From the NCBI RefSeq assembly GCF_014207565.1, contig NZ_JACHGJ010000014.1:8359-72358 (forward strand): a stretch of 64,000 bases of DNA, read 5' to 3'. The notes below the pieces were generated by a model. That model had not been told where the DNA came from, did not search any database, and saw only the letters and a list, made by a program, of their open reading frames with translations. A program made the translations under genes and the position numbers. Source of the stretch: Spirochaeta isovalerica (GTDB lineage: Bacteria; Spirochaetota; Spirochaetia; DSM-2461). Positions 1 to 64,000 of the stretch are shown piece by piece (positions within the stretch are counted from its first letter, which is position 1; each line of letters opens with the position of its first letter).

Positions 1-776
1 TTAAAATCGAAAAGACTTTTGCCGACAAATATGGAAAAGAGAAAATTGATTATATAGAAAAGAACGATGGGAACAATCACATGAAGAAGTATCTGCGGAT
101 TGTTGTATATGGCTTTTGCCCTTAAGGCCATGGCGGCAAAAATCATAAGAAACAATCCCAGAGTCGAAATCAGAGGAAATTTCATTTTTATTTTCCTGTT
201 ATATTTCTCTTCTCCCACTTTTTTCACAATGAGAAATCTCGTAAAGACTCCGAGAACAAGCGGAAGAATAACGATAGAAAAGATTTGTATAAACATGGAC
301 ATCATGGGAACTTCAACTTTCGCTCCCAGGAGGAACTGTATGTAGAGCGGCGCCAGTATCGCGCCGAGTATCATGCCGCTGGTCTGGATTTTAATGGCGC
401 CGTTCAGGTTCCCTTTGGCGAAGCCTGTCCAGGATATGGTCATGCCCGAAGTGGGAATCAGACCGATAAGAAGCATTCCCATAATCATCATCGGTTCTTC
501 TGCGAAAAAGATTTTTCCCAGGCCGAAAGAAACCAGAGGGATAAAAATAAAATTGATCAGCTGCGCTGCCACAACCGGCTTGTTATCTCCTCTTACAAAG
601 AGCTTTTTTACCTGAAGATTGACCATCATGGGGTATACCATCAGGAACGTCAGAAAAAGAATAGTACTTTTCAGAAAGGTAACATCAAACAGAAGCCCGG
701 CAACAAAACCGAGGACCATAAATACCGGTATAGTATATACCAGATGTTCCTTAAGAAATTTTAAAACTTTCCACAT
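1..776 (-). CDS. Membrane transporter of the BASS/ACR3 (bile acid:sodium symporter) superfamily, C-terminal end cut by the window edge
   Basis: This ORF is missing from the six-frame track because it has no stop codon inside the window. Translating the reverse strand from the ATG at rc 774-776, which follows a GGAGG RBS at rc ~785-789, gives MWKVLKFLKEHLVYTIPVFMVLGF...GLIPTSGMTISWTGFAKGN..., about 258 aa of polytopic membrane protein. The overlapping plus-strand ORFs 100-345, 285-764 and 373-615 have non-protein-like composition. Confidence 0.6.
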   Translation of the reverse strand, partial: MWKVLKFLKEHLVYTIPVFMVLGFVAGLLFDVTFLKSTILFLTFLMVYPMMVNLQVKKLFVRGDNKPVVAAQLINFIFIPLVSFGLGKIFFAEEPMMIMGMLLIGLIPTSGMTISWTGFAKGNLNGAIKIQTSGMILGAILAPLYIQFLLGAKVEVPMMSMFIQIFSIVILPLVLGVFTRFLIVKKVGEEKYNRKIKMKFPLISTLGLFLMIFAAMALRAKAIYNNPQILLHVIVPIVLFYIINFLFSIFVGKSLFDF

Positions 777-901
777 AAACAGATTCCTCCTCTAATTGCT
801 TCGCCACTATATATAGTTTCTAATATATAGTCAACAATAAGAAATCTCATCTGCCTACTTCTTTTGTTGAAAAAACACCTTCTATTGGATAAAATTGTCT
901 T

Positions 902-2545
902 ATGAGTGACTTCAGCGACAATAATGTTCTTGATTCTGAACTTGAATCCCTTCTGGCTCCCATTGGCAGCACAGATGACAAACCGGATTTTGATGACTTA
1001 TTCAGCGATAACAAACTTTCATCGCCAAAAGCAGAAGAAGTATCCATGCTTGAGGACATTACGAGCGAAGAATTTCACGCTGTAATAGATTTTGAATGTG
1101 AACCCAAGCCTTATTTCAACAATCCCAATTACTACAAATTTCTACTGACGGGTATGGGGGATATTTCAGACAAACTGCACAAAACACTGCAGAGCTATCT
1201 GAGAGCGACTGATCCGAAAGACAAAACGGTCTACCGGCAGCGCATGATCCCTCTGTACTGGGAATTGATCCGTAAACAGGTTGAAGTATTAAGCGAAGAT
1301 TCGGAAATGCCCCGACGGCTTCTGATCCGCTATGGCGCTCTTCTTCCCAATGTCATTTCAGCGGAACAACGGAAGATGCTCTCTTCGATTATTTTTGAAA
1401 ACCGTTTGGACGAACCGGTCCACTATGTTGACGAATGGTTTCTTTTCGTGGGCAGGGGCGACGTAGCTCCTCTTGCGACCGATGAAGAGTTTACCTATAG
1501 AAAAAAAAGCAAAGATGTTTCCGCCATTAAACAGCAGCTGACTAAAGCCAGGGGAGAAAAAGACTCCTATATTGCGGCCATCCGGAATCTGGAAATCCGG
1601 CAGAAGTCTGTGGAAAAGTCTCTTATGATGAAAGCCCAGGTTGTTTCCAGGCACGAAAGATCCCGGGTTTATACAGGTGTCCGGGACCCATACAACCAGT
1701 CCCAGAGAGCTTCCCTGGGAGAGATACTCTCCCATGTAAAGGAACTCCAGAATATCGACAGGGAAATAAAAGAGCGGTTTGACTCACTGCGCAGAAACGG
1801 CGAGAAGTTAAAGAACCTGGAACAGCAAGCTCATAGCGCCGGGGTGGGAACGTCTGTCGACCCCAGATTGGCATCAAAGGAAGTGGACAGCATACGGCAG
1901 ATGGCGAAAATGTCTGTCGGCCGACAGGGAAACCATATGCCCATGCTGATGAAACAGTTCTTCTTCTCAAATATAAAAGCCATTGCCACGAGAGAAAATA
2001 TCATAGACCTGCTCAGGCAATTTGAAAATATTGATCCGGGAGTGTTCAGGAGAACCTTCCGGCAGAAGACAACGAGAATCGTGCCTCATGTCATAATCCT
2101 CCCCTGTTTCGGAGACAGAGGTCTTTGCTGGGAGCCATTTGAAAAAACCAACAAATCGACAAGCCGCGGAAGAATCGGGATCCCCATGTTTCCCAAAGAC
2201 CTGAAAGTCGCCGTGCTGACCGCTCTGGGCGATTTGCGATGGCAGGTCGCCAAGGAAAAAGCTCAGCATTACTGGATGCAGGAAGGTCTTACGGGGCATT
2301 ATTATGAATGGTTCGACTCCAAAAAACTGAGAGGCGACGTCAGACTTAAATTTATCCAGGATTATATTTTATGGATGACGAAAGAGTCGGAAGGTGTGCA
2401 AAAGCTGGATAAAGATGTTCGCGGAATATTCTGGCGGGACATGCCTTTCCCCCTCCAGCTGAGAGAATCACTCAGAAAGAGGGGATTCGTTTATAACGAA
2501 CTTTTCAAGAAAGACAAAAACAGAGAGATGTCCGACGGGTATTAA
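902..2545 (+). CDS. Hypothetical protein (547 aa) with an acidic N-terminus and a coiled-coil-rich middle
   Basis: Long ORF starting at ATG with plausible coding composition. I recognise no family. The 3' end overlaps the next gene by 4 nt. Confidence 0.6.
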   Translation: MSDFSDNNVLDSELESLLAPIGSTDDKPDFDDLFSDNKLSSPKAEEVSMLEDITSEEFHAVIDFECEPKPYFNNPNYYKFLLTGMGDISDKLHKTLQSYLRATDPKDKTVYRQRMIPLYWELIRKQVEVLSEDSEMPRRLLIRYGALLPNVISAEQRKMLSSIIFENRLDEPVHYVDEWFLFVGRGDVAPLATDEEFTYRKKSKDVSAIKQQLTKARGEKDSYIAAIRNLEIRQKSVEKSLMMKAQVVSRHERSRVYTGVRDPYNQSQRASLGEILSHVKELQNIDREIKERFDSLRRNGEKLKNLEQQAHSAGVGTSVDPRLASKEVDSIRQMAKMSVGRQGNHMPMLMKQFFFSNIKAIATRENIIDLLRQFENIDPGVFRRTFRQKTTRIVPHVIILPCFGDRGLCWEPFEKTNKSTSRGRIGIPMFPKDLKVAVLTALGDLRWQVAKEKAQHYWMQEGLTGHYYEWFDSKKLRGDVRLKFIQDYILWMTKESEGVQKLDKDVRGIFWRDMPFPLQLRESLRKRGFVYNELFKKDKNREMSDGY

Positions 2546-2838
2546 CGCTTTCTCTTAAATAGAGGCGCGATATATTTCTCAAGATCCCATTTCTTATTGA
2601 TGAACTTGATTATCTGGGAATAGATGAGATAACTTCCGACAACCGAAAGCATCACTGCGCCCAGGGTCAGAGCCGATACGAGCTGACTGCTTGTTTCGGC
2701 TGTAAATGCGAAACCGATCAGATAGAGAAATAGAATCAGCAGAATCAGCATGATTCCGATATTGACGATTGTCCCTACTATGAGGAACAGAAATGTATTA
2801 AGTTTCTTGTTCATGTTTATTTTTTCCTTCCAAGGCAA
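2542..2838 (-). CDS. Small hypothetical membrane protein with two predicted TM helices
   Basis: Hydrophobic 98-aa ORF immediately downstream of lspA on the same strand. The 5' end overlaps lspA, so the true start may be an internal Met at about 2814 or 2751. Confidence 0.45.
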   Translation of the reverse strand: MPWKEKINMNKKLNTFLFLIVGTIVNIGIMLILLILFLYLIGFAFTAETSSQLVSALTLGAVMLSVVGSYLIYSQIIKFINKKWDLEKYIAPLFKRKR

Positions 2839-3319
2839 AAGTTATAAGCAGGAGAATGCCGAAGACGACAATTGATGAATCGGCTACATTGAAAACGGGA
2901 AACCGCTCCATTCCGAACAAACCGTAGAATTTCACGCTGACAAAGTCCACCACTCCGTCGGGACGGAAGATGCGGTCAATGAGATTTCCAACTCCACCGC
3001 CTAGGATTCCCGCCATCAGCCACCGCTGTAAAACCGTTATGCCATTGGCACGGAGTATATAAACAACCAGCCCGGCCATAACGATCAGGGGAATAATAAT
3101 AAAAAGTATGATTCTGACGAAATTGGGAACAGAGTCTCCCATACTGAATGCAATACCGAGATTTTTTACATGGACGATCCACAGAAAATCGTTCCAGAAG
3201 GAATATCCAATGGAATTGACAGCAATGTTGTCTACAATCAGTTTTTTACTGATCTGATCGGCTGCGATAAGAAAAGCCGGCAGAACCATTGTCAGGCTTC
3301 TCTGCATATTTTTATTCAC
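2798..3319 (-). CDS. lspA: Lipoprotein signal peptidase II
   Basis: Carries the LspA motifs NxGIAFSMG, GGGVGNLIDR, VVDFV and FNVADSSI, is 173 aa, and has four TM segments. Confidence 0.9.
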   Translation of the reverse strand: MNKNMQRSLTMVLPAFLIAADQISKKLIVDNIAVNSIGYSFWNDFLWIVHVKNLGIAFSMGDSVPNFVRIILFIIIPLIVMAGLVVYILRANGITVLQRWLMAGILGGGVGNLIDRIFRPDGVVDFVSVKFYGLFGMERFPVFNVADSSIVVFGILLLITFALEGKNKHEQET

Positions 3320-3345
3320 AAATCTTCTCCGTGTTTTTATGGAAA

Positions 3346-4107
3346 TTAAAGTCCGGTAGGAATATCGATGAACTCCGTTTCTATGGACAATTCCCGCTTT
3401 ATCTTTTCAGCCAGTAGTTTAACACCATAGACTTCCGTTGCATAGTGGCCCCCGCAGATCACGTTGATTCCCGCTTCCAGAGCGGCATGATACAGAACAT
3501 GCCCGGCCTCTCCGGTAAGATATAAGTCCGCGCCGGCTTCAATCGCCTGATCGAGATCATGGGAAGCGCTTCCGGATATGAGAGCGACGGTGCGGATTTC
3601 ATCCTTTCCGAATGGCAGCACTCTGACACTCTCCTCCCAGCTTCCGAAAAGACGGGCCGTAATTTCATCGCGGGTCTGAGGCGTTTCGAATTCCCCCTTC
3701 CATCCGATATGAACGCCTTTGTAGGCACCGAAGGGCTCGAGGGATTTCAACCCAAGAGCTTTAGCCATTCCGGCATTGTTGCCGAGTTCCTCATGCATAT
3801 CCAGAGGAAGATGAGCGGCATAAAGGGCCAGATCATTTTTGATCAGAATTTCCATCCGTCTGTAAAAATCGCCGGTTACGGGAATGACACGGCCCCAGTA
3901 CAGGCCGTGATGAACGAATAGCATATCGGCTCCCGACTCTGAAGCCCGGCGGAAACTCTCCATAGATGCGTCAACGGCAAAAGCGATTTTCTTCAACTCC
4001 TTTTCTGTTCTTCCCACCTGAAGCCCGTTCAAAGAAGCATCGCGACCGGCCATTTCATTGATATTTAAAATATTTCTTACCCATTTATCAAATTCTTCTA
4101 CGTTCAT
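3346..4107 (-). CDS. Nif3-family dinuclear metal-centre protein (YqfO/YbgI-like)
   Basis: 253 aa with the Nif3 hallmarks: HHG..W in the N-terminal half, GHYATE in the C-terminal half and conserved metal-ligand histidines. Confidence 0.8.
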   Translation of the reverse strand: MNVEEFDKWVRNILNINEMAGRDASLNGLQVGRTEKELKKIAFAVDASMESFRRASESGADMLFVHHGLYWGRVIPVTGDFYRRMEILIKNDLALYAAHLPLDMHEELGNNAGMAKALGLKSLEPFGAYKGVHIGWKGEFETPQTRDEITARLFGSWEESVRVLPFGKDEIRTVALISGSASHDLDQAIEAGADLYLTGEAGHVLYHAALEAGINVICGGHYATEVYGVKLLAEKIKRELSIETEFIDIPTGL

Positions 4108-4135
4108 AGGGCCATTGTAAATTATTATTTATAAC

Positions 4136-6529
4136 ATGAATAGAAATATAAAAGAACTTTCCTACGACGATCTGAAACTGACAGTTGATATTCCCGATCA
4201 TGACAAAACTTCGGTTGATACGGGCAGCTGGGGAATAATCGGTCAGCCAAGAGCCCTGAAAGCCCTCAAGATGGGAATTGAAATAAAAGCAAAAGGCTAC
4301 AATCTCTTTGTCTCCGGGGACCCCGGCACAGGCAGAAAAACAGCTACCATGCAAATCCTGAAAGAGCACAGCAGAAAAACATCTCCCCTGAAAGATATAG
4401 CTTATGTATACAATTTCGATAAACCGGAAAATCCAAAAGTGCTCTATTTCCCGGAAGGGTCGGCTTCGCGATTTAAGAAGAAAATGAAAGGGCTGGTGGA
4501 GAAGCTCAAATCCATCATTGAGGAGAACCTCTCTGAAGAGACATATAAAAGCGAAAGGGACAGACAGATAACTCAGATCGAAAGCCGGGAGAACCGGATC
4601 CTTTCCGAATTTGAAGACAGGCTTGTCGAGGCGGGATTTCGCACCATTCAGGTTCCCGATGAAGAGAACGAGGAAGCGCTGACAGATCTGGTTCCGCTTT
4701 ATAACGATGAAGCTGTGACTTTTGAAGAACTGCAAACTTTCGTAACCGCCGGCACCATTACCGAAGAGCAGTGGCAGGCTATCCGCGAGCGCTACTACTA
4801 CTTCATGGATGAAATGAAGAACATCTTCTCATCCATAAAGAGAGAACGGGAACAGATGGAAAAAGACCTGCGCAAATCCGCCGAGGAAGCCGTCCGAAAG
4901 AGCATTGCCGGTGAGCTGCGGAAAATCCGGAAATCCTGGACTTTGCCGGAGGTCAGAGAATATCTGAGGGATATGGAAAAAGATGTGATCCAGTTCCACA
5001 GCCTTCTCATCGATGAAAACGCCGAAGAGGAAATGGGAGATCTGCTCTCCGAACGATACGATGTCAATATCATTGTTGAGCACAGCAAAGAAGATCAGCT
5101 GCCGGTTCTGACGGAAAATCATCCTACCGATGCCAATCTTTTCGGTACCATTGAAACATCTGTGGATTTGAGCGGAGAGGGACGGACTTCCTTCATGATG
5201 ATCCGGAGCGGTTCTCTGATTTCAGCCTCGGGAGGTTTTCTCATCCTCCAGGCCGAAGACATATTGAAAAACGATGAGCTGTGGAACGGTTTGAAAAGGG
5301 TTCTCCAAACCGGACAGGTCGAAGTCAGGGGGCAGCAGTCTCCTTTAGGCATTCCCATGACAAATATGAAGCCGGAACCTGTCAGGATCGACACAAAGGT
5401 GATAATTATCGGGCCGGCGGATCTCTATTTTACTCTGTCCCAGCTGGACAGCGATTTCATCAAGCATTTTAAAATCAGCGCGGAATTCGATTCCGACATG
5501 GAACGCAACAATTCGACGATCGGCGAGTACACCGGTTTTATCCACAACCTCATTAAAAAGGAAGAATTGCGGTCTATAGACGACGACGGGATTCTGGAAG
5601 TATGCCAGTACGGCATTAAACTTTCCGACAGAAGAGACCGCCTGAGCACAAGGTTCTCACTTATATCCGACCTGCTGCGCGAGTCTGATTACTGGGCGGC
5701 CCGGGAGGGAAAGGACCTGATCGATAGAAACTCTGTCATCAGAGCCATAAGAGAAAAGAACTACATACTGAACCTGCCGGAAGAGAAGCTGGATGACCAG
5801 ATAAACAGAGGGGTTATTCTCATAGACAGAGAGGGAGAAGCCATAGGCGCCGTAAACGGGCTGGTCGTATTTGACAGAGGATATCACTCCTTCGGTTTGC
5901 CGGTCCGGATTACCGCATCAGCGGGTCCGGGCAAGGGAGGTGTCATTAATATTGAAAGGGAAGCCGGTCTTTCCGGAAACATTCACGACAAGGGCATGTT
6001 CATTCTCGAAGGTTTTGTAAGAAAGCGTTTCGGCAATACCTACCCGCTCTCCTTCACGTCGTCCATTTGCATGGAACAATCATATACAGGAGTTGACGGG
6101 GATTCGGCTTCGGCAGCGGAATTATTCTGTCTTGTCTCTGAAATATCAGAGGTCCCTCTCCGCCAGGACCTTGCCGTGACTGGATCGATAAATCAGCTCG
6201 GCCATATTCAGCCGGTCGGGGGAGTCTCTGAAAAAATCGAGGGATTTTTTACGGTTTGCAGCAAGAACGGCTTAACGGGAACCCAGGGAGTTATCATACC
6301 GGAAAGCAACAGGGACAACCTTTTATTGCCTTCGCGTATTCTGGAAGCGGTCAAAGAGGGAAACTTCCACATCTACACAATGAGAACTGTCGATGACGGA
6401 CTGGCTTTGCTGACAGGCATGAAAACAGGAGAGAAAGGCGGGCAGGGAAGATATCCCGAAGATTCTCTGAACGGCAGAATCGATGAAAAACTGAGAGAAT
6501 TCAGCCGTCTGAGCCGTGAAGAGAAGTAA
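4136..6529 (+). CDS. Lon-like ATP-dependent protease: an AAA+ ATPase with a C-terminal S16 Lon proteolytic domain (COG1067 type)
   Basis: N-terminal GQ..A...L...G.N.FVSGDPGTGRKT Walker A in a Lon-related ATPase context. The C-terminal DGDSASAA motif supplies the catalytic serine and GGVSEKIEG supplies the catalytic lysine, matching the Lon S16 fold. Length is 797 aa. Confidence 0.8.
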   Translation: MNRNIKELSYDDLKLTVDIPDHDKTSVDTGSWGIIGQPRALKALKMGIEIKAKGYNLFVSGDPGTGRKTATMQILKEHSRKTSPLKDIAYVYNFDKPENPKVLYFPEGSASRFKKKMKGLVEKLKSIIEENLSEETYKSERDRQITQIESRENRILSEFEDRLVEAGFRTIQVPDEENEEALTDLVPLYNDEAVTFEELQTFVTAGTITEEQWQAIRERYYYFMDEMKNIFSSIKREREQMEKDLRKSAEEAVRKSIAGELRKIRKSWTLPEVREYLRDMEKDVIQFHSLLIDENAEEEMGDLLSERYDVNIIVEHSKEDQLPVLTENHPTDANLFGTIETSVDLSGEGRTSFMMIRSGSLISASGGFLILQAEDILKNDELWNGLKRVLQTGQVEVRGQQSPLGIPMTNMKPEPVRIDTKVIIIGPADLYFTLSQLDSDFIKHFKISAEFDSDMERNNSTIGEYTGFIHNLIKKEELRSIDDDGILEVCQYGIKLSDRRDRLSTRFSLISDLLRESDYWAAREGKDLIDRNSVIRAIREKNYILNLPEEKLDDQINRGVILIDREGEAIGAVNGLVVFDRGYHSFGLPVRITASAGPGKGGVINIEREAGLSGNIHDKGMFILEGFVRKRFGNTYPLSFTSSICMEQSYTGVDGDSASAAELFCLVSEISEVPLRQDLAVTGSINQLGHIQPVGGVSEKIEGFFTVCSKNGLTGTQGVIIPESNRDNLLLPSRILEAVKEGNFHIYTMRTVDDGLALLTGMKTGEKGGQGRYPEDSLNGRIDEKLREFSRLSREEK

Positions 6530-6535
6530 ACTTTC

Positions 6536-6563
6536 TTGACAGTAGGGGACCCCCCATTATAAT
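6536..6563 (+). promoter_or_regulatory. Sigma70-like promoter (TTGACA, 16 bp, TATAAT) upstream of the first HDOD gene
   Basis: TTGACA at 6536-6541, a 16-nt spacer, then TATAAT at 6558-6563. A second TATAAT lies at 6570-6575. AAGGAAG RBS sits 7 nt before the GTG start at 6607. Confidence 0.55.
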
Positions 6564-6606
6564 TTGATATATAATCGTGAATAGTTTCACTTAAGGAAGT
6601 GCATCA

Positions 6607-8088
6607 GTGGCTCTTAATATCGACAGAGAAAAAATCATTCGAGCTGTAAGACAGTCTATCCCATTGGCAATTACAACATACAAACTGCCCCATGAAACGG
6701 AAATGGATCTGGAAAATGTTCTGGGTATGTTTCTGAAGGAAATGGATCAGGATATGCTGAAGGACCGTCTGGCCTACCGTCTGAGAGAGCTGGCTGTCAA
6801 TGCCAAGAAAGCCAATACGAAAAGGGTTTACTTTGAGGACAAAGGTCTCGACCTCGCCAATAAAGAGCAGTATGAAGAAGGAATGCGGAACTTCAAGGAA
6901 GAGACTTTCAACAATCTCGATTACTACCTGAACCTGCAGAAGGAAAAGGGTCTGTACATTAAGATAATTTTCCACAGCCGCGGCAAAAAATTTAAAATAT
7001 CCATCAAGAACAACGTTGAAATCAACAGAAAGGAGCAAATGAGGATTTACGACCGTATCGCCCGATCAAGAGCTTTCGACTCCATGGAAGAAGCTTTCGC
7101 CGAAGTTCTTGATGATTCGGAAGGAGCCGGACTGGGAATCGTCATCCTCATACTCATGCTGAGAAAAATGGGTCTCGATGAAGAATCTTTTGAGATCGAA
7201 GGCGAAAACGGCGTAACAACAGCATCCATAACCATACCCATGGGCGAAGTTCACCTTGAAAAACTTGAACTCCTTACCAGGCAGATCGTCGATGAAATTG
7301 AAGCCCTTCCCCAGTTCCCCGATAATATCGTTCATCTGCAGAAACTGATTAACGACCCGGACTCGGAAATTGCTGAAATAGCCCGCCGGATCGCGACAGA
7401 CCCGTCGCTGACAGCGGATCTGTTGAAAACCGTAAACTCAGCGCAATTTATGCTTCCCAACAAAGTGGACAACATCGCCGACGCTGTAAAAATGGTCGGC
7501 CTCCGCGGTTTGAAAAACCTGCTCTACAGCTATGGAACGGAAAAGATATTGAACTTCCCCGAAAAGAAAGAGCTTTGGGAGCATGCGCACAGAACAGCAT
7601 ATTATTCTTATAACCTGGCCAGAAACAGACGGCTGAAGAAAGAAATGGTCGACGACGCCTATATCGGCGGCATCCTCCACGATATGGGAAAAATCGTGTT
7701 TTCCAATGTTCACCCCATGCTGATTGAACGGATACAGGAGTTTTCTACGGAAAAAGAGATTCCCGGAGAACTCTTCGAAAGGCTGTCAGCCGGTTACAAT
7801 CATGCGGAAGTGGGCGCCAAGATCGCCGAGAAATGGAACTTCCCTGATTCTCTTGTCGCCGCGATCGGGTATCACCACAACCCGGAAGCGAGTCCGGCTG
7901 ACTACAAGCCGCTTGTCTACACGATTTACCTGGCCAATGCCATATGTAATCTTGAGAAAAAAGAGATAAGCTTTGACCAGCTCGATGAAAAGGTGCTGGC
8001 TTTCTTCAGGATATCCAATGAAAGTCAGATAAAACACATTATGACCAGGCTTTCCAAAGATTTCGAAAACGAAAGATCAAAGATTTAG
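6607..8088 (+). CDS. Two-domain protein: N-terminal SpoIIAB/RsbW-like GHKL ATPase (serine-kinase-like) domain and C-terminal HDOD domain
   Basis: N-box-like ELAVNAKKAN and G2-box-like SEGAGLGIVILILMLRKMG in the N-terminal half. The C-terminal half has the HDOD signature GGILHDMGKIVF and flanking helices. It is paralogous to 12075-13559. Confidence 0.75.
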   Translation: MALNIDREKIIRAVRQSIPLAITTYKLPHETEMDLENVLGMFLKEMDQDMLKDRLAYRLRELAVNAKKANTKRVYFEDKGLDLANKEQYEEGMRNFKEETFNNLDYYLNLQKEKGLYIKIIFHSRGKKFKISIKNNVEINRKEQMRIYDRIARSRAFDSMEEAFAEVLDDSEGAGLGIVILILMLRKMGLDEESFEIEGENGVTTASITIPMGEVHLEKLELLTRQIVDEIEALPQFPDNIVHLQKLINDPDSEIAEIARRIATDPSLTADLLKTVNSAQFMLPNKVDNIADAVKMVGLRGLKNLLYSYGTEKILNFPEKKELWEHAHRTAYYSYNLARNRRLKKEMVDDAYIGGILHDMGKIVFSNVHPMLIERIQEFSTEKEIPGELFERLSAGYNHAEVGAKIAEKWNFPDSLVAAIGYHHNPEASPADYKPLVYTIYLANAICNLEKKEISFDQLDEKVLAFFRISNESQIKHIMTRLSKDFENERSKI

Positions 8089-8109
8089 CATTTCCCTCTT
8101 TACTTTGTT

Positions 8110-8141
8110 TTTTGTATATATTATATTTCATATATACAAAA
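8110..8141. promoter_or_regulatory. AT-rich inverted repeat (11-bp arms, 10-bp spacer) in the promoter region of the glutaredoxin-like gene
   Basis: TTTTGTATATA at 8110-8120 and TATATACAAAA at 8131-8141 are exact reverse complements. AGGAAAGGAG RBS at 8147-8156 and ATG at 8161 follow. Confidence 0.5.
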
Positions 8142-8160
8142 AAATAGGAAAGGAGCGGCC

Positions 8161-8391
8161 ATGACAGTTAAAATATACTCTACTCCCACTTGTTCATACT
8201 GCAATATCGCAAAAAAATATTTCCGTGAACACAATATAAAATTCACTGATTACAATGTAATGATCAACCCTAAAAGAGCCCAGGAGATGGTCGACAAGTC
8301 AGGACAGCGCGGAGTTCCCGTCATTGATATAAACGGAAAGATTATAGTCGGGTTCAATCAGACTGAAATAGAAAGAAGCCTTAAAAGGTAA
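8161..8391 (+). CDS. Small glutaredoxin-like thiol-disulfide oxidoreductase (YruB/NrdH-like)
   Basis: 76 aa with a CSYC redox motif near the N-terminus and a thioredoxin-fold pattern: GVPVIDINGKII before a C-terminal helix. Confidence 0.8.
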   Translation: MTVKIYSTPTCSYCNIAKKYFREHNIKFTDYNVMINPKRAQEMVDKSGQRGVPVIDINGKIIVGFNQTEIERSLKR

Positions 8392-9166
8392 AAGTGTTAA
8401 ACCATTTCTGAAGTGCTATTCCCGTGGCGACAGAAACGTTGATGGAACCCTTCAAACCTCCCGTTCTTATCGACACCCGTCCCAGGCTGCTGTCCGCAGC
8501 ATCCAGAGAAGCGGGGCTGACGCCAAGTTCTTCAGATCCGATGATCAATGTTCCTTTTTCAGGAAAGGGAAAGGATTCCAGAGCGGTTCCTCCCAGCTCC
8601 AAAGCGAAAAGCGGATGAACGAGATCATCTAATTTCCCATAGCTCCATGGCAAAATATCGGTACAGCCCATGGAGCTTCTTTTTGCCCTTCTGTGATCGG
8701 GAGAACAGGTTTCTTCCGACAGGATAATCTCTTTAATGCCGAAAGACTCGGCTGAACGGAAAATCGATCCGACATTAAAGGGAGAGCGGACTCCATCCAG
8801 ATAAAGATAGAGCTCACCTGAGACCCGTTCCGAACGGGCCGCCTCATTTTTCGAAGGAAGAAAATCCCAGTCCCCGGGTTCCGCTCCGACAGCACTTTGC
8901 AGCTTATACCGGAGGGAATTGCACGACCATAAAAGAGTGTCTTCTTTCCCTTCTGTTTCCAGAGCGGATATTAAACTTCGGCAGGCTTTATGAACTTTTT
9001 CTTCATAAAAACGATCTCTGAGAATCATATCAGCCAGTCCCGCGAGATAAACCCTGTTTATTGACCCGCCGGATTTCAGGTTCTCTTCAAATCCCTGAAG
9101 AAGCAGAGGAAATTTCCTTCTCCTCGTATCGTCTTTAAGAGATGCCAGTTTCCTGAGAGTAATCAT
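8381..9166 (-). CDS. SpoU/TrmH-family RNA 2'-O-methyltransferase
   Basis: SPOUT motifs LDGVRSPFNVGSIFRSAESFG, IGSEELGVS and SINVSVATGIAL. It overlaps the 3' end of the glutaredoxin-like gene by 11 nt on the opposite strand. Confidence 0.8.
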   Translation of the reverse strand: MITLRKLASLKDDTRRRKFPLLLQGFEENLKSGGSINRVYLAGLADMILRDRFYEEKVHKACRSLISALETEGKEDTLLWSCNSLRYKLQSAVGAEPGDWDFLPSKNEAARSERVSGELYLYLDGVRSPFNVGSIFRSAESFGIKEIILSEETCSPDHRRAKRSSMGCTDILPWSYGKLDDLVHPLFALELGGTALESFPFPEKGTLIIGSEELGVSPASLDAADSSLGRVSIRTGGLKGSINVSVATGIALQKWFNTFTF

Positions 9167-10305
9167 CAGAACGATTCCCGGAGAATCTCGAAAAGGCTGT
9201 CCGCCCCGACAGTCTGATTGACATTGGATAGCAGCGCCGAGGTAATATCGGAACAGATGGACAGTTCGTCGGATTTGATTTTCATCTCTTCCAGCCGGAC
9301 AGGCAGTTTATACCGGGCGATGATGCTTCTGACCATTGTGCTGAGAGAATCTCTCTCACCCAGGGAAGACCAACCAAGACCTTCTCTCAAAGCTTTGGCA
9401 GCCTGCCCCGCTCTATCGGTAGAGGAGTATATGGAGGAATCAAAAACATGGGGATAAAGGGTTGTAACCAGCGAAACGCGGGGAACCTTGTAATAGGACC
9501 CTGTTACATAGGCGAGCATCAATCCCGGTAATGGTCCAGTCATGGAGAGAGCCATAGCGGAACTGACTGAGGCCTCGCAGGCAATTTTTCTGAAATTCAA
9601 ATCCCCCTGATTCCCCGAAATCTTATCGAGAACCGAAGTGACTTTTCCAATGGCATCGAGTGCCGCTGTTTCAACAAGAAAGGACGATTGTCTGCTGATA
9701 TAAGCCTCAATGGATGAGAGGAGTATCTCCATTAAAGCCAGTAATGAATATTTTGCCGGAAGCGAGACAGTCAAAGTCGGATCGACAATGATCTGTTTTG
9801 TGCTGAATGGCGGCAGATGGGAAATCGACGAAGTTCTCTGCCGGCTTTCCGTTATAAAACAGGATTCCGAAAGAAGAAAAGGGTCTCGAAGAGATGTCGG
9901 CACGGAAATAAAGGGAAGTACGATTCTCCTGGTAACACGATCTGTAAAAAAATCATCGATATTGCCTTCTCCGGCAGCAACAAAAGCCACGGCTTTTGCA
10001 AAAGAAAGAGTGCGGACTCCGCCCAGGCCGACAATGACCTGGCTGTGGCTTCGTTCAGCGAGAGACACGGCTTCTTCAATGGAAAATGTGGAAGCTGAAG
10101 ATTTAACATCGCTGTAAACCAGCACCTTAAGATGCTTTTTCTCCAGAATGCCTTTTACGTAATCGAGAGTTCCTGTGCTTTTATGAACTGAATCGGAAAT
10201 GAGCAGAACCCGCTCGCCCCAGCTAGATGCCTCACTGCCGAGTCTTAAGATTTCCTTGTTTCCGAAAATAAGCGACCCGGGAAATTCCAATCTGATTTCA
10301 GCCAT
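9166..10305 (-). CDS. Iron-containing alcohol dehydrogenase / DHQ-synthase-like family protein, apparently degenerate
   Basis: Rossmann-like N-terminal half with the GLGGVRTLSFAKAVA glycine motif typical of Fe-ADH. I could not find the canonical metal-binding His motifs in the C-terminal half. Confidence 0.55.
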   Translation of the reverse strand: MAEIRLEFPGSLIFGNKEILRLGSEASSWGERVLLISDSVHKSTGTLDYVKGILEKKHLKVLVYSDVKSSASTFSIEEAVSLAERSHSQVIVGLGGVRTLSFAKAVAFVAAGEGNIDDFFTDRVTRRIVLPFISVPTSLRDPFLLSESCFITESRQRTSSISHLPPFSTKQIIVDPTLTVSLPAKYSLLALMEILLSSIEAYISRQSSFLVETAALDAIGKVTSVLDKISGNQGDLNFRKIACEASVSSAMALSMTGPLPGLMLAYVTGSYYKVPRVSLVTTLYPHVFDSSIYSSTDRAGQAAKALREGLGWSSLGERDSLSTMVRSIIARYKLPVRLEEMKIKSDELSICSDITSALLSNVNQTVGADSLFEILRESF

Positions 10306-10382
10306 AAAACCCTCTCATTTTGCAGCAAAAAAAAGACAGAGTTGAACCCTGCCTTTCTTTCTAAGATTCCCGCTGAATTCTG

Positions 10383-10670
10383 TCAGCGGATTCCGAACAT
10401 ATCCATTATGCTATCGGCAACTTCGCCCAGCACTTTGTCGTTAATGTAATTGGGATCCTGAAGCTTGGCTTTGACTTCTTCAACTCTGTCCATTCTGATA
10501 TCGGGAGATGACTTGGCCGTATCAGCTGCTTTCAGGAGTTCCGCACTTCTCTTGGCTTCATCCGAAACATTGACAGAATCCGCTTCGTTTTTCTTGACAA
10601 CTTTTGATGTCTTGCTTGTTTTGTTGTATTTGGCTACCGGATCAACGGGACCCAATCTGTCTATTGTCAT
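10383..10670 (-). CDS. flgM: Anti-sigma-28 factor FlgM
   Basis: 95 aa. The C-terminal DIRMDRVEEVKAKLQDPNYINDKVLGEVADSI matches the FlgM sigma-28-binding region. AAAGGAG RBS precedes the ATG. Confidence 0.8.
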   Translation of the reverse strand: MTIDRLGPVDPVAKYNKTSKTSKVVKKNEADSVNVSDEAKRSAELLKAADTAKSSPDIRMDRVEEVKAKLQDPNYINDKVLGEVADSIMDMFGIR

Positions 10671-10728
10671 CTTATCTCCTTTGCTCCCACATTAATACTA
10701 TCGTCAAAATTCCGATAACATTAACATT

Positions 10729-11400
10729 TTATTTCCCCGAAACAAGAATTGCGAACTCACCTTTAATTGTAACCTCTTTTCCCAGCATTTCAAGGAGACT
10801 TTTAGTTGTTCCCTCGACATACTGCTCATGGATTTTGGTCATTTCCCGGCCTATGAGAGCTGTTCTTTCCGGTTCCAGCTCAGTCAGTTCGCCCATTAAT
10901 TTCTCTATTCTGAAGGGTGACTCATAGACGACAAAAGCTTCTTCTCTATCGAGCAGTTCCCTCAGCCTTTTTTTTCTTTTTCCCGATTTCTGAGGCAGAA
11001 AACCTTCAAAAAGAACGCTTTTACCCTTATACCCGCCTATGCTGGCCAGTGCGGTCTGAGCCGACGGACCGGGCACGGGAATGGTTCTGAAACCGGCATC
11101 TCTCGCCGCTCTGACGAGGATGGAGCCGGGATCGCTGATACCGGGCGTTCCCGCATCGGAAACATAGGCGACATCTTTCCCCTCATCGAGGAGCTTTATA
11201 ATGCCGGCGGAACTCTGAACCTCATTTCTGGCCCTGCAGCTGATCGTATGCTTCGCAATGCCGTAATGGGACAGCAGTTTTTTAGAAAGCCTGGTATCTT
11301 CACAGGCTATGACATCGACATTCTTAAGGATCTCAACGGCCCGGTAGGTCACATCTTCCAGATTGCCGATGGGAGTCGCTACAATATAAAGATCACCCAT
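10729..11400 (-). CDS. rsmI: 16S rRNA (cytidine1402-2'-O)-methyltransferase
   Basis: N-terminal LYIVATPIGNLEDVTYRAVEIL..VDVIACEDTR is the tetrapyrrole-methylase-like RsmI signature. Length is 223 aa. Confidence 0.88.
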   Translation of the reverse strand: MGDLYIVATPIGNLEDVTYRAVEILKNVDVIACEDTRLSKKLLSHYGIAKHTISCRARNEVQSSAGIIKLLDEGKDVAYVSDAGTPGISDPGSILVRAARDAGFRTIPVPGPSAQTALASIGGYKGKSVLFEGFLPQKSGKRKKRLRELLDREEAFVVYESPFRIEKLMGELTELEPERTALIGREMTKIHEQYVEGTTKSLLEMLGKEVTIKGEFAILVSGK

Positions 11401-11593
11401 AACACCATTTTACTGATTAATCTTTCTCTTGCCTACGTTCTGAACCGACACTAGACTTATAAATATGGATATTGATCATACTGGCAGCTAACCTTACCAT
11501 CGTCGATTCGAAAGAGGCCGCTGAGAAAGAAATAAGGATCTTGCGGAATTAGTTACAACTTCTCCGGCATAAGATCAGAGAAATATTAAAACC

Positions 11594-12001
11594 ATGTTAT
11601 TGAAAATTACCGTAGCTGTCCTGCTGGCAGCTGTTCTCGTTATCATCATAATCTCTCTGTTAAGGAAAAATCGGCCGGAAAATCCGATTTCCGATGAAAG
11701 TTTCCGGAAAGAGAATTCCTACCGCAACTGCCCTATATGCGGAACGCCTCTTCTAAGAGGGGAAACAGTCCACTCTCATCTCTATCCGGGAAAACCGGAC
11801 GGCATGATGTACATTTACGGCTGTCCCTTCTGCCACAAAGATCATCCCCGATTCAAAGGCGGCCGCGAAGTCGAAAGAATCTGCCCCTATTGCAAAGTGA
11901 AAATCCCATCAGATGGATGGGTGGTAGCCCGGGTGTTCGAAAAGCCGGAAAAAACTCATGTTCACGTTCTGGGATGCACTGTCTGCCGCAAAGTTAAATA
12001 A
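11594..12001 (+). CDS. Membrane-anchored cysteine-rich protein with four CxxC pairs (zinc-ribbon-like)
   Basis: N-terminal TM helix followed by CPICG, CPFCH, CPYCK and CTVCR motifs. Length is 135 aa. Confidence 0.6.
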   Translation: MLLKITVAVLLAAVLVIIIISLLRKNRPENPISDESFRKENSYRNCPICGTPLLRGETVHSHLYPGKPDGMMYIYGCPFCHKDHPRFKGGREVERICPYCKVKIPSDGWVVARVFEKPEKTHVHVLGCTVCRKVK

Positions 12002-12005
12002 AAAT

Positions 12006-12034
12006 TTGACGACCTGCCAACAATTTCATATTAC
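12006..12034 (+). promoter_or_regulatory. Sigma70-like promoter (TTGACG, 17 bp, TATTAC) upstream of the second HDOD gene
   Basis: TTGACG at 12006-12011, a 17-nt spacer, then TATTAC at 12029-12034. AGGGAG RBS precedes the ATG at 12075. Confidence 0.45.
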
Positions 12035-12074
12035 AATTTAAGATACCGGTCAGATCCGGGCAGGGAGTGGAACA

Positions 12075-13559
12075 ATGGAATACACAAAAACTAACGATAT
12101 TGCCATAAGAGATATTCGGAACGAGTTTATCACAAAAAAAGAGTTTTCCTGCAATCTGCCCTATTCATCAAAGGAAGGGGATGTCTTTTTATCCCATGCC
12201 TTCCGAACTATTCTGGAAGAGCTGAAACAGGAGACCATGTTTCTCCACCTCGAGTATGTCCTGACCGAACTGGTTCTCAATGCCTCGAAATCCAATCTGA
12301 AACGGCTGTATTTCAAAGAGAAGGGTTTGGATATCAAAAACGGCGGCGACTATGAAACGGGAATGAAAATGTTCCGTAAAGAAGCCATGGGAAACCCGGA
12401 CTACGAAGCGAAGCTGAAAGACGCCGGCAGCTTCGTCAACGTCAGCATTAAATCCGACGGAACGACGATAAACCTCCGGATTACGAACAACAACCCCATG
12501 CTCGACATAGAAAGAAAGCGAATCGCAGAAAAACTGAGCATAGCTCACGGTTTTGACGACATTACAGACCTATTCAACCAGACTTTCGATTCCTCTGAAG
12601 GCCGCGGCTTCGGGTTGATCATCATCGTTATGATGCTGAGAAAAATCAGCCTGAACGAAAACGCTCTGATTTTTTCAAATGAGGGAGACCACTCAGTCAC
12701 ATCCATCCATATTCCCGTCAGCACGCTGCAGAAAGATCATGGAAAAATCATTGCCAGCGAAATCGCCGTCGAAATGGAGCGGATGCCGCAGTTTCCAGAG
12801 AGCATAGTCGCTCTGCAGAAGGAACTGTCCGACCCTAACTGCTCTTTTGCGACAATTACCGGCAAAATCACCTCCGATCCGGCTTTGACGGCGGAAATCA
12901 TCCGGATTGCCAACTCTCCGGTTTATAAAGTCCGGAGCGAGATCACCGATGTGGCCGGCGCCGTTAGAATCATGGGTATGCTGGGCGTCAAATCAGTCCT
13001 CTACAATTACGGCATGAACAAAATCATGCAGAGCAAATACGACAAAAACGTGATTAAGGAAGTCAACGAGCATTCCTATTACGTGGCCCGGGTCTCCGCC
13101 TATCTGACGTCATACAAGAAACTGGGGAAAGTAACAGAAGATGTATATGTTGCGGCATTACTCCACGACATGGGTAAGATCATCGTCAATTCCATGAACA
13201 GAGATCTGGAAAACAACCTGAAAAAGCTCTGTTCGGAAAAATATATTCCCACATCGGTCCTGGAAGACCTGACAAAAGGCTACAATCACGCCATGATCGG
13301 CTCCGAAGTGGCGGAGAAGTGGAACTTTCCGGAAAAATACATTACGGCCATTGCCTTCCATCACATCCCCCTCGATGTGACAGATGAATACAAGGACCTC
13401 ATTTATGCCATCTATCTGGGAAATGAACTTTATTATTATCTGAAAGATGAAAGGGAATTCTTTGACCTGAACTACATGGTTCTGGAGTATTTCGAACTGG
13501 AAGAGGAAGAGCATTTCATCGAATTTATCCAGAATTTGAAAATGCAGGGATTTGATTAA
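12075..13559 (+). CDS. Paralog of 6607-8088: SpoIIAB/RsbW-like GHKL domain fused to an HDOD domain
   Basis: Same architecture as 6607-8088: LTELVLNASKSN, SEGRGFGLIIIVMMLRKIS, then HDOD with AALLHDMGKIIV. It is 494 aa against 493 aa for the paralog. Confidence 0.75.
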   Translation: MEYTKTNDIAIRDIRNEFITKKEFSCNLPYSSKEGDVFLSHAFRTILEELKQETMFLHLEYVLTELVLNASKSNLKRLYFKEKGLDIKNGGDYETGMKMFRKEAMGNPDYEAKLKDAGSFVNVSIKSDGTTINLRITNNNPMLDIERKRIAEKLSIAHGFDDITDLFNQTFDSSEGRGFGLIIIVMMLRKISLNENALIFSNEGDHSVTSIHIPVSTLQKDHGKIIASEIAVEMERMPQFPESIVALQKELSDPNCSFATITGKITSDPALTAEIIRIANSPVYKVRSEITDVAGAVRIMGMLGVKSVLYNYGMNKIMQSKYDKNVIKEVNEHSYYVARVSAYLTSYKKLGKVTEDVYVAALLHDMGKIIVNSMNRDLENNLKKLCSEKYIPTSVLEDLTKGYNHAMIGSEVAEKWNFPEKYITAIAFHHIPLDVTDEYKDLIYAIYLGNELYYYLKDEREFFDLNYMVLEYFELEEEEHFIEFIQNLKMQGFD

Positions 13560-13616
13560 GACTTATATTAGATTAAAGTCTGGTTTCTCACGGCGTTCTT
13601 TGCTATTATTCCCTCT

Positions 13617-16124
13617 ATGAGTAAGTATCCCTTTAACGAAATCGAAAAAAAATGGCAGAAATTCTGGGAAGAAAACGAGACTTTTAAAGTAACGGAAGAT
13701 CCTTCATTCCCAAAAGAGAAGAGAGCATACATTCTCGATATGTTCCCCTACCCCTCGGGAGCCGGTCTTCATGTTGGACACCCCGAAGGATATACGGCAA
13801 CGGACATCTACTGCCGCTACCTGAGGATGAAAGGCGTTAACGTCCTTCACCCCATGGGTTTTGACTCTTTCGGACTTCCCGCGGAAAACTATGCTATCAA
13901 AACGGGAACTCATCCGAAAATCACAACGGAAAAAAACATCGATCACTTCCGCGAGCAGATCAAATCTCTCGGATTCAGCTACGACTGGTCCAGAGAAGTA
14001 TCGACCCACACTTCCGAGTACTACAAATGGACTCAATGGATTTTCCTCCAGCTCTACAAGAAGGGCATGGCCTACGAAGCGGATACGCCAATCAACTGGT
14101 GTCCCGATTGTCTTACAGGTCTGGCCAACGAGGAAGTCAAGGAAGGCATGTGCGACCGCTGCGGGACCCAGGTGGAAAGACGCAATACGCGCCAGTGGAT
14201 TCTCAAAATAACAGACTACGCCGACAAGCTTCTCGAAGGCCTGGACACTCTGGACTGGAGCGATTCGCTCAAGGCTATGCAGAGAAACTGGATCGGCCGT
14301 TCCGAAGGTGCCAACGTCGAATTTAAACTGGAAAAGTTTGATGACTATATTGAAGTCTACACGACCCGTCCCGATACGCTGTTCGGCGCCACCTATATGG
14401 TACTCGCTCCCGAACACCCCTTTGTAGAAAAAATCACGACGGCCGATCAGAAAGAAGCCGTTGAGAAATACATTGCGGAAGCGAGCCACAAATCGGACCT
14501 GGAAAGAACGGAACTGTCCAAGGACAAAAGCGGTGTATTCACCGGGGCGTATGCCATCAATCCGGTAAACGGAGAGAAAATCCCCGTGTGGATTTCCGAC
14601 TATATCCTCATATCTTACGGTACGGGGGCCATTATGGCCGTTCCCGCCCACGACCAGAGAGACTGGGAGTTCGCTAAAAAATTCGATCTTCCCATCATCG
14701 AAGTCCTCAAAGGCGGCGATGTTTCTGTCGAAGCCTACACGGAAGACGGAGACCACGTGAACTCCGGCTTTCTCGACGGTATGGGCAAACAGGAAGCCAT
14801 CGATTCGATGATCGCCTGGCTTGAAGAGCGCAAGCTCGGAAAGAAAACCATTAACTATAAACTTCGCGACTGGATCTTCGCCCGTCAGAGATACTGGGGT
14901 GAGCCCATACCTCTGGTGCACTGTCCCGCCTGCGGGACAGTGCCGGTTCCCGAAGACCAGCTGCCTATAACCTTACCTCACGTTGACGACTTCAAACCGA
15001 CCAATACGGGAGAATCTCCCCTGGCTAAAGTTGAAGAGTTCGTCAAATGCACTTGTCCGCAATGCGGCGGCGAGGCCAAGAGAGAAACCATAACCATGCC
15101 CCAGTGGGCCGGCTCCTGCTGGTACTACCTGCGCTATCTCGATCCGAAAAACGAGAAAGCCTTCGTTTCCAAAGAAGCGGAAGACTACTGGATGCCCGTA
15201 GACCTCTACGTCGGCGGAACGGAACATGCTGTTCTTCACCTCCTCTATGCCCGTTTCTGGCATAAAGTCCTTTTCGATCTGGGACTTGTCAGCCATGCGG
15301 AACCTTTCCAGAGACTGGTCAACCAGGGAATGATTACGGCATACGCCTATCAGAGACCGAACAAGTCTCTCGTCCCGACAGATGAGGTTAAGGAAGAGGA
15401 AGGAAAATTCATCGAAATCGCTACGGGTAAAGAACTGGAACAGGTTATAGCCAAAATGTCCAAAAGTCTCAAAAACGTGGAAAATCCCGATGAGATGATT
15501 GAACACTTCGGCGCCGATTCCTTCAGAATGTATGAAATGTTTATGGGCCCCCTTCAGGTATCCAAACCCTGGTCGACCAAAGGTCTGTCCGGTGTCCACC
15601 GCTTCCTGAACAGAGTCTGGAATATCGCCGAGAGGGAAATTTCCGATGAGAAACCTTCCGATGATATGATCAAACTGCTGCACAAGACGATCAAGAAAGT
15701 CAGCCTCGATACGGGAGCGCTGGAATTCAATACGGCGATTGCCCAGATGATGATCTTTATCAACGAAGCGTACAAGCTGGACAAATGCTACAGAGAACTC
15801 TGGGAACCCTTTACCCTGCTGATTGCCCCTTATGCTCCCCACCTTGGAGAGGAAATGTGGCAGATGCTCGGACACGAAGAGATTCTCGCCTACAAGCCTT
15901 ATCCCGAATGGATCGAAGAACTGACACTCGATGACGAGAAGGAAGTTGTTGTTCAGATCAACGGAAAAGTGAGAAGCAAGATGACTGTCGCTGCCGGAAC
16001 ATCGAAAGATGATCTGGAGAAGATGGCCTTCGGGATTGAGAAGATTCAGTCCATGACCGAAGGCAAGAATGTCGTCAAAGTCATTTGTATACCGGATAAG
16101 CTTGTTAATATTGTTGTTAAGTGA
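13617..16124 (+). CDS. leuS: Leucyl-tRNA synthetase
   Basis: [16 protein letters not shown] is the HIGH-type motif, the editing CP1 domain is present, and KMSKSLKN is the KMSKS motif. Length is 835 aa. Confidence 0.95.
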
Positions 16125-16131
16125 TAATTTT

Positions 16132-16163
16132 AAAAGGAGGGTGAGTGATCATCCTCCTTTTTT
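16132..16163. terminator. Bidirectional intrinsic terminator hairpin between leuS and the convergent lipoprotein gene
   Basis: AAAAGGAGG at 16132-16140, loop gtgagtgatcat, then CCTCCTTTTTT at 16153-16163. A-run and T-run flank the stem. Confidence 0.7.
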
Positions 16164-16908
16164 AATAAACCATATATTCATACGTCCCGTCAGACTTTAT
16201 ATGTAATTCCAGAATCAACCCAGAAGAGTTCATCAACTTATTAACCCCGGTCGGAAAAGATGCATCTGTATAGACCGAAGTCCCTTCTGATAAAATATCC
16301 ACCCCGAAGACATCCCGGTTCGTCCACAAACCTTGCGGCAACCTCAGATTGACCTCCCGAAACCGTATTTTGCGCACATCGTAATAAGACAAATCCCCTG
16401 TAATGATTTCATCACAGAGAACCTGATAATCCAGAACCCAGCGGCTGTCAGAACCGGCTTTCTCGTCAATCAGCGAACGAAGTCGGGGAATATTAATATA
16501 ATCGGGATTGATATATTCAGAGCATTTTAGAATGACAGAACCGACAAATCCCTCATCCCATGAAAATGAGCCGACGCCCCGGCTTTCAGTATCAAAAGGA
16601 TAGAGAAACCCGGCCGGCTGGCTCCTGAAGGTTCTGCCATCTTCCAATACAAAAACAGCCTCGATTGTTAAAGCTGTTGTTTTCCCTTTAATAAACTCAA
16701 AAACAAGAGAATCATTTCCATCAAAATCGAATGATACACACTGAAGAATTCCATTTTCATCGCGATAACTCAGCTCCCAGAACTCCGGCTCAACAGTAAA
16801 TAGATTATCCCTCTGAACCGGCATGGAAATGTTGACTGTGTGTCTATCTCCCAGGAATCGACAGGCGGAAATGATAAGAATCAGGAAAAAGATATATAAA
16901 AACTTCAT
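16162..16908 (-). CDS. Hypothetical lipoprotein
   Basis: Signal peptide MKFLYIFFLILIISAC with lipobox Cys. Length 248 aa. I recognise no family. Confidence 0.6.
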   Translation of the reverse strand: MKFLYIFFLILIISACRFLGDRHTVNISMPVQRDNLFTVEPEFWELSYRDENGILQCVSFDFDGNDSLVFEFIKGKTTALTIEAVFVLEDGRTFRSQPAGFLYPFDTESRGVGSFSWDEGFVGSVILKCSEYINPDYINIPRLRSLIDEKAGSDSRWVLDYQVLCDEIITGDLSYYDVRKIRFREVNLRLPQGLWTNRDVFGVDILSEGTSVYTDASFPTGVNKLMNSSGLILELHIKSDGTYEYMVY

Positions 16909-16981
16909 TTTTTATAACTACGTGAAGAATTTCCCTGTCTATTTATAAAAATAATTTTTTTTTCGGTATATAATTCATTTT

Positions 16982-18373
16982 ATGACTGAAGAAGTATTCC
17001 TCGTAAAACTGGCAAAAGGTCTTGAACAGTACAGAGTCAAGCTTGAATCATCAGCCATTCCCAAAATGAAACAGTCCGCCTCGGTGCTCCACAGCTCTTA
17101 TAAAAATCTCTATCAGTTTTGTTTAGATAAAAAACTCCTCTCTGTAGACCAATACAGCGATGAATCAGCAGTTAAGGAATTAAAAGCGCCTTCATCCGAT
17201 CCTTTTATTGAATCGGAGAGACAGGTCGAGCTCAATATCCGATTTGCCGCATATAACAAGCAGCTGGAGTATCTCAATACTTCTTTTTCATTCAATATTG
17301 AAAATTTCGATCTGGCAACAGTTAAACAGCTTTCAGATCTGATTTCCTACATCGATTGGACATCATTCTCCGAAAATTCCGGAAAACATATGACCAGAGC
17401 GTTCGCTGTTATGTTGGGAACCTTAAGGCTCGGTTCCGATGCCATGCAGGTCAAGGTCATCAAAAATGATCTGAAGCGGCTCAGAGAAGAAACTCAAAAT
17501 TTCAAGGAAGCGCTTCAGGACATAGCTTTGCTGCGCAAAGAACAGTACAAATCAGAATTGAGAAAGCGGATCGCCTTTGACGGAGTCATCGACTATAAAG
17601 AAGATACCAAAGAAGATATCGAAAAGAACATCCGCCATATGATGAAGCGGGAGATGGAAGGTGTTCCTTTTTACAGCCAGCTGATCAACCAGTTGATTGA
17701 TGATGAAATGAAAGCGCCAGCCAGTTGGGAAGAGCTACTGAAAAAGCTGTCTCCGGAAGAGAAGAAAACCGTAACGACAAAAGGGCTCGATAAAAATGAG
17801 CTTCTTATCATAATCAAAGAGTTGGGTAAAACGTCTCTTCTTCTTAACAAGATTTTGAAAAAATTTGATGAAAACGGCATTCTGATAAACCGAAAAAAGC
17901 GAAATTTCATTGAAAAAATCGCCTTCGCCCTATCGGAAGCTTTTAACAAGAATAAAAAGATCTTTTATGATATTGAAGTCTATAATGCGGAACACACCGT
18001 CAAAAAAGCCGTTCATATGAACTACACTCATTTTGCCGAAGAGCTGAAAGCCAATGCCCACAAGATCTATATGCTTTCAACCCCGGAAAGCCTGAAAAAA
18101 CTGTCGGAAATGGACGATGAAGATATTCTTATTAAAATCAACACGAGCATGGATGTTTTCAAGCGCAGTTTCCGGAAGCTATCGGCGCTCGATGATTTTT
18201 TTAAGGAAAAATCTCCCAAACATGTTAAATCGGAGATTTCCGGTGTTAAAGTTGAATTGAACGGTATAAAAATGTCTTTGACTACCGCCCAGAAGAGGCG
18301 CAACGAATACCTTTCCCAGAAAGAGGAAATCGAACAGCTCAAAAAGCTGGGCATTCATATAGAGCAGACTTGA
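16982..18373 (+). CDS. Hypothetical coiled-coil protein (463 aa)
   Basis: Long ORF rich in K/E heptad-like segments. An AT-rich promoter-like region with GGTATATAAT lies upstream. Confidence 0.6.
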   Translation: MTEEVFLVKLAKGLEQYRVKLESSAIPKMKQSASVLHSSYKNLYQFCLDKKLLSVDQYSDESAVKELKAPSSDPFIESERQVELNIRFAAYNKQLEYLNTSFSFNIENFDLATVKQLSDLISYIDWTSFSENSGKHMTRAFAVMLGTLRLGSDAMQVKVIKNDLKRLREETQNFKEALQDIALLRKEQYKSELRKRIAFDGVIDYKEDTKEDIEKNIRHMMKREMEGVPFYSQLINQLIDDEMKAPASWEELLKKLSPEEKKTVTTKGLDKNELLIIIKELGKTSLLLNKILKKFDENGILINRKKRNFIEKIAFALSEAFNKNKKIFYDIEVYNAEHTVKKAVHMNYTHFAEELKANAHKIYMLSTPESLKKLSEMDDEDILIKINTSMDVFKRSFRKLSALDDFFKEKSPKHVKSEISGVKVELNGIKMSLTTAQKRRNEYLSQKEEIEQLKKLGIHIEQT

Positions 18374-18405
18374 ACCGGTTTACCCGGCTCGCATCACTCT
18401 GAATA

Positions 18406-20289
18406 TCAGTACTCACCAAGCACTCTGAAGTCTACGGCTTTTTCCTTTATTGCGGAAAGAGCCGCTTCATATTGCGGCTTATCTTCGGGCATCTGAACAT
18501 CTATGTAGAATTTGTAGGACCAGGGTTTACCATGAATAGGCCTTGATTCCAGTTTTGTCATGTTCAGTTTATGATCGGAGAAAACAGAGAGGCAGCTGGT
18601 TAAGGCTCCCGGTTCATCGGAAACCGTCAGAATAAAAGATGCCTTTTGCGGTTTTTCTACCGCCACGAGCTCTTCTCTCATGATAATGAAAAAACGCGTG
18701 TAATTATTCGGATTGGTTTCGATCCCCTCTCTGACAATGGACATGCCATATAAATCAGCTGATTCGGCGCTTCCGATTGCGGCGCAACTCGGGTCTTCGA
18801 ATCTGTCCAGATCCGCGACAGCTCCTGCCGTATCATAATAGGGCACAGGTTCTATATTATGCTTCTTTAAAAACTCGGCACATTGGGCCAGAGCCTGGGG
18901 ATGGGAGTAGACCTTTTTAATATCTTTCAGATCGACTCCTTTGCGTCCTATCAGGTTGTGGCGTATCCGGACTTTAACCTCACCGGCAATCCGGATATCG
19001 GGATTGAGAGAAAGAAGGTCATAATTTTCCAGAATCGATCCGGCAAGTGAGTTTTCAATAGGAACGACTCCCCATCGGACATCGCCTTTCAATACGGAAT
19101 CAAAGACGTTTTTAAAGGTGTCGCAGGGCAGAGCGGAAACTTCATCATCATGAAAGGAAAGCATGACGGCTTTTTCGCTGTAGGCTCCCGGCTGTCCCTG
19201 AAATGCGACTTTCAGCTTCCCTTCGCCGCTTGCAAGGTTCTTTTCAATGGCTTCTTTTTCATTTATATGAGGCAATCTGGCCATCTCTTTACCCAGAACG
19301 GGAGCCAGAGCTTCAATATCGCAAATCAGTTTCTCCAGCTGCTCGGGGTAGAGCGACTGGGGTCCGTCAGACATGGCGTGATCGGGGTCGGTATGCATTT
19401 CAATAATGAGGCCGTTAGCACCGGCTGCGGCTCCGGCCAGGGCCATGGGGGAAACTTTGTCCCGGATTCCCGTCGCATGGGACGGATCGACGATAACCGG
19501 CAGATGGCTTAACTTTTTGATGACGGGAATGGCTGAAAGGTCCAGCGTGTTCCTCGTATAAGGCTCATAGGTCCTGATTCCCCGTTCGCAGAGAATAACA
19601 TCTTCCGTACCCGAGGCGAGTAGATATTCGGCTGCCATCAGCCACTCCTCGATGGTTGCCGACAAACCTCTTTTCAGAATAACGGGCATCCCCATGGAAC
19701 CGACAGTTTTAAGCAATTCGAAATTCTGCATATTTCTCGCGCCTATCTGATAGACGTCAATATAGTCCTTCATCATTAGCGCATCGCCGGGAGCGACAAC
19801 TTCCGTCACAACAGGCATTCCCGTGAGATCCCCGGCTTCCCGGAGATATTCCAGTCCTTCCCGGCCCAACCCCTGGAAGGAGTAGGGAGAAGTCCTCGGC
19901 TTGAAAGCCCCGCCTCTGAGCATAACGGCACCAGCCTCTTTCGCCGCCAGGGCGCTCGCGATAATCTGTTCCCGCGATTCAACAGCGCAGGGCCCGGCGA
20001 TGACGACGATACGGTTTCCCCCGATCTTTACCGGACCGATACTGATGACAGTGTCCTCTTTTTTCAATTCCCGCGATGCCAGCTTGTATGGTTTGTGGAT
20101 GGGAACGACTTTTTCCACCCCTTTCAGCAGCTCGACTTCTCTTTTGTCTATGGAGACGCTACCGACAGCACCGAATATGGTATCGTTCTCTCCGACGATT
20201 TCCCGGACTTTAAATCCTTTTGTCTCGAGAAAATGCCGTATTATCTCCTTGTCGGAATCACTAATGTTATTTTCAAGAACAACTACCAT
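18406..20289 (-). CDS. Fusion protein: ferredoxin-like regulatory domain + class I-beta DAHP synthase + prephenate dehydratase + ACT domain
   Basis: Residues ~1-90 resemble the regulatory N-domain of Thermotoga-type DAHPS. The DAHPS core has IVVIAGPCAVES, KPRTSPYSFQGLG and VDPSH. Downstream come a PDT domain (LKVAFQGQPGAYSE ... GVVPIENS) and an ACT domain with ESRPIHG. Confidence 0.85.
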   Translation of the reverse strand: MVVVLENNISDSDKEIIRHFLETKGFKVREIVGENDTIFGAVGSVSIDKREVELLKGVEKVVPIHKPYKLASRELKKEDTVISIGPVKIGGNRIVVIAGPCAVESREQIIASALAAKEAGAVMLRGGAFKPRTSPYSFQGLGREGLEYLREAGDLTGMPVVTEVVAPGDALMMKDYIDVYQIGARNMQNFELLKTVGSMGMPVILKRGLSATIEEWLMAAEYLLASGTEDVILCERGIRTYEPYTRNTLDLSAIPVIKKLSHLPVIVDPSHATGIRDKVSPMALAGAAAGANGLIIEMHTDPDHAMSDGPQSLYPEQLEKLICDIEALAPVLGKEMARLPHINEKEAIEKNLASGEGKLKVAFQGQPGAYSEKAVMLSFHDDEVSALPCDTFKNVFDSVLKGDVRWGVVPIENSLAGSILENYDLLSLNPDIRIAGEVKVRIRHNLIGRKGVDLKDIKKVYSHPQALAQCAEFLKKHNIEPVPYYDTAGAVADLDRFEDPSCAAIGSAESADLYGMSIVREGIETNPNNYTRFFIIMREELVAVEKPQKASFILTVSDEPGALTSCLSVFSDHKLNMTKLESRPIHGKPWSYKFYIDVQMPEDKPQYEAALSAIKEKAVDFRVLGEY

Positions 20290-20415
20290 ACCTTACTCCT
20301 TAAGCCCGCAGGCTGTTTCTGCGGATAATATCACAATAATATCAACCTGGCCGTCTGAGTCAACCACAGAAAGGTATATATGGATTTTTAATAGGCGATT
20401 CGTTATAAAATAGTT

Positions 20416-21363
20416 ATGAATAAAATTTCTATCGGCCGGAGCGGACTCATCAGCACAGAAGCGGTTTTCGGGACCTGGGCGCTCGGAGGCGAATACTGGG
20501 GTCCCCAGGACCACAGCGACTCCCTGAAAGCCATTCATGCCGCTATTCGGTCCGGGGTCAATCATTTCGATACGGCACCTGTGTACGGCAAAGGCCGGGC
20601 GGAAATGCTGATAGGTCAGCAGTTGCGGAAAAACAGGGCGGATTTTATTATAGCCGATAAGTGCTTTTACCGAGAACCGGAAGCTTTCGCCCGCAGTTTT
20701 GAAACAAGTCTTAAAAGGCTCAACACCGGATATATCGATATATTTTATATTCACTGGCCGGTGAGCGGGGCGGATATGCGGCCGGTTATGGAACTTCTTG
20801 AGAAGTACAGAAAAGAGGAAAGAATCCGCGCCGTCGGAGTCAGTAATTTTTCAGTGCCCCAGATGAGACATATAATGGAGGCAGGAACTATAGACATAGC
20901 CCAGTTCGGCTATAATCTCCTCTGGCGTAAAGAGGAAGAGGAACTGATCCCCTTCTGCAGGGAGAACGAAATCACGACAGCAGCCTACTCCATTCTGGCT
21001 CAGGGCATTCTTACGGGAAAATTTCTCCAAATACCCAAGCGGGAAGATTTCGAATGGAGACGAAAACTCGTTCTCTTTGATGAAGATGTATTTCCCGAAA
21101 TAAGAAAAGAGATTCATTATTTGACAGAAATAGCGGAAAAGTATGATTTATCTGCTGCCGAAGCATCAATATTATGGACAAAAGAGAATGAACTGATAGA
21201 TTGTAGTATACTGGGTTGTAGAAACCGGTCTCAGGCTGATGAAAACCTGAAACCCTTTTCCCGCACTTTGAACAGCAGTCTTGCGGATGAACTGAATAAC
21301 CTGTCCGACAGGATCAGACCTCTGATTCCCCGGGAAGATAATATATTCCGCCACAAGACCTGA
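20416..21363 (+). CDS. Aldo/keto reductase family oxidoreductase
   Basis: GTWALGG, FDTAPVYG and a LIGQQL-type catalytic region. Length is 315 aa. Confidence 0.85.
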   Translation: MNKISIGRSGLISTEAVFGTWALGGEYWGPQDHSDSLKAIHAAIRSGVNHFDTAPVYGKGRAEMLIGQQLRKNRADFIIADKCFYREPEAFARSFETSLKRLNTGYIDIFYIHWPVSGADMRPVMELLEKYRKEERIRAVGVSNFSVPQMRHIMEAGTIDIAQFGYNLLWRKEEEELIPFCRENEITTAAYSILAQGILTGKFLQIPKREDFEWRRKLVLFDEDVFPEIRKEIHYLTEIAEKYDLSAAEASILWTKENELIDCSILGCRNRSQADENLKPFSRTLNSSLADELNNLSDRIRPLIPREDNIFRHKT

Positions 21364-21376
21364 AACAGGATAGACA

Positions 21377-22936
21377 ATGAAGAAATTTATCATATCTTTT
21401 ATCATTATTACGGCATTTTCGGGATTATGGGCGCAGAATGAGTTTTCCGCTGTCTTTTCAGAAGTGGATATCAACTTCAATCCCCATAAAACCTTTACAT
21501 CAACAGAAGCCCAGCTTTATACAGCCGTATTCGAAGGACTGGTTACCTACCACCCGAGAACTCTGGAGCCTCTCCCCGCGGCTGCCCGGTCATGGGAGAT
21601 TTCGGAAGACGGGCTGACCTATACGTTCAAGTTGAGACGGGACCTGAAGTACAGCAACGGCGACAGGTTGACAGCTGAACACTTCAGAACCAGCTGGCTT
21701 CAGCTCATGTCTCCTGAAAGCGGATCGGATTACGGATCTCTGCTCGATATCGTCGTCAACGGCGCGGCATATCGCAACGGCGAGGCAGATGCTTCCGAAG
21801 TGGGAATTGTCGCGGAATCGGAAAGCGTTCTGAAGGTCACCCTTGAGCACAGAGCTCCCTATCTCCTGAAAGTTCTCTGCCACCACTCTTTTTCCCCTGT
21901 TCACCCGGATTTTTTCGAATCGAAAGGGACCGGCCTTATTGTAAACGGACCGTATCGTTTTGAGGAAATCGGCGATGGCCGTATCGTATTCCGGAAAAAT
22001 GAAAACTACTGGGATGAAGAAAATGTTGAAATCGAACAGCTGAATATAATATTCAACGATGATCCTGTTCAGAATTCCCTGGATTTCGTCAGAAATAAAA
22101 CAGACTGGCTTGCCGACGGTTTTGATCTGTCCGTTCTCAATGTGGATGAAGCCATTGTTTTCAATCCGCTTTTCTCTACGACTTATCTATTCTTTTCCAA
22201 TAGAAACAAAGTCTGGAGCAACGGGAATGTGCGCAAAGCCCTGGCTCTTCTTCTCCCCTGGGAAAAAATAAGATCTCTGCAGATGATCCCCGGCTCTACG
22301 CTCATCCCATCCATTCCCGATTATCCTGTTGCTGAAGGGATAAAGAGCTCCGATACGGAACAGGCCATGGCCCTTCTGAAACAGGAAGGTTATGAAAACG
22401 GGGAAGGTCTTCCTCCCGTTCTGTTAAGGCTGCCCAGATCGGAAAGCATGATGCAGATCGGCGAGATGATTCAGGACAGCTGGAAAGAGCATCTGAACAT
22501 CGATGTAAACATTCTCAGCGAACCCTATCCTTATTACTTCAGTTCCCTGAAAAAAGATGATTATACTATCGGAGCCCTGACCTGGATTGGAGATTACGCC
22601 GATCCCATGACTTTTCTGGAAATGTGGCTGCAAACGAGTACTTTGAACGATGCCGGCTTCTCCGACAGCGGATATGATGAGAAAATCAGAAAATCTTCGG
22701 CTGACAATAGGGAAAACCGTTACAAACTTATGAGCGAGGCTGAAAAGATTCTCCTGGATTCGGCTCAGGTCATGCCTCTGGGGCACTCGCCGGCATTAAA
22801 TATTATCGATCTGAGATTTATTGACGGATGGTATCCCAATGTCCTGGATATCCATCCCTTTAAGTATCTGAAATTCAAGTCGGATTTCCAGATTCCCGGA
22901 GTCGTTTCCACCGGTCAGTTATACTCAAACACCTGA
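21377..22936 (+). CDS. ABC transporter substrate-binding protein, family 5 (peptide/nickel, OppA-like), secreted
   Basis: Signal peptide MKKFIISFIIITAFSGLWA and a 519-aa SBP_bac_5-like fold. The start lies 14 nt after the AKR gene. Confidence 0.75.
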   Translation: MKKFIISFIIITAFSGLWAQNEFSAVFSEVDINFNPHKTFTSTEAQLYTAVFEGLVTYHPRTLEPLPAAARSWEISEDGLTYTFKLRRDLKYSNGDRLTAEHFRTSWLQLMSPESGSDYGSLLDIVVNGAAYRNGEADASEVGIVAESESVLKVTLEHRAPYLLKVLCHHSFSPVHPDFFESKGTGLIVNGPYRFEEIGDGRIVFRKNENYWDEENVEIEQLNIIFNDDPVQNSLDFVRNKTDWLADGFDLSVLNVDEAIVFNPLFSTTYLFFSNRNKVWSNGNVRKALALLLPWEKIRSLQMIPGSTLIPSIPDYPVAEGIKSSDTEQAMALLKQEGYENGEGLPPVLLRLPRSESMMQIGEMIQDSWKEHLNIDVNILSEPYPYYFSSLKKDDYTIGALTWIGDYADPMTFLEMWLQTSTLNDAGFSDSGYDEKIRKSSADNRENRYKLMSEAEKILLDSAQVMPLGHSPALNIIDLRFIDGWYPNVLDIHPFKYLKFKSDFQIPGVVSTGQLYSNT

Positions 22937-22977
22937 GGCGCGAGACTCGCAGCGCCGAACTGGCAGGGTACCAACTA

Positions 22978-23376
22978 TCAGTTATACTCAAAGACCTGAA
23001 GCTGGAGAAGATAAACATCTGTCACATTCCCCTCGATGAGCACCTCGTTGACCGCCTCTTTTATCATCTGACGGAGTTCCGGCTGATTTTCAATGAGAAA
23101 CTGCTCTTCTTTCAGCGAGCTTAGGAGAGTGCGGATCACATCGGTGAGTTGATTTTTACGTTTATTGAGTTCTGTCTGAATTTTTTTATCCCCCTGTGGA
23201 TACCCCAGGTCAACTTTGACATTGTAAACCTTTGGTTTTTCATCACGGGTCATACCCTGAATCATGGGAATATTTTTATAGTAGGAATTGATGGGGTTCT
23301 CTTTCTCTCCGCAACTGAGAAAAAGAGCCGTTGTCAGTAAAAGTGTCAGCACAGCCAGTCTCTTCATATGGACCAT
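22978..23376 (-). CDS. FliL-like flagellar basal-body-associated lipoprotein
   Basis: Lipobox LFLSCG. The C-terminal region VKVDLGYP...IRTLLSSLKEEQF...EAVNEVL..GNVTDVYLLQLQV follows the FliL family pattern. The true start is probably the internal MKRLAV at 23367. Confidence 0.5.
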   Translation of the reverse strand: MVHMKRLAVLTLLLTTALFLSCGEKENPINSYYKNIPMIQGMTRDEKPKVYNVKVDLGYPQGDKKIQTELNKRKNQLTDVIRTLLSSLKEEQFLIENQPELRQMIKEAVNEVLIEGNVTDVYLLQLQVFEYN

Positions 23377-23483
23377 TCTACCTTATCTGCCTCCTTTTGT
23401 CGTCTATGGAGAGCTATCCGATTAAAGCATAATTGAAGGACACATATTTGACTAGCCGAAATTAATTGTTTATACTGGCGATA

Positions 23484-24002
23484 ATGGAAAAAAAATCAGC
23501 CAATGACACCCTCTTCTCCGAGGGGCAGACTATCGTATACCCGCTTCAGGGTGTGGGAAAAATCACGGAAATTTTCAAGAAAGAATTCAAAGGTAACGAG
23601 ATCCTTTATTATAACATATACCTCGAAGTTTCCGACATGACCGTCATGGTTCCCGTTGATAAAGCGGAAGAATTGGGAATCAGGGCCATCGTATCCACAA
23701 AGGATTCCGAGAAGGCTCTGGAATTGATTTCCCAGCCTAACGAACCGGTCACAGGCGACTGGAAAATGCGCTATCAGATGAATCTCGATCTGCTGAAAAG
23801 CGGAAGCGTTCTCGATATCGCTGTAGTTGTCCGCTCACTCTACCATCGCAGCAAAGTGAAAGAGCTGCCTATTCTGGAAAGAAAGATTTTCGATACGGCA
23901 CTGAAACTTCTCATAGATGAAATCGCTTCATCCCTGTCTAAAAGCACAGAGGATACGGAAGAGATGATCTTCAGCCGACTGGAAGCCGAGACAGAAGAAT
24001 GA
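23484..24002 (+). CDS. carD: CarD/CdnL-family RNA-polymerase-binding transcription factor
   Basis: N-terminal FSEGQTIVYPLQGVGKITEI is the CarD_TRCF RNAP-interacting domain. The track ORF starts at an upstream TTG at 23466, and the ATG at 23484 looks more plausible. The stop overlaps the ispD start. Confidence 0.75.
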   Translation: MEKKSANDTLFSEGQTIVYPLQGVGKITEIFKKEFKGNEILYYNIYLEVSDMTVMVPVDKAEELGIRAIVSTKDSEKALELISQPNEPVTGDWKMRYQMNLDLLKSGSVLDIAVVVRSLYHRSKVKELPILERKIFDTALKLLIDEIASSLSKSTEDTEEMIFSRLEAETEE

Positions 24003-24649
24003 GAGCCGCTGCTATCATAACAGCGGCAGGTTCTGGTAGCAGAATGGAGATAAGCACCAATAAGGTGCTGCTCCCCTTTGGCGGAGGTACCGTTGTTGAA
24101 GCGGCGGTACTGCCATTCGCCAATCCCGATAAATTTCAGAAAATCATTATAACTTACTCCCCTGCTGACAAAGCCCGGCTTCAGGAAGTGCTTAAAGATA
24201 TAGCAGTGCCTGTTCAATTCGTTGAAGGTGGATCGACCAGACAGGAATCGGTATATAAGGGCCTGGAAGCTCTCGCCACCGATAATCCCGGAGTGGTTCT
24301 GATTCACGACGCCGCCCGTCCATGGCTTACGGAAGAACTGGTAGCCGCTGTTCTCGAACAGGCGGAAAAGACAGGCTCTTCCGTCCCCGTAGTCCCTTCG
24401 ATTAATGCCATGAAAGTGGTTGATGAAAAGGGACTGATTCTCCATCACCTGAAAAGAGAGCAGACTTTTTCTGCACAGACACCTCAGGGATTCAGCTATA
24501 CGGGGATACTCGAGGCTCACATAAAAGCCGGGAAAGAAAACTTCAGCGCCATAGATGACACGGAATTATGGGACCGCTACAAAGGACCTGTTTCAACCAT
24601 TCCCGGAGATACAGCCAATAAGAAAATAACCTATAAAGGGGATCTCTAG
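23999..24649 (+). CDS. ispD: 2-C-methyl-D-erythritol 4-phosphate cytidylyltransferase
   Basis: IITAAGSGSRM and VLIHDAARP motifs. The start overlaps carD by 4 nt, reproducing the conserved carD-ispD-ispF arrangement. Confidence 0.9.
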   Translation: MRAAAIITAAGSGSRMEISTNKVLLPFGGGTVVEAAVLPFANPDKFQKIIITYSPADKARLQEVLKDIAVPVQFVEGGSTRQESVYKGLEALATDNPGVVLIHDAARPWLTEELVAAVLEQAEKTGSSVPVVPSINAMKVVDEKGLILHHLKREQTFSAQTPQGFSYTGILEAHIKAGKENFSAIDDTELWDRYKGPVSTIPGDTANKKITYKGDL

Positions 24650-24652
24650 GGG

Positions 24653-25126
24653 ATGAGAATTGGTTTCGGATATGACCTGCACAAACTCAAAACCGGTCGA
24701 AAACTGATGATCGGAGGAGTCCATATCCCCTGCGACTTCGGAGAAGAAGCCCATTCCGACGGAGATGTTCTGCTTCACGCGGTAATCGATGCTCTGTTCG
24801 GAGCTATCGCTGAGGGTGATATCGGCAGCCACTTTCCACCGAGCGACATCCGCTGGAAAGATGTCAGCAGCCTTGTTCTGCTGAAAAAAACAATGGAAAT
24901 TATTAGAGAAAGAAAATTCAGCCTGATAAACCTCGATTGTACTGTCGTTCTCGAAAAACCGAAGCTCCTTCCTTACAAAGAAGAGATTCGCCAAACCATG
25001 GCCGATGCCCTGGGGACAGATATAAGCCGGATATCCGTAAAAGGAAAAACAAAGGAAAAAGTAGATGCGGTTGGCCGGGGCGAAGCCATCGAAGCCTACG
25101 CTTCACTGCTTCTCGCCTCCGATTAA
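24653..25126 (+). CDS. ispF: 2-C-methyl-D-erythritol 2,4-cyclodiphosphate synthase
   Basis: IGFGYDLHKL and HSDGDVLLHAVIDALFGA motifs. Length is 157 aa. Confidence 0.92.
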   Translation: MRIGFGYDLHKLKTGRKLMIGGVHIPCDFGEEAHSDGDVLLHAVIDALFGAIAEGDIGSHFPPSDIRWKDVSSLVLLKKTMEIIRERKFSLINLDCTVVLEKPKLLPYKEEIRQTMADALGTDISRISVKGKTKEKVDAVGRGEAIEAYASLLLASD

Positions 25127-26709
25127 CTGTCGCTTAAGAGACTTTTTCTGCTGAAACGCTCTTCGTTCAGGCGATTACCCAGCCTGTCATATTCAAAACG
25201 GGACATGGCAATACCCTCGTTGTTCTCGACTATCTGTTCATCGATGCCGTAGTTGGTCACACTGATTTCCTTACCGCGGTAGTCTCGATCCCATTTGATA
25301 ATGGCGACACCCTTATTATCAGCTTTCAACTGGCCGTATAATCCGAAATTTCGCTCCTCGATAACAAAGCCGAAATTATCATATGACCAGGTTTTCATAA
25401 ACACACCTGTTGTATTGGTCACGGCCTCCTGGTTCTCATCGTAATACCGTACGGCTGTCCGGTTTCCCTTATCATCATACTGCCACTTGATAACAGCGAC
25501 GCCCATGGAATCCTTTATGAGAACATTATAATCCGAATAGTGTTCCGAGCTGGTCATGAGCCCTCTCTCGTTATAGGCCCACTTATAAATGGATATGCCC
25601 CAGGGATCTTCCTTCAGCTCATTATCGAGTCCGTAGTGCTTCTCTTCAAGCTTATTGCCCATAGCATCGTAAACCCATCGGTAGGAAGCCAGCCCCATAT
25701 CATCCTCTACAGGATTTTCCCTGGCATCGAGATTATACATTTCCAGCTCATTTCCCTGTTTGTAATGGGTCCAGGTGTATATGGTCACTCCGTGTTCATC
25801 GGGAGTCAGAACTCCCCAGCGGTTGTAGTGCTCTTCACGGATGCGGTTGCCAAACTCATCGTAAGCCCATTTATAGGTAGCGACCCCGCGGTTGTCCTCA
25901 AAAGGGCGGTAAGCCGTATTCATATTGGTCTTTTCCATCAGATATCCATTGGAATCATAGATGAATGATGATGCAGATGTTCCCGTGTTATCCACAGCCG
26001 GCTTCCGATCTTTATCGAAACGGCGTTCCATAACCATATTGCCGTCGCTGTCCCAGGTGTAATTGTAGAAGGCGATTCCTGTACGGGTTGAATTGACCGG
26101 CTTTCCGTCCCGCCCGAAAGCTCCCCGCTCGATAACGTTGCCCCGGGCATCATATTTGTAGAAATCCTGAAAGGTTCCATGAGCATCGGTTATGCGGTTG
26201 CCGAAGGCGTCGAGGAAAAAGGAGCTGATGCGGTGTCCTTCCTTATCCAGGGTCCAGATTTCAGCGGAGACTCCGTCTTTATTCGGTTTCAGGTTACCCA
26301 GCCTATCGTAAAAGAAGACGGCTGTTGTCTTTCCCCATTCATCGAGCCTGAGACGTATGGAATAGGCATCAGTCCGGTTGTTTGGAACCGGATTCCCGGA
26401 GCTGTCTTTATATCGGTATCGGATATAATTGTCCTCGTACTCCACATCGACAGATTGCGCTCCCAGAACGGGATCCAGGCTGACTCTTCCATTGATCAGG
26501 TACTCCACGGATACGAGCCTTCCCTTCTTGAAACCGAGCCGATAACTGTTTACCTCTTTCTCCGTTTCGCTGTCGAGGGGAGACACCCCGTGTATCCTGT
26601 ACATTCCATCCTGCCTGACGGAGCGGAAATAGAGATATTCCTCCCCACCGGCAAATAGAGTCATATTGATTAATATCATCAGGGCTGCAATGAGTCGCGA
26701 TTTCTTCAT
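25123..26709 (-). CDS. Secreted protein with about 12 degenerate ~38-aa YD-like tandem repeats
   Basis: Signal peptide MKKSRLIAALMILINMTLFAG. Repeat units are of the form xxGxxxYKWxYDxxGNxxxExxY, for example YKWAYDEFGNRIREEHY, YRWVYDAMGNKLEEKHY and IKWQYDDKGNRTAVRYY. Confidence 0.65.
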   Translation of the reverse strand: MKKSRLIAALMILINMTLFAGGEEYLYFRSVRQDGMYRIHGVSPLDSETEKEVNSYRLGFKKGRLVSVEYLINGRVSLDPVLGAQSVDVEYEDNYIRYRYKDSSGNPVPNNRTDAYSIRLRLDEWGKTTAVFFYDRLGNLKPNKDGVSAEIWTLDKEGHRISSFFLDAFGNRITDAHGTFQDFYKYDARGNVIERGAFGRDGKPVNSTRTGIAFYNYTWDSDGNMVMERRFDKDRKPAVDNTGTSASSFIYDSNGYLMEKTNMNTAYRPFEDNRGVATYKWAYDEFGNRIREEHYNRWGVLTPDEHGVTIYTWTHYKQGNELEMYNLDARENPVEDDMGLASYRWVYDAMGNKLEEKHYGLDNELKEDPWGISIYKWAYNERGLMTSSEHYSDYNVLIKDSMGVAVIKWQYDDKGNRTAVRYYDENQEAVTNTTGVFMKTWSYDNFGFVIEERNFGLYGQLKADNKGVAIIKWDRDYRGKEISVTNYGIDEQIVENNEGIAMSRFEYDRLGNRLNEERFSRKSLLSDS

Positions 26710-26713
26710 GTGA

Positions 26714-28273
26714 TTAAACTCCCTGTTTCCTTCCGCCTCCGCAGGGCGGTGTCAAACGGTTGAGGCGGTTCTGCTCTTCCGCCTGCTTATATATTTCCGA
26801 ATAGACCAGAAAATCATTAAATTGCCGGTCTCTTTCTTTCTTGAAGTCTTCCTCTTTCCAGAGCTCTCTCTGTTGAAGCAGAGTTCTCTGAACCGAGACA
26901 GGATCGGCGACGGTTTCGAAAACGAGTTTTCCGCCGGCTGTTTCGATCTCCACATCTCCATAATTGAAAAGATACCTTAAAAAACCTTTTTTTTCAGCTT
27001 TTACGTTCGTTACGAACCCGATATCTGCAAGATTGGATGTTTCGCTCTTTCCGAAAGGCTTCCTGTTTATATCGATGATCTTTCCGCCTGCCACTTTATA
27101 GAGATCGTTTCTCCAATCCTGTACCCGCCACAGCATAATAGCGATAAATGGGATAAGAGTCAAAAGAAGATAGGTTCCTCCGCTATCGCGAAACAACCAA
27201 ATGAGAAAAGAAACCGATCCGATAGCAAGAATCTGCCACCAGATAGAAAAGAAAAGATAGATTCCCGACTTTCTGAACAGGACTTCCCCGGGAGATTGTG
27301 ATTCTTCCTGACTCTTTTCGGAACTGTGGATATCCTCTCTGACTTCGAAGTGATTTTCAATTCGCTTGCGGATTTCCACTCTGTCCCGGTCTTTCATCCG
27401 GTTTGACCGGGTTGCGAGATATTGTGAGATTTCCTGTTCGATTTTCTGGGGCCGGTCCAGGTGTTCCATAAGCAGAACGGTACCGGCTGCCGTCTGTATA
27501 TGAAGATTTCCCACATTGAAGAAACGGTTTTTCAGCTTTTTCTTCTGCACCATGATTCCGCAGATCTGATCTACAGGAAGAGTGATCTGCCTGAGACCCG
27601 GAGGATTAAGACTGAACCTGACAGATGTTAATTCAGATCCTCGAAGAGAGTATTTTTCAGCCAGCCAGAGAATGAGACATAGGGCTGAATAGATGAAAAT
27701 CATAAGAGAAGCGGCTTTGTAAAACCAGTTCTGATAGGGAAAAGAAACAGAACTCATAGAGAGAACAGTCATGGCAATGAGGATAAGAAAAGGATACTGA
27801 AGGCGTTCAACAAGAAAGAATCCGCTTTTTCTCCAGGTCAGGGCATTATCATTTGAAGCCGGCTTTTTAAGAGAACTTTCATTTTTTCCGATTTTGAGTC
27901 TGCCGCGCAGCTTGTTGTAATCGCTTTTCTTTAATCTTCCGAGTAAGGCGACTAAGGACTCTCTCTCCGTTTTGAGATACCTTCCGGAACTTCGTGAAAT
28001 CAGAGTCTGCTCATGGGTCGTGTTATCAAAAATATCTTGGGGATCCGTAAAGTCTCCCGGGAAGAAAAAGTCCTTTTGACTATTATCTGCTGATGCAGAG
28101 CAGAACTCCCCTTCGAGAAAAATATAAAGAGCACCTTTCCCATCGTTTTTATAATATAGAACAGCGCCTTCATCGCAGGTATATTCAGTAAATATCTCAG
28201 CGAGTTGACCCGCGGCTGAGGATGAAAGTCCGAAAAAAAGAGGGTGAGTATATATGTCAGAGTACGTATCCAT
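26714..28273 (-). CDS. Membrane protein with an N-terminal cNMP-binding-like domain and two bacterial PH (YdbT/bPH_2-type) membrane modules
   Basis: The N-terminal ~120 aa fit a cyclic-nucleotide-binding beta-roll pattern. Two repeats of TM-hairpin plus PH-like beta region follow at aa ~165-290 and ~345-470. Confidence 0.55.
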   Translation of the reverse strand: MDTYSDIYTHPLFFGLSSSAAGQLAEIFTEYTCDEGAVLYYKNDGKGALYIFLEGEFCSASADNSQKDFFFPGDFTDPQDIFDNTTHEQTLISRSSGRYLKTERESLVALLGRLKKSDYNKLRGRLKIGKNESSLKKPASNDNALTWRKSGFFLVERLQYPFLILIAMTVLSMSSVSFPYQNWFYKAASLMIFIYSALCLILWLAEKYSLRGSELTSVRFSLNPPGLRQITLPVDQICGIMVQKKKLKNRFFNVGNLHIQTAAGTVLLMEHLDRPQKIEQEISQYLATRSNRMKDRDRVEIRKRIENHFEVREDIHSSEKSQEESQSPGEVLFRKSGIYLFFSIWWQILAIGSVSFLIWLFRDSGGTYLLLTLIPFIAIMLWRVQDWRNDLYKVAGGKIIDINRKPFGKSETSNLADIGFVTNVKAEKKGFLRYLFNYGDVEIETAGGKLVFETVADPVSVQRTLLQQRELWKEEDFKKERDRQFNDFLVYSEIYKQAEEQNRLNRLTPPCGGGRKQGV

Positions 28274-28299
28274 CAGAACCTCACCTTCCGATTATCGGT

Positions 28300-29178
28300 C
28301 TATGTCCTCCTCTTCCCAATACCGATAATCTCCCAAAGTTCAGAAAGAAGAACTCCTCCGAGAATGAGAAGAGCGCCGGAGACTTCCCGAATGGAAAAGC
28401 TCTCACCCAGGAGGATTATTGCGAAAATGACGCCGAAAACAGGTTCAAGCGAATAGATTAGAACAGCTCTCATCGGCGATGTATCTTTCTGGTAGAGATT
28501 CATCATATAGAGGCAGAAAACGCTGCCCAGAATAACCAGGTAGGCGATGGAAAACAGAAAAGAAGGTGTGGGATTGAGCTTAGGCTCTTCCAGGAAGAAT
28601 GAGGCGATGATACTGAGAAGTGAAGTTGTGAGGAACTGAATGGAGGTCATTAGTTCGGGACTTTCCTTTTTATTGATCAGATCCATGAAGATGATGAAAA
28701 AGGCATAGCCGACTGCGGCGATGAGCATAATCATATCCCCGACATTGAATGGTCCGCCAGTAGGTTTGGAAATGATCCAGATTCCTGCGAAAACAACAAT
28801 CAGGCCGACAACGTTACCCATAAAAGGTTTGCGTTTGAGAATCCAGATCTGCAGAAAAGGAACAAAAAGTGCGAAAGTGAAGGAGATGAAACCGGCTTTT
28901 GAAGCGGTTGTATAGGCCAAACCAACTGTCTGGGCCGCATAGCCGATGAACATGAATATGCCGAGAATGATACCGTTGATTATGGTCTTTTTACCATTGA
29001 ACTTGAATTTCTTAAAGTAAAGAAGCGAGAAGATCAGAAAGGCCGCTCCGAAGCGGACGGCCAGCAGCATGAGAGGAGTTGAATCCTCCAGTCCCGTTTT
29101 GATTATGGCAAATGTTCCGCCCCAGATGATGGTGACCAGAACGAGAAAAATTTCGGCTTTAATTCGTTTTTTGTCCAT
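28300..29178 (-). CDS. EamA/DMT-family transporter
   Basis: Ten TM segments in two EamA repeats. Length 292 aa. Confidence 0.8.
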   Translation of the reverse strand: MDKKRIKAEIFLVLVTIIWGGTFAIIKTGLEDSTPLMLLAVRFGAAFLIFSLLYFKKFKFNGKKTIINGIILGIFMFIGYAAQTVGLAYTTASKAGFISFTFALFVPFLQIWILKRKPFMGNVVGLIVVFAGIWIISKPTGGPFNVGDMIMLIAAVGYAFFIIFMDLINKKESPELMTSIQFLTTSLLSIIASFFLEEPKLNPTPSFLFSIAYLVILGSVFCLYMMNLYQKDTSPMRAVLIYSLEPVFGVIFAIILLGESFSIREVSGALLILGGVLLSELWEIIGIGKRRT

Positions 29179-29210
29179 GGGGGGAAGATAGCATGAAGTA
29201 TATTCAGTTG

Positions 29211-29243
29211 TATAGAAGAGAAGTAAATCGACTCTCTTCTATA
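29211..29243. repeat. Perfect 11-bp-stem hairpin between the Asp-rich lipoprotein gene and the EamA gene
   Basis: TATAGAAGAGA at 29211-29221 and TCTCTTCTATA at 29233-29243 with an 11-nt loop. No U-tract follows. Confidence 0.5.
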
Positions 29244-29249
29244 CTTTAA

Positions 29250-29663
29250 TTAATTCATTAATTCGAAGTCTGAATTATCTACATTGATTATAGAATCACC
29301 ATCAACAGTGACTCTCATATAATTTATTAACCAATAGACATCTCCTGTATTTAAATTATCATCTCCATCGATGTCGACAAGCACATCAACATCGACAATA
29401 TCACCGCCATCGAAAACGTGAGCAGGATATCCAACCGGTACAGATGTATCAGAACCTGAAAAACCAAGAACTTTTGTTCCGGCAATAAAATCATTTCCTA
29501 TGTATGATTCAAAATAAATACCAGAAACTCCTGGATCAAAATCGGGAATAGAGCTGATATTTGAAACACTGACTGTTATGGTTCCATCAGAAAAAGAAAG
29601 TCCATCACAAGAAGCGAACAGCAGTACAGCTACTACAGCAAATAAGAGATAAATTTTTTTCAT
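29250..29663 (-). CDS. Small AT-rich, Asp-rich lipoprotein with dockerin/thrombospondin-like Ca-binding motifs
   Basis: Likely start at MKKIYLLFAVVAVLLFASC (rc of 29661-29663). The track ORF extends to 29828 across a terminator, so I trimmed it. Motifs DVDVLVDIDGDDNLNTGD are present and the gene is visibly more AT-rich than its neighbours. Confidence 0.55.
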   Translation of the reverse strand: MKKIYLLFAVVAVLLFASCDGLSFSDGTITVSVSNISSIPDFDPGVSGIYFESYIGNDFIAGTKVLGFSGSDTSVPVGYPAHVFDGGDIVDVDVLVDIDGDDNLNTGDVYWLINYMRVTVDGDSIINVDNSDFELMN

Positions 29664-29738
29664 TAGATTGAATAAATCCTTTAATTTAGAAGTAAACTTT
29701 TTTAATAACTCATTATCACATTGAATAAAATTTCCGTC

Positions 29739-29757
29739 TATAGGAAAATTTCCTATA
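29739..29757. promoter_or_regulatory. 19-bp perfect palindrome TATAGGAAAATTTCCTATA upstream of the Asp-rich lipoprotein gene
   Basis: TATAGGAAA, A, TTTCCTATA at 29739-29757. It is exactly self-complementary and sits between the OMP terminator and the lipoprotein start. Confidence 0.5.
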
Positions 29758-29782
29758 AAAAACCCTCCCGATAATGGGAGGG
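29757..29782 (-). terminator. Rho-independent terminator after the beta-barrel OMP gene
   Basis: On the minus strand the stem is CCCTCCC attatc GGGAGGG followed by TTTTT (plus-strand hairpin 29763-29782, A-run 29757-29762). It lies directly after the OMP stop at 29806. Confidence 0.75.
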
Positions 29783-29805
29783 CTATCAATTCAGAGACGT
29801 TAATA

Positions 29806-31068
29806 TCAATAAATATACTGAACTCCAACCATTACAGAGACACCATCAACCATATCTACCCCGAGTTCCCAGACATCATTATCCTTGTTCCAGGAGAAGG
29901 TATCATCTCCATCGCCGATAAAGAAGTTGGTATAGCCGAGAAGATTGAACCCTTCAAAGACATTCCAGCTGAATCCGGCGGTCAGCATCGCTGACAGATC
30001 GATGGGGCTGAAAACACTCCGCAAAGAGAAGTTCAGATTCTGCCCGTAGGCAAAGGCGATTTCGGGATACAGCATTAGCGCATAAGTACCCGCGGATCCG
30101 GCATCCTCTCTCCAGTCGAGGAAGGGAAGAAAAACAGATTCCACCCGGAAGGTCAGAGAATTTCCGTAACCGACCTCCACCATATGAAAAAGCCCGAAAC
30201 TTATATTCCATGTGTCTTTTATAATGTCCGCCAGATCGTCTCCTGCCGCAAAGGGAATAGCCAGAGAGCAGTTCAGATAAAAATCAGCACCCAGGTTGCC
30301 CTGAATGGAAAAATACGGTCGCTGAAACGCGGGAATCGTCAGGGATTCATCTCCATCGGTGACTATAATATCGTAGTCGATGGTATCCGTTCCATCAAAG
30401 TAATATCCGAGTTCAACTTTCAGGTCGCCGAGCTTGGTATATACCCGTCCTCCCGCGCCGAGATCCAGGACATTGCCCAGTCCGACAGGCGTCGTCCCTG
30501 AAAAAATCATCTCAGGAGCCCGCAAAAGCAGTTCGATAAAGGAAAACCGACCCAGGGGAATGTTGACCGATGTCATCCAGGCTGTTTCCGTTCTCACTTC
30601 CGATCCCACAAGATTGACATTAGGGGAAATGCTGCCGAAGACAACATCTCCGGAGTTGAAGACAAAGCCGTCTCCCCACCCCAGTCTTGTCTTGCCCACA
30701 GTCAGACGGAAAGAAGGAAATTTCGCTTTTACATAAGCTTTCTGAAGGGTGATGACAGGAATTCCGGAGATATCGGGATAACTGAAATCAAGTGCGAAAT
30801 CAGCGCGGACATTAGCATTTCCAGTCGATTTGAAGGATAATGCTCCCGTACCGGCCATACCATACGCCCAGTATTTGTCACCGACAGATGGAAGCACGGG
30901 AGGAACCCATGTACCTCCGGCATCATGATATCCTTCCGTACCCGGATTTACTTCCCGGCTCTGCATCACCGTGTTATAGAGCGTCATATCAATTGTGATA
31001 TTGTTCTCAGCGGAGAGAAACGGCGCTGCCGCCAGAAGCAGCAGCACCGGAAATAAGCGCTTTACCAT
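29806..31068 (-). CDS. Putative outer-membrane beta-barrel protein, last gene of the GntR-SPFH-ABC-LolA-like operon
   Basis: Signal peptide MVKRLFPVLLLLAAAPFLSA. The 420-aa body shows alternating amphipathic beta-strand patterns rich in G/Y/F. The C-terminal aromatic ...GVQYIY is typical of beta-barrel OMPs. The start overlaps the upstream gene. Confidence 0.6.
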   Translation of the reverse strand: MVKRLFPVLLLLAAAPFLSAENNITIDMTLYNTVMQSREVNPGTEGYHDAGGTWVPPVLPSVGDKYWAYGMAGTGALSFKSTGNANVRADFALDFSYPDISGIPVITLQKAYVKAKFPSFRLTVGKTRLGWGDGFVFNSGDVVFGSISPNVNLVGSEVRTETAWMTSVNIPLGRFSFIELLLRAPEMIFSGTTPVGLGNVLDLGAGGRVYTKLGDLKVELGYYFDGTDTIDYDIIVTDGDESLTIPAFQRPYFSIQGNLGADFYLNCSLAIPFAAGDDLADIIKDTWNISFGLFHMVEVGYGNSLTFRVESVFLPFLDWREDAGSAGTYALMLYPEIAFAYGQNLNFSLRSVFSPIDLSAMLTAGFSWNVFEGFNLLGYTNFFIGDGDDTFSWNKDNDVWELGVDMVDGVSVMVGVQYIY

Positions 31069-31814
31069 GACAGTTCTTCCAGAGAGAAAAGGTTGTTGTC
31101 AAGCCGGATGTTGATTTCGATATCGTTGATTTTCATAACCGTTTCCGTGTCGGTTTTCATTTTGTCGACAATTCTGGTTTCCACACCGATCATCCTTCCG
31201 TTGATTTCCCGGGCCTGAAGAACTTCCATTTCCTTGAGGAGTCTTCCCGATTTGGTGTAATACTCCCCTTTCCATCCGAGGAAGCTCTCTTTGTCGATCC
31301 AGACTTTCTGTACGGGATAGGGTACGGTTCTCACGGTCGCCGTCATTTCCACGACGTAGCAGTCATGCCCTTTAAAGCTTTCCTCACCGAGCAGCTTTAT
31401 GTCATACTGGGATAACCGGTCTTTGTTGCCGGTCATATCCTCATAGGAAACATCGGACCCGAGCATGGACTGTCTGAGCATGGATCCCTGCATACGGATA
31501 AGTTCTTCCGCATCGGGGTAGTAGAGATAGAGCTCATCTTCCGTTCTGAGAACTTTCTGCCCTCTTTCCGCGGTACTGGTAAATTCGATGAGAGACTCGT
31601 CGGCCCCTCTGGACCAGGATTTGAATGTGCTGACTTTGGTGCCGAAGCGGTCTTTAATCCGCATTTCTCCGGTTGCCGCCGATGTGTCGAAAACCTGAAT
31701 ATCATCAGCTCTCCGGACGATTTCCTCCCCTGTCAAAGCCGTAAGGCTGACGGGAATCATCAGAGCTGCAATTACGATAGGTATAAATAATTTGTTTTTC
31801 ACATGAACCTCCAA
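31062..31814 (-). CDS. LolA-like periplasmic protein (outer-membrane lipoprotein-sorting protein family)
   Basis: Signal peptide, 250 aa, with the composition of the family usually found beside MacB/FtsX transporters. It sits 11 nt downstream of an FtsX permease. Confidence 0.6.
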   Translation of the reverse strand: MEVHVKNKLFIPIVIAALMIPVSLTALTGEEIVRRADDIQVFDTSAATGEMRIKDRFGTKVSTFKSWSRGADESLIEFTSTAERGQKVLRTEDELYLYYPDAEELIRMQGSMLRQSMLGSDVSYEDMTGNKDRLSQYDIKLLGEESFKGHDCYVVEMTATVRTVPYPVQKVWIDKESFLGWKGEYYTKSGRLLKEMEVLQAREINGRMIGVETRIVDKMKTDTETVMKINDIEINIRLDNNLFSLEELSW

Positions 31815-31825
31815 TTTCTCATTTC

Positions 31826-33061
31826 CTAAATATATCTCAGCGCTTCGACGGGCTGAATTCTCGCCGCTTTGCGTGAGGGTATAAGTGTGGCCAGCGAAGC
31901 CACGACTACAGAATAGAAGAAGACGAAAATGGTTCTTCCCGCTTTCAGCTGGGGATAGAGATAGGAAGATATCTCGAAATCCAGTCCGGACATGGCGTCA
32001 GTGAAATCGATCCCCACCCGGCTCAAATACAGGACGATGCCGATTCCCAATACCACTCCGATGGATGTTCCGATGATGCTGATGATTGTCCCTTCGAGAA
32101 AAAAGAGTCTGGTCAGCTCGCTGCCATGCATACCCAGAGCGCCGAGCGTACCGATTTCCCTCATTCTTTCGTAGATGACCATCATTGTCGTGTTGATGAT
32201 GACCGTGCTGCCGAGAATAAAGAAGATAAATGCCATCACGTTGTAAATCATATCCGCCAGCTTGAGAAAACCGTACGTCGTGCTTATCTGGTCCCATGAC
32301 CGGACATCGTATTCCGTTCCCGATCCGTTTTTCAGTTCTTCTCCCAGTTTTGCGGCAAAATCTTTTGCGTCGTATCCCTCTTTCATTTTTATAAGAACTT
32401 CCAGGACTTCTCCGTCCATTCTCAGGAAATACTGGGCCGTATCGAGTGGAATCCAGAAGAATTTGGCGTTCAGTTCACCGACGGGAAGAGCGAAGAGACC
32501 GACGATTTTAAGCGTAATGGCGTTGGTGCCCCTGGCTGCCGTTGTTGACATAACCGTTACCTTATCTCCTATTTTGAGATTGAGGTCCCGGGCCAGAACA
32601 GCCCCCATGATCATCTCTTTTTCTCCGTTTACAGGCAGGCGCCCTTCTTTCAGAGAGCTTTTGAAATCCATATAGGCGTCTTCTCTGTCAAAGTCCGCTC
32701 CGATTCCGACGGCTCCGAAATTGGATCCGCCGATGTAAAGGCTTGATGGGAAAGTCGTACGGGGAACAAAGCTCTCGATCTCTTCCATTCCCGCCAGAGC
32801 GTTCTCCACCTTTTCCTGATTCACAGTAAGGTGCATGGGGTTGTACCGTTCGAATTCCTCAAAACGGGCGTTCTTCACACGGACTTCGCCGGTGTAATAA
32901 TTGATCAGATTGTTTGCCATATCAGTACTCATTCCCGCTATGAGCGAGAACATCAGGACTATCGTCATGGCCGCGACTCCGATAGCCATTCCCGAAAGTA
33001 TAGACCTCCTGCGGTTTCGCGATATATTCCTGAAGGCTGTTTTCAACAGTTTCGTATTCAT
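31826..33061 (-). CDS. ABC transporter permease, FtsX/MacB-like with a large periplasmic domain
   Basis: N-terminal LKTAFRNISRNRRRS, a first TM, a ~230-aa periplasmic domain, then three C-terminal TMs in FtsX topology. Confidence 0.85.
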   Translation of the reverse strand: MNTKLLKTAFRNISRNRRRSILSGMAIGVAAMTIVLMFSLIAGMSTDMANNLINYYTGEVRVKNARFEEFERYNPMHLTVNQEKVENALAGMEEIESFVPRTTFPSSLYIGGSNFGAVGIGADFDREDAYMDFKSSLKEGRLPVNGEKEMIMGAVLARDLNLKIGDKVTVMSTTAARGTNAITLKIVGLFALPVGELNAKFFWIPLDTAQYFLRMDGEVLEVLIKMKEGYDAKDFAAKLGEELKNGSGTEYDVRSWDQISTTYGFLKLADMIYNVMAFIFFILGSTVIINTTMMVIYERMREIGTLGALGMHGSELTRLFFLEGTIISIIGTSIGVVLGIGIVLYLSRVGIDFTDAMSGLDFEISSYLYPQLKAGRTIFVFFYSVVVASLATLIPSRKAARIQPVEALRYI

Positions 33062-33073
33062 TTGTTCTCCCCC

Positions 33074-34321
33074 TTACTGATGTCTCAGGCAGGACGGAAT
33101 ATCCATCTTCAAAGCCCGTTTAGTCGGGAAATAAGCGACAAGCGACGAAATAACGATTCCCGCAATAAAAGCTTTCACCATGGTGCCGGGATTCCATTCA
33201 CCGCGGAAAACCCCCTGGATGCGGTAACCCATATCCATATCGCGCATGATCGATGTAAAGTCGATGCCTTTTTCCACTATAAAGAAATCCGCTCCCATTC
33301 CCAGGACCAGCCCGATCAGCGATCCGACGATTCCGATTCCCGCCGCTTCGATCATAAAAGCGATTCTGATCTTGCTGTCCGCCATCCCCAGAGACCTCAT
33401 CATGCCGAGCTCTCTGGTCCGCTCGAATATGGCCATCAGCATGGTATTGGAAATACCGACAGCCGCAATGATGAATATGAGGAACAGAATCATCCCGGTT
33501 CCACCCCTTTTGGCCTCAGCCAGAGCGAGAAAATCCTTTGCCATGGTTTCCCATCCCATAACGGTAAGTCCGTCTCCGTTCAGCATATTCTGAATTCTGA
33601 CAACTTCCGCGTCCACGTCGGCATTGGCCGGCAGCTTGATATTGATCTCTGTTGCCGCTCCATCCATTGCCAGATAATCATTGGCCGTTTCAAAGGGCAT
33701 CATGAGAAGCGTACGATTCACATTGGGGTTGGGACAGTTGAGAATCCCGACGATCTCGAGGTCCATTGCCTCGTAAAATCCGCCGTTTCCTCTGGCGACG
33801 ATGGTTATCCAGTAACCCACTTCGGCGCCGATGTCTTCGGCCATCCAGGATCCCATGACCACAGCATCTTCGCCCGGTTCAAGAAACCGTCCGTCCACAA
33901 GAGTGTCGCCGAACTCAAAAACATCAAAATCCTTCTCCGTATCAATGGCAAAGACGCTGACTGGAAGATTTCCCTCTTCACCGAAATCCTCTTTATTGAG
34001 AATAAGGTCTCCGCCGAAGCTGATTCTCTTGGTAGCGGCTATCTTTTCCGCTTCCAGTTTATTCAGAATCTTATCGGGATCGGCAATGCTGAGATCAAGC
34101 GGTTTCTGAAAACGGTTTGCCCAGTACTCCTCATTGAGAATTCTGGCCGAGGCCGTTTCGTACCATTTCAGGTTCCGGACCGATTCGTATTCGGCGCCCA
34201 TGAGCATGGAATCTATGAAAATATACATCATCAGCCCGAAAGCAATGGCACTCGCGGTTATGATTGTCCGTCTTTTATATCTGGTCAGATTTTTAAAGGC
34301 CAGTGAAATTAAAAATTTCAT
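33074..34321 (-). CDS. ABC transporter permease, FtsX/MacB-like (second permease)
   Basis: LAFKNLTRYKRRT N-terminus and FtsX topology. It is paralogous to 36624-37871. Confidence 0.85.
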   Translation of the reverse strand: MKFLISLAFKNLTRYKRRTIITASAIAFGLMMYIFIDSMLMGAEYESVRNLKWYETASARILNEEYWANRFQKPLDLSIADPDKILNKLEAEKIAATKRISFGGDLILNKEDFGEEGNLPVSVFAIDTEKDFDVFEFGDTLVDGRFLEPGEDAVVMGSWMAEDIGAEVGYWITIVARGNGGFYEAMDLEIVGILNCPNPNVNRTLLMMPFETANDYLAMDGAATEINIKLPANADVDAEVVRIQNMLNGDGLTVMGWETMAKDFLALAEAKRGGTGMILFLIFIIAAVGISNTMLMAIFERTRELGMMRSLGMADSKIRIAFMIEAAGIGIVGSLIGLVLGMGADFFIVEKGIDFTSIMRDMDMGYRIQGVFRGEWNPGTMVKAFIAGIVISSLVAYFPTKRALKMDIPSCLRHQ

Positions 34322-34323
34322 GG

Positions 34324-35001
34324 TTATCTCCTTTCGTCGCTCTGAATCTGCCCGTCGTGCAGCATAACTAATCTGCTGGCATACTCCATGACCATCTTGT
34401 CATGTGTCGAGAAAATGAAAGTTGTTTTGTGCTTTCTGTTCATCTCTTTCATCAGCTCCAGAATTTCTTTTCCCGTATCGGAATCGAGGTTGGCTGTCGG
34501 CTCGTCGGCGAGAACGATCTCCGGATTTTTAACCAGGGCTCTGGCTATGGCGACACGCTGCTGCTGACCTCCCGATAGCCTTGAAGGCCTTCTGTGCTCC
34601 ATCCCCTCAAGACCCACTTCTTTGAGAATAGCCATAGTTCTATCCTGTATCTCTTTTTCACCGAGGTTGAGAAGCGACAGCACAAAGGAGACATTTTCAT
34701 AGGCTGTCAGTACAGGGATCAGGTTATAGGTCTGAAAAATAAACCCGAGATTGTTCCGGCGGAAATTTGTCTTTTCCTTTTTATTCATAGATGAAATCTT
34801 TTCATCTTTTATTGAGATTTCACCGCCATCCATCTGATCAATGCATCCGATAAGGTTGAGCAGCGTGGTCTTTCCCGAACCGGAGGGACCGGCTATCGAG
34901 AGGAATTCACCTTTTCCAATCTCCAGAGATACGCCTCTCAGGGCTTTAACGACTGTTTCGCCGGCGTGATAATTCCGCACGACATTTTCAACTTTAATCA
35001 T
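34324..35001 (-). CDS. ABC transporter ATP-binding protein (LolD/MacB-type)
   Basis: Walker A GPSGSGKTT, the LSGGQQQRVAIARAL signature and Walker B ILADEPT. Length 225 aa. Confidence 0.92.
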   Translation of the reverse strand: MIKVENVVRNYHAGETVVKALRGVSLEIGKGEFLSIAGPSGSGKTTLLNLIGCIDQMDGGEISIKDEKISSMNKKEKTNFRRNNLGFIFQTYNLIPVLTAYENVSFVLSLLNLGEKEIQDRTMAILKEVGLEGMEHRRPSRLSGGQQQRVAIARALVKNPEIVLADEPTANLDSDTGKEILELMKEMNRKHKTTFIFSTHDKMVMEYASRLVMLHDGQIQSDERR

Positions 35002-36122
35002 TTTTCTCCTCCCGTCTCTTTATCTTCATGTACTGTTTCTTTGTTTTTCACCTGCCCGGGCAGGTCTTTGACTTTGTTCAGGGCAGCGGTTCCCATAACA
35101 GCCCCCAGATTCATATTATCCAGTGCCGAAGAAGGCATAAGCATCAGGCTGTTATTCTGCTTCAGCCCTTCGTATACCATATTCATGGCCCGGAGCTGGA
35201 GCGCCGTAGGGTTGCCGCTGTACTTCAGCGAAGCTTCTTCGAATTTCGCAGCCACTTCCACTTCCGCTTCTCCCAGGATAACCCGGGATTTCTTTTCTCT
35301 CTCCGCCTGGGCCTGCTTACTCATGGCATCCTCCAGCTCCTTGGGGATGATGATTTCCGTAATTTCAATGGAGAGGATTGTAATTCCCCAGGGATTGGTT
35401 TTCGCATCCAGCTTCTGCTGGATTTCATTACCCAGTTCTTCTCTTTCGGCCAGTAGAGTCGCCAGTTTATGCTTTCCGATCGCATCGCGGAGAGCCGTCT
35501 GTCCGGAGAGTGATACCGCTTCAAAATAATCCTCAACTTCCAGTACAGCCTGTTTCGGCTCCCAGATCATCCAGAATGCCAGGGCGTCCACATGGACGGG
35601 AACCGTATCGTTGGTCAATGTTTTTTCCGCAGTAAAGTCCGTCACCCGGATTCTCGTATCGACAAAAGCGGCGATTCTGTCCAGAAGCGGAATGAGAAAG
35701 AAAAGACCCGGACCATGAACTTTCTTGAACTTCCCGGCCCTGAGAATCACGACCTTGTCCCACTGATACACAAGCTGGATCGATGCGGAAATGACTATCC
35801 CCGCCGAGCCGGTCAGCATCAGCCATAGATAGGACCCTTCAAAGAGAGCGATAACATTGAGCTGAAGCGCGATAATCACAAAGATTACCATTGACCACAG
35901 CGGAAGGACCGTCAGGACGACCCCTGCTCCCAGTATGGCACCGGAAATCTTAACGATAGGCATCAGTTCCGATGACACGCCGTAGTTCACCTGAAAAAAA
36001 TATCCGGCCATGATAAACAGGCCGAGGAAGAGAAAAGAGACAGAACTGTAATGAAAATCCTTCTGGATTTTAAAACCTTTCATATTTTTGACTCTCTCTT
36101 CCCTGTTGTGCATGAGGTTCAT
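34998..36122 (-). CDS. SPFH/band-7 (stomatin/prohibitin-like) protein with a polytopic N-terminal membrane domain
   Basis: The N-terminal ~120 aa hold about four TM helices. The SPFH core follows, then a C-terminal coiled coil (QAQAEREKKSRVILGEAEVEVAAKFEEA). Start and stop overlap the neighbouring genes. Confidence 0.8.
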   Translation of the reverse strand: MNLMHNREERVKNMKGFKIQKDFHYSSVSFLFLGLFIMAGYFFQVNYGVSSELMPIVKISGAILGAGVVLTVLPLWSMVIFVIIALQLNVIALFEGSYLWLMLTGSAGIVISASIQLVYQWDKVVILRAGKFKKVHGPGLFFLIPLLDRIAAFVDTRIRVTDFTAEKTLTNDTVPVHVDALAFWMIWEPKQAVLEVEDYFEAVSLSGQTALRDAIGKHKLATLLAEREELGNEIQQKLDAKTNPWGITILSIEITEIIIPKELEDAMSKQAQAEREKKSRVILGEAEVEVAAKFEEASLKYSGNPTALQLRAMNMVYEGLKQNNSLMLMPSSALDNMNLGAVMGTAALNKVKDLPGQVKNKETVHEDKETGGEK

Positions 36123-36538
36123 TTTTTATTCCCTCCTCTTTCGTTTTCTGATTTTAAATCAGTCAGATAATCGATAATTTCATCGAGAGTAAAACCATAG
36201 GAACCGGCTTTGGAGATAAAAGTTTTCGTAATACCGGAGAGGACGCGCTCCCGCTCAACTTCATCGAGCTGAACTTCCTTTCTGCTGATGAATGTTCCCG
36301 TACCCTGCTGGGTATTGACGATGCCTCGTATTTCCATTTCGTTGTAGGCCCTGCCTACCGTATTGGGATTTATACGGAGATCCACGGCCAGGCTCCGCAC
36401 TGTGGGCAATTGCTCACCCTTGGTCAAGCGCCCGTCCGCTATGGCCATTTCCACCTGGAGAATAATCTGTTTGTAAAAAGGAACACCGCTCTTGGGGTCG
36501 AGACTGAATTCCAGTTTTTTTACTCCTGTTTCCGCCAC
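36119..36538 (-). CDS. GntR-family transcriptional regulator, short YtrA-like subfamily; first gene of the operon
   Basis: 139 aa. The winged-helix segment GEQLPTVRSLAVDLRINPNTVGRAYNEM is typical of GntR. GTG start with AGGAG RBS. Confidence 0.85.
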   Translation of the reverse strand: MAETGVKKLEFSLDPKSGVPFYKQIILQVEMAIADGRLTKGEQLPTVRSLAVDLRINPNTVGRAYNEMEIRGIVNTQQGTGTFISRKEVQLDEVERERVLSGITKTFISKAGSYGFTLDEIIDYLTDLKSENERGGNKK

Positions 36539-36559
36539 AGGTTTACTCCTATTGTCTAC

Positions 36560-36581
36560 TTGTACTATTCTTCTAGTACAA
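36560..36581. promoter_or_regulatory. Palindromic operator TTGTACTA-N6-TAGTACAA at the GntR operon promoter
   Basis: TGTACTA at 36561-36567 and TAGTACA at 36574-36580 are perfect inverted repeats. They lie 5 nt downstream of a minus-strand promoter with TTGACA (rc of 36609-36614), a 17-bp spacer and TATATT (rc of 36586-36591). A GT..AC core is typical of GntR operators. Confidence 0.7.
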
Positions 36582-36623
36582 TATAAATATAGCTCTTTAA
36601 TAAAAGGATGTCAAATTTAATTG

Positions 36624-37871
36624 CTACTGATGTTTCAAACACGATGAAATATCGAGCTTCAGCCCCCGATTTATCGGGAAGATGGCAACGAGAGTGGATA
36701 TGGCTGAAGAAGCCAGGGCGGAGAGAGCCATGGTAGACCAGTTCCACTCCCCCCTGAAAATAGCCTGAACCCGGTAGACGAGATCAAACTCCCGCGTGGC
36801 AAATCCGTAATCAATCCCCACATGAATGAGAAAGAAAACAGCAAATATCCCGAACAGAATCCCCACAAGAGCCCCGAGAAAACCGATGCCAGCCGCCTCC
36901 AGCAGAAACATTATCCGGATTTTCCCATCGGCCATCCCCATGGCACGCATCATCCCGATCTCACGGAAACGCTCATACATGGTCATCAGCATAGTGTTGG
37001 AAATACCTACAGCGGCAATAATAAAAATAAGAAAAAGAATGATGCCGCTCGAACTTTTCTCCATTTCCATCATGGACAGATAATCCTTCGCCAGGTCCTC
37101 AAAACCGAGAACCACAAGATCGGGATAATCCCGGAGAATAGCTCTGACGGAATCGATATCCTCTTCCTTTATATCAATTTCAGAAACGGTTCCCTCCAGA
37201 AAGAGATAATCATCCGCAGTATCCAGGGGCATCATAATAAGCCGCCGGTTTACCGTCGGATTGGGGCAATTGACAATGCCAAGCAATTCGAGATCCATTG
37301 CTTCGAAAAAGCCGCCCCGCCCTCTCGCCACAATGGTCACGACAGACCCGACTTCAGCTCCGATATCTTCAGCCAGCCACGAACCGAGAAGAATCCCTTC
37401 GTCTCCCGGATTGAGAAACCGTCCGTCCACCAGAGTATCGCGAAAGTGAAACACATCTTCGTCTCTGAGGGGATTAATGGCCGTAACCTGTACGGAAATA
37501 TTGCCGTCTTCTCCGAAATCCTGCTTATTGAGGATCATTTCACCGTAAAATTCCGTTCTTTCCGTCCCGTTGATACCCTGCCCGTTCAAACGGGCGATGA
37601 TTTCATCGGATCCGCTGAAATTATAATTGAGAGACTTCTGGACCCGGTTTTCCCAGTATTCCTTATGGAGAATTTTTGCTGATGATGTTTCATACCATTT
37701 TAAATTTCTGACGGACTCGCTGTCCGCTCCTTTGAGCATGGAGTCGATGAATATAAAAGAGACAACGCCGAAGGAGATGGCGAAAGCTGTAATCAAAGTT
37801 CGCCTTTTATGTCTGGCCAGATTTAATAGTGCCATTTTCAAAAGAAACATGGGTAATCCTCCAGCAATCAA
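36624..37871 (-). CDS. Orphan ABC transporter permease, FtsX/MacB-like; paralog of 33074-34321
   Basis: N-terminal LNLARHKRRT, FIDSMLKGADSESVRNLKWYETSSAKIL is nearly identical to the paralog. An alternative start at 37850 aligns better with the paralog. No ATPase gene lies beside it. Confidence 0.8.
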   Translation of the reverse strand: MIAGGLPMFLLKMALLNLARHKRRTLITAFAISFGVVSFIFIDSMLKGADSESVRNLKWYETSSAKILHKEYWENRVQKSLNYNFSGSDEIIARLNGQGINGTERTEFYGEMILNKQDFGEDGNISVQVTAINPLRDEDVFHFRDTLVDGRFLNPGDEGILLGSWLAEDIGAEVGSVVTIVARGRGGFFEAMDLELLGIVNCPNPTVNRRLIMMPLDTADDYLFLEGTVSEIDIKEEDIDSVRAILRDYPDLVVLGFEDLAKDYLSMMEMEKSSSGIILFLIFIIAAVGISNTMLMTMYERFREIGMMRAMGMADGKIRIMFLLEAAGIGFLGALVGILFGIFAVFFLIHVGIDYGFATREFDLVYRVQAIFRGEWNWSTMALSALASSAISTLVAIFPINRGLKLDISSCLKHQ

Positions 37872-37873
37872 AA

Positions 37874-37895
37874 TTGTACTAATACATTAGTACAT
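37874..37895. promoter_or_regulatory. Second copy of the TGTACTA-N6-TAGTACA operator, at the orphan permease promoter
   Basis: TGTACTA at 37875-37881 and TAGTACA at 37888-37894. The promoter has the same layout: TTGACA (rc of 37923-37928), a 17-bp spacer, TACATT (rc of 37900-37905), then 5 nt to the operator. Confidence 0.65.
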
Positions 37896-37943
37896 TAAAA
37901 ATGTAAACCCTGCGGTCAGGCTTGTCAAATTAATCCTGTAAAT

Positions 37944-38207
37944 ATGCTAAGATTGCCTATGCGGAAGGGAAAAATTCTTAAGGACATTCTGAAATTTCTG
38001 AATATATATCAGAATTCCATCATTCAATCGGATAACGAGACAGCCAATATCGAGCACTACCTGAGAGCCAAAGGACTCATGGACCTGGCGAGGTATTACG
38101 GAAGAACCGGAGTATTCGATAAGGACGTAATGGCTACTATCGATGGAGTATTCAAGGATATAGAGAATCTGACAATTTTACGGATTCGCGATGATCTCAA
38201 TAATTAG
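37944..38207 (+). CDS. Small hypothetical protein (87 aa), divergent from the orphan permease
   Basis: ORF with reasonable composition, no recognisable family. It shares the operator-bearing intergenic region. The 3' end overlaps the ftsK stop. Confidence 0.4.
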   Translation: MLRLPMRKGKILKDILKFLNIYQNSIIQSDNETANIEHYLRAKGLMDLARYYGRTGVFDKDVMATIDGVFKDIENLTILRIRDDLNN

Positions 38208-40878
38208 ATGAATCAGGCATATGGGAGTGTATAACCTCACGGGGCTTGCTGCCGTTCTGAGGACCGACAATTCCCATCTCCTCCATCTGCTCCACCAGTC
38301 TGGCTGCACGGTTATATCCGATTTTCAGCCTTCTTTGCAGATAGGAAGCCGAGGCTTTTCCCGCGGAAGAGACAATCTCCAGGGCTTTATTGAAAAGAGG
38401 GTCGACTGATCCTCCTCCGGCCAGAGAGGGTTCATCGCTTTCATCATCATCGATAAAAATTTCATCGTCAATATATTCCGGCGCGCCGAGGGTCTTAACG
38501 TATTCCACCACTCGCTCGACTTCTTCCTCTGACATAAAAGCGCCCTGGACACGGGAGGGGAAAGGATCCCAGGCTGATGTGAAGAGCATATCCCCTTTGC
38601 CGAGCAGCTTTTCAGCTCCTGCCGAGTCAATTATAATTCTGGAATCCATCATACTGGCGACCATAAAGGCGATTCTGGACGGAAAATTCGCTTTAATAAG
38701 ACCTGTAATGACATCAGCGGAAGGCCGCTGCGTAGCCAGAACCAGGTGGATACCGACAGCGCGGGACATAGCGGCCAGACGGGCGATCATGGCTTCCAGT
38801 TCCTTACCGCTGGTCGCCATCAGATCGGCGAACTCATCGATCACGAGAATCAGATAAGGAAGCTCTGTCGTTGCCAGTTTCCTCTCTTTAATCCTTTTGT
38901 TGTAACTCCTGATCTCCCGTACACCGACGCTGTCCAGAAGGGCATAGCGTCTTTCCATCTCATAAAGACACCACTGGATGGCCTGGATGGCTTTCTTCGG
39001 GTCGGTGATAACCGGTGTCAGAAGATGGGGTATATCATTATAGAGTTTCAATTCGACGATTTTCGGGTCGACCATAATAAGCTTCACATCGGCAGGAGAC
39101 CGCTCGTACAGGATGGAACAGATCAATGAGTTAACACAGACTGATTTTCCCGATCCCGTGGCCCCGGCGATGAGCAGGTGAGGGGTCCGGGTCAGGTCGA
39201 TAACCTGAACGCCGCCGCGGATGTCTTTTCCCAGAACGATGGGAACAGCCACATCCTGGTCTTTCATTTCCGGTGCCGTAACCATCTCGCTGAACGAAAC
39301 AATGGCTCTTTTCTTGTTGGGAACCTCAATACCGACAGCATGCTTTCCCGGTATGGGTGCGACAATCCTCACACGGGAGGCCGCAAGTCGCAAAGCAATG
39401 TTGTCTGCCAGGTTTGTAATGCGGGAGATTTTTACTCCCGGAGCCGGCAGAAGCTCAAACATGGTGATAACCGGCCCTTTTTTAATTCCCGTAACCTTTG
39501 CGGAGATTTTGAATTCCTCGAGCGTCACTTCAAGAACACGGGCTGCTTTTCTGGTTTCCTCGTCTATTTCCTGATATTTATCATCGGGGTATTCTGCCAG
39601 TACGCCTTCGACAGGAACGCTGTAATCATCCATATATGGCTGTCTCGGCTTGACGACTTCGCGGAGCACCCCACCCTCATCGCCTTCCACAGGAGCCAGC
39701 TTATCGGATATATCGCGATAGTCATCCAGTTCGTCCAGACGGTCTTCCAGATAACCGGCATCGCTGTAATCGCTGTCCTGAGCATACTCGTCAGAGAACT
39801 GGTCCGCCGCCTTATCCGGAAGATCCTCATTGGCTATATCTGTTTCATCATAGCCGTAATAACCTGAGTCACCTGACGGTTCATCTCTTGCATCGGAATA
39901 CTCATCTTCCTTCTTATCCGCTTTTTCGCCGGAGTTCCTGATCCGGTCAGTATCAAATGTCCGGACAGGCCTCTCATCCATACCCTCTGCGGCAGCGAGA
40001 ACATTGTCAAGCTCGGCAATTATCTCTGACATTTTTTCAGCAGCTTCATTCTGAGCCGCCGTATCACTGTGCTTGTGGTAGGTATAATCTCCCTGTCCCG
40101 TCAACTCATCAGCGAGATCCGCTTCATCATGCTCTCTGGAGAGAACATCAAATGCAGGATCGGATTCAATAAAGGGAGATTCCAGATCATCATAAAGATC
40201 TTCATCTTTAACAGGTTCAATATTTCCCGGTCTGGGCGGAGGAACCGGTTCGGATGAGACAGCGCCCGGGCCGCCGGACAAAATGGACGTAAAGATATCA
40301 TCAATCGATTCGGTTTGTTCATTATCAGGTCTGAAATCCGCTTCATCCGGTTCGGGAAATCTGAAAGCATATTCTTTAAAGGCTTCTTCTTCGCCATTTT
40401 CCTCTTTTCCAAAAGATTTCTCTTCCGGCTCGTACAATTCTTCCGTTTCAGAAGAAATATCCGAAAAATACCTCGGCAGAATTATTATGAGAAAAATTTC
40501 CAGAGCCGACAGGCTTCCCAGAAGAAAAAGAGAACGCCCTTTTCCCATAGATTCCAGCATTTTATTGATAAAATACGATCCCTCAGCGGTGAGCCAGATC
40601 CGGAAAAACAGAGAAACTGTCAGAAAGGGAATGACTGACAAGGTTAAAACGATAAGTGAGAGGGAATCAAGCTTATCCTTAAAAGACAGATATCCGTAAA
40701 GAATCATAAAAAAGGGAAGGTAGAAAGCGGGAAAGCTGAAAGATTCGAAGAGAAATCTCCCCGGTGCCGCAAGAAACGAACCCAATCCGCCTACTGCCAG
40801 CAGAAGAGATAAAGTGAGCAAAGCACCGATGCCATAAAATATATAGGATAATTTCTTTAAATCCATTCGAAAATTCAC
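38197..40878 (-). CDS. ftsK: DNA translocase FtsK/SpoIIIE
   Basis: N-terminal TM domain and a long acidic linker. The motor has Walker A GATGSGKSVCVN and a C-terminal gamma winged helix (LQRRLKIGYNRAARLVEQMEEMGIV). Length 893 aa. Confidence 0.92.
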   Translation of the reverse strand: MNFRMDLKKLSYIFYGIGALLTLSLLLAVGGLGSFLAAPGRFLFESFSFPAFYLPFFMILYGYLSFKDKLDSLSLIVLTLSVIPFLTVSLFFRIWLTAEGSYFINKMLESMGKGRSLFLLGSLSALEIFLIIILPRYFSDISSETEELYEPEEKSFGKEENGEEEAFKEYAFRFPEPDEADFRPDNEQTESIDDIFTSILSGGPGAVSSEPVPPPRPGNIEPVKDEDLYDDLESPFIESDPAFDVLSREHDEADLADELTGQGDYTYHKHSDTAAQNEAAEKMSEIIAELDNVLAAAEGMDERPVRTFDTDRIRNSGEKADKKEDEYSDARDEPSGDSGYYGYDETDIANEDLPDKAADQFSDEYAQDSDYSDAGYLEDRLDELDDYRDISDKLAPVEGDEGGVLREVVKPRQPYMDDYSVPVEGVLAEYPDDKYQEIDEETRKAARVLEVTLEEFKISAKVTGIKKGPVITMFELLPAPGVKISRITNLADNIALRLAASRVRIVAPIPGKHAVGIEVPNKKRAIVSFSEMVTAPEMKDQDVAVPIVLGKDIRGGVQVIDLTRTPHLLIAGATGSGKSVCVNSLICSILYERSPADVKLIMVDPKIVELKLYNDIPHLLTPVITDPKKAIQAIQWCLYEMERRYALLDSVGVREIRSYNKRIKERKLATTELPYLILVIDEFADLMATSGKELEAMIARLAAMSRAVGIHLVLATQRPSADVITGLIKANFPSRIAFMVASMMDSRIIIDSAGAEKLLGKGDMLFTSAWDPFPSRVQGAFMSEEEVERVVEYVKTLGAPEYIDDEIFIDDDESDEPSLAGGGSVDPLFNKALEIVSSAGKASASYLQRRLKIGYNRAARLVEQMEEMGIVGPQNGSKPREVIHSHMPDSSNY

Positions 40879-40926
40879 CCGTGTCCTCCCAGAATTATTA
40901 TCGGATAAATGGAAAGGATGTTTAGA

Positions 40927-41724
40927 TCAGGGAAGAAAGAACAGTCCCGCTATTCCCACCAGAAGCAGATAAAAAGAGAACAGATAGAGCCTGCCGCCTT
41001 TTATAAGTTTCATCAGCAAGATCAGGGAAAAATACCCGACGATTATTGTTATGAGAAATCCGGCGACAAGCGGCAGTATTCCCACTTCGGAGACGAGAGC
41101 GCCTCCGTCCTTGAGTTCGAGAAGCAAAGCTCCCAGGATCGCGGGAATGGAGATGATGAAGGAGATTTCCCCGGCTTTATCCCTGTTTATTCCGTTTATC
41201 AACCCTGTAGAAATGGTAATGCCCGATCGGGAGATTCCCGGAATAACGCCGAAGCCCTGGGCAATCCCCAGAAAAACTCCCTCTTTCCAGCCTACTGAAT
41301 CATAATCTTTTTTCGGTTTGGCATACCGGGTCGTCCAGAGAATAAGGGCTGTCACCAGAAAGAACAGGGAAACCACTTTAGGATTCTCAAAAAAAGAGAT
41401 TTCTGAAATAACGACTCCTATGACTCCCGTAAAGAATGTCGCCACGATTATAAGAATTATCATATTGAGATTGTATTTATCGCTTTCATCGCTTTTTCTT
41501 ATCAACCAGCGTCCGAGAGACCGGAGAAGGACAAAAACCCTTTCCCTGAAAACGAACAGAACGACAATAAGAGTTGCCACATGGAGAAGAACATCAAAAA
41601 GAACAGGGACATCCCCCAGATCCATAAGGTTCCTCGTTACCAGAAGATGGCCGGAGCTGGATACGGGCAGGAATTCAGCAATTCCCTGAATGACGCCCAG
41701 AATGAGGGCTTTTAAAACAGACAT
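40927..41724 (-). CDS. uppP: Undecaprenyl-diphosphatase
   Basis: LILGVIQGIAEFLPVSSSGHL and GISRSGITIS are the BacA/UppP motifs. Length 265 aa with eight TM segments. Confidence 0.9.
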   Translation of the reverse strand: MSVLKALILGVIQGIAEFLPVSSSGHLLVTRNLMDLGDVPVLFDVLLHVATLIVVLFVFRERVFVLLRSLGRWLIRKSDESDKYNLNMIILIIVATFFTGVIGVVISEISFFENPKVVSLFFLVTALILWTTRYAKPKKDYDSVGWKEGVFLGIAQGFGVIPGISRSGITISTGLINGINRDKAGEISFIISIPAILGALLLELKDGGALVSEVGILPLVAGFLITIIVGYFSLILLMKLIKGGRLYLFSFYLLLVGIAGLFFLP

Positions 41725-41752
41725 TTTTTTCCTTCGAGACTGAACCGTTCAA

Positions 41753-43861
41753 TCAGCGTCCGGTAATCTCTAATAATGAATCAAAATCGGGATATATCTT
41801 ACGGATAATGTCAGCAGGATTTTCATCCCCGTAGACAGATCCGTAAACTACTGATGAAGTTAGCACTTTTTTAACATAATTTCTTGTTTCTTTATAGGGC
41901 AAAGCTTCGACAAACAGTTCATCGCTGTACCCGGGAAACATTCTTTTCCACTTTCTCAAATTCCCGCCGCCGCCGTTGTAAGCGATCAGCATCTGAGAGA
42001 GATTGTCGCTCCAGGGCCGGTCGATGATCCAGCGGACATAGGAACTCCCTATCCTGATATTGGTTTCCGGGTCTGTCAGATCGGGATCGTCGATTCCCAG
42101 TTTCCTGGCCTGATCGGCTGCTGTAGCAGGCATTAACTGGGAGAGGCCCACAGCACCTGCGTGGGAGATGATGTCGTGTTTGAAAGCACTCTCGGTTCTG
42201 ATTATCCCTTTGAGAATCTCAGGGGGAAAACCGTACAGGCCCGAGTACTGTTCAATTTCATCATTAAAAACACGGGGATATCGGAGCTGAACATCCTCCA
42301 GAGTCATGGGACGATTATCAGAAGGCATAAGATAAGCTGACAATTGGATGGAACGGAGAAAATCGCCATTTTCCTGTTCATGATTTGACAAGCGCCTGAT
42401 AAGGGAATCGCTCAGGAGTTCCTCCCTTCCCCGGCTTTGTTCAAGAGCGACTTCATCGAGACCGAAATCATAGAATCCTAAGATGAACCGATCTGTTTCC
42501 CTCTCATCTTCGACAGGAGATGACCCGGCAAGGGGGATCTCATCTCCCGAGAGAACAAATCCCAGAACATAGTAAAAGGAAAAATAGGGAGCCTCTTTCA
42601 TAAGGGCAATCGTTTTTTGCCGTTCTCCCTCTGAGGCCCGCTCCGACAGGGGGCTTAAAAGATGGACCCAGCTGTAAGCCGCTGCTGTTTCGCGATCTCC
42701 ATACTGAACAATCAGGGGATAAATTCTTTCAAGCAGGTCCCATCGGGCTTCGGCGGCGATTCCGGACAGATGTTCCTCGAGAACATCAGAAAAATAGTAC
42801 GGATCGCTCCATAGAGGTGCAGCCTCTTCAATCAATCCATTGAGAAATGGCCTGTTGGAACTGTAAAGGTCCATTCGATACCACATTGCCCGGTCTTTTT
42901 CGAAACCGGAACCGGCCAGGTCGTATGCTTTCAGGAAAGACTTGTCCGCTTCACTGTATTTTTTTTCCGACCGGAAAAGCCTCCCGGCTGTGAAAGAGGC
43001 TTCGAAAGTAGAAAGGGTACTGAGCCTTTCCGCCAGAAATACAGTCTGCGAGGACTGCATAAAGGGGAGCCTCATCCTGTAAACAAGCGATGGGTACTGA
43101 AGGGCCAGATTTTCATTGAGCACAAATCTGCCCAGGGCCTTATCAATCAGATCCCTGTCTCCTGCAGCAGAAGCGTAACAGAGTTCCAGATACCCTTTCA
43201 GCGAGTCCGGAATTCGGGAATAAAGATTGTCTTCTCTTACCAGCCGGAAGATTTCAGAACTATCGCCGATTGTCGCTCTGCCATAGACATACCGGAGGAA
43301 TTTTTCCTCCGTAAGGATGCCCCCCTCGCGGATATGGGATTTTGCCGCAGCCAGAGTGAGCAGATCATCGCCGGAAATCTGCCGAGCTTTTCTGCTTTGG
43401 CCGCTTTCAAAGAGAGCTTCAATCAGCATATCTAATATTCTGCCTTCGATCCGATCCTCTTTATAGGCATTGAGCAGGATGACGGACAGGCGATTCCACT
43501 CTCTTTTCCCGGAGAGGATTCGATAAAGTTCATCGGCCGCCGCATCTTTGTATATGCCGCTTAAAAGCTCCACTTCCAGAAATCGGATCTGCCACTCCGG
43601 CTCTCCCTGACGGGACATAATAAAAGAGAAATAATAAGCGCCACCTTCTCTCAACCGGCTTATCTCGCCCAGTCTTCCTTTCCTGTCCATGCGGTTCAGA
43701 TCGACCTCATCGAGAAAAGTAAGATCTCCCAGGCGGAGAGACTCCTCGATTGCTGTTTTCTCCAGCCCCCAGATCAGGGAGGGAGGCGATTCAGAAGCCC
43801 GGCAGGAGAATAAAATAAAAGATATGAGAAAAAGTGATAAATATTTTTTCATAAAGAACAC
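41753..43861 (-). CDS. Soluble lytic murein transglycosylase (Slt family) with lipoprotein signal
   Basis: Signal peptide with lipobox LFSC. Superhelical N-terminal domain. The C-terminal SLT catalytic domain has ESAFKHDIISHAGAVGLSQLMP and AYNGG. Confidence 0.85.
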   Translation of the reverse strand: MFFMKKYLSLFLISFILFSCRASESPPSLIWGLEKTAIEESLRLGDLTFLDEVDLNRMDRKGRLGEISRLREGGAYYFSFIMSRQGEPEWQIRFLEVELLSGIYKDAAADELYRILSGKREWNRLSVILLNAYKEDRIEGRILDMLIEALFESGQSRKARQISGDDLLTLAAAKSHIREGGILTEEKFLRYVYGRATIGDSSEIFRLVREDNLYSRIPDSLKGYLELCYASAAGDRDLIDKALGRFVLNENLALQYPSLVYRMRLPFMQSSQTVFLAERLSTLSTFEASFTAGRLFRSEKKYSEADKSFLKAYDLAGSGFEKDRAMWYRMDLYSSNRPFLNGLIEEAAPLWSDPYYFSDVLEEHLSGIAAEARWDLLERIYPLIVQYGDRETAAAYSWVHLLSPLSERASEGERQKTIALMKEAPYFSFYYVLGFVLSGDEIPLAGSSPVEDERETDRFILGFYDFGLDEVALEQSRGREELLSDSLIRRLSNHEQENGDFLRSIQLSAYLMPSDNRPMTLEDVQLRYPRVFNDEIEQYSGLYGFPPEILKGIIRTESAFKHDIISHAGAVGLSQLMPATAADQARKLGIDDPDLTDPETNIRIGSSYVRWIIDRPWSDNLSQMLIAYNGGGGNLRKWKRMFPGYSDELFVEALPYKETRNYVKKVLTSSVVYGSVYGDENPADIIRKIYPDFDSLLEITGR

Positions 43862-43905
43862 AGAAGAATCTAAAGGAGCGGAAAAAACTTGTCAATCATT
43901 GCCAT

Positions 43906-45279
43906 TTGAACAATAATGACTTCATGATGTCTCTCTTACCATATATGGCAATTCTCGGAGTTGTCATAGTCGGCTCCATCGTTACTTTAGTTCTCGTAAA
44001 GTCCTCCGGAGGAGGCAAAAGCAATGATAAATATCAGGGAAAAACGAAGACCACTATCCTGAAAGAAGCCAATAAGAAGCTGGCATCCAATCCCAAGGAT
44101 CCCAATGCGCTCATGGCAATTGCCGACATTTACTTCAGCGATAACAATTTTGCAAAAGCCATGAAAACCTATCGAATGCTTGTCGATCTCTGCGCGGTCA
44201 ATCCCGATCTGGATGAATATAAAATAAACCTCCGCTATGGAATCAGTGCCATGGAGGAGAAAATCTATAAAGAAGCCTACAAGAGCCTCATGCTCGCCCG
44301 GAATACGAAGCCCGAGGATTTCCAGACTAACGCCTATCTGGGAAAAATCGAATTCATGATGAAGAAGTATGATAAGTCTATCAGCTATCTTCTCTATGCA
44401 TTAAAGATTAAGCCGGACCACGATGAATCGGTGAAATATCTGGGAATGAGCTATTACAAAATGAAAAAGTACAAGGAAGCGGTTCCCCGTTTAAACAGAG
44501 CGGTGAGCGGACATCCCGACGATAAGGAAGCTCTTTTTGCTCTGGCTATCAGCTGTAATGAAACCGGCCGTGTGGAGCACGCCCTGAAGATTTTCACCCA
44601 CCTCCGGCCCGACCCGGTCTGGGGCCCCAAATCAGCCCTCTATTCGGGAACGATCCATACGAAAATGAGAAAACTCGACAAAGCTGTTATCGATTACGAG
44701 ATAGGCCTGAGACACGAGAACATCCCGACCGAAATACTTCTCGAACTCAAATACCGTCTGGCCGGAGTCCACAGTTCCGAAGGAAGACTCGACAAGTCTC
44801 TGGAAGTGCTGAAAGACATTACCAGAATCGATCCCGGATACAAAGACGTGCAGACCCAGGTGCGGAAGTTCAGAGAGTTGAGTTCCAACAAAAATCTGCA
44901 GGTTTACCTCAACGCCCCGGCGACGGATTTTGTATCCCTTTGCCGGAGCATCACAAACATTGTCATCAAGAAAACGAAAGTCAATATTATAGATGTAGCT
45001 TTTACCAATGCGGAATACGTGGATATCGTGGCGGAAGTCAAAGCCCAGAAATGGGAGGACCTGATCCTCTACCGCTACGTCCGCACAGACGGCCTGGTTG
45101 GCCAGATAATGGTCCGTGATCTCTATGAAAAGCTGAAAGAACATCATGCAGGAAGAGGCTTCTGCTTTTCCGCCGGAGGCTTCACCGAGTCGGCGGAACA
45201 GTGGGTGGAGGCCAGACTGATCGACCTGATCTCAAAAGACAAGCTGATTCAGTACCTGAACAAAATCGATACGATTTAA
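43906..45279 (+). CDS. Membrane-anchored TPR-repeat protein with a C-terminal Mrr-like (restriction-endonuclease-fold) domain
   Basis: N-terminal TM helix and about eight TPR-like repeats. The C-terminal ~120 aa (ILYRYVRTDGLVGQIMVRDLYEKL...GFCFSAGGFTESAEQWVEARLIDLISKDKL) follows the Mrr_cat pattern. Confidence 0.6.
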   Translation: MNNNDFMMSLLPYMAILGVVIVGSIVTLVLVKSSGGGKSNDKYQGKTKTTILKEANKKLASNPKDPNALMAIADIYFSDNNFAKAMKTYRMLVDLCAVNPDLDEYKINLRYGISAMEEKIYKEAYKSLMLARNTKPEDFQTNAYLGKIEFMMKKYDKSISYLLYALKIKPDHDESVKYLGMSYYKMKKYKEAVPRLNRAVSGHPDDKEALFALAISCNETGRVEHALKIFTHLRPDPVWGPKSALYSGTIHTKMRKLDKAVIDYEIGLRHENIPTEILLELKYRLAGVHSSEGRLDKSLEVLKDITRIDPGYKDVQTQVRKFRELSSNKNLQVYLNAPATDFVSLCRSITNIVIKKTKVNIIDVAFTNAEYVDIVAEVKAQKWEDLILYRYVRTDGLVGQIMVRDLYEKLKEHHAGRGFCFSAGGFTESAEQWVEARLIDLISKDKLIQYLNKIDTI

Positions 45280-45899
45280 TTTTTACAGTAGAAGACCAGA
45301 TGCCTCTCTTCTCTCAAACCGGGTACCGACAATGGAAGGATTTCCTTTGCTTCCGCAATGGATCCGACCTGTCTGATCTCATCATTTATGTTTTCCATTC
45401 TCCCTTTATAGGCCGCAAGCTGACCATCGGGAGTTAGAATATTCATCAGGAGAGTCATGATTCCCGGTTCTACAGGTTTAAAAGCCCGGAAAGTGACAAG
45501 ATCATACCGGTCTTTCACATTTTTCAGATCCATTTCCATAATATTCAGATTTTTGAGATTGAGAACCGCCGCGGCATTTCTCAGAAAACGGACCCTTTTA
45601 CCCGAACGTTCTATCAGCGTGACCTTAACCCCGGGAAGCATGATGGCCAGAGGAATGCCGGGCAGCCCGGCACCTGATCCCACATCGGCAAGGGTTTCGG
45701 GAGATCTGGACAGGACGGCTGAAGCCCCGGATAGCGAGTCGAGAATATGGCGGGTAATAAGATCGTCTCCTTTCGCATTAACCAATCCGTAACGGGGATT
45801 CCAGAGTTCGATCTCTCCGATATATCTCTCGAGAAGGGCAAGCTGCTCTTCCGTATATTCAAGGTGCAGTTTTTTTAATCCATCAGTCAGCAGAGACAT
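45276..45899 (-). CDS. rsmG: 16S rRNA (guanine527-N7)-methyltransferase
   Basis: GidB signature [17 protein letters not shown]. Length 207 aa. It lies directly downstream of mnmG and overlaps it by 17 nt. Confidence 0.9.
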
Positions 45900-47745
45900 G
45901 GTTCTCCTTTCCCATCAGTACCAGAAGTACGGCGATGTCGGGATTTCTCACTCCGGAAATTCGCGATGCCTGACCAACAGATACGGGCCGGATTTTTTTC
46001 AGTTTCTCCCGGGATTCAGTAGAAATCCCCTCAACCGCATCATAATCGAAATCGGCGGGTATTTTCACATTTTCCATTTTCTTGAAACGGGCTACCTGCT
46101 TTTCCTGTTTGGCAATATAACCCTCGTATTTCACATCCAGTTCAGCATGTTTGACCCACTGGGACTTATATTTCCTGATTTCCGGTTCGATTTCAGCCAG
46201 TTCCTCAATGGATATGGTGGGATCTTTCACAGCTTTGTACATTGTGTCTCCGATATGACCTGCCAATTCCGGCGAGGAATCTGCCACATCGGCCTTTTTA
46301 ATTCTCCGGTTTTTCAGAAGCTCCTTGATCTCATCGAGAGATTGTCTTTTCCGCTCGAAAAGCTCCATGGCCTTATCGCTGAGGAGTCCGGCATATCGGC
46401 TTTTTGGGAACAGACGCATATCACAATCATCATGCCTGAGAGAGAGCCTGTATTCGGCGCGGGATGTAAACATCCTATAGGGTTCATTTGTTCCCAGAGT
46501 GACAAGGTCATCAATAAGAACGCCCGTGTAAGCCTCATCCCTCGTCAGAATAAGAGGATCTTTGCCCTGAAGGCTCAAGGCTCCGTTTATACCGGCCATC
46601 AATCCCTGGCAGGCCGCTTCTTCGTACCCCGACGTTCCATTGGTCTGTCCGGCGATATAAAGACCCTTGTGTATTTTGCTCTCCAGGGTCGGCAGCAGCT
46701 GAGTGGGATCTATGAAGTCGTATTCAACAGCATAGCCGGGGCGCATGATTTCCACATTTTCCAGGCCGGGAAGTGTTTTCAGGAAACGGTACTGAACCTC
46801 TTCGGGAAGCGAAGAAGAGATGCCGTTCAGATACATCTCTTCCGAATCGGCTCCTTCCGGTTCCACGAATATCTGATGCCTGTTTCTGGTTGGAAATCTG
46901 ACGACTTTGTCTTCAATTGAGGGGCAGTACCGCGGACCCGCTCCGACAATTTCTCCGGAATATAGTGGAGAGAATGCCATATTTTCACTGATGATATTAT
47001 GCGTGTCATTATTGGTGTAGGTGATAAAGCAGCTGTGGTCTTCGCGGTTTACCTCTTCGTTGGAAAAAGAAAAGGGCAGCATGGGATCATCGCCGGACTG
47101 CTCCTCCATTTTGCTGAAATCGAGGGAGCTTTTTTTAACCCGCGCCGGAGTTCCCGTTTTCAAACGGCCGAGGCGGTACCCGTGGGCGCGGAGCGCCGTA
47201 CCCAGTCCGATGGCGGCCGGTTCACCCAGTCGCCCCGATGACTGGCGGTACTCTCCGATAAAGATTTTCGCTTCCATGAAAGTACCGGTCGTCAGAACGA
47301 CAACATCCGATGTAATCCGTCGGCCTCTCTCCGTCACGACACCCCGGCAGAGTCCCTTTTCATGGTCGAGAATCAAGTCTACAACCGTATCCTGATAAAC
47401 ATGGAGGTTGTTCTGGCTTTCCACTGTCTCTTTCGCCAGTTTCTGGTAGAGAAATCGGTCCGCCTGAGCCCTGGGCGCCTGAACGGCAGGCCCCCGGCTT
47501 TTATTGAGAATGCGAAACTGAATCATCGATGCATCGATAAGCTTTCCCATTTCTCCGCCCAGGGCATCGACTTCCCGGACAATATTCCCTTTGGCCAATC
47601 CGCCGATAGCCGGGTTACAGGAAAGTTTTCCGATAACATCAAGATTCTGTGTTACCAGCATAGTTGAAAAACCGAGGCGGGCGAATGCCAGCGAGGCTTC
47701 GATACCCGCATGTCCTCCCCCCACGACTATTGCTTTATAATCCAT
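45883..47745 (-). CDS. mnmG: tRNA uridine 5-carboxymethylaminomethyl modification enzyme
   Basis: [12 protein letters not shown]-type FAD motif ([15 protein letters not shown]) and the conserved GidA body. Length 620 aa. Confidence 0.95.
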
Positions 47746-47746
47746 A

Positions 47747-49111
47747 TTATTTACCTACACAAAAATTAGAGAACATTCTTTCCAGAACATCCGCAGATGT
47801 AACTTCTCCGGTAATCTCTCCCAGAGCGTTAAGGGCATCTGTGAGCTCAACTGCCGCCATATCCATAGGCATACCGTCTAATAGCGCCTGACTATACCGG
47901 TTCAGAGCCTCACGGGCTTCCTCGAGAAGTTTTTTCTGCCGCATCGAATCGATGACGGGTTCATTACCGGGAACATAGTGATCCCGGAAAACAACAGTTT
48001 TGATGGCCTCTTCAAGCTCGGCAAAACCTTCAGCCGTCAGGGCGCTCACCTTTATGAAGCCATCGGGCGCCGCGGTTGCGGCTTTATCTATTTTATTCCA
48101 CACATAAAGACAACGGCTGTCTTCTTTGTAGGCACTCATAAATGCTTCGAGGTCTGCGGTAATCCCTTCCTGTGCGTCCGCCACATAGAGAATGACATGG
48201 GCGTTGTCAATTATTTCGTTGCTTCTCCGGATCCCTTCCGCTTCTATGGGATGATCAGCCTCACGGAGACCCGCCGTATCGAAGAGCCGGACAGGAATTC
48301 CTCCGATGGATATCCACGATTCGAGATAATCCCGGGTCGTGCCGTGTATATCCGAAACGATCGACCTGTCCTCTTTCAGGAACAGGTTGAAAAGCGATGA
48401 TTTTCCCGCGTTCGTTTTGCCGGCCAGAACGACGCGCACCCCTTCCTGATAAATCTTTCCGGCCCTGTAGGTGGATAGGAGGCGGTCGATCTTCCCGACG
48501 ATAGGTTTGGTTTCTCCCGCTTCCACATCGGGCATTTCCGCTTCGTCTTCCGGATAATCGAGCTGGATTTCAACAGAAGCGAGGAGGTCTGTTACTTCGC
48601 TTTTGATTGTATTGATGGAATTTTCAATGGAACCGGAAAGACGGTTTAACGCCAGAGACTGGGCCTGGTTCGATTTGGCGCTGATAATCTCCTGGACGGC
48701 TTCCGCCCTGGTCAGGTCCATCTTTTGATTGAGAAATGCCCGGAATGTGAATTCTCCCGGAGAAGCTTCGCGGAAACCGGAACGGAAAAGCAGCTCCAGA
48801 ATCTTCCTGATTCCCGGGAGACTCCCGTGAACGAAAAATTCAACGCTTTCCTGTCCGGTATAACTGCGGGGAGCTCTGTAAACGGCGGCTGTCACTTCAT
48901 CAAGTTTCACTTCACCATCGGAAATATAGCCGTAGACAATGGAGTTTCCCGCCGCCTGATCCAGTTTGTCAGATGGAGAAAAAATACGTGCTGCGGCGCT
49001 TATGCAATCCGGTCCCGTAGTTCTGATAACGGCGAGGGCGCTTTCCGCCCAGGGCGTAGCAAGAGCAGCTATCAGATCATCGGGATCGTACTTAAAATCT
49101 TTCATAGTCAA
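47747..49111 (-). CDS. mnmE: tRNA modification GTPase
   Basis: G-domain with [19 protein letters not shown] and the C-terminal CVGK tetrapeptide. Length 454 aa. Confidence 0.95.
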
Positions 49112-49171
49112 CCAGAATACTCCTATTCAAAAGAGTTTTCAATTCCACCGGAAAAGGCTACACTCAATTAT

Positions 49172-49930
49172 ATGAGAGAATCGCGCATATTCGTAGGGGA
49201 AAAAGCCCCGTTGCTTTTCGGGCATAGAGGATGCCCTGTTGAAGCTCCCGAAAACACTCTGGCCTCGTTCAGCAGGATTCTGGAGAACAACATTCCCGGT
49301 GTGGAACTGGATGTTCAGGTTTGCTCGTCCGGAGAACTGGTTGTTCTTCACGACAACAATATGCTCCGCACTACCGGTTTTGACGGAAATATCCTGGATC
49401 ATGACCTGACCCAGATTCGCTCTCTTGATAACGGCTCTTTCTTCTCTCCCGATTTCAAAGGCGAAAAGATCCCACTGCTGGAAGAGGTTTTCCAGCTGCT
49501 CGGAGACAAAGTTTATTACGATATCGAGCTGAAGGCGGATTATACCAGGAGTTTCGGTCTGGAGAAAAAAGTTCTGGCCATGATCCGGGACTTCCGACTG
49601 ACCAGGAGGGTTGTCGTCTCCTCTTTCAACCCGCTGCCTGTTGCGCGGTTCAAAAAACTGACAAATGAAATTCCCGCATTTCTCATCTACTCTGACACAG
49701 AGGATGTCCCCTTCTATCTGAGAAAGGGAGAAGGCCGTTTTCTCTGCAGACCGGAAGGCTTAAAACCGGATTGCAGGCTTCTGGATGAGAATCTTTACAG
49801 AAAACTCAGCCGCAAATACCTTCTTATGAGTTGGACGGTTAATGATCTGAAGACATACAACAGACTGGCGGAATGGGAAATTGATGGCGTCTGCAGCAAT
49901 TATGCCGCAGATTTTGTTTCAGGATCCTGA
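49172..49930 (+). CDS. Glycerophosphodiester phosphodiesterase
   Basis: HRG catalytic motif (LLFGHRGCP), ELDVQ and VLHD. The track ORF 48725-49930 has an N-terminal part antisense to mnmE. I trimmed it to the ATG at 49172, after the mnmE start. Confidence 0.8.
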   Translation: MRESRIFVGEKAPLLFGHRGCPVEAPENTLASFSRILENNIPGVELDVQVCSSGELVVLHDNNMLRTTGFDGNILDHDLTQIRSLDNGSFFSPDFKGEKIPLLEEVFQLLGDKVYYDIELKADYTRSFGLEKKVLAMIRDFRLTRRVVVSSFNPLPVARFKKLTNEIPAFLIYSDTEDVPFYLRKGEGRFLCRPEGLKPDCRLLDENLYRKLSRKYLLMSWTVNDLKTYNRLAEWEIDGVCSNYAADFVSGS

Positions 49931-49937
49931 ATTTTTA

Positions 49938-51368
49938 TCAGGGCAATTTATCCATCAGCAAAGCGGCAAAACTCTTTCCCAACTCTTTAAAAGACGTATT
50001 TATGGTTGCCTGGGATTCTCCGCCCTGCACTCTTTTGCTCAGAGTTTCATCAAAAAGGATTTCCCCCGATTCCAGATCGAGAACGCGGACTCTCGCTTCG
50101 GTGACGACGGTAAAACCGGCAGCCGCATCATCGAATTCTACAATTTGGGCCACTCCGAACACGGTTCGTTTGTAATCTCCGTTGATAAGATAGGGAAGGT
50201 CTCTCAGAAGCTCTTCGTCGTTCAGATCAAAAAGATATTTCCTGTCCAGATCGAGCTGAAGGGTATTGAATCCCGCGCTCTGCAGCGATGAAGTCAGCCC
50301 CTGCTGGGTCTGCCGCGAATCGAGAGGTTTTCTGAGAAAATCGGAATCGATAATGTAAACACCGGTCAGAACTGTAGGAGCCGAAGATATGATTGAAAAA
50401 TCAAATTGAACTTTTACCGAATCCGAAGCCGATATAAGTTTTGCATACTCTTCGGGGAAATTTTTCTCCAGAAGGGACAAATCCCCTGTATCGTAGAGTA
50501 GATCGAGGGACATGACGACCTTACCCGCTCCGGTAAACCCGGGAGAAGGATGAACAAAAGTGACAAGCCCCGTTTCACTGCTGCGAAGCATGGCGAAGCG
50601 GTCGCCGATGACAGCCCCTTTCTTACGATCGCGGAAAGCGGTTTTTACAGCGACATCTTTCCAGACAGCAGGCTTGTCAGATGACTTGAGGCCCAGCCGG
50701 GCTTTAAAAACGCCGCTGTTTCCGACAGCTAATGTTTCGGGACTATCGACCGTGGTTATTTCCATATCCTCGAACAAAGAAATGGCAGAGCGGAGGTTCT
50801 GTTCCGTTATAAAACGATTATCCGAGCCGGCTGACTCCAGTGCAGCTTTAATATAACTCAGCGCACCTTTGTAGACTTCACCCCGGCTTACCAGATTTTC
50901 GGCTTCAACGGAATAAATCGATGCCGTTGATCCGGCTCTGAATATATCTTCGAGATCTGTCCGCAATTGATCCATCCGGGAATTTTCCATTTGGACCAGT
51001 ATATAAATGATCTTTTCCGTTCCCAGTTCATCGACCTGTTTATTAATCAGTTTGAATCCCTGAACCTGTGTTCCGGAAACAACAGACCGGATCTCTTTTC
51101 TCATTTCAGATAAATCATCTTTCTCCGCCTCACTTTCGCTCAGCCCCAGAGCCGATGAAACCCGGGCAAACAGTTCGTCTCCTGCAAGCGATTCTATATC
51201 TTTGAGAATGGATGCTCTTTGAGAAATAGCAAAATACCGGTATTCGTTATTATCCGGAGGAGGATTGAGATACCATTCTGGAGGCTGTATTTCTTTTTCA
51301 GGTGTGGTAGCACAGCTGAACAGGACAAACAGCAGTAGCAAACCTGTAATTAATTTTCCACACCTCAT
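49938..51368 (-). CDS. Hypothetical lipoprotein (476 aa)
   Basis: Signal peptide with lipobox LFSCATT. I recognise no family. Confidence 0.6.
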   Translation of the reverse strand: MRCGKLITGLLLLFVLFSCATTPEKEIQPPEWYLNPPPDNNEYRYFAISQRASILKDIESLAGDELFARVSSALGLSESEAEKDDLSEMRKEIRSVVSGTQVQGFKLINKQVDELGTEKIIYILVQMENSRMDQLRTDLEDIFRAGSTASIYSVEAENLVSRGEVYKGALSYIKAALESAGSDNRFITEQNLRSAISLFEDMEITTVDSPETLAVGNSGVFKARLGLKSSDKPAVWKDVAVKTAFRDRKKGAVIGDRFAMLRSSETGLVTFVHPSPGFTGAGKVVMSLDLLYDTGDLSLLEKNFPEEYAKLISASDSVKVQFDFSIISSAPTVLTGVYIIDSDFLRKPLDSRQTQQGLTSSLQSAGFNTLQLDLDRKYLFDLNDEELLRDLPYLINGDYKRTVFGVAQIVEFDDAAAGFTVVTEARVRVLDLESGEILFDETLSKRVQGGESQATINTSFKELGKSFAALLMDKLP

Positions 51369-51418
51369 CGTGATGACAGCCCCTTTTTAAATTATTGATT
51401 TTTTCTGTGATCCCTTAA

Positions 51419-53257
51419 CTACAGAAGACTCTCTTTATCCCCGGTTGCAGCAACAGCCTGGGGAAGTTGTGAATCAGTTAAGGTTTTTATATAAAAATAA
51501 TCCAGAATTACTTCACTTTTATTTTCGACACGACTTTCTAAAAATAAAGAATATCGTTGCCCCGGTTTAAGAGAAATATCGGCTTTGGCAAAGAAATCTT
51601 CACTTTCCTCAAGACTTTCCAAAAGAACTGAGCCGTTTTCATCTCTTATTATTTTAAAATTCTCTACAGTCCGCTCCAAATCGCTATCGAAGAAGGCAAT
51701 AAGATCGGATGACAGGCGTAAAACTTCCCCGCCTTCCTGATCTTCAAAAACCAGATCCCATAGAGCCGGAGCCTTTCTGTCCAGAAAGCTGAGAAAAAAT
51801 ATCATATCTTTCACAGACCCGGTAAAGTCAGCTATTTTAATTTTCCCGCCGGCATTAATTGTTAAACCGGAAACAGGGCCGTCAAAGCCGTTAGCATCGA
51901 CAAGAGAGCTTCCCAGCTGATGCTGCAGAACCCTGCGATACTGATCACTGTCGACTGTCGAGTCTGCTCCGGAGCCGGTATATACGCCCAGTTCATCGAG
52001 AATAAGACCGGCGCCTGAGATCAGATCATCTCCCCCGATCAGGGATTGCTGAGTTTCAGAGATTTCAAATGCTCCATTATCAAAAAGGGTCTCTCCCGCC
52101 GGCAGGCCGTTGATGAACCATCGAATTTCCGTTGTTTCAGGTTTTGGTATGACATGCACAGTCAGATCGGAGAGAACTTCATAAGGATAGGCAACAGCAG
52201 AAACGCTTTCATAGTCGCCGAGACTCAATTTTAAAAATCCGCCGTCAACCACGGCAATTGATAATTCAAAGCTCTCCTGATCCTGAATACTGAGTATATT
52301 TCCGGACAAAGGAGGCTGGGACAGCGAAAACCGCCCATTGAACGAGAAAGGTCGAAGGATTCCATTCCTTGCAGGCAGTATGCGCCCCGATGCGGCAATG
52401 CCGTTATTACCCTCAATAGAATAGAGATAAGAATTACCAAAAGGAAGAGCGCCGACTTCTCCGATCAGGGAGTTTACGAATTCTTCGGGATTTTCCGGGT
52501 TGAGATCCCCGGCAAAATGGTAAAGGAGAGTGTAGTCTTCATCGGGTTTCAGAGTTCCGGAGTCAATCAAAGCCCTTTCGCTAACGACGATCTCAACGGT
52601 ATCGAAAACGGAGGAATGAAGGTCAGAATCAACTTCCTCAGGGAATATTTCAAGTTTTATACTGTAGAGTCCCGATTTATCTCCTGCTTTCCAGTAAAGC
52701 GTATCCAGGCCTTCCGAAAGATAGCCCTGATCGAGAATGGAACCATCGAGACTCCATCTGAAAAATGGATCAACCTCAGGGGGATTAGTTACAGAGGCCT
52801 GAATAAAAACATCTTTTCCCGGTACAGTTTCCTGAGGAAGAGATATCAGCTCATTGATCAGATAGGCACTATCAGCTTTAAAAATCATTATCTCTTCAGA
52901 AGCTATTTCAATATCATTTTCAAAAACAACTATATGAAAGAAATATTTACCGGTCGGAAGTTCCGGAGGTATAATCAGGGAAGAGGTATAATCCTCATCA
53001 GGATTCTCAATATTAACAGAGGTCTCACCCCAGTCCGCACCCATCTGGTCAATGATTGAGACCGTGTATCTATCGGGAACAGCGGCGCTATCAGACATAA
53101 TGCTGAGAGGAAATGAGTCTCCGCCCTGCAAAATGGAACCGCTGCCAACAGTCCGGATTTCTACAGACTGCTCTATATCGAAGAGGAATTCCGATACATC
53201 ATTGCAGGAGTAAAGAGAGAAAATCAAGACTGTAATTATCAGATGCCATTTCTTCAT
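51419..53257 (-). CDS. Hypothetical lipoprotein (612 aa)
   Basis: Signal peptide with lipobox LYSCND and beta-rich composition. I recognise no family. Confidence 0.6.
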   Translation of the reverse strand: MKKWHLIITVLIFSLYSCNDVSEFLFDIEQSVEIRTVGSGSILQGGDSFPLSIMSDSAAVPDRYTVSIIDQMGADWGETSVNIENPDEDYTSSLIIPPELPTGKYFFHIVVFENDIEIASEEIMIFKADSAYLINELISLPQETVPGKDVFIQASVTNPPEVDPFFRWSLDGSILDQGYLSEGLDTLYWKAGDKSGLYSIKLEIFPEEVDSDLHSSVFDTVEIVVSERALIDSGTLKPDEDYTLLYHFAGDLNPENPEEFVNSLIGEVGALPFGNSYLYSIEGNNGIAASGRILPARNGILRPFSFNGRFSLSQPPLSGNILSIQDQESFELSIAVVDGGFLKLSLGDYESVSAVAYPYEVLSDLTVHVIPKPETTEIRWFINGLPAGETLFDNGAFEISETQQSLIGGDDLISGAGLILDELGVYTGSGADSTVDSDQYRRVLQHQLGSSLVDANGFDGPVSGLTINAGGKIKIADFTGSVKDMIFFLSFLDRKAPALWDLVFEDQEGGEVLRLSSDLIAFFDSDLERTVENFKIIRDENGSVLLESLEESEDFFAKADISLKPGQRYSLFLESRVENKSEVILDYFYIKTLTDSQLPQAVAATGDKESLL

Positions 53258-53312
53258 ACTTATCCAGTATTAATTCTAACACAAAAATCAGCATATCCAC
53301 AGAGAGGAAAAC

Positions 53313-53343
53313 AAAAAAACCGCCTGAAACATGACCCAGGCGG
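53313..53343 (-). terminator. Rho-independent terminator of pepT
   Basis: On the minus strand the stem is CCGCCTGGGTCATGTTTCAGGCGG followed by TTTTTTT (plus-strand A-run 53313-53319, stems 53320-53326 and 53337-53343). Confidence 0.8.
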
Positions 53344-53366
53344 TTCTCAATATAGCTTTTAAGGAG

Positions 53367-54608
53367 CTATTCGGTCCAGGTTTCAACAAGATGGAGAATA
53401 ACCGACACAGCTTTAACCATTGCGGGAACTCCGATCCACTCCTTCCGACTATGAAAATTATGGCCGCCGGTAAAAATATTGGGCGTGGGTACACCCATTT
53501 CCGTCAGTCTCGAACCATCTGTCCCGCCGCGGATAACAACCTTATGGGGCTCGACATCCGCGAGCTCGAACGCTCTCTCCACATTTGCCATGACCCGGGG
53601 ATTTTCATCGAGCTTTTCTTTCATGTTGACATACTGCTTTTTCGTTTCAACCGTCACTTTTCCTCCGGGAAAAGCCGCTTCCACAGCAGCTGCGAAAGCA
53701 TCGAGAGCCTTTACCCGCCTCTGAATGTCATCGGCATCGAATGAACGCATGAGAAGATGAAGCCGGGCTTTTTCCAGAGATCCGGAAATGCTCTGCGCCC
53801 AATAGTTGCCAAAACGGCCGTCGGTTGCCTCGGGACTCTCATTGCGGGGAAGCATGGAAACGAAAGCGGAAGCCATTGTGACAGCATTTACCAGTTTTCC
53901 TCTGGCGTAACCTGGATGGATAACAATCCCCTGAAATGTAACATCAGCCCCGTAAGCGTAGTAACATTCGTCTTCCAGCTCTCCTTCCCTTCCGCCATCC
54001 ATGGTGTAACAGGCCCGGGAGTGAAGTTCTTCCCTGGGGAAATTGTTCATTCCGCAACCGGTTTCTTCGTCGGGGGTGAAAATCAATTCGATTTCGCCGT
54101 GTTTTATCTCATCATGACTGAGAATGATGGATGCTGCAGTCATAATTTCGGCGATTCCCGCTTTATCATCCGCTCCGAGCAATGTGGAGCCATCTGTTGT
54201 TATAACCGTGTTTCCGACATAGAGTTTCAAATCCTCATCATCTTCGGGATCGATCTGCAAAGTATCATTCAACTTAATGAGCTTTCCGTCGTAGTTCTGG
54301 TGTACCTGCGGTTTGACATCCTTTCCGGGCGCGTCTGAAGCCGTATCGACATGAGCCATAAAACCGATTGTGTCCGCTTTTGCATTCGCGGGAATTCGGC
54401 CGATGAGATAACCCATTTCATTATAGGAAATATCGCTGATTCCCATATCCTTCATCTCCTTTTCCAGAAGATTGAGAAGGTCGAACTGTATTGCCGTGGA
54501 TGGGGTCTTCTCTTCGGCAATGCGCCGGTCCGAAGTCGTCCATATTTTTACGTAACGGAGAAATCTCTCCTGAACCTGTTCTTCAATAGTTTTATAATAT
54601 TTTTTCAT
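53367..54608 (-). CDS. pepT: Peptidase T (tripeptide aminopeptidase, M20B)
   Basis: M20 metal-ligand motifs MAHVDT, DDKAG and GTDGS. Length 413 aa from the internal ATG at 54608; the track ORF starts further upstream at 54704. Confidence 0.88.
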   Translation of the reverse strand: MKKYYKTIEEQVQERFLRYVKIWTTSDRRIAEEKTPSTAIQFDLLNLLEKEMKDMGISDISYNEMGYLIGRIPANAKADTIGFMAHVDTASDAPGKDVKPQVHQNYDGKLIKLNDTLQIDPEDDEDLKLYVGNTVITTDGSTLLGADDKAGIAEIMTAASIILSHDEIKHGEIELIFTPDEETGCGMNNFPREELHSRACYTMDGGREGELEDECYYAYGADVTFQGIVIHPGYARGKLVNAVTMASAFVSMLPRNESPEATDGRFGNYWAQSISGSLEKARLHLLMRSFDADDIQRRVKALDAFAAAVEAAFPGGKVTVETKKQYVNMKEKLDENPRVMANVERAFELADVEPHKVVIRGGTDGSRLTEMGVPTPNIFTGGHNFHSRKEWIGVPAMVKAVSVILHLVETWTE

Positions 54609-54731
54609 ATAGTGATGATAAAACGATATGCGGTTTTTTTGTACCCCAAAATGACGAATTCGGAAATAGATGTCGGGAGAGAGTGAGTTTTGACTGATTG
54701 ACAAGCGAAAACTGAACTGGTAGGATTAGTT

Positions 54732-54804
54732 TCGCATATTTGCCCCGGTAGCTCAGGGGATAGAGCAACCGCCTCCTAAGCGGTAGGTCGGACGTTCGAA
54801 TCGT
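54732..54804 (+). tRNA. tRNA-Arg (anticodon CCT)
   Basis: Manual cloverleaf: acceptor GCCCCGG/CCGGGGT, D-arm GCTC..GAGC, anticodon stem ACCGC/GCGGT with loop CTCCTAA, T-arm GGACG TTCGAAT CGTCT. No CCA is encoded. Confidence 0.85.
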
Positions 54805-54875
54805 CTCCGGGGTATTTTTTTTGTCTATATAGTTGACAAAAAATGACTGCCTATATAATATGCAGTTCGTTGTCT

Positions 54876-54949
54876 GGAGGCGTAGCGAAGTTGGTTATCG
54901 CGCCGGCCTGTCAAGCCGGAGATCGCGGGTTCGAGGCCCGTCGCTTCCG
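54876..54949 (+). tRNA. tRNA-Asp (anticodon GTC), copy 1
   Basis: Cloverleaf: acceptor GGAGGCG/CGCTTCC, anticodon loop CTGTCAA, T-arm GCGGG TTCGAGG CCCGT, discriminator G. Confidence 0.85.
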
Positions 54950-54982
54950 TACCTGGAAGCAATTCCATTATTACAGACAACT

Positions 54983-55056
54983 GGAGGCGTAGCGAAGTTG
55001 GTTATCGCGCCGGCCTGTCAAGCCGGAGATCGCGGGTTCGAGGCCCGTCGCTTCCG
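54983..55056 (+). tRNA. tRNA-Asp (anticodon GTC), copy 2, identical to copy 1
   Basis: A 74-nt sequence identical to 54876-54949, repeated 107 nt downstream. Confidence 0.85.
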
Positions 55057-55063
55057 CATATGG

Positions 55064-55091
55064 GGAACATCGAAAGATGTTCCTTTTTTTT
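55064..55091 (+). terminator. Rho-independent terminator after the tRNA cluster
   Basis: GGAACATC, loop gaaa, GATGTTCC, then TTTTTTTT. Confidence 0.8.
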
Positions 55092-55191
55092 ATCCGGATA
55101 GCCTCGAAACATGAGATGCGAGACTCGCAGCATCGAACAGGTTGAACAAGGGCGAGAAAAAGCCGGCAAGGATGCCGATGGCCTGACTGCT

Positions 55192-56952
55192 TCAGGGAAC
55201 AGCCTGACTGAAAGTTCCCTCCACGACAAGATTGTAGGTCAGACCGTACTCTTCCAGGATCTGGTCCGCTAGATTTTTTCTGTTGATCGATACGGATTCG
55301 TAAAGGGAGATGATCCTGTCTCTGGACTCCTCGAAGCTGTTAATCAGCTGCTTTTCAGTCTCACTTGTTCCGATATAATTTGAAAGCTGCATATCCAGCT
55401 CTTGAGCGGAACGGGCGAACAATTCGCTGTAATCCCTCTGACGCCTGGCTTTTTCCAGGTCTTCGACATTTTTGCTATCCATATAATTGTGCATATATGT
55501 GAATGAGAGCTGAAGGGCTTCTTCGGACTTTTTCTGAAAATCGTTTCTGGAAATATAAAATGTTGTGTAACGAGATCCCGAATCGCGGATTTCCTTTTCC
55601 GCTTTTTTCAATGAAATTGAAGCCAGGCTTATCAATTTTATGGATGAGATATCCCGTTTTAATAAGCCGGATAACTCAAGTCCGGACAGATAGGTGTCAA
55701 TTGAATCTCTATCGGTATAGAGAATCAGAGCGCGACTCCTGTTGTTTCTATTATAGAGAGATGTGCTTGTATCGCTGATTAGTCTCGGATCTTTCAGTGT
55801 CGTCAGACCCTGTACAGCAAAACTGTATTTATCGTAATCCCGCCGATCCAGAATGCCGAGAAACCTGTCACCGGCTTCCGTGCCGAAAAGGAGAATATTT
55901 TTTATAGCTGCCGAACGAACCGCCCTATCGGGATTATCGAGAAGGGTCATAAGAAAATCGAGAGACCGCCCATTATCGATTTTACCCAGAAGCCCGATTG
56001 CGCTGATTAGGATTTCTTTTCTGTCGCTTTCAAGTGCCCGGCCGAGATTATCCAACGCGGTCTCTCCGAATGTGGAAACTGTATAGACAGCCCGTTCCCG
56101 GACCCTCTGGTTTTCATTACCGAACAGCTCAATAATCGGGTCGATGGAAGAGGGACTTTTCAAAGCCTCAAAGAGGCCTAAAACAGATAATTGAGTCTCC
56201 GGCGCAGGGTTATTGAGGACGTTGATCAGATAGGGAACCGATTTCTCTCCAAAATCGACAAATGCGAATTTAACGGCATTGCGCACTTTCACTTCCGGAT
56301 CATACATATAGGGAAGCAGGGTGCCCAGTATGGCAGGATCCCCCATTCGGCTTAAAGTTCTGACAATTCCGATTCTTATTTCCGGTTCCGGCCTCAGGAG
56401 GCTGTCGTAAAGTATTCTATCATTTATATCCGCCAGTGCGGCCGCCGCAGAAACGGCTTTATCGACAACGCTTTTTTGATTGCTTAAAAAAAGCTCGATA
56501 ATTTTCTCCAGGCTCGCGGAGTCATCCAGCTGAACAAGCAGCTCCAGAAGCTTGAGGATCAGATCATTATTATCTCCGGAAAGAGCTTCCCTGAAAACTC
56601 TGGCAGCTTCCTGTTCGTTTCGGAGAAGAAGATCTTTTGTGTTGCGGGAAACGGAAATATCATCATCGATCAAAAGAGGCAGCAGATCCCTGTAATACGA
56701 TGCCGTATCCAGCTGTCCCAGTTGAAAGACAGCCATATGCCTTACGGCGGGATTCGGGTCACGGGAATATTCCAGTAGATCGGGAATATCGGCATTGGTA
56801 ACGGGAAAAGTACCCAGAGGGTTTCCCAGTATAATCAGAGCTGACTCCGCCCTGTCCTGAGCGGAATCCATCGGCAGGTCATTGATGACAGACCGGCAGG
56901 AGAAGAAGAGAGATACGACTAAAATGAGGATTAATAGGATTTTCCGTTTCAT
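55192..56952 (-). CDS. HEAT/PBS-lyase-like repeat lipoprotein
   Basis: Signal peptide with lipobox LFFSC. It has multiple HEAT-like repeats with D/NPxxxVRxxAxxxLG patterns (DPNPAVRHMAVFQLG, NPDRAVRSAAIKNI). Confidence 0.65.
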   Translation of the reverse strand: MKRKILLILILVVSLFFSCRSVINDLPMDSAQDRAESALIILGNPLGTFPVTNADIPDLLEYSRDPNPAVRHMAVFQLGQLDTASYYRDLLPLLIDDDISVSRNTKDLLLRNEQEAARVFREALSGDNNDLILKLLELLVQLDDSASLEKIIELFLSNQKSVVDKAVSAAAALADINDRILYDSLLRPEPEIRIGIVRTLSRMGDPAILGTLLPYMYDPEVKVRNAVKFAFVDFGEKSVPYLINVLNNPAPETQLSVLGLFEALKSPSSIDPIIELFGNENQRVRERAVYTVSTFGETALDNLGRALESDRKEILISAIGLLGKIDNGRSLDFLMTLLDNPDRAVRSAAIKNILLFGTEAGDRFLGILDRRDYDKYSFAVQGLTTLKDPRLISDTSTSLYNRNNRSRALILYTDRDSIDTYLSGLELSGLLKRDISSIKLISLASISLKKAEKEIRDSGSRYTTFYISRNDFQKKSEEALQLSFTYMHNYMDSKNVEDLEKARRQRDYSELFARSAQELDMQLSNYIGTSETEKQLINSFEESRDRIISLYESVSINRKNLADQILEEYGLTYNLVVEGTFSQAVP

Positions 56953-57818
56953 TTCTCTCTATGACCATCGTCATTCATATAGAAAAAATAGAGCGAATCA
57001 TATTTCTCGGCTTCTTTTTCCCGTCCTCTTTTCCGGCATCCCTTTCCGTAAATGCGGCATTTGCGGGCCAGTTCCTTCCTGGCAACCTTCTCTTTTTCCA
57101 GAGGGAGCAGTTTGGAATCGATCAGATTTTTAAGCGCGTCAATTTTGAAATTCTCTATGAAACCGTACTTGAATGATAATTGATCTCCACCTCCGGCTCT
57201 TTTGACAATAAGGTCTTCATCTATATAACCAACGGAATACCGTGAAGTTACCCGAAGCCAGAATTCATAATCCTCACAGATTTCCAGATCTTCCCTGAAC
57301 CCGCCGAGAACCGTAAACATCTCTCTGTCCATCAGGACCGTTGAGGGTCCGATCTCGCATTTTCCGAGAGAGACTTCAAAAAGGTCCCCTTCTCTTTTGT
57401 GCTTTCTATGGCTCTGGGAGATAATTTTTCCCTCGCGGGACCACACTTCCCGCGTATGCAGAAAAAGACATTCTCTGTGATCATTCATATAGGAAATTTG
57501 TCTGTCCAGCTTCTCTTCATTCCATAAGTCATCGGAGTCGAGAAAAGCTATCCAGCGCCCTGCGGCACGATCAACAGCTCTGTTTCTCACATATCCCGGA
57601 TTTCCGTTATGCGCCAGTCTGATGATTTGAACTCTCCTGTCTCCTTCATATTCTTTCAAGCTCTCAAATGTTCCGTCATCAGAACCATCGTCGGCAATGA
57701 TTAACTCCCAATCCCGGAAAGTCTGGTCAAACACAGATTTTACAGCTTCATGAATGGCCTCTTTTCTATTGAAAACAGGAATAATAACAGAAACAGACAC
57801 TTTTTCTGACATATACAT
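56949..57818 (-). CDS. Glycosyltransferase family 2
   Basis: VSVIIPVFNRKEAIHEAVKSV.QTF..WELIIADDGSDDGT together with a DSDD motif. Length 289 aa. Confidence 0.85.
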   Translation of the reverse strand: MYMSEKVSVSVIIPVFNRKEAIHEAVKSVFDQTFRDWELIIADDGSDDGTFESLKEYEGDRRVQIIRLAHNGNPGYVRNRAVDRAAGRWIAFLDSDDLWNEEKLDRQISYMNDHRECLFLHTREVWSREGKIISQSHRKHKREGDLFEVSLGKCEIGPSTVLMDREMFTVLGGFREDLEICEDYEFWLRVTSRYSVGYIDEDLIVKRAGGGDQLSFKYGFIENFKIDALKNLIDSKLLPLEKEKVARKELARKCRIYGKGCRKRGREKEAEKYDSLYFFYMNDDGHREK

Positions 57819-57846
57819 GGTGTAACACAGCTTTATCGTTTCATCA

Positions 57847-58536
57847 ATGAAGCTTAAAGCCTATTATAGAGAAATGACAGACCCATTGATTTCCTATCTG
57901 AGCGGCTTCATAAGCCCGGACCGCTTTGAAAGGATGACAGCCGTACTTGCCAGGCGTACAGAATATCTGACCGTTGTCCTCGAAGACCTCCACTACAGCC
58001 AGAACGGCAGTGCAGTGATACGCCATTGCGATGCTTTCGGCATTCAGAATCTCCATGTAATAGAAAACCGCAACAAATTCAAAGTTAAAAATCATGCCGT
58101 CAGGGGAACTCTTAAATGGATTAATCTCAATCAGTTCAATGAAGAACGCAGCAACAGCCGGAACGCAATTGAGAGACTGAAAAAAGAAGGGTACCGGATA
58201 ATTGCCACATCTCCCCATTCCAGCGGTTCGACTCCATCTGATTTTGACTTGAATTCCGGACCGGCGGCATTGTTTTTCGGCAACGAAAGAGACGGGCTTT
58301 CCCGTGAGGTTTTAGAGCTGGCTGATGGTCATATCCAGATCCCCATGGAGGGATTCGTCGAAAGCCTGAATATATCAGCCAGCTGCGCTATCATTTTGAA
58401 TCAACTGGGATCTCGTCTGAGAGAATCTGACCTTCCCTGGCAATTGAGTTCTGAAAGATATAATCAGATTCTCACCCTGTGGCTGAAAGATTCAATCAGA
58501 AAAATCGATTTTGTGATGCGGGAATACGAGAAATGA
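57847..58536 (+). CDS. TrmH/SpoU-family tRNA/rRNA 2'-O-methyltransferase
   Basis: SPOUT motifs LTVVLEDLHYSQNGSAVIRHCDAFG, LFFGNERDGLS and IPMEGFVESLNISASCAIIL. Confidence 0.85.
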   Translation: MKLKAYYREMTDPLISYLSGFISPDRFERMTAVLARRTEYLTVVLEDLHYSQNGSAVIRHCDAFGIQNLHVIENRNKFKVKNHAVRGTLKWINLNQFNEERSNSRNAIERLKKEGYRIIATSPHSSGSTPSDFDLNSGPAALFFGNERDGLSREVLELADGHIQIPMEGFVESLNISASCAIILNQLGSRLRESDLPWQLSSERYNQILTLWLKDSIRKIDFVMREYEK

Positions 58537-59625
58537 TTATTTGACGACTTTGTTTCGTCCGGTTTTTTTGGCTTCATAGAGATTATTATCCGCCCGTTCG
58601 ATAAGATGATCGTCATTATCGCCCAACCTCACTTCGGCGATCCCGATACTTATAGTCACTGTCCAGGGAACTTCTTCGAAATTATAATTCTCTATTGATT
58701 TTCTCATTCTTTCAGCCATCAGGCCCGCTTGATCCCGCTCCGTATCGTTGAGAACAATAAGAAACTCTTCCCCTCCATAGCGATAAGCCGTATCGGTTTC
58801 CCGTATTCCGTCCCGGATCACCATGGCAAAGGATTTAAGAACCCTGTCGCCGACAGAATGACCGAGCTGATCATTTACCTTCTTGAAGTGGTCGATATCG
58901 AGGAGCAGAATTGATGTCTTATCGCCGTAGCGCCCGAAAAGGGAAATTCTCAATGGAAGGATGTCGAAGAGATAACGCCGGTTATAGAGTCCTGTCAGAG
59001 GATCTTTCAGAGCGGAATCTTCAAGTTTCACCTTCAGCTCAAGCATCTGCAATCTCGTTTTTTCCCTAACAAAAACCAGATAAATGGACAGGATGGTAAA
59101 AATAACGATGGGGAGCATGCGATCAGGAGTCAGCATGCTATCTAAAAAGAAAACACAGGCAGAGATAAACAGGAGAAGCCCGGAGACGGAGAAAATCACA
59201 TATTGCTTCCAGTCAATTCTGAAAAGATAGGCAACCATAAAGAGGCCGACGGCATAGGCAGAGTAATCACTGGATGACTGAAGATCCAGAAGGGTGAGAA
59301 AAACTGTCACGAGAAACATCAAATAATAATAAGATGAGAAAAAGACCGCTTTAAGGGTATGTTTTTTTATTTTAAGAACTAGTGGCAGCAACACTCTGAA
59401 GATAAGGGAAAACAGAGCCGCGAAAAAAAACAATCCGACATAGAAAGGGAATAATGCTGAGATATTTTCCTTTCCCGGAAAAAATCTGTACTGAAGCAGA
59501 TAGAGACTTGAAACGGCAAAAAGAACCAGAGGAACTATTTTCAAGACCCTCCGGTTTTCCTCAAATCTCTCCTTTCGGCTGAGATTTGTCAGTAGTTTTT
59601 TATTGAGGTTTTTCAGCCTGTCCAT
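58537..59625 (-). CDS. Membrane-bound diguanylate cyclase (GGDEF domain)
   Basis: About six N-terminal TM helices. GGDEF domain with an intact RYGGEEF A-site and DHFKKVND. Confidence 0.85.
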   Translation of the reverse strand: MDRLKNLNKKLLTNLSRKERFEENRRVLKIVPLVLFAVSSLYLLQYRFFPGKENISALFPFYVGLFFFAALFSLIFRVLLPLVLKIKKHTLKAVFFSSYYYLMFLVTVFLTLLDLQSSSDYSAYAVGLFMVAYLFRIDWKQYVIFSVSGLLLFISACVFFLDSMLTPDRMLPIVIFTILSIYLVFVREKTRLQMLELKVKLEDSALKDPLTGLYNRRYLFDILPLRISLFGRYGDKTSILLLDIDHFKKVNDQLGHSVGDRVLKSFAMVIRDGIRETDTAYRYGGEEFLIVLNDTERDQAGLMAERMRKSIENYNFEEVPWTVTISIGIAEVRLGDNDDHLIERADNNLYEAKKTGRNKVVK

Positions 59626-59635
59626 CAGCCTCCGA

Positions 59636-62600
59636 TTATTTTACAACCATGACCTTTCTCGTTTCATCTATTCCCGGTGCTACAATCCTTATAAAGTATA
59701 CGCCCCTGGCTACGATTCTGCCACCGGAGTTGTGTCCGTCCCATGCTGTTGAATACTCGCCGGCTTCCTGACGTCCCCTCTGCAGCACATCGACCATGGC
59801 CCCGGAAATGTCGAAAACCTGTATGGTTACCATACCCGCTTCAGCCAGTTCGTAGTGAAGATTAGTCGTTTCCCCGTTCTCCGGATTGATGACGTTCTTG
59901 AGAATGGTTACGCCGCCGACCTGGGTTGTTATGTCGTGAATAGCGAAGGTCCAGGGCTTGATCTGGCGGTACCAGTCGCTGGCAGAAGAATTCTCGATTC
60001 TGGCGGCAAAGAGAGAGTATGCCGGCAGATAGTAGAGGAATTCCACATCGGCTACCGATTCCAGCTCGGGATCGTCGTTGTCGAAACTGTGAACCCTTAG
60101 CTGATTGGAAGGAGATGTCCCGGCTGTCGCTTCTCTTTCATCCGGGTTGGGAGAGGGGACGATGCCGTAGAAGTCGTAAATATCGTAGTCGTCTGCTGCG
60201 GGAACGTTTCCGAAAGAGACGCCCGGGAGCCACAGACCGTCCCGGTCGTTATTCTGTCTGTATGCAGATGGAACATCAACGTCGAAAAAGAGCTGAACCT
60301 GCGGATCGAGACCGCTGGGAGCGCTGTGTCCGCTGTTGATATGGGTCGTCAGCTCGATGGGCTGGTCCTGCAGCCAGGTGCCGCCTGTGAAGTCGCGGAT
60401 GGTTCCGATTCCGCCGCGGTCCGGATCGGTTTGGGACTCGTCGGTGGCGTAGACGGGCTGGAGGATGGCGTCGCCGGTCAGGCCTAGGGCGAGGTCGGAG
60501 ACCCGGTGGGCGCCGCTTGCCGTTCCTCCTCCGATCATCGGGTTATTGCTGTCTCCGACATTCCCGGTTGCCAAATCGGGTATGGCTGTCGGGTCTGCAG
60601 AAGGATAATTTGCTGCAAATGTTCCCCAGGTGTCATTCCAGTTATCCATATCATCAATATCATTAACAATCTGGAGGATTGCTCCATTCAAGATTTCATC
60701 AGCTGTAACGAGGGCGTCGAGCGTCAATTCCAGCTCTTTAGTTCCGGTACCGGAAGTTGTTATTCTGGCAAGAGATGAGATGTTAGCGGCTCCGCCGTAA
60801 GAGAAATCTACCGCTTCTATCACAGTCTCGTCGGGCTGACGTACATATTCGGAAAACTGCACGTAAATTTTGTTTTTTTCCGAACTCGATAGTGTGTAGT
60901 TGTAAATGGGGGCTGCGTTATCAATAGGAGTCTCCGAAGGAACGGCGACACCATACTCGACTAAAGCTCCGCCTGTTGTGGAGAATAGAGACGTGTTTGT
61001 CATCAGCCTCCACTGTGGTGTAACATCTGTATCGGTATATTCTTTTTCAACAAGATGTATGAAAAACTCTGAGGCAATCGAATTATCACTGTCGGAAAAC
61101 CCGTTTAATCCGTACGGAAGTACTGAATTGTATGAAGTATCGACTTCATATCCATCGACCCAGGCCGTAACATCATCAAACCTGTTAGGGTCATCGAGTA
61201 TGGCCACACTCTCAACGCGAACGCGAATTCTGTCTAGACGACCGTTCAGGTCCGAGTCCTCTGCCCAGCTGACGACAATGGCGATAAAAAAGAACCAGTT
61301 AGTGTTGTTACCGCCATCGTTACATGTCGTGTCAGGAGTAATGGGATTTATAGCATGACTGTTTATGACATTAACATACTCAAATGTCGCGGTTGCCGAT
61401 CCTCCGGCTGAGGGAAAGTCGATTTCCAGCTCCCATTGTGTCGGAGAATTCGTGCTATCAAGTGTTATCAGATTTCCTGACACACCCCTGATAGTCATAT
61501 TCCGATAAATGGTCTGGCGTTTTCCGGCACCGAAGAGAATCGTGCCTCCTGCAATCTGGTAGCTGAAGTTATAAAAACTGTTATCTCCCCAGATAGAAAT
61601 AGTTCCTGGATTTTGAAACACTACCGTGCTAGTGTCATATTGAAAAATTCCGCTATAGGGATCTAAAGCTGCATTTCCATCTCCATCGGAATCGAATGTA
61701 TCGGCTGTAGCGGAGAACGTAATGGTATTGTCATTTGCCGCCAGAATTCCCGATGAAAGAAGAAGACCCTTATCAATAGTGAGAGCCGATGAACCGGCCT
61801 GGAGAGTTGTGGTTCCGCCTGCTTTTTCAAGCTCATAAAATGTTTCGTTTGTCGTAATTGAGCCTGTCCCGTCGAATATGACACGGTTGTTATTATGGGT
61901 AAATGTTCCGTTATCAGTCCAGTCTCCGGCAATATTCATATTCTGACTGCCGGAATCGAAAGTGCCGTTTGTAATCTGAATGTTTCCATTAACATCGATC
62001 GGATCAAGAAGTGTAACAGAAGTTCCATCAAGTTCCAAATTATTAAAAGGCAAAGTGTTACTGGTAAGATCCTGATTAGCGGTTCCGTCAAAGAGAACTG
62101 TCGATCCTGCTACTGTAAAAGTATCCAGATTTGTCAGATCAAGATCCCCGTCAATCAACAGCGAATCTCCGGAAATGTCTATTGTTGTATTTCCTATATT
62201 TTGGATGGATATAACTCCATCGATCTCCATTTGATCATTTGTCGTTAATACAGAGCCGGCTGCAGTAGAACCCAGAGTGACATTGAAAAAGACCTGAGAG
62301 TTACTGGTAACTGCTGAGTTACCATCAAAAACAGCCGTACCTGTTGCAGTAAATGCTCCTCCTGTAAAATCTACATCTCCGAAGAAAGAGATTGTCTGGG
62401 CGTTGTCAATCAGAGTTCCCGTGCTTACTAGCATATTTCCATTTACATCTGTTATATCCTGCAAAGTGACACTGATGCCGCTGATAGTTATATTGTTAAA
62501 GGGAAAACCCGATGATGTGAGGTTCTGATTTACTGCTCCATCAAAAACAACGGTAGAATTTGTCTCGACAAATGTATCAAGAGATGAAAAATCGAGATGT

Positions 62601-64000
62601 CCAGCCACGGTTAGTGTGTCACTATCAATATTTAACGTCGTAGGCACAGTATTGATGATTGAGAGAACACCATCAATTTCCATATCGGATGATGTGATGA
62701 GCGTTCCTGCGCCTGCTGTACCCAAAGTCACATTGTAGAAAGGACTGGTAATAGTCGTTGTCACTGTCGAACTGTCATTAAAAACGACTGTTCCGTTTCG
62801 GGCTGCAAAAGTATCGCTGTTCGTCCAGTTTCCATCGAGCGTTATCTGAAAATCAGAACCAGAGACATCCAACATTCCACCGGCGATGTCCAGATCATTG
62901 TTCACATCGATCGCGCTGTTCAGCGTGAAAGTCCCTACTCCGTCAATCAGAAGGTCATAGAAAGAAGCGATCCTTACCGTTCCGCCCGCTACGCCGTCAT
63001 ACTCAACCTGACCGGTATCCACATCCATCGTCGTGATGCTCTGGGTTCCCTGAGTCCCCTCGAGCTGAAGAACATTGTCGTTCACAAGCGTTCCGACCGT
63101 GAAGTTGTTCGCCTGCATATCAACTATCGTCCCAGCGCTGATCGTCAGGGTATCGCTTACCGTTACCGCATCGAGAAGACTCAAGGTCCCGCTCAAGCCG
63201 CCTTTGGTCACATCTCCGAAGGTGTAGCCGCCGGGATCGAAGTTCTGGTTCCCGTTCGCATTGAACAGAAGCAGACTCGCTGCATTAGTCGTCACAGCCC
63301 CCGCTGCGGAAAAATCCCCGTTCCCGCCGATGGTCAGCGTATCATCTGAAAAATCTATCGCGCTTCCACCTGCCGCACCAAAACCGAGGCTGCCCGTCAG
63401 GGTCATATCATTATTCAAAGTCAGAGCCGAATCATTCGTTCCGTCTCCGATCTGCACATTGCTGAAAGAGTCTCCGTCGGAGGTGTAGCTCTGCGCTCCG
63501 ATGTTGTCGAACGTGACCGTTCCGCCGCTGATGGTCACAGTTCCGCTGTCATTCCAGTCTCCCGCTACCGTGAAGTTCTGTCCTGTCGCAAAAGTACCGC
63601 TCACAGTTACATCGTCAAAATCTCCTGTGTCGCTCAGCGTCATCAGACCGCTTACATCTATGTCGCCCAGATCTTCTCCCGCTGCAACAAGCGTCTTACT
63701 CGGAGCGACTCCGTCAAACTCGAAGACTCCTGTGCCCTTGGTAAACGCTCCTCCGGTGAAATCGACATTCTCGCTCGCCTGGATCGTTCCCGCTCCGCCG
63801 AGGAGCGTTCCGTTTACATCCAGTACCGCATCGAGATTCAAAACATCCGCGATCAGGGAAGAGGAGAAATCAAGTGTTCCGTCTGTGTCCACAAGAGCCA
63901 TCGCACCGCTCACCTGAAGGTTGAAGGCCGAGGTGTCCAGCGTTCCGTCCGTTACCGTCAGGTCATTGGTCACAAGCGTATCGTTACCCAACGTCCAGGT
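59636..64000 (-). CDS. Giant repetitive surface protein (beta-helix/adhesin-like) with a C-terminal T9SS-type sorting (FlgD-Ig-like) domain; N-terminus beyond the window
   Basis: More than 1450 aa, rich in T/G/D/N/S tandem degenerate repeats (..GTLTFD..). The C-terminal ~70 aa (TIQVFDISGAMVDVLQRGRQEAGEYSTAWDGHNSGGRIVARGVYFIRIVA) match the Por-secretion-tail / FlgD Ig-like pattern. The reading frame stays open to the window edge. Confidence 0.7.
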   Translation of the reverse strand, partial: TWTLGNDTLVTNDLTVTDGTLDTSAFNLQVSGAMALVDTDGTLDFSSSLIADVLNLDAVLDVNGTLLGGAGTIQASENVDFTGGAFTKGTGVFEFDGVAPSKTLVAAGEDLGDIDVSGLMTLSDTGDFDDVTVSGTFATGQNFTVAGDWNDSGTVTISGGTVTFDNIGAQSYTSDGDSFSNVQIGDGTNDSALTLNNDMTLTGSLGFGAAGGSAIDFSDDTLTIGGNGDFSAAGAVTTNAASLLLFNANGNQNFDPGGYTFGDVTKGGLSGTLSLLDAVTVSDTLTISAGTIVDMQANNFTVGTLVNDNVLQLEGTQGTQSITTMDVDTGQVEYDGVAGGTVRIASFYDLLIDGVGTFTLNSAIDVNNDLDIAGGMLDVSGSDFQITLDGNWTNSDTFAARNGTVVFNDSSTVTTTITSPFYNVTLGTAGAGTLITSSDMEIDGVLSIINTVPTTLNIDSDTLTVAGHLDFSSLDTFVETNSTVVFDGAVNQNLTSSGFPFNNITISGISVTLQDITDVNGNMLVSTGTLIDNAQTISFFGDVDFTGGAFTATGTAVFDGNSAVTSNSQVFFNVTLGSTAAGSVLTTNDQMEIDGVISIQNIGNTTIDISGDSLLIDGDLDLTNLDTFTVAGSTVLFDGTANQDLTSNTLPFNNLELDGTSVTLLDPIDVNGNIQITNGTFDSGSQNMNIAGDWTDNGTFTHNNNRVIFDGTGSITTNETFYELEKAGGTTTLQAGSSALTIDKGLLLSSGILAANDNTITFSATADTFDSDGDGNAALDPYSGIFQYDTSTVVFQNPGTISIWGDNSFYNFSYQIAGGTILFGAGKRQTIYRNMTIRGVSGNLITLDSTNSPTQWELEIDFPSAGGSATATFEYVNVINSHAINPITPDTTCNDGGNNTNWFFFIAIVVSWAEDSDLNGRLDRIRVRVESVAILDDPNRFDDVTAWVDGYEVDTSYNSVLPYGLNGFSDSDNSIASEFFIHLVEKEYTDTDVTPQWRLMTNTSLFSTTGGALVEYGVAVPSETPIDNAAPIYNYTLSSSEKNKIYVQFSEYVRQPDETVIEAVDFSYGGAANISSLARITTSGTGTKELELTLDALVTADEILNGAILQIVNDIDDMDNWNDTWGTFAANYPSADPTAIPDLATGNVGDSNNPMIGGGTASGAHRVSDLALGLTGDAILQPVYATDESQTDPDRGGIGTIRDFTGGTWLQDQPIELTTHINSGHSAPSGLDPQVQLFFDVDVPSAYRQNNDRDGLWLPGVSFGNVPAADDYDIYDFYGIVPSPNPDEREATAGTSPSNQLRVHSFDNDDPELESVADVEFLYYLPAYSLFAARIENSSASDWYRQIKPWTFAIHDITTQVGGVTILKNVINPENGETTNLHYELAEAGMVTIQVFDISGAMVDVLQRGRQEAGEYSTAWDGHNSGGRIVARGVYFIRIVAPGIDETRKVMVVK

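Follow-up and report, generated by a model that had tools for sequence, protein, structure and literature searches.

A repressor-controlled operon of Spirochaeta isovalerica with ABC transporter, LolA-type carrier and outer-membrane barrel: a possible export route for hydrophobic cargo

What might be the function of an operon that places a MacB/Lol-type ABC transporter beside a LolA-like periplasmic protein and an outer-membrane barrel of its own? The locus lies within the window (the whole 64-kb stretch of S. isovalerica DNA that was analysed), and an earlier note on this DNA had read it as a single seven-gene unit encoding a possible envelope-spanning apparatus. The domain and fold identities of all seven products do support a coherent envelope-spanning gene set, and the cluster is conserved across free-living spirochaetes. 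It probably takes hydrophobic cargo out of the inner membrane and on to the outer one.

Layout and control of the locus

Seven minus-strand ORFs are spaced tightly, with junctions of -4, -4, +2, +12, +11 and -7 nt in transcription order, which agrees with the positions, gaps (12 nt or less) and overlaps (4-7 nt) described previously. This intergenic spacing suggests that the seven genes are cotranscribed. The features of the locus, from upstream to downstream, are:

37900..37928, minus strand: promoter-like site of the third permease gene, TTGACA-17-TACATT; 10/12 matches, second-best in the scanned 10.5 kb
37875..37894, no strand: second operator copy, TGTACTA-N6-TAGTACA; perfect palindrome that follows the -10 hexamer of the third permease gene and precedes its RBS
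36624..37871, minus strand: third permease, FtsX/MacB-type (FtsX, MacB_PCD), a paralogue of permease A (56% identity)
36586..36614, minus strand: main promoter, TTGACA-17-TATATT; 11/12 consensus matches, top promoter-like site in the 10.5-kb scan
36560..36581, no strand: operator, TTGTACTA-N6-TAGTACAA; palindrome directly 3' of the -10 hexamer, before the GntR start
36119-36538, minus strand: GntR-family repressor, YtrA-like, 139 aa; winged helix-turn-helix and a tail of about 55 aa (PF00392, 54.7 bits)
34998-36122, minus strand: slipin (stomatin-type SPFH), 374 aa; Band_7, 121.6 bits, NCBI name 'slipin family protein'
34324-35001, minus strand: ABC ATPase of the LolD/DevA/MacB-NBD group, 225 aa; ABC_tran Pfam match
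33074-34321, minus strand: permease A, 415 aa; four TM helices and a MacB-type periplasmic domain (FtsX and MacB_PCD)
31826-33061, minus strand: permease B, 411 aa; four TM helices and a MacB-type periplasmic domain (FtsX and MacB_PCD)
31062-31814, minus strand: soluble periplasmic LolA-superfamily carrier (PF17131, TP0789/LolA3 type); LolA_like, E 7.6e-54
29806-31068, minus strand: outer-membrane beta-barrel (OMP), 420 aa, about 18 strands by structure model, of an unnamed Spirochaetia family
29761..29784, minus strand: intrinsic terminator-like hairpin 22 nt past the OMP stop codon; 9-bp stem, six of its pairs GC, and a T run after it

The main promoter, the palindromic operator and the terminator had been proposed in the earlier note and all were recovered, the last as a hairpin and T run at 29784..29761. 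The exact operator core has two matches in the 64-kb window, both at promoters of this locus; since only 0.64 operator-like sites with up to three mismatches would be expected in the window, the palindrome is beyond chance. The same palindrome is kept upstream of the GntR gene in 36 related loci, where its spacing from the TTGACA -35 and TATAtT -10 elements is constant. The seven genes are real, but an eighth gene, encoding the third permease, and the second operator had been overlooked, and the upstream limit of the unit would thus move to about 37930, taking in this gene and its own promoter-like site. The likely true start of the third permease is the ATG at 37850, with GGAGG just before it. 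The gene is absent from the closest relative, L009, and extra permease-A-type copies are present elsewhere in the locus in nine related loci.

A Pfam GntR match confirmed the identity of the repressor; among NCBIfam families, Rv1152 and PmtR match it best, in both cases under cutoff. The SPFH protein does carry the multi-helix N-terminus expected of it, with hydrophobic segments over residues 25-118 that form about four helices, judged by eye from hydropathy. The K/R-rich flanks on both sides of this region suggest that the SPFH domain is probably cytoplasmic. Compared with the stomatin/QmcA/HflKC cage proteins, the SPFH domain is closest to archaeal stomatin (P. horikoshii, 9e-37), human stomatin and QmcA, whereas the N-terminus is extended by several hydrophobic helices. 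There is no NfeD partner gene in the operon, and a literature search found no strict slipin-GntR link at an ABC operon. The view of the SPFH protein as part of the apparatus is not sustained: the GntR and slipin genes are always paired, with both present in 44 loci, and at least 12 other related loci have, in their stead, a TetR gene immediately ahead of that for the ATPase. The pair is an optional accessory and the slipin therefore lies outside the transport core.

The five-gene transport core

The gene neighbourhood of the core is conserved across spirochaetes. In the synteny set of 79 Spirochaetia loci, the order ATPase, permease A, permease B, carrier and OMP is kept wherever the upstream DNA extends far enough for the core to be judged. 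Of the 79 loci, 72 show the carrier and 61 the ATPase. The operon is flanked by genes for FtsK, UppP, a lytic transglycosylase and EamA, and these flanks are syntenic in the nearest relative only.

Pfam matches confirm an ABC ATPase (ABC_tran) with two FtsX permeases, which share 28% identity with each other. The 'LolD-like' label and the likeness to LolCE hold in so far as these are the nearest curated families, but all scores fall far under the equivalog cutoffs: the ATPase reaches 226 bits against LolD (cutoff 307.75) and 223 bits against DevA (cutoff 295.8), and permease B 150.7 bits against the lolCE family (cutoff 362.45). Among solved structures, permease A matches B. subtilis YtrF best (5.8e-16), then LolF, LolE and MacB, and permease B matches LolF, LolE, LolC and MacB. 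A Pfam search of the locus finds no membrane-fusion protein, as previously claimed, and the operon gene set includes no TolC-type protein. With curated scores under their cutoffs, identity with canonical LolCDE-LolA or MacAB-TolC was rejected, again in line with the earlier reading.

The LolA-like assignment of the carrier is upheld by its Pfam match. Its signal peptide includes no lipobox cysteine; the solved structure nearest to the protein is P. gingivalis LolA3 (PGN_0947, PDB 9TP6), and PF17131/TP0789 family structures are also available (3BK5, 3BUU, 4Z48). It also weakly matches the MucB/RseB N-terminal domain (PF03888, E 3.6e-5). Fold prediction likewise favours the 420-aa protein as a beta-barrel OMP, giving a high-confidence, porin-size barrel, for which Wzi is the nearest known structure. 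Wzi is a capsule-anchoring lectin (PDB 2YNK), and the OMP differs from it in its Pfam score of 13.4 bits (cutoff 30.1), its 13% identity, the absence of the N-terminal helical domain (the first modelled strand runs from residue 22) and the absence of capsule genes from the S. isovalerica operon. In the window, the first 7 nt of the OMP gene are shared with the end of the carrier gene; at least 17 related loci likewise show a 4-7 nt overlap at this junction, as would fit a stoichiometric pair.

A carrier-and-barrel route and its alternatives

We lean, by no wide margin of confidence, towards the operon being an inducible, Lol-like 'carrier-and-barrel' export route for hydrophobic or amphiphilic cargo, and not a housekeeping lipoprotein pathway. 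Two ATPase subunits would power a permease A/B heterodimer, forming a type VII (MacB-fold, mechanotransmission) transporter on the LolCDE plan, which would draw a membrane-embedded molecule from the outer leaflet of the inner membrane. The soluble PF17131 carrier would take up the cargo in its hydrophobic groove and may then hand it to its translationally coupled private barrel for outer-membrane insertion or passage. Permease-A-type paralogues, including the third permease, are probably swapped in, altering the substrate range while permease B stays constant. The YtrA-like repressor, on the TGTACTA-N6-TAGTACA operators at both promoters, would hold expression off, and the slipin, its constant companion and probably facing the cytoplasm, may hold the transporter in a membrane microdomain or inform the repressor of the condition of the membrane. 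Having a local repressor of its own is usual for an on-demand exporter, but not for an essential housekeeping pathway. Moreover, all characterised MacB-fold transporters known to us export or extract, and none import. Against this explanation, no cargo, biosynthetic or lipid-modifying genes adjoin the spirochaete operon, the barrel could be a simple diffusion pore, and LolD and LolCE, as nearest curated families, leave lipoprotein cargo some probability.

An unlikely alternative is a specialised second Lol pathway, in which only some lipoproteins, such as those exposed at the surface, are extracted by the ABC complex and ferried by the LolA3-type carrier, with the barrel as an insertase or flippase in place of LolB. 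Lipoprotein cargo would fit the LolD and lolCE families as best curated matches, LolF and LolE as nearest solved permeases and a heterodimeric permease as in LolCDE; spirochaetes have no LolB and send many lipoproteins to the cell surface, and the Borrelia BBJ23-29 cluster has been read similarly (PMC13078400). However, the permease scores are about 40% or less of the equivalog cutoffs and that of the ATPase 73%, and the operon has a dedicated repressor, or in some loci a TetR gene directly upstream instead. In addition, P. gingivalis LolA3 does not pair with LolB and is without the LolA and LolB signature residues, from which a separate function was inferred by its authors (PMC13103446), and PF17131 carriers elsewhere occur within PKS, NRPS or fatty-acid clusters or as fusions with MMPL pumps.

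It is rather improbable that the operon encodes a MacB/YtrEF/BceAB-like resistance or detoxification pump, induced by envelope stress, that rids the envelope of amphiphiles from outside (antimicrobial peptides, detergents or hydrophobic toxins), with carrier and barrel standing in for the MFP-TolC duct. YtrA-type and TetR-type repressors commonly control such pumps, and PmtR is among the best matches of the repressor; YtrF as top solved relative of permease A and the varying counts of permease-A paralogues, suited to a shifting substrate range, point the same way. Nevertheless, we know of no characterised efflux pump that employs a soluble LolA-type carrier, and coupling within the operon is tightest between carrier and OMP, suggesting dedicated delivery and not a duct. 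This alternative differs from the carrier-and-barrel export route only in the origin of the cargo.

Least probable is a sensor or mechanotransmission module (FtsEX-like ATP-driven signalling to the periplasm, RseB-like sensing of mislocalised lipids, or hydrophobic-nutrient intake via the barrel): there are MacB-fold complexes, FtsEX among them, that move no substrate, and the carrier has its weak PF03888 match, but no MacB-fold importer is known to us and no hydrolase, anti-sigma factor or signalling partner was found among the operon products. The 42-fold induction of a Thalassolituus MMPL-LolA_like fusion on long-chain alkane (PMC6304351) would also suit it, but vectorial transport more readily accounts for a private barrel kept in strict synteny with the other four core genes.

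Comparison with known systems

Like E. coli LolCDE-LolA-LolB, the operon has a pair of unlike 4-TM permeases, each with a periplasmic domain of the MacB type, an ATPase on its own, a soluble periplasmic carrier of the LolA superfamily and, presumably, the logic of extraction and hand-off. It differs in that all three ABC components fall well short of the Lol equivalog cutoffs, the carrier is a PF17131 and not a LolA protein, the place of the absent LolB is taken by the barrel, and the operon is repressor-controlled and includes a slipin. With MacAB-TolC, it has in common the MacB fold of the permeases and the ATPase family, whereas the MFP and TolC-type duct are absent, the ATPase is unfused and the permease is heterodimeric. 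As in B. subtilis YtrA-ytrBCDEF and S. aureus PmtR-pmtABCD, the first gene of an ABC-transporter operon encodes a short GntR repressor that has no large effector domain, with autoregulation via a palindrome (here predicted); these systems differ in their monoderm hosts and in having no carrier, barrel or slipin.

The exporter-carrier-OMP arrangement is not unique to S. isovalerica. Judged from gene content, Bacteroidota and Proteobacteria also have inner-membrane exporters accompanied by a PF17131 carrier and a neighbouring candidate OMP, often within lipid, polyketide or lipopeptide gene clusters. In Persicobacter, the order is TetR, a 378-aa signal-peptide protein, ATPase, two permeases and carrier; in Vibrio, carrier, two permeases, ATPase and a 446-aa protein with a C-terminal F; and in Burkholderia, carrier, ATPase, fused permease and a 380-aa protein with a sub-threshold DUF1302 match. 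An E. coli plasmid has a carrier-type module in a fatty-acid/polyketide-like cluster, and Sulfitobacter has PKS, MMPL and carrier genes. In A. baumannii, an SRPBCC-MMPL-LolA_like fusion, followed by a 424-aa porin-like protein, belongs to an operon making the secreted metabolite Ac-505 (PMC5376624). The partner OMPs of other phyla have no significant sequence similarity to the spirochaete barrel, with only a G-x-x-R-x-x-WG-x-G motif aligning, and the parallel therefore rests on gene order and the shared carrier family.

A LolA-superfamily element also lies beside an inner-membrane exporter in the DUF1302/DUF1329/BNR/RND cluster, A. baumannii A1S_0116-0117 and the E. coli aryl-polyene ApeL/M/N genes, usually with a candidate OMP of 380-450 aa as in the spirochaete operon. 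Such modules have been proposed to shift envelope lipids or lipidic metabolites (10.1101/072470, PMC5376624, PMC8253772), and LolA-like proteins to move aryl-polyene and flexirubin lipids (PMC8253772, PMC11885536). P. gingivalis W50 responds to hemin limitation by inducing a TetR-MMPL-carrier-hypothetical operon, one product of which is an 'outer membrane lipoprotein-sorting protein', possibly LolA3 (PMC10470040); the engine of that operon is MMPL, in contrast to the spirochaete ABC. The analogous Borrelia burgdorferi lp38 cluster BBJ23-BBJ29, described in silico in 2026 and suggested to export a non-polar ligand (PMC13078400), shares the MacB-type ABC transporter, the LolA-like protein and its own outer-membrane barrel, both clusters being without a membrane-fusion protein. 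The exporter-carrier-OMP kind is thus known to recur, mostly with an MMPL/RND engine and with no member mechanistically characterised; the S. isovalerica operon is a new form of it, with an ABC engine and an unnamed barrel family.

Layout and regulatory sites of the locus

ORF calling recovered the seven minus-strand genes of the earlier note at exactly the coordinates it had proposed, and their tight spacing was likewise confirmed, with three junctions overlapping (by 4, 4 and 7 nt) and the other three separated by 2, 12 and 11 nt.

Genes and sites of the locus
36119-36538, minus strand: GntR regulator, with an AGGAG ribosome-binding site and a GTG start codon
34998-36122, minus strand: SPFH protein (slipin)
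34324-35001, minus strand: ATPase
33074-34321, minus strand: permease A
31826-33061, minus strand: permease B
31062-31814, minus strand: LolA-like carrier
29806-31068, minus strand: outer-membrane protein (OMP; the barrel)
36624-37871, minus strand: extra permease, a 415-aa ORF directly upstream of the block
37928..37900, minus strand: promoter-like site of the extra permease, TTGACA-17-TACATT
37875-37894: second operator copy, with the exact TGTACTA-N6-TAGTACA core, between the -10 hexamer and the ribosome-binding site of the extra permease

The promoter of the block, TTGACA-17-TATATT (36614..36586), had been described as strong; it matches the consensus at 11 of 12 positions and is the top promoter-like site in a scan of 10.5 kb. 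The palindromic operator reported with it, TTGTACTA-N6-TAGTACAA, sits downstream of the -10 hexamer and ahead of the GntR start, and the terminator was found after the OMP stop codon as a hairpin of 9 pairs (6 GC) followed by a T run (29784..29761). Other promoter-like or terminator-like sites in the region are no commoner than in shuffled sequence, and therefore only the named sites carry weight. Internal terminator-like hairpins (e.g. 31049-31021 and 30307-30288) were discounted, 11 having been found against 9.6 +/- 4.2 expected from shuffling. The hairpin at 31021-31049 (minus strand), of 13 pairs and GC-rich, lies in the OMP signal-peptide codons immediately past the carrier/OMP overlap, and may arise incidentally from Leu/Ala codons or may influence translational coupling. 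An Rfam search of the region matched no riboswitch or leader RNA. A gene for a small predicted lipoprotein with the lipobox LFASC (29250-29663, minus strand) was rejected as an operon member, as it lies beyond the terminator and is conserved in none of 79 related loci.

The extra permease, whose likely true start is an ATG at 37850 preceded by GGAGG, is a third FtsX/MacB-type permease, with 56% identity to permease A and 23% to permease B. The exact operator core occurs twice in the 64-kb window, both times at promoters of this locus, and the number of operator sites expected there by chance is 0.64, even allowing three mismatches. The extra permease gene and its exact second operator therefore make the regulon one of two adjacent units and eight genes, and the boundary of the finding should move to approximately 37930. 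Between FtsK and the extra permease lies an 87-aa ORF without a Pfam match (37944-38207, plus strand), with 87% identity in L009, the closest related locus, and 67% in another, L001. Elsewhere in the window are a 457-aa protein that joins TPR repeats to a C-terminal Mrr_cat restriction-endonuclease domain, an unusual fusion (43906-45279, plus strand), three clustered tRNA genes (54742-55056, plus strand) and, close to the window end, a very large ORF of 1451 aa (59636-63991, minus strand).

Conservation across the Spirochaetia and the slipin-repressor pair

A genome scan found 79 loci, all in Spirochaetia (Sphaerochaeta, Marispirochaeta, Oceanispirochaeta, Sediminispirochaeta, Pleomorphochaeta and many MAGs), with the carrier present in 72 and the ATPase in 61. 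The conservation check suggested in the earlier note yielded a five-gene core, ATPase-permease A-permease B-carrier-OMP, whose order is the same in every locus with sufficient upstream DNA; in at least 17 loci, carrier and OMP share a 4-nt overlap. Additional genes of the permease A type were found in the window and nine loci, at four different positions in all, and duplication of permease B was never seen across the loci. The extra permease of S. isovalerica is a lineage-specific addition, which is missing from L009, a locus with flanking genes in common with the window, and is present in two copies in L001. The flanking genes were rejected as a clue to cargo, since FtsK, UppP, SLT, EamA and an RHS-repeat protein are syntenic in the nearest relatives only. 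The RHS-repeat protein (25123-26709, minus strand; 528 aa) is syntenic in L009 and in the related locus L007, as is the adjoining 519-aa product (26714-28273, minus strand), which has no Pfam match and is hydrophobic-looking in places. An operator-anchored alignment of 39 sites gave a conserved TTGACA at constant spacing, a TATAtT -10 hexamer and, behind it, TTGTAyTA-N6-TArTACAA, with a second operator-like half-site in the spacer of many loci; in a Sphaerochaeta-like group the operator lies directly behind the -35 hexamer instead.

The GntR regulator (139 aa) has a PF00392 winged helix-turn-helix at residues 22-84, followed by a short tail, and its best curated matches, the Rv1152 and PmtR families, are both YtrA-type and both below cutoff. 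An N-terminal winged helix-turn-helix, a short C-terminal region without an effector-binding domain, the first position in an ABC operon and a palindromic operator are all YtrA-subfamily features. The YtrA-like repressor proposed previously is consistent with the PF00392 match and the conserved palindrome at the promoter, the subfamily being assigned by length and context, not by phylogeny. The slipin carries a Band_7 domain (121.6 bits), and its relatives are named 'slipin family protein' by NCBI. Among solved structures the slipin lies closest to P. horikoshii stomatin (8.9e-37), human stomatin (1e-35) and QmcA (2.5e-24); HflK reaches 1e-7 only, HflK/C being far weaker than the stomatins. 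Continuous hydrophobic segments extend from residue 25 to 118 and are read as about four helices, in agreement with the multi-helix SPFH protein of the earlier reading; the stomatin-nearest Band_7 domain and N-terminal membrane anchor place the protein in the slipin/stomatin type. Its N-terminus and the segment past the last helix are K/R-rich and, by the positive-inside rule, the SPFH domain therefore probably faces the cytoplasm.

Among the 56 loci with room further upstream, GntR and slipin occur together in 44, neither occurs in 12, and one alone in none; in L017, a locus with less upstream room that is not among the 56, GntR is truncated and the slipin absent. A TetR gene lies directly upstream of the ATPase gene in 10 of the 12 loci lacking the pair and in two shorter loci (together L025, L026, L028-L030, L037, L038, L043, L044, L047, L069 and L070), an assignment confirmed by Pfam in six of these. 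The strict co-occurrence of the slipin with an effector-less YtrA-type repressor, and the absence of both where TetR is present, suggests that the slipin is a regulatory or scaffolding accessory outside the transport core. The interpretation offered earlier is supported in part: the coherent, non-canonical envelope-spanning set without MFP or TolC stands, and the SPFH protein, an optional GntR-paired accessory, is removed from the core. The slipin-repressor pairing appears to be previously undescribed, and a literature search for a slipin-YtrA link ('YtrA + stomatin') found none.

Transport components and the proposed export route

Permeases A and B (28% identity) both match FtsX and MacB_PCD, as anticipated for two FtsX permeases, and both have the MacB fold of TM1, a periplasmic domain of approximately 220 residues and TM2-4. 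Among solved proteins, permease B lies nearest to LolF/LolE/LolC/MacB; for permease A the top match is B. subtilis YtrF, ahead of LolF/LolE/MacB. As duplication is seen for permease A only, analogy with LolE and LolC suggests that permease A may select the cargo, with permease B as its invariant partner. The ATPase gives a near-tie between LolD (226 bits), DevA (223) and DarD (221), all below cutoff.

The predicted LolA-like fold of the carrier withstood scrutiny, as the protein passes the PF17131 LolA_like gathering score (30 bits) and has the extended LolA-superfamily half-barrel fold. Residues 100-130 of the carrier (31062-31814, minus strand) form its most conserved stretch, with 17 invariant residues (PDAEELIRMQGS.LRQS.LGSD.SYEDM), are the sole part with AF2 pLDDT below 50, and may be a mobile lid or docking loop.

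The 420-aa protein, which matches a Spirochaeta isovalerica hypothetical protein at 100% identity, had been called a beta-barrel OMP, and its structure model bears this out: a Sec signal peptide (N-terminus MVKRLFPVLLLLAAAPFLSA) precedes a closed antiparallel barrel of about 20 strand elements (pLDDT 89.6) that ends in a C-terminal aromatic residue (...VQYIY). The model matches the monomeric porin-size barrels Wzi, OprD/Occ, AlgE and MOMP. Nevertheless, the Wzi family (PF14052) is matched at 13.4 bits against a gathering score of 30.1 (E 0.038, residues 105-135 only), no Wzi-type N-terminal helical domain precedes the first strand of the model, and DUF1302 (PF06980) gives no match at E <= 10. 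The barrel family is small and sharply bounded, with 114 relatives in a word-indexed search, all named sources being spirochaetes, and 383 cluster representatives (E <= 1e-3) among 1.84 billion; none of the Pfam and NCBIfam models in the libraries searched matches it.

The evidence best fits an inducible, Lol-like route of export by carrier and barrel. In this scheme, a heterodimeric type VII ABC transporter resembling LolCDE would pull out a membrane-embedded hydrophobic molecule and load the carrier, which is of the type of P. gingivalis LolA3, its nearest solved structure; the carrier would then hand the cargo to the co-translated barrel. The local repressor, its replacement by a TetR gene in some loci, and the regular occurrence of PF17131 carriers alongside lipid, polyketide or lipopeptide clusters or MMPL pumps argue for on-demand export of a lipid, lipidic metabolite or toxic amphiphile rather than for a housekeeping lipoprotein pathway.

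In other phyla, carrier tblastn against plasmid and chromid records located PF17131 genes in several settings. In Sulfitobacter the PF17131 gene adjoins a type I PKS and an MMPL pump, and an E. coli plasmid has an ATPase, an FtsX permease, a carrier and a 399-aa protein inside a ketosynthase/crotonase cluster. The Burkholderia order is carrier, ATPase, fused double permease and a 380-aa protein with a near-threshold DUF1302 match (21.2 bits, cutoff 23.2); that of Persicobacter is TetR, a 378-aa signal-peptide protein, ATPase, two permeases and carrier; and that of Vibrio campbellii is carrier, two permeases, ATPase and a 446-aa protein with a terminal F. These partner OMPs are weakly related to each other (e.g. 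Vibrio-Burkholderia, 8e-19). A link between them and the spirochaete barrel was rejected, as hhalign, hmmsearch and BLASTP align only a short G-x-x-R-x-x-WG-x-G motif (E 0.005-0.3) and show no significant relationship.

The A. baumannii locus (6064-9714, plus strand, of L085) encodes a 1216-aa SRPBCC (START-like lipid-binding)-MMPL-LolA_like (PF17131) protein, in which exporter and carrier are fused into one chain, and the next gene encodes a 424-aa porin-like protein; ORF sizes of 424, 621 and 255 aa match A1S_0117-0119 of the Ac-505 operon. This operon makes the secreted metabolite Ac-505, and A1S_0116 was called an RND exporter and A1S_0117 porin-like (PMC5376624). In P. gingivalis W50, an operon of TetR, MMPL, 'outer membrane lipoprotein-sorting protein' and hypothetical genes heads a P-value-ordered list of over-expression under hemin limitation (PMC10470040). 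Flexirubin or aryl-polyene lipids have been proposed as cargo of LolA-like proteins (PMC11885536, PMC8253772). DUF1302 and DUF1329 show cofitness with a BNR protein and an RND pump, and export of an envelope component has been proposed for this set (10.1101/072470).

A specialised lipoprotein route would suit the Lol relatives of permease B and would sit less well with the sub-cutoff LolD score, and is considered rather unlikely. A resistance pump against exogenous amphiphiles differs from on-demand export mainly in cargo origin and is judged slightly less probable again. A sensing, mechanotransmission or uptake role is very improbable.

On-demand export could be one instance of a general periplasm-crossing route for lipids and hydrophobes, with a PF17131 carrier translationally coupled to a private barrel of about 18 strands, on ABC or MMPL/RND engines, and in spirochaetes a cytoplasm-facing slipin with several membrane helices that senses membrane state for the YtrA-type repressor; this wider reading is tentative. 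If true, it would be a third route parallel to Lol and Lpt, and a plug-in module with type VII ABC engines in spirochaetes, Persicobacter, Vibrio and Burkholderia and MMPL/RND engines in Acinetobacter, Sulfitobacter and Porphyromonas. A slipin acting as membrane-state sensor of an effector-less repressor would explain why the two are gained and lost together and are both missing beside a ligand-binding TetR.

Outer-membrane delivery of hydrophobic molecules beyond LPS and classical lipoproteins is poorly understood, especially in spirochaetes, whose envelope is unlike the E. coli model and lacks LolB. The operon offers a clean, strongly conserved design in three tiers, namely an ABC extractor, a soluble carrier and a private barrel, together with a defined repressor and a predicted operator. 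Crystal structures are available for carriers of the LolA3 type, but to our knowledge neither a function nor partners have been assigned to this family. The conserved neighbourhood offers candidate partners, the permease pair and the barrel, for this family, including T. pallidum TP0789 and P. gingivalis LolA3, and therefore a directly testable hypothesis.

Comparison with known envelope systems

The S. isovalerica system resembles LolCDE in having a separate ATPase and two different 4-TM permeases, each with a large MacB-type domain in the periplasm. However, both components fall short of the equivalog scores: the ATPase reaches 226 of 307.75 bits for LolD (TIGR02211), and permease B, permease A and the extra permease reach 150.7, 92.8 and 98.7 of 362.45 bits for lolCE (TIGR02212). 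The carrier differs from LolA (PF03548) in family membership and in having neither a LolB partner nor the character of a bifunctional insertase. P. gingivalis LolA3, crystallised in 2026, is without the LolA arginine and LolB leucine and does not bind LolB, and its authors concluded that it has a separate function (PMC13103446).

Unlike MacAB-TolC, the locus encodes no MFP (HlyD-type) domain in any of its eight products, in line with the absence of a membrane-fusion protein reported earlier, and the OMP model is a monomeric porin-size barrel, not a TolC-type trimeric factor. The system is neither LolCDE-LolA nor MacAB-TolC by their defining features, and the mismatch claimed previously is upheld by the missed curated cutoffs and the lack of an MFP or TolC-type protein.

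The Borrelia cluster BBJ23-29, which combines an Omp85-type barrel and a LolA-like protein with an ABC transporter of the MacB kind, was described in silico as an exporter of non-polar ligands (PMC13078400). Its Omp85-type barrel (BBJ25), two TPR proteins, single permease and BBJ28-type carrier are all absent here. Orthology to this lp38 cluster was rejected, carrier tblastn on plasmids having given no Borrelia match and BBJ25 and BBJ28 profile comparisons being negative; the S. isovalerica carrier and barrel are not orthologues of their BBJ23-29 counterparts by sequence and fold. A literature search, including 'LolA-like + FtsX', found nothing on the spirochaete operon itself. The S. isovalerica system is a Spirochaetia-specific new form of a recurring class of module, in which an inner-membrane exporter is combined with a PF17131 carrier and an outer-membrane barrel.

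What the first reader, a model, noticed from the sequence alone, without database searches (positions are those of the whole stretch)
36560..37928. Identical promoter-operator module (TTGACA, 17 bp, -10, 5 nt, TGTACTA-N6-TAGTACA) in front of both the GntR operon and the orphan FtsX permease
The two 7-bp half-sites are perfect inverted repeats with identical spacing in both copies (36561-36580 and 37875-37894). Both sit at the same distance from a -35/-10 pair, just downstream of the predicted transcription start, which is the classic repressor position. The GT..AC core fits GntR-family operators. This suggests the YtrA-like regulator autoregulates its operon and also controls the orphan permease and possibly the divergent small ORF at 37944. 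That would define a compact regulon directly from sequence.
Basis: seen in the sequence. Interest (0 to 1): 0.6.

Follow-up and report, generated by a model that had tools for sequence, protein, structure and literature searches.

The report
YtrA-type repressor operator, two promoters
Two promoters in this Spirochaeta isovalerica window carry the same 20-bp palindrome across their start sites, and comparison with about 80 related species indicates it is the binding site of the neighbouring small GntR/YtrA repressor, an ordinary though well-conserved regulatory arrangement.

Summary
TGTACTA-N6-TAGTACA occurs exactly twice in the window, at 36561-36580 and 37875-37894. On the minus strand each copy lies 5 nt after a TTGACA-17 nt-TAnnTT promoter. 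One copy precedes a GntR-SPFH-ABC ATPase-FtsX-FtsX operon. The other precedes a lone FtsX permease that is a 56% paralogue of the operon's first permease.

In 80 other Spirochaetia species the same palindrome lies just upstream of the orthologous GntR gene. Its half-sites are nearly invariant, its spacer varies freely, and its distance from the -35/-10 elements is fixed. There is almost no other occurrence in 1.12 Mb. Close relatives carry one or two extra FtsX paralogues upstream of the operon, and in all but one contig each has its own copy of the cassette.

The regulator is a YtrA-subfamily protein. A search for the exact cassette in metagenomes found it mostly in front of YtrA-like genes, including very distant ones.

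This is therefore a new member of a known kind: a self-repressing YtrA/ABC-transporter module with one extra target, as in Bacillus subtilis YtrA. Control of the divergent small ORF is not supported. Binding, the transcription start and the inducing signal remain inferred.

The parts
36609..36614 (-). -35 hexamer TTGACA of the GntR-operon promoter (copy A)
   Evidence: At the same fixed position, 63 of 80 related loci match at least 5 of 6 bases.
36586..36591 (-). -10 hexamer TATATT (copy A), 17 nt after the -35
   Evidence: TAnnnT occupies the fixed position in 62 of 80 related loci.
36561..36580 (.). Operator A: TGTACTA-N6-TAGTACA, starting 6 nt after the -10 and so lying over the predicted transcription start
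   Evidence: It corresponds to the site conserved in front of the GntR orthologue in 80 species.
36119..36538 (-). GntR-family regulator of the YtrA subfamily (139 aa, GTG start); proposed repressor that binds both operators
   Evidence: PF00392 is the only Pfam domain. The best solved relatives are all short YtrA-type proteins. The structure model shows two C-terminal helices. It is 100% identical to a Spirochaeta isovalerica protein.
34998..36122 (-). SPFH/Band-7 membrane protein; its start overlaps the GntR stop by 4 nt
   Evidence: It follows the GntR gene in 77 of 78 related loci that could be evaluated.
34324..35001 (-). ABC ATPase, LolD/MacB-like
33074..34321 (-). FtsX/MacB_PCD permease 1 (FtsX1)
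31826..33061 (-). FtsX/MacB_PCD permease 2 (FtsX2)
31062..31760 (-). LolA_like (PF17131) protein, probably the next gene of the same operon
   Evidence: The same gene order is seen in L088 and L091.
29806..31068 (-). 420-aa protein with no family match; overlaps the LolA_like gene by 7 nt and is probably co-transcribed
37923..37928 (-). -35 hexamer TTGACA of the lone-permease promoter (copy B)
37900..37905 (-). -10 hexamer TACATT (copy B), 17 nt after the -35
37875..37894 (.). Operator B: TGTACTA-N6-TAGTACA, in the same position relative to its promoter as operator A
   Evidence: Equivalent cassettes precede the upstream FtsX paralogues in L087, L088-L090 and L091.
36624..37850 (-). Lone FtsX/MacB_PCD permease (408 aa from ATG 37850), a paralogue of FtsX1 with no ATPase of its own. 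Its stop lies 9 nt before the -35 of copy A, and no terminator was found between them
37945..38207 (+). Neighbour not shown to be a target: a small ORF (82 aa from ATG 37959) with its own extended -10 (TGc-TAAGAT, 37945-37953) 5 nt before the ATG, so probably leaderless
   Evidence: Homologues in relatives align from residue 6 of the 87-aa ORF, and TGnTAnnAT is conserved in 6 lineages.

Best explanation
The 20-bp palindrome is the operator of the YtrA-subfamily GntR regulator encoded at 36119-36538. A dimer of this protein binds TGTACTA-N6-TAGTACA. The site starts 6 nt after the -10 hexamer and so covers about -1 to +19 of each transcript. Binding there blocks RNA polymerase at two sigma-70-type promoters.

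One promoter drives the regulator's own operon: GntR, an SPFH membrane protein, an ABC ATPase, two FtsX/MacB-type permeases, and probably a LolA-like protein plus a 420-aa protein. The other drives a lone FtsX permease that is a paralogue of the operon's first permease. This permease has no ATPase of its own. It would have to use the operon's ATPase, most simply by replacing FtsX1 next to FtsX2, so co-repression keeps the parts expressed together.

No terminator separates the lone permease from the operon promoter. Transcripts from the upstream promoter would therefore run into operator A.

What is shown: the sequence anatomy, the family of the regulator, conservation of the site and its spacing, and its association with the gene. 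What is inferred: binding, repression, the transcription start and the pairing of subunits.

How repression is lifted is not known. YtrA proteins lack a ligand pocket, so the most likely route, by analogy only, is capture of the repressor by a membrane partner during envelope stress. That partner could be the ABC ATPase or the SPFH protein.
For: **The sites are real and specific.**
- Both sites are exact and far beyond chance.
- They belong to the two best promoter matches of the region.

**The regulator is YtrA-type.**
- It has a GntR wHTH domain only.
- It aligns over its full length with the solved YtrA-type proteins 4r1h, 3neu, 4ham, 3by6, 6sbs and 2du9.
- The structure model shows two C-terminal helices, H93-113 and H118-134.

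**The site is conserved as a protein-binding site.**
- In 80 other Spirochaetia species with GntR 59-95% identical, a site with 3 or fewer mismatches lies within 260 nt upstream of the gene in all 80 loci that have upstream sequence. 77 of them have 2 or fewer mismatches.
- G2/C19 is invariant in 80 of 80. Half-site information is 1.2-2.0 bits per position, against 0.1-0.9 in the N6 and about 0.1 in the leader.
- In 1.12 Mb of these loci only one site with 2 or fewer mismatches lies elsewhere.
- The -35 and -10 sit at the same fixed distance in 63 and 62 of the 80 loci. The distance to the start codon ranges from 2 to 115 nt.

**The second target recurs.**
- Extra FtsX1-type paralogues upstream of the operon each have their own cassette in L087 (two cassettes), L091 (two) and L088-L090 (three in series).

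**The cassette tracks YtrA genes more widely.**
- The exact 23-base cassette pattern matches 114 metagenome stretches. Of 77 evaluable loci, 62 are followed by a YtrA-like GntR gene, some only 28-41% identical to this one. Most others are followed by ABC-transporter genes.

**Precedents exist.**
- B. subtilis YtrA binds AGTGTA-13 bp-TACACT in front of its own ABC operon and one other operon (PMC8060467).
- Sulfolobus YtrA represses its own operon and one other membrane-protein locus through a motif over the transcription start (PMC6746942).
Against: - No binding, transcription-start or expression data exist for this organism.
- The structure model has only moderate confidence (mean pLDDT 68).
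- One metagenomic relative, L086, has the lone permease with -35 and -10 but a decayed palindrome, so control of the extra permease is not universal.
- The closest species, L006 and L007, lack the extra permease altogether.
- The rest of the genome could not be scanned, so further targets, or sites unrelated to these genes, cannot be excluded.
- Two cassette matches in metagenomes precede other regulators: a BlaI-type repressor in L114 and a phage AbrB-like gene in L139. The DNA pattern is therefore not exclusive to YtrA proteins.
- The induction mechanism rests on analogy alone.
Confidence: 0.85

Rival explanations
1. The palindrome acts as RNA. It would form a 7-8 bp stem-loop at the very 5' end of both mRNAs that stabilises the transcript or affects translation, without any repressor.
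For: If transcription starts where predicted, the palindrome is in the leader. It folds at -9.0 kcal/mol for copy A (z = -3.3) and -6.9 kcal/mol for copy B (z = -0.7).
Against: The sequence itself is conserved, not just the pairing. At the one variable pair (positions 5/16) the counts are CG 47, CA 14, TG 13 and TA 4. The two sides therefore vary independently: 3.8 double changes are expected and 4 are seen, and 14 loci carry a C-A mismatch. The element keeps a fixed distance from the -10, but its distance to the start codon varies from 2 to 115 nt. Copy B folds no better than shuffled sequence. A secondary stabilising effect of the hairpin is not excluded.
Confidence: 0.04
2. The palindrome is an operator, but for a regulator encoded elsewhere rather than the adjacent GntR protein.
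For: Association by neighbourhood is indirect. The same cassette also precedes a BlaI-type repressor gene (L114) and a phage AbrB-like gene (L139).
Against: The site lies in front of the orthologous GntR gene in 80 of 80 species, and in front of YtrA-like genes in 62 of 77 evaluable metagenome matches, across contigs of 44-72% GC. All of those proteins share the recognition region P-x-(V/I)-R...NPNT. The shape of the site fits YtrA operators: distal GT/AC and TGTA-N12-TACA, against TGTA-N13-TACA in B. subtilis (PMC8060467, PMC4494728).
Confidence: 0.05
3. Only copy A is functional. Copy B is a decaying remnant of the duplication that produced the lone permease and has no regulatory role.
For: The permease is a paralogue of FtsX1. 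In L086 the corresponding palindrome has decayed while the -35 and -10 remain. L006 and L007 lack the gene.
Against: Copy B has 14 of 14 half-site bases and the same spacing, while its 17-nt spacer and N6 have diverged completely. That pattern is what selection on the functional elements produces. The paralogues are old, at 56-69% identity. Perfect cassettes are nevertheless kept in front of upstream paralogues in L087, L088-L090 and L091.
Confidence: 0.05

Closest known systems
Bacillus subtilis YtrA with ytrGABCDEF and ywoBCD
   Same: Both are short GntR/YtrA repressors encoded in an ABC-transporter operon that includes an FtsX-domain protein (YtrF). Both use a long palindrome with distal TGTA/TACA: AGTGTA-13 bp-TACACT in B. 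subtilis. In both, the site is present in front of the regulator's own operon and one other operon (PMC8060467, citing Salzberg 2011; PMC12772383).
   Different: The half-site spacing is one base shorter here (TGTA-N12-TACA) and the half-site sequence differs (TGTACTA). The organism is a diderm spirochaete. The transporter is LolCDE/MacB-like and comes with SPFH and LolA-like partners. The second target is a paralogous permease subunit rather than an unrelated operon. No NCBIfam model places the protein as an equivalog of a named YtrA-type regulator.
Streptococcus salivarius MbrR-MbrAB (bioRxiv 10.64898/2026.02.18.706565)
   Same: MbrR is a YtrA-type repressor that binds a palindrome with a conserved G and C 17 bp apart, the same separation as G2/C19 here. 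It represses its own ABC operon and further units. That regulon contains several ABC systems and a flotillin (SPFH) protein.
   Different: MbrR is shown to be captured by its ABC ATPase when bacteriocin is sensed. Nothing of that kind is tested here. The streptococcal flotillin is a separate unit, whereas here the SPFH gene overlaps the repressor gene and is its most constant neighbour. The paper describes conservation of the circuit across Bacillota, although YtrA-like proteins are found across bacterial phyla.
Sulfolobus acidocaldarius YtrA (PMC6746942; PDB 6sbs)
   Same: The regulon is very small: its own operon plus one other membrane-protein locus. The motif covers the transcription start, and additional half-sites flank the core motif. 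6sbs matches this protein at E = 4.6e-10.
   Different: It is archaeal. Its core motif is 14 bp with closely spaced half-sites, and it has no ABC transporter.
Staphylococcus aureus PmtR and the Mycobacterium Rv1152 family (NCBIfam models)
   Same: These are the best full-length profile matches (PmtR 59.8 bits, Rv1152 family 75.3 bits). Both are short GntR regulators, and the PmtR model's name links it to an ABC exporter.
   Different: The scores are far below the family cut-offs of 200 and 170 bits, so the spirochaete protein is not a member of either family.

Membership tests
GntR family, YtrA subfamily | N-terminal GntR-type winged helix-turn-helix domain | tested here: met
   PF00392, E = 7.9e-15, residues 22-84, and the only Pfam domain found.
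GntR family, YtrA subfamily | Reduced C-terminal domain of about 50 residues with two helices (PMC4494728) | tested here: met
   The protein is 139 aa. The model shows H93-113 and H118-134 after the wHTH, at mean pLDDT 68. It aligns over its full length with the YtrA-type structures 4r1h, 3neu, 4ham, 3by6, 6sbs and 2du9.
GntR family, YtrA subfamily | Gene in an operon with ABC-transporter genes (PMC4494728) | tested here: met
   The GntR, SPFH, ABC ATPase and two FtsX genes have overlapping or closely spaced ends. The order is conserved in most of 80 species.
GntR family, YtrA subfamily | Long palindromic operator with the conserved GT/AC far from the centre (PMC4494728, PMC6746942) | tested here: met
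   The palindrome is 20 bp. G2 and C19 are invariant in 80 of 80 loci and lie 17 bp apart.
GntR family, YtrA subfamily | The protein binds the operator and represses transcription | not testable with these tools
   This needs EMSA or footprinting and a deletion mutant.
PmtR (NF047563) / Rv1152 family (NF053730) | Score above the curated cut-off of the family model | tested here: not met
   59.8 bits against a cut-off of 200, and 75.3 bits against a cut-off of 170.
MbrR-type circuit in which the transporter captures the repressor | YtrA repressor co-encoded with an ABC ATPase, and a regulon of transporter and SPFH genes | tested here: met
   The comparison is with bioRxiv 10.64898/2026.02.18.706565.
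MbrR-type circuit in which the transporter captures the repressor | Physical, ATP-dependent capture of the repressor by the ATPase | not testable with these tools
   No complex-prediction or interaction assay was available.
LolCDE lipoprotein-release transporter | Scores above the equivalog cut-offs for LolD and LolC/E | tested here: not met
   LolD TIGR02211 scores 226 bits against a cut-off of 307.75. lolCE TIGR02212 scores 92.8, 150.7 and 98.8 bits against a cut-off of 362.45. The architecture is alike: one ATPase, two MacB_PCD/FtsX permeases and a LolA_like protein.

The most novel reading that the evidence does not exclude
The spirochaete locus would be a diderm version of the circuit in which a transporter captures its repressor, with three features not described for YtrA systems.

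1. The constant partner of the repressor is a translationally coupled SPFH membrane protein rather than the ATPase, and this protein could be the anti-repressor.
2. In many relatives the operator is an array of 7-bp boxes in strict 8-bp phase that extends over the -10 and spacer, which suggests the repressor spreads across the promoter.
3. Whole promoter-operator cassettes are repeated in series, each adding an interchangeable FtsX1-type permease subunit to a single ATPase.
Probability: 0.2. Interest if true: 0.5.

Novelty: new member of a known kind. Interest (0 to 1): 0.3.

Why it matters
The result gives a ready-made, testable regulatory unit for a group with almost no characterised transcription factors: a repressor, its operator and two target promoters in free-living spirochaetes. 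It extends the YtrA/ABC-transporter paradigm from Gram-positive bacteria and archaea to a diderm phylum. There the transporter looks like a LolCDE/MacB-type envelope machine with SPFH and LolA-like partners. The conserved cassette could serve as a tightly repressed promoter for spirochaete genetics. It could also serve as a search key for YtrA regulons in metagenomes. The finding does not change how this class of regulators is understood.

Tried and rejected
- **RNA hairpin.** It folds, but there is no covariation, and the element is anchored to the -10 rather than to the start codon.
- **Recent duplication or mobile repeat.** Rejected, because only the functional elements match between the two copies.
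- **Genome-wide regulon.** The genome-contig scan did not return S. isovalerica itself, and only loci can be fetched. Extra targets in this genome could therefore not be listed. The two 3-mismatch hits in the window are not in promoter positions.
- **Prior report of the motif.** Full-text searches for TAGTACA or TGTACTA together with GntR, ABC transporter or repressor found only unrelated uses such as DgoR. The stored supplement of Suvorova 2015 is cut and showed only DgoR sites. Salzberg 2011 is not held.
- **Spirochaete literature.** No paper on a spirochaete GntR/FtsX repressor was found.
- **Control of the small divergent ORF.** Considered and not supported.
- **Flawed data point.** The L086 permease entered the paralogue tree in the wrong frame, so that branch is meaningless and was ignored.
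- **Not run.** Fold search was skipped because the model confidence was moderate and the sequence match to solved YtrA structures was already clear.

Full report
**Observation.** The window contains exactly two copies of TGTACTA-N6-TAGTACA, at 36561-36580 and 37875-37894. No further copy appears when 2 mismatches are allowed (expected 0.02). At 3 mismatches two more hits appear, at 2794 and 9489. One overlaps the stop end of an ORF and the other lies inside an ORF, and the expectation at that threshold is 0.64.

All relevant genes are on the minus strand. Read on that strand, both copies have the same layout: TTGACA, 17 nt, a -10 hexamer (TATATT or TACATT), 5 nt, the palindrome, a Shine-Dalgarno sequence and a start codon. 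These are the two best sigma-70-type matches in 31000-38400. The 17-nt spacers and the N6 differ between the copies, so only the functional elements are shared.

**Genes.** Copy A precedes a tight operon.
- A 139-aa GntR protein, with PF00392 as its only domain.
- An SPFH/Band-7 protein whose start overlaps the GntR stop.
- An ABC ATPase.
- Two FtsX/MacB_PCD permeases.
- A LolA_like protein and a 420-aa protein with no family match.

Copy B precedes a lone FtsX/MacB_PCD permease that is 56% identical to the operon's first permease and has no ATPase of its own. Its stop codon lies 9 nt before the -35 of copy A, and no terminator was found there. The GntR protein is 100% identical to a Spirochaeta isovalerica entry.

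**The regulator is YtrA-type.** Its best solved relatives are all short YtrA-type proteins (Lmo0741 4r1h, 3neu, 4ham, 3by6, Sulfolobus YtrA 6sbs, Corynebacterium 2du9), aligned over nearly the full length. A structure model from 34 orthologues shows the wHTH followed by two helices, at moderate confidence (pLDDT 68). The best NCBIfam matches are the Rv1152 family and PmtR. Both score far below their cut-offs, so it is not a member of a named equivalog family.

**Phylogenetic footprint.** A scan of one genome per species with an alignment of orthologues returned 80 further Spirochaetia loci, with GntR 59-95% identical.
- In all 80 loci that have upstream sequence, a site with 3 or fewer mismatches lies within 260 nt of the gene. 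39 are perfect, 28 have one mismatch and 10 have two (this tally also includes the S. isovalerica locus L001).
- In 1.12 Mb of these loci there are 77 sites with 2 or fewer mismatches, and 76 of them are at this position.
- When the loci are anchored on the palindrome without gaps, the half-sites carry 1.2-2.0 bits per position, the N6 0.1-0.9 and the leader about 0.1. A -35 (cTTGACa) and a -10 (TAtA.T) also emerge at fixed columns.
- The -35 matches at least 5 of 6 bases in 63 of 80 loci, and TAnnnT is present in 62 of 80. The distance to the start codon ranges from 2 to 115 nt.
- G2 and C19, the GntR GT/AC core, are invariant.

The operon order GntR-SPFH-ABC-FtsX-FtsX holds in most loci. The GntR-SPFH pair is present in 77 of the 78 loci that could be evaluated, even where the ABC genes differ.

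**The second target.** Copy A is the orthologue of the single site in the nearest species, L006 and L007, which lack the extra permease. Homologues of the lone permease lie upstream of the GntR operon in other relatives, and in most of them each has its own cassette.
- L087 has two cassettes.
- L091 has two.
- L088-L090 have three in series: two permease paralogues, then the operon.
- One contig, L086, keeps the -35 and -10 but has lost the palindrome.

These upstream paralogues form a sister group to the operon's FtsX1. In still other lineages a third FtsX1-like gene sits inside or after the operon. Extra FtsX1-type subunits are thus a recurrent theme. In this subclade they are usually tied to the same operator.

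**Beyond spirochaetes.** The exact cassette pattern has 23 specified bases. It matched 114 metagenome stretches.
- Of 77 evaluable loci, 58 are followed by a GntR gene detectable with this protein. Four more are followed by a more divergent 121-aa GntR.
- Many of these regulators are only 28-41% identical to this one, come from contigs of 44-72% GC, and share the recognition region P-x-(V/I)-R...NPNT.
- Most of the remainder precede ABC ATPases, HlyD-MacB-type pumps, or a LolA_like plus DUF1302 pair. In two of these the GntR gene lies further down the same operon.

The operator and its placement are therefore a widespread YtrA feature, not a spirochaete invention.

**DNA site or RNA hairpin.** The palindrome would fold in the leader. 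However, the variable pair 5/16 changes independently on each side (CG 47, CA 14, TG 13, TA 4), the sequence rather than the pairing is conserved, and the element is anchored to the -10. A protein-binding DNA site fits these facts; an RNA structure does not.

**Mechanism.** With a start about 7 nt after the -10 (general knowledge of sigma-70 promoters), the operator spans about -1 to +19. That is a repressor position.

I infer the following.
- The YtrA-like dimer represses both promoters.
- The operon is autoregulated.
- The lone permease is co-expressed with the only ATPase it can use.

How the signal arrives is open. YtrA proteins have no evident ligand pocket (PMC4494728, PMC6746942). In streptococci the repressor MbrR is captured by its ABC ATPase when bacteriocin is sensed, and its regulon includes a flotillin (bioRxiv 10.64898/2026.02.18.706565). 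A similar capture is plausible here but untested.

**The small divergent ORF.** Its homologues in relatives align from residue 6 of the 87-aa reading, so the real start is probably ATG 37959 (82 aa). Six lineages share TGnTAnnAT 5-6 nt before that ATG, which is an extended -10 and implies a leaderless transcript. The operator lies about 64 to 132 nt upstream of that start, with variable insertions between. Direct control by the repressor is therefore not supported.

**Comparison and verdict.** The closest known systems are listed here.
- B. subtilis YtrA, which binds AGTGTA-13 bp-TACACT in front of its own ABC operon and one other operon (PMC8060467).
- Sulfolobus YtrA, which represses its own operon and one other membrane-protein locus through a motif over the start, flanked by extra half-sites (PMC6746942).
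- Streptococcal MbrR.

The comparative survey of GntR motifs did not cover spirochaetes, and I found no paper giving this motif. This is a new member of a known kind. Interest is modest.

Noticed in passing
L006-L085, promoter regions upstream of the GntR gene (for example L016 1440-1520, L042 1870-1950): Extra 7-bp boxes lie in strict 8-bp phase with the core palindrome. Forward TGTAYTA (1 mismatch or fewer) starts at -16 in 40 of 77 loci, at -24 in 14 and at -8 in 12. Reverse TARTACA starts 2 nt after the palindrome in 12 loci and at internal offset 5 in 21. The background rate predicts about 0.1 loci per position. The upstream boxes overlie the -10 and spacer. The two S. isovalerica cassettes have weak or no outer boxes.
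   Followed up: partly
window 37945-38207 (+): The small divergent ORF probably starts at ATG 37959 (82 aa). It has a conserved extended -10 (TGc-TAAGAT, 37945-37953) 5 nt before that ATG, so it is probably leaderless. It has no family match. It stays next to the first cassette in two different upstream contexts: FtsK in most loci, and a thiolase cluster in L091.
   Followed up: partly
L088-L090, 9900-12700: Three promoter-operator cassettes lie in series, at 9959, 11310 and 12651. They drive two FtsX1-type paralogues and then the GntR operon, within about 2.8 kb.
   Followed up: yes
L086 1480-1570: In a metagenomic relative (GntR 90% and permease 79% identical), the lone-permease promoter keeps TTGACA-17-TAATGT. 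The palindrome has decayed and the start codon is TTG.
   Followed up: partly
L093-L171 (for example L108, L125, L130, L131, L133): Distant YtrA-like regulators (about 123 aa, 28-41% identical, contigs of 44-72% GC) carry the identical cassette. In several the ORF starts only 4-10 nt after the palindrome, leaving no room for a Shine-Dalgarno sequence.
   Followed up: no
L114 1302-1355 and L139 3284-3337: The same 23-base cassette also precedes a BlaI-type (Penicillinase_R) repressor gene, and an AbrB-like gene in a phage-like region of 30% GC. These may be chance matches or a shared TGTA/TACA dyad preference.
   Followed up: no
window 29806-31760 (-); L092: The operon continues with a LolA_like (PF17131) gene and an overlapping 420-aa gene with no family match. 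In L092 the same cassette drives a LolA_like plus DUF1302 pair on its own. The 420-aa protein may therefore be an outer-membrane partner.
   Followed up: partly
window 34998-36538 (-); L006-L085: The SPFH gene overlaps the GntR stop by 4 nt. It follows the regulator in 77 of 78 evaluable species, including those where the LolD/FtsX genes are replaced or absent. It is thus the regulator's most constant partner.
   Followed up: partly
GntR protein residues 110-116 (window about 36191-36211): The first C-terminal helix ends in a motif, K-A-x-S-Y-G-F, whose named residues are invariant or nearly so in 34 orthologues of 64-96% identity. It is a candidate dimer or partner-contact surface.
   Followed up: no
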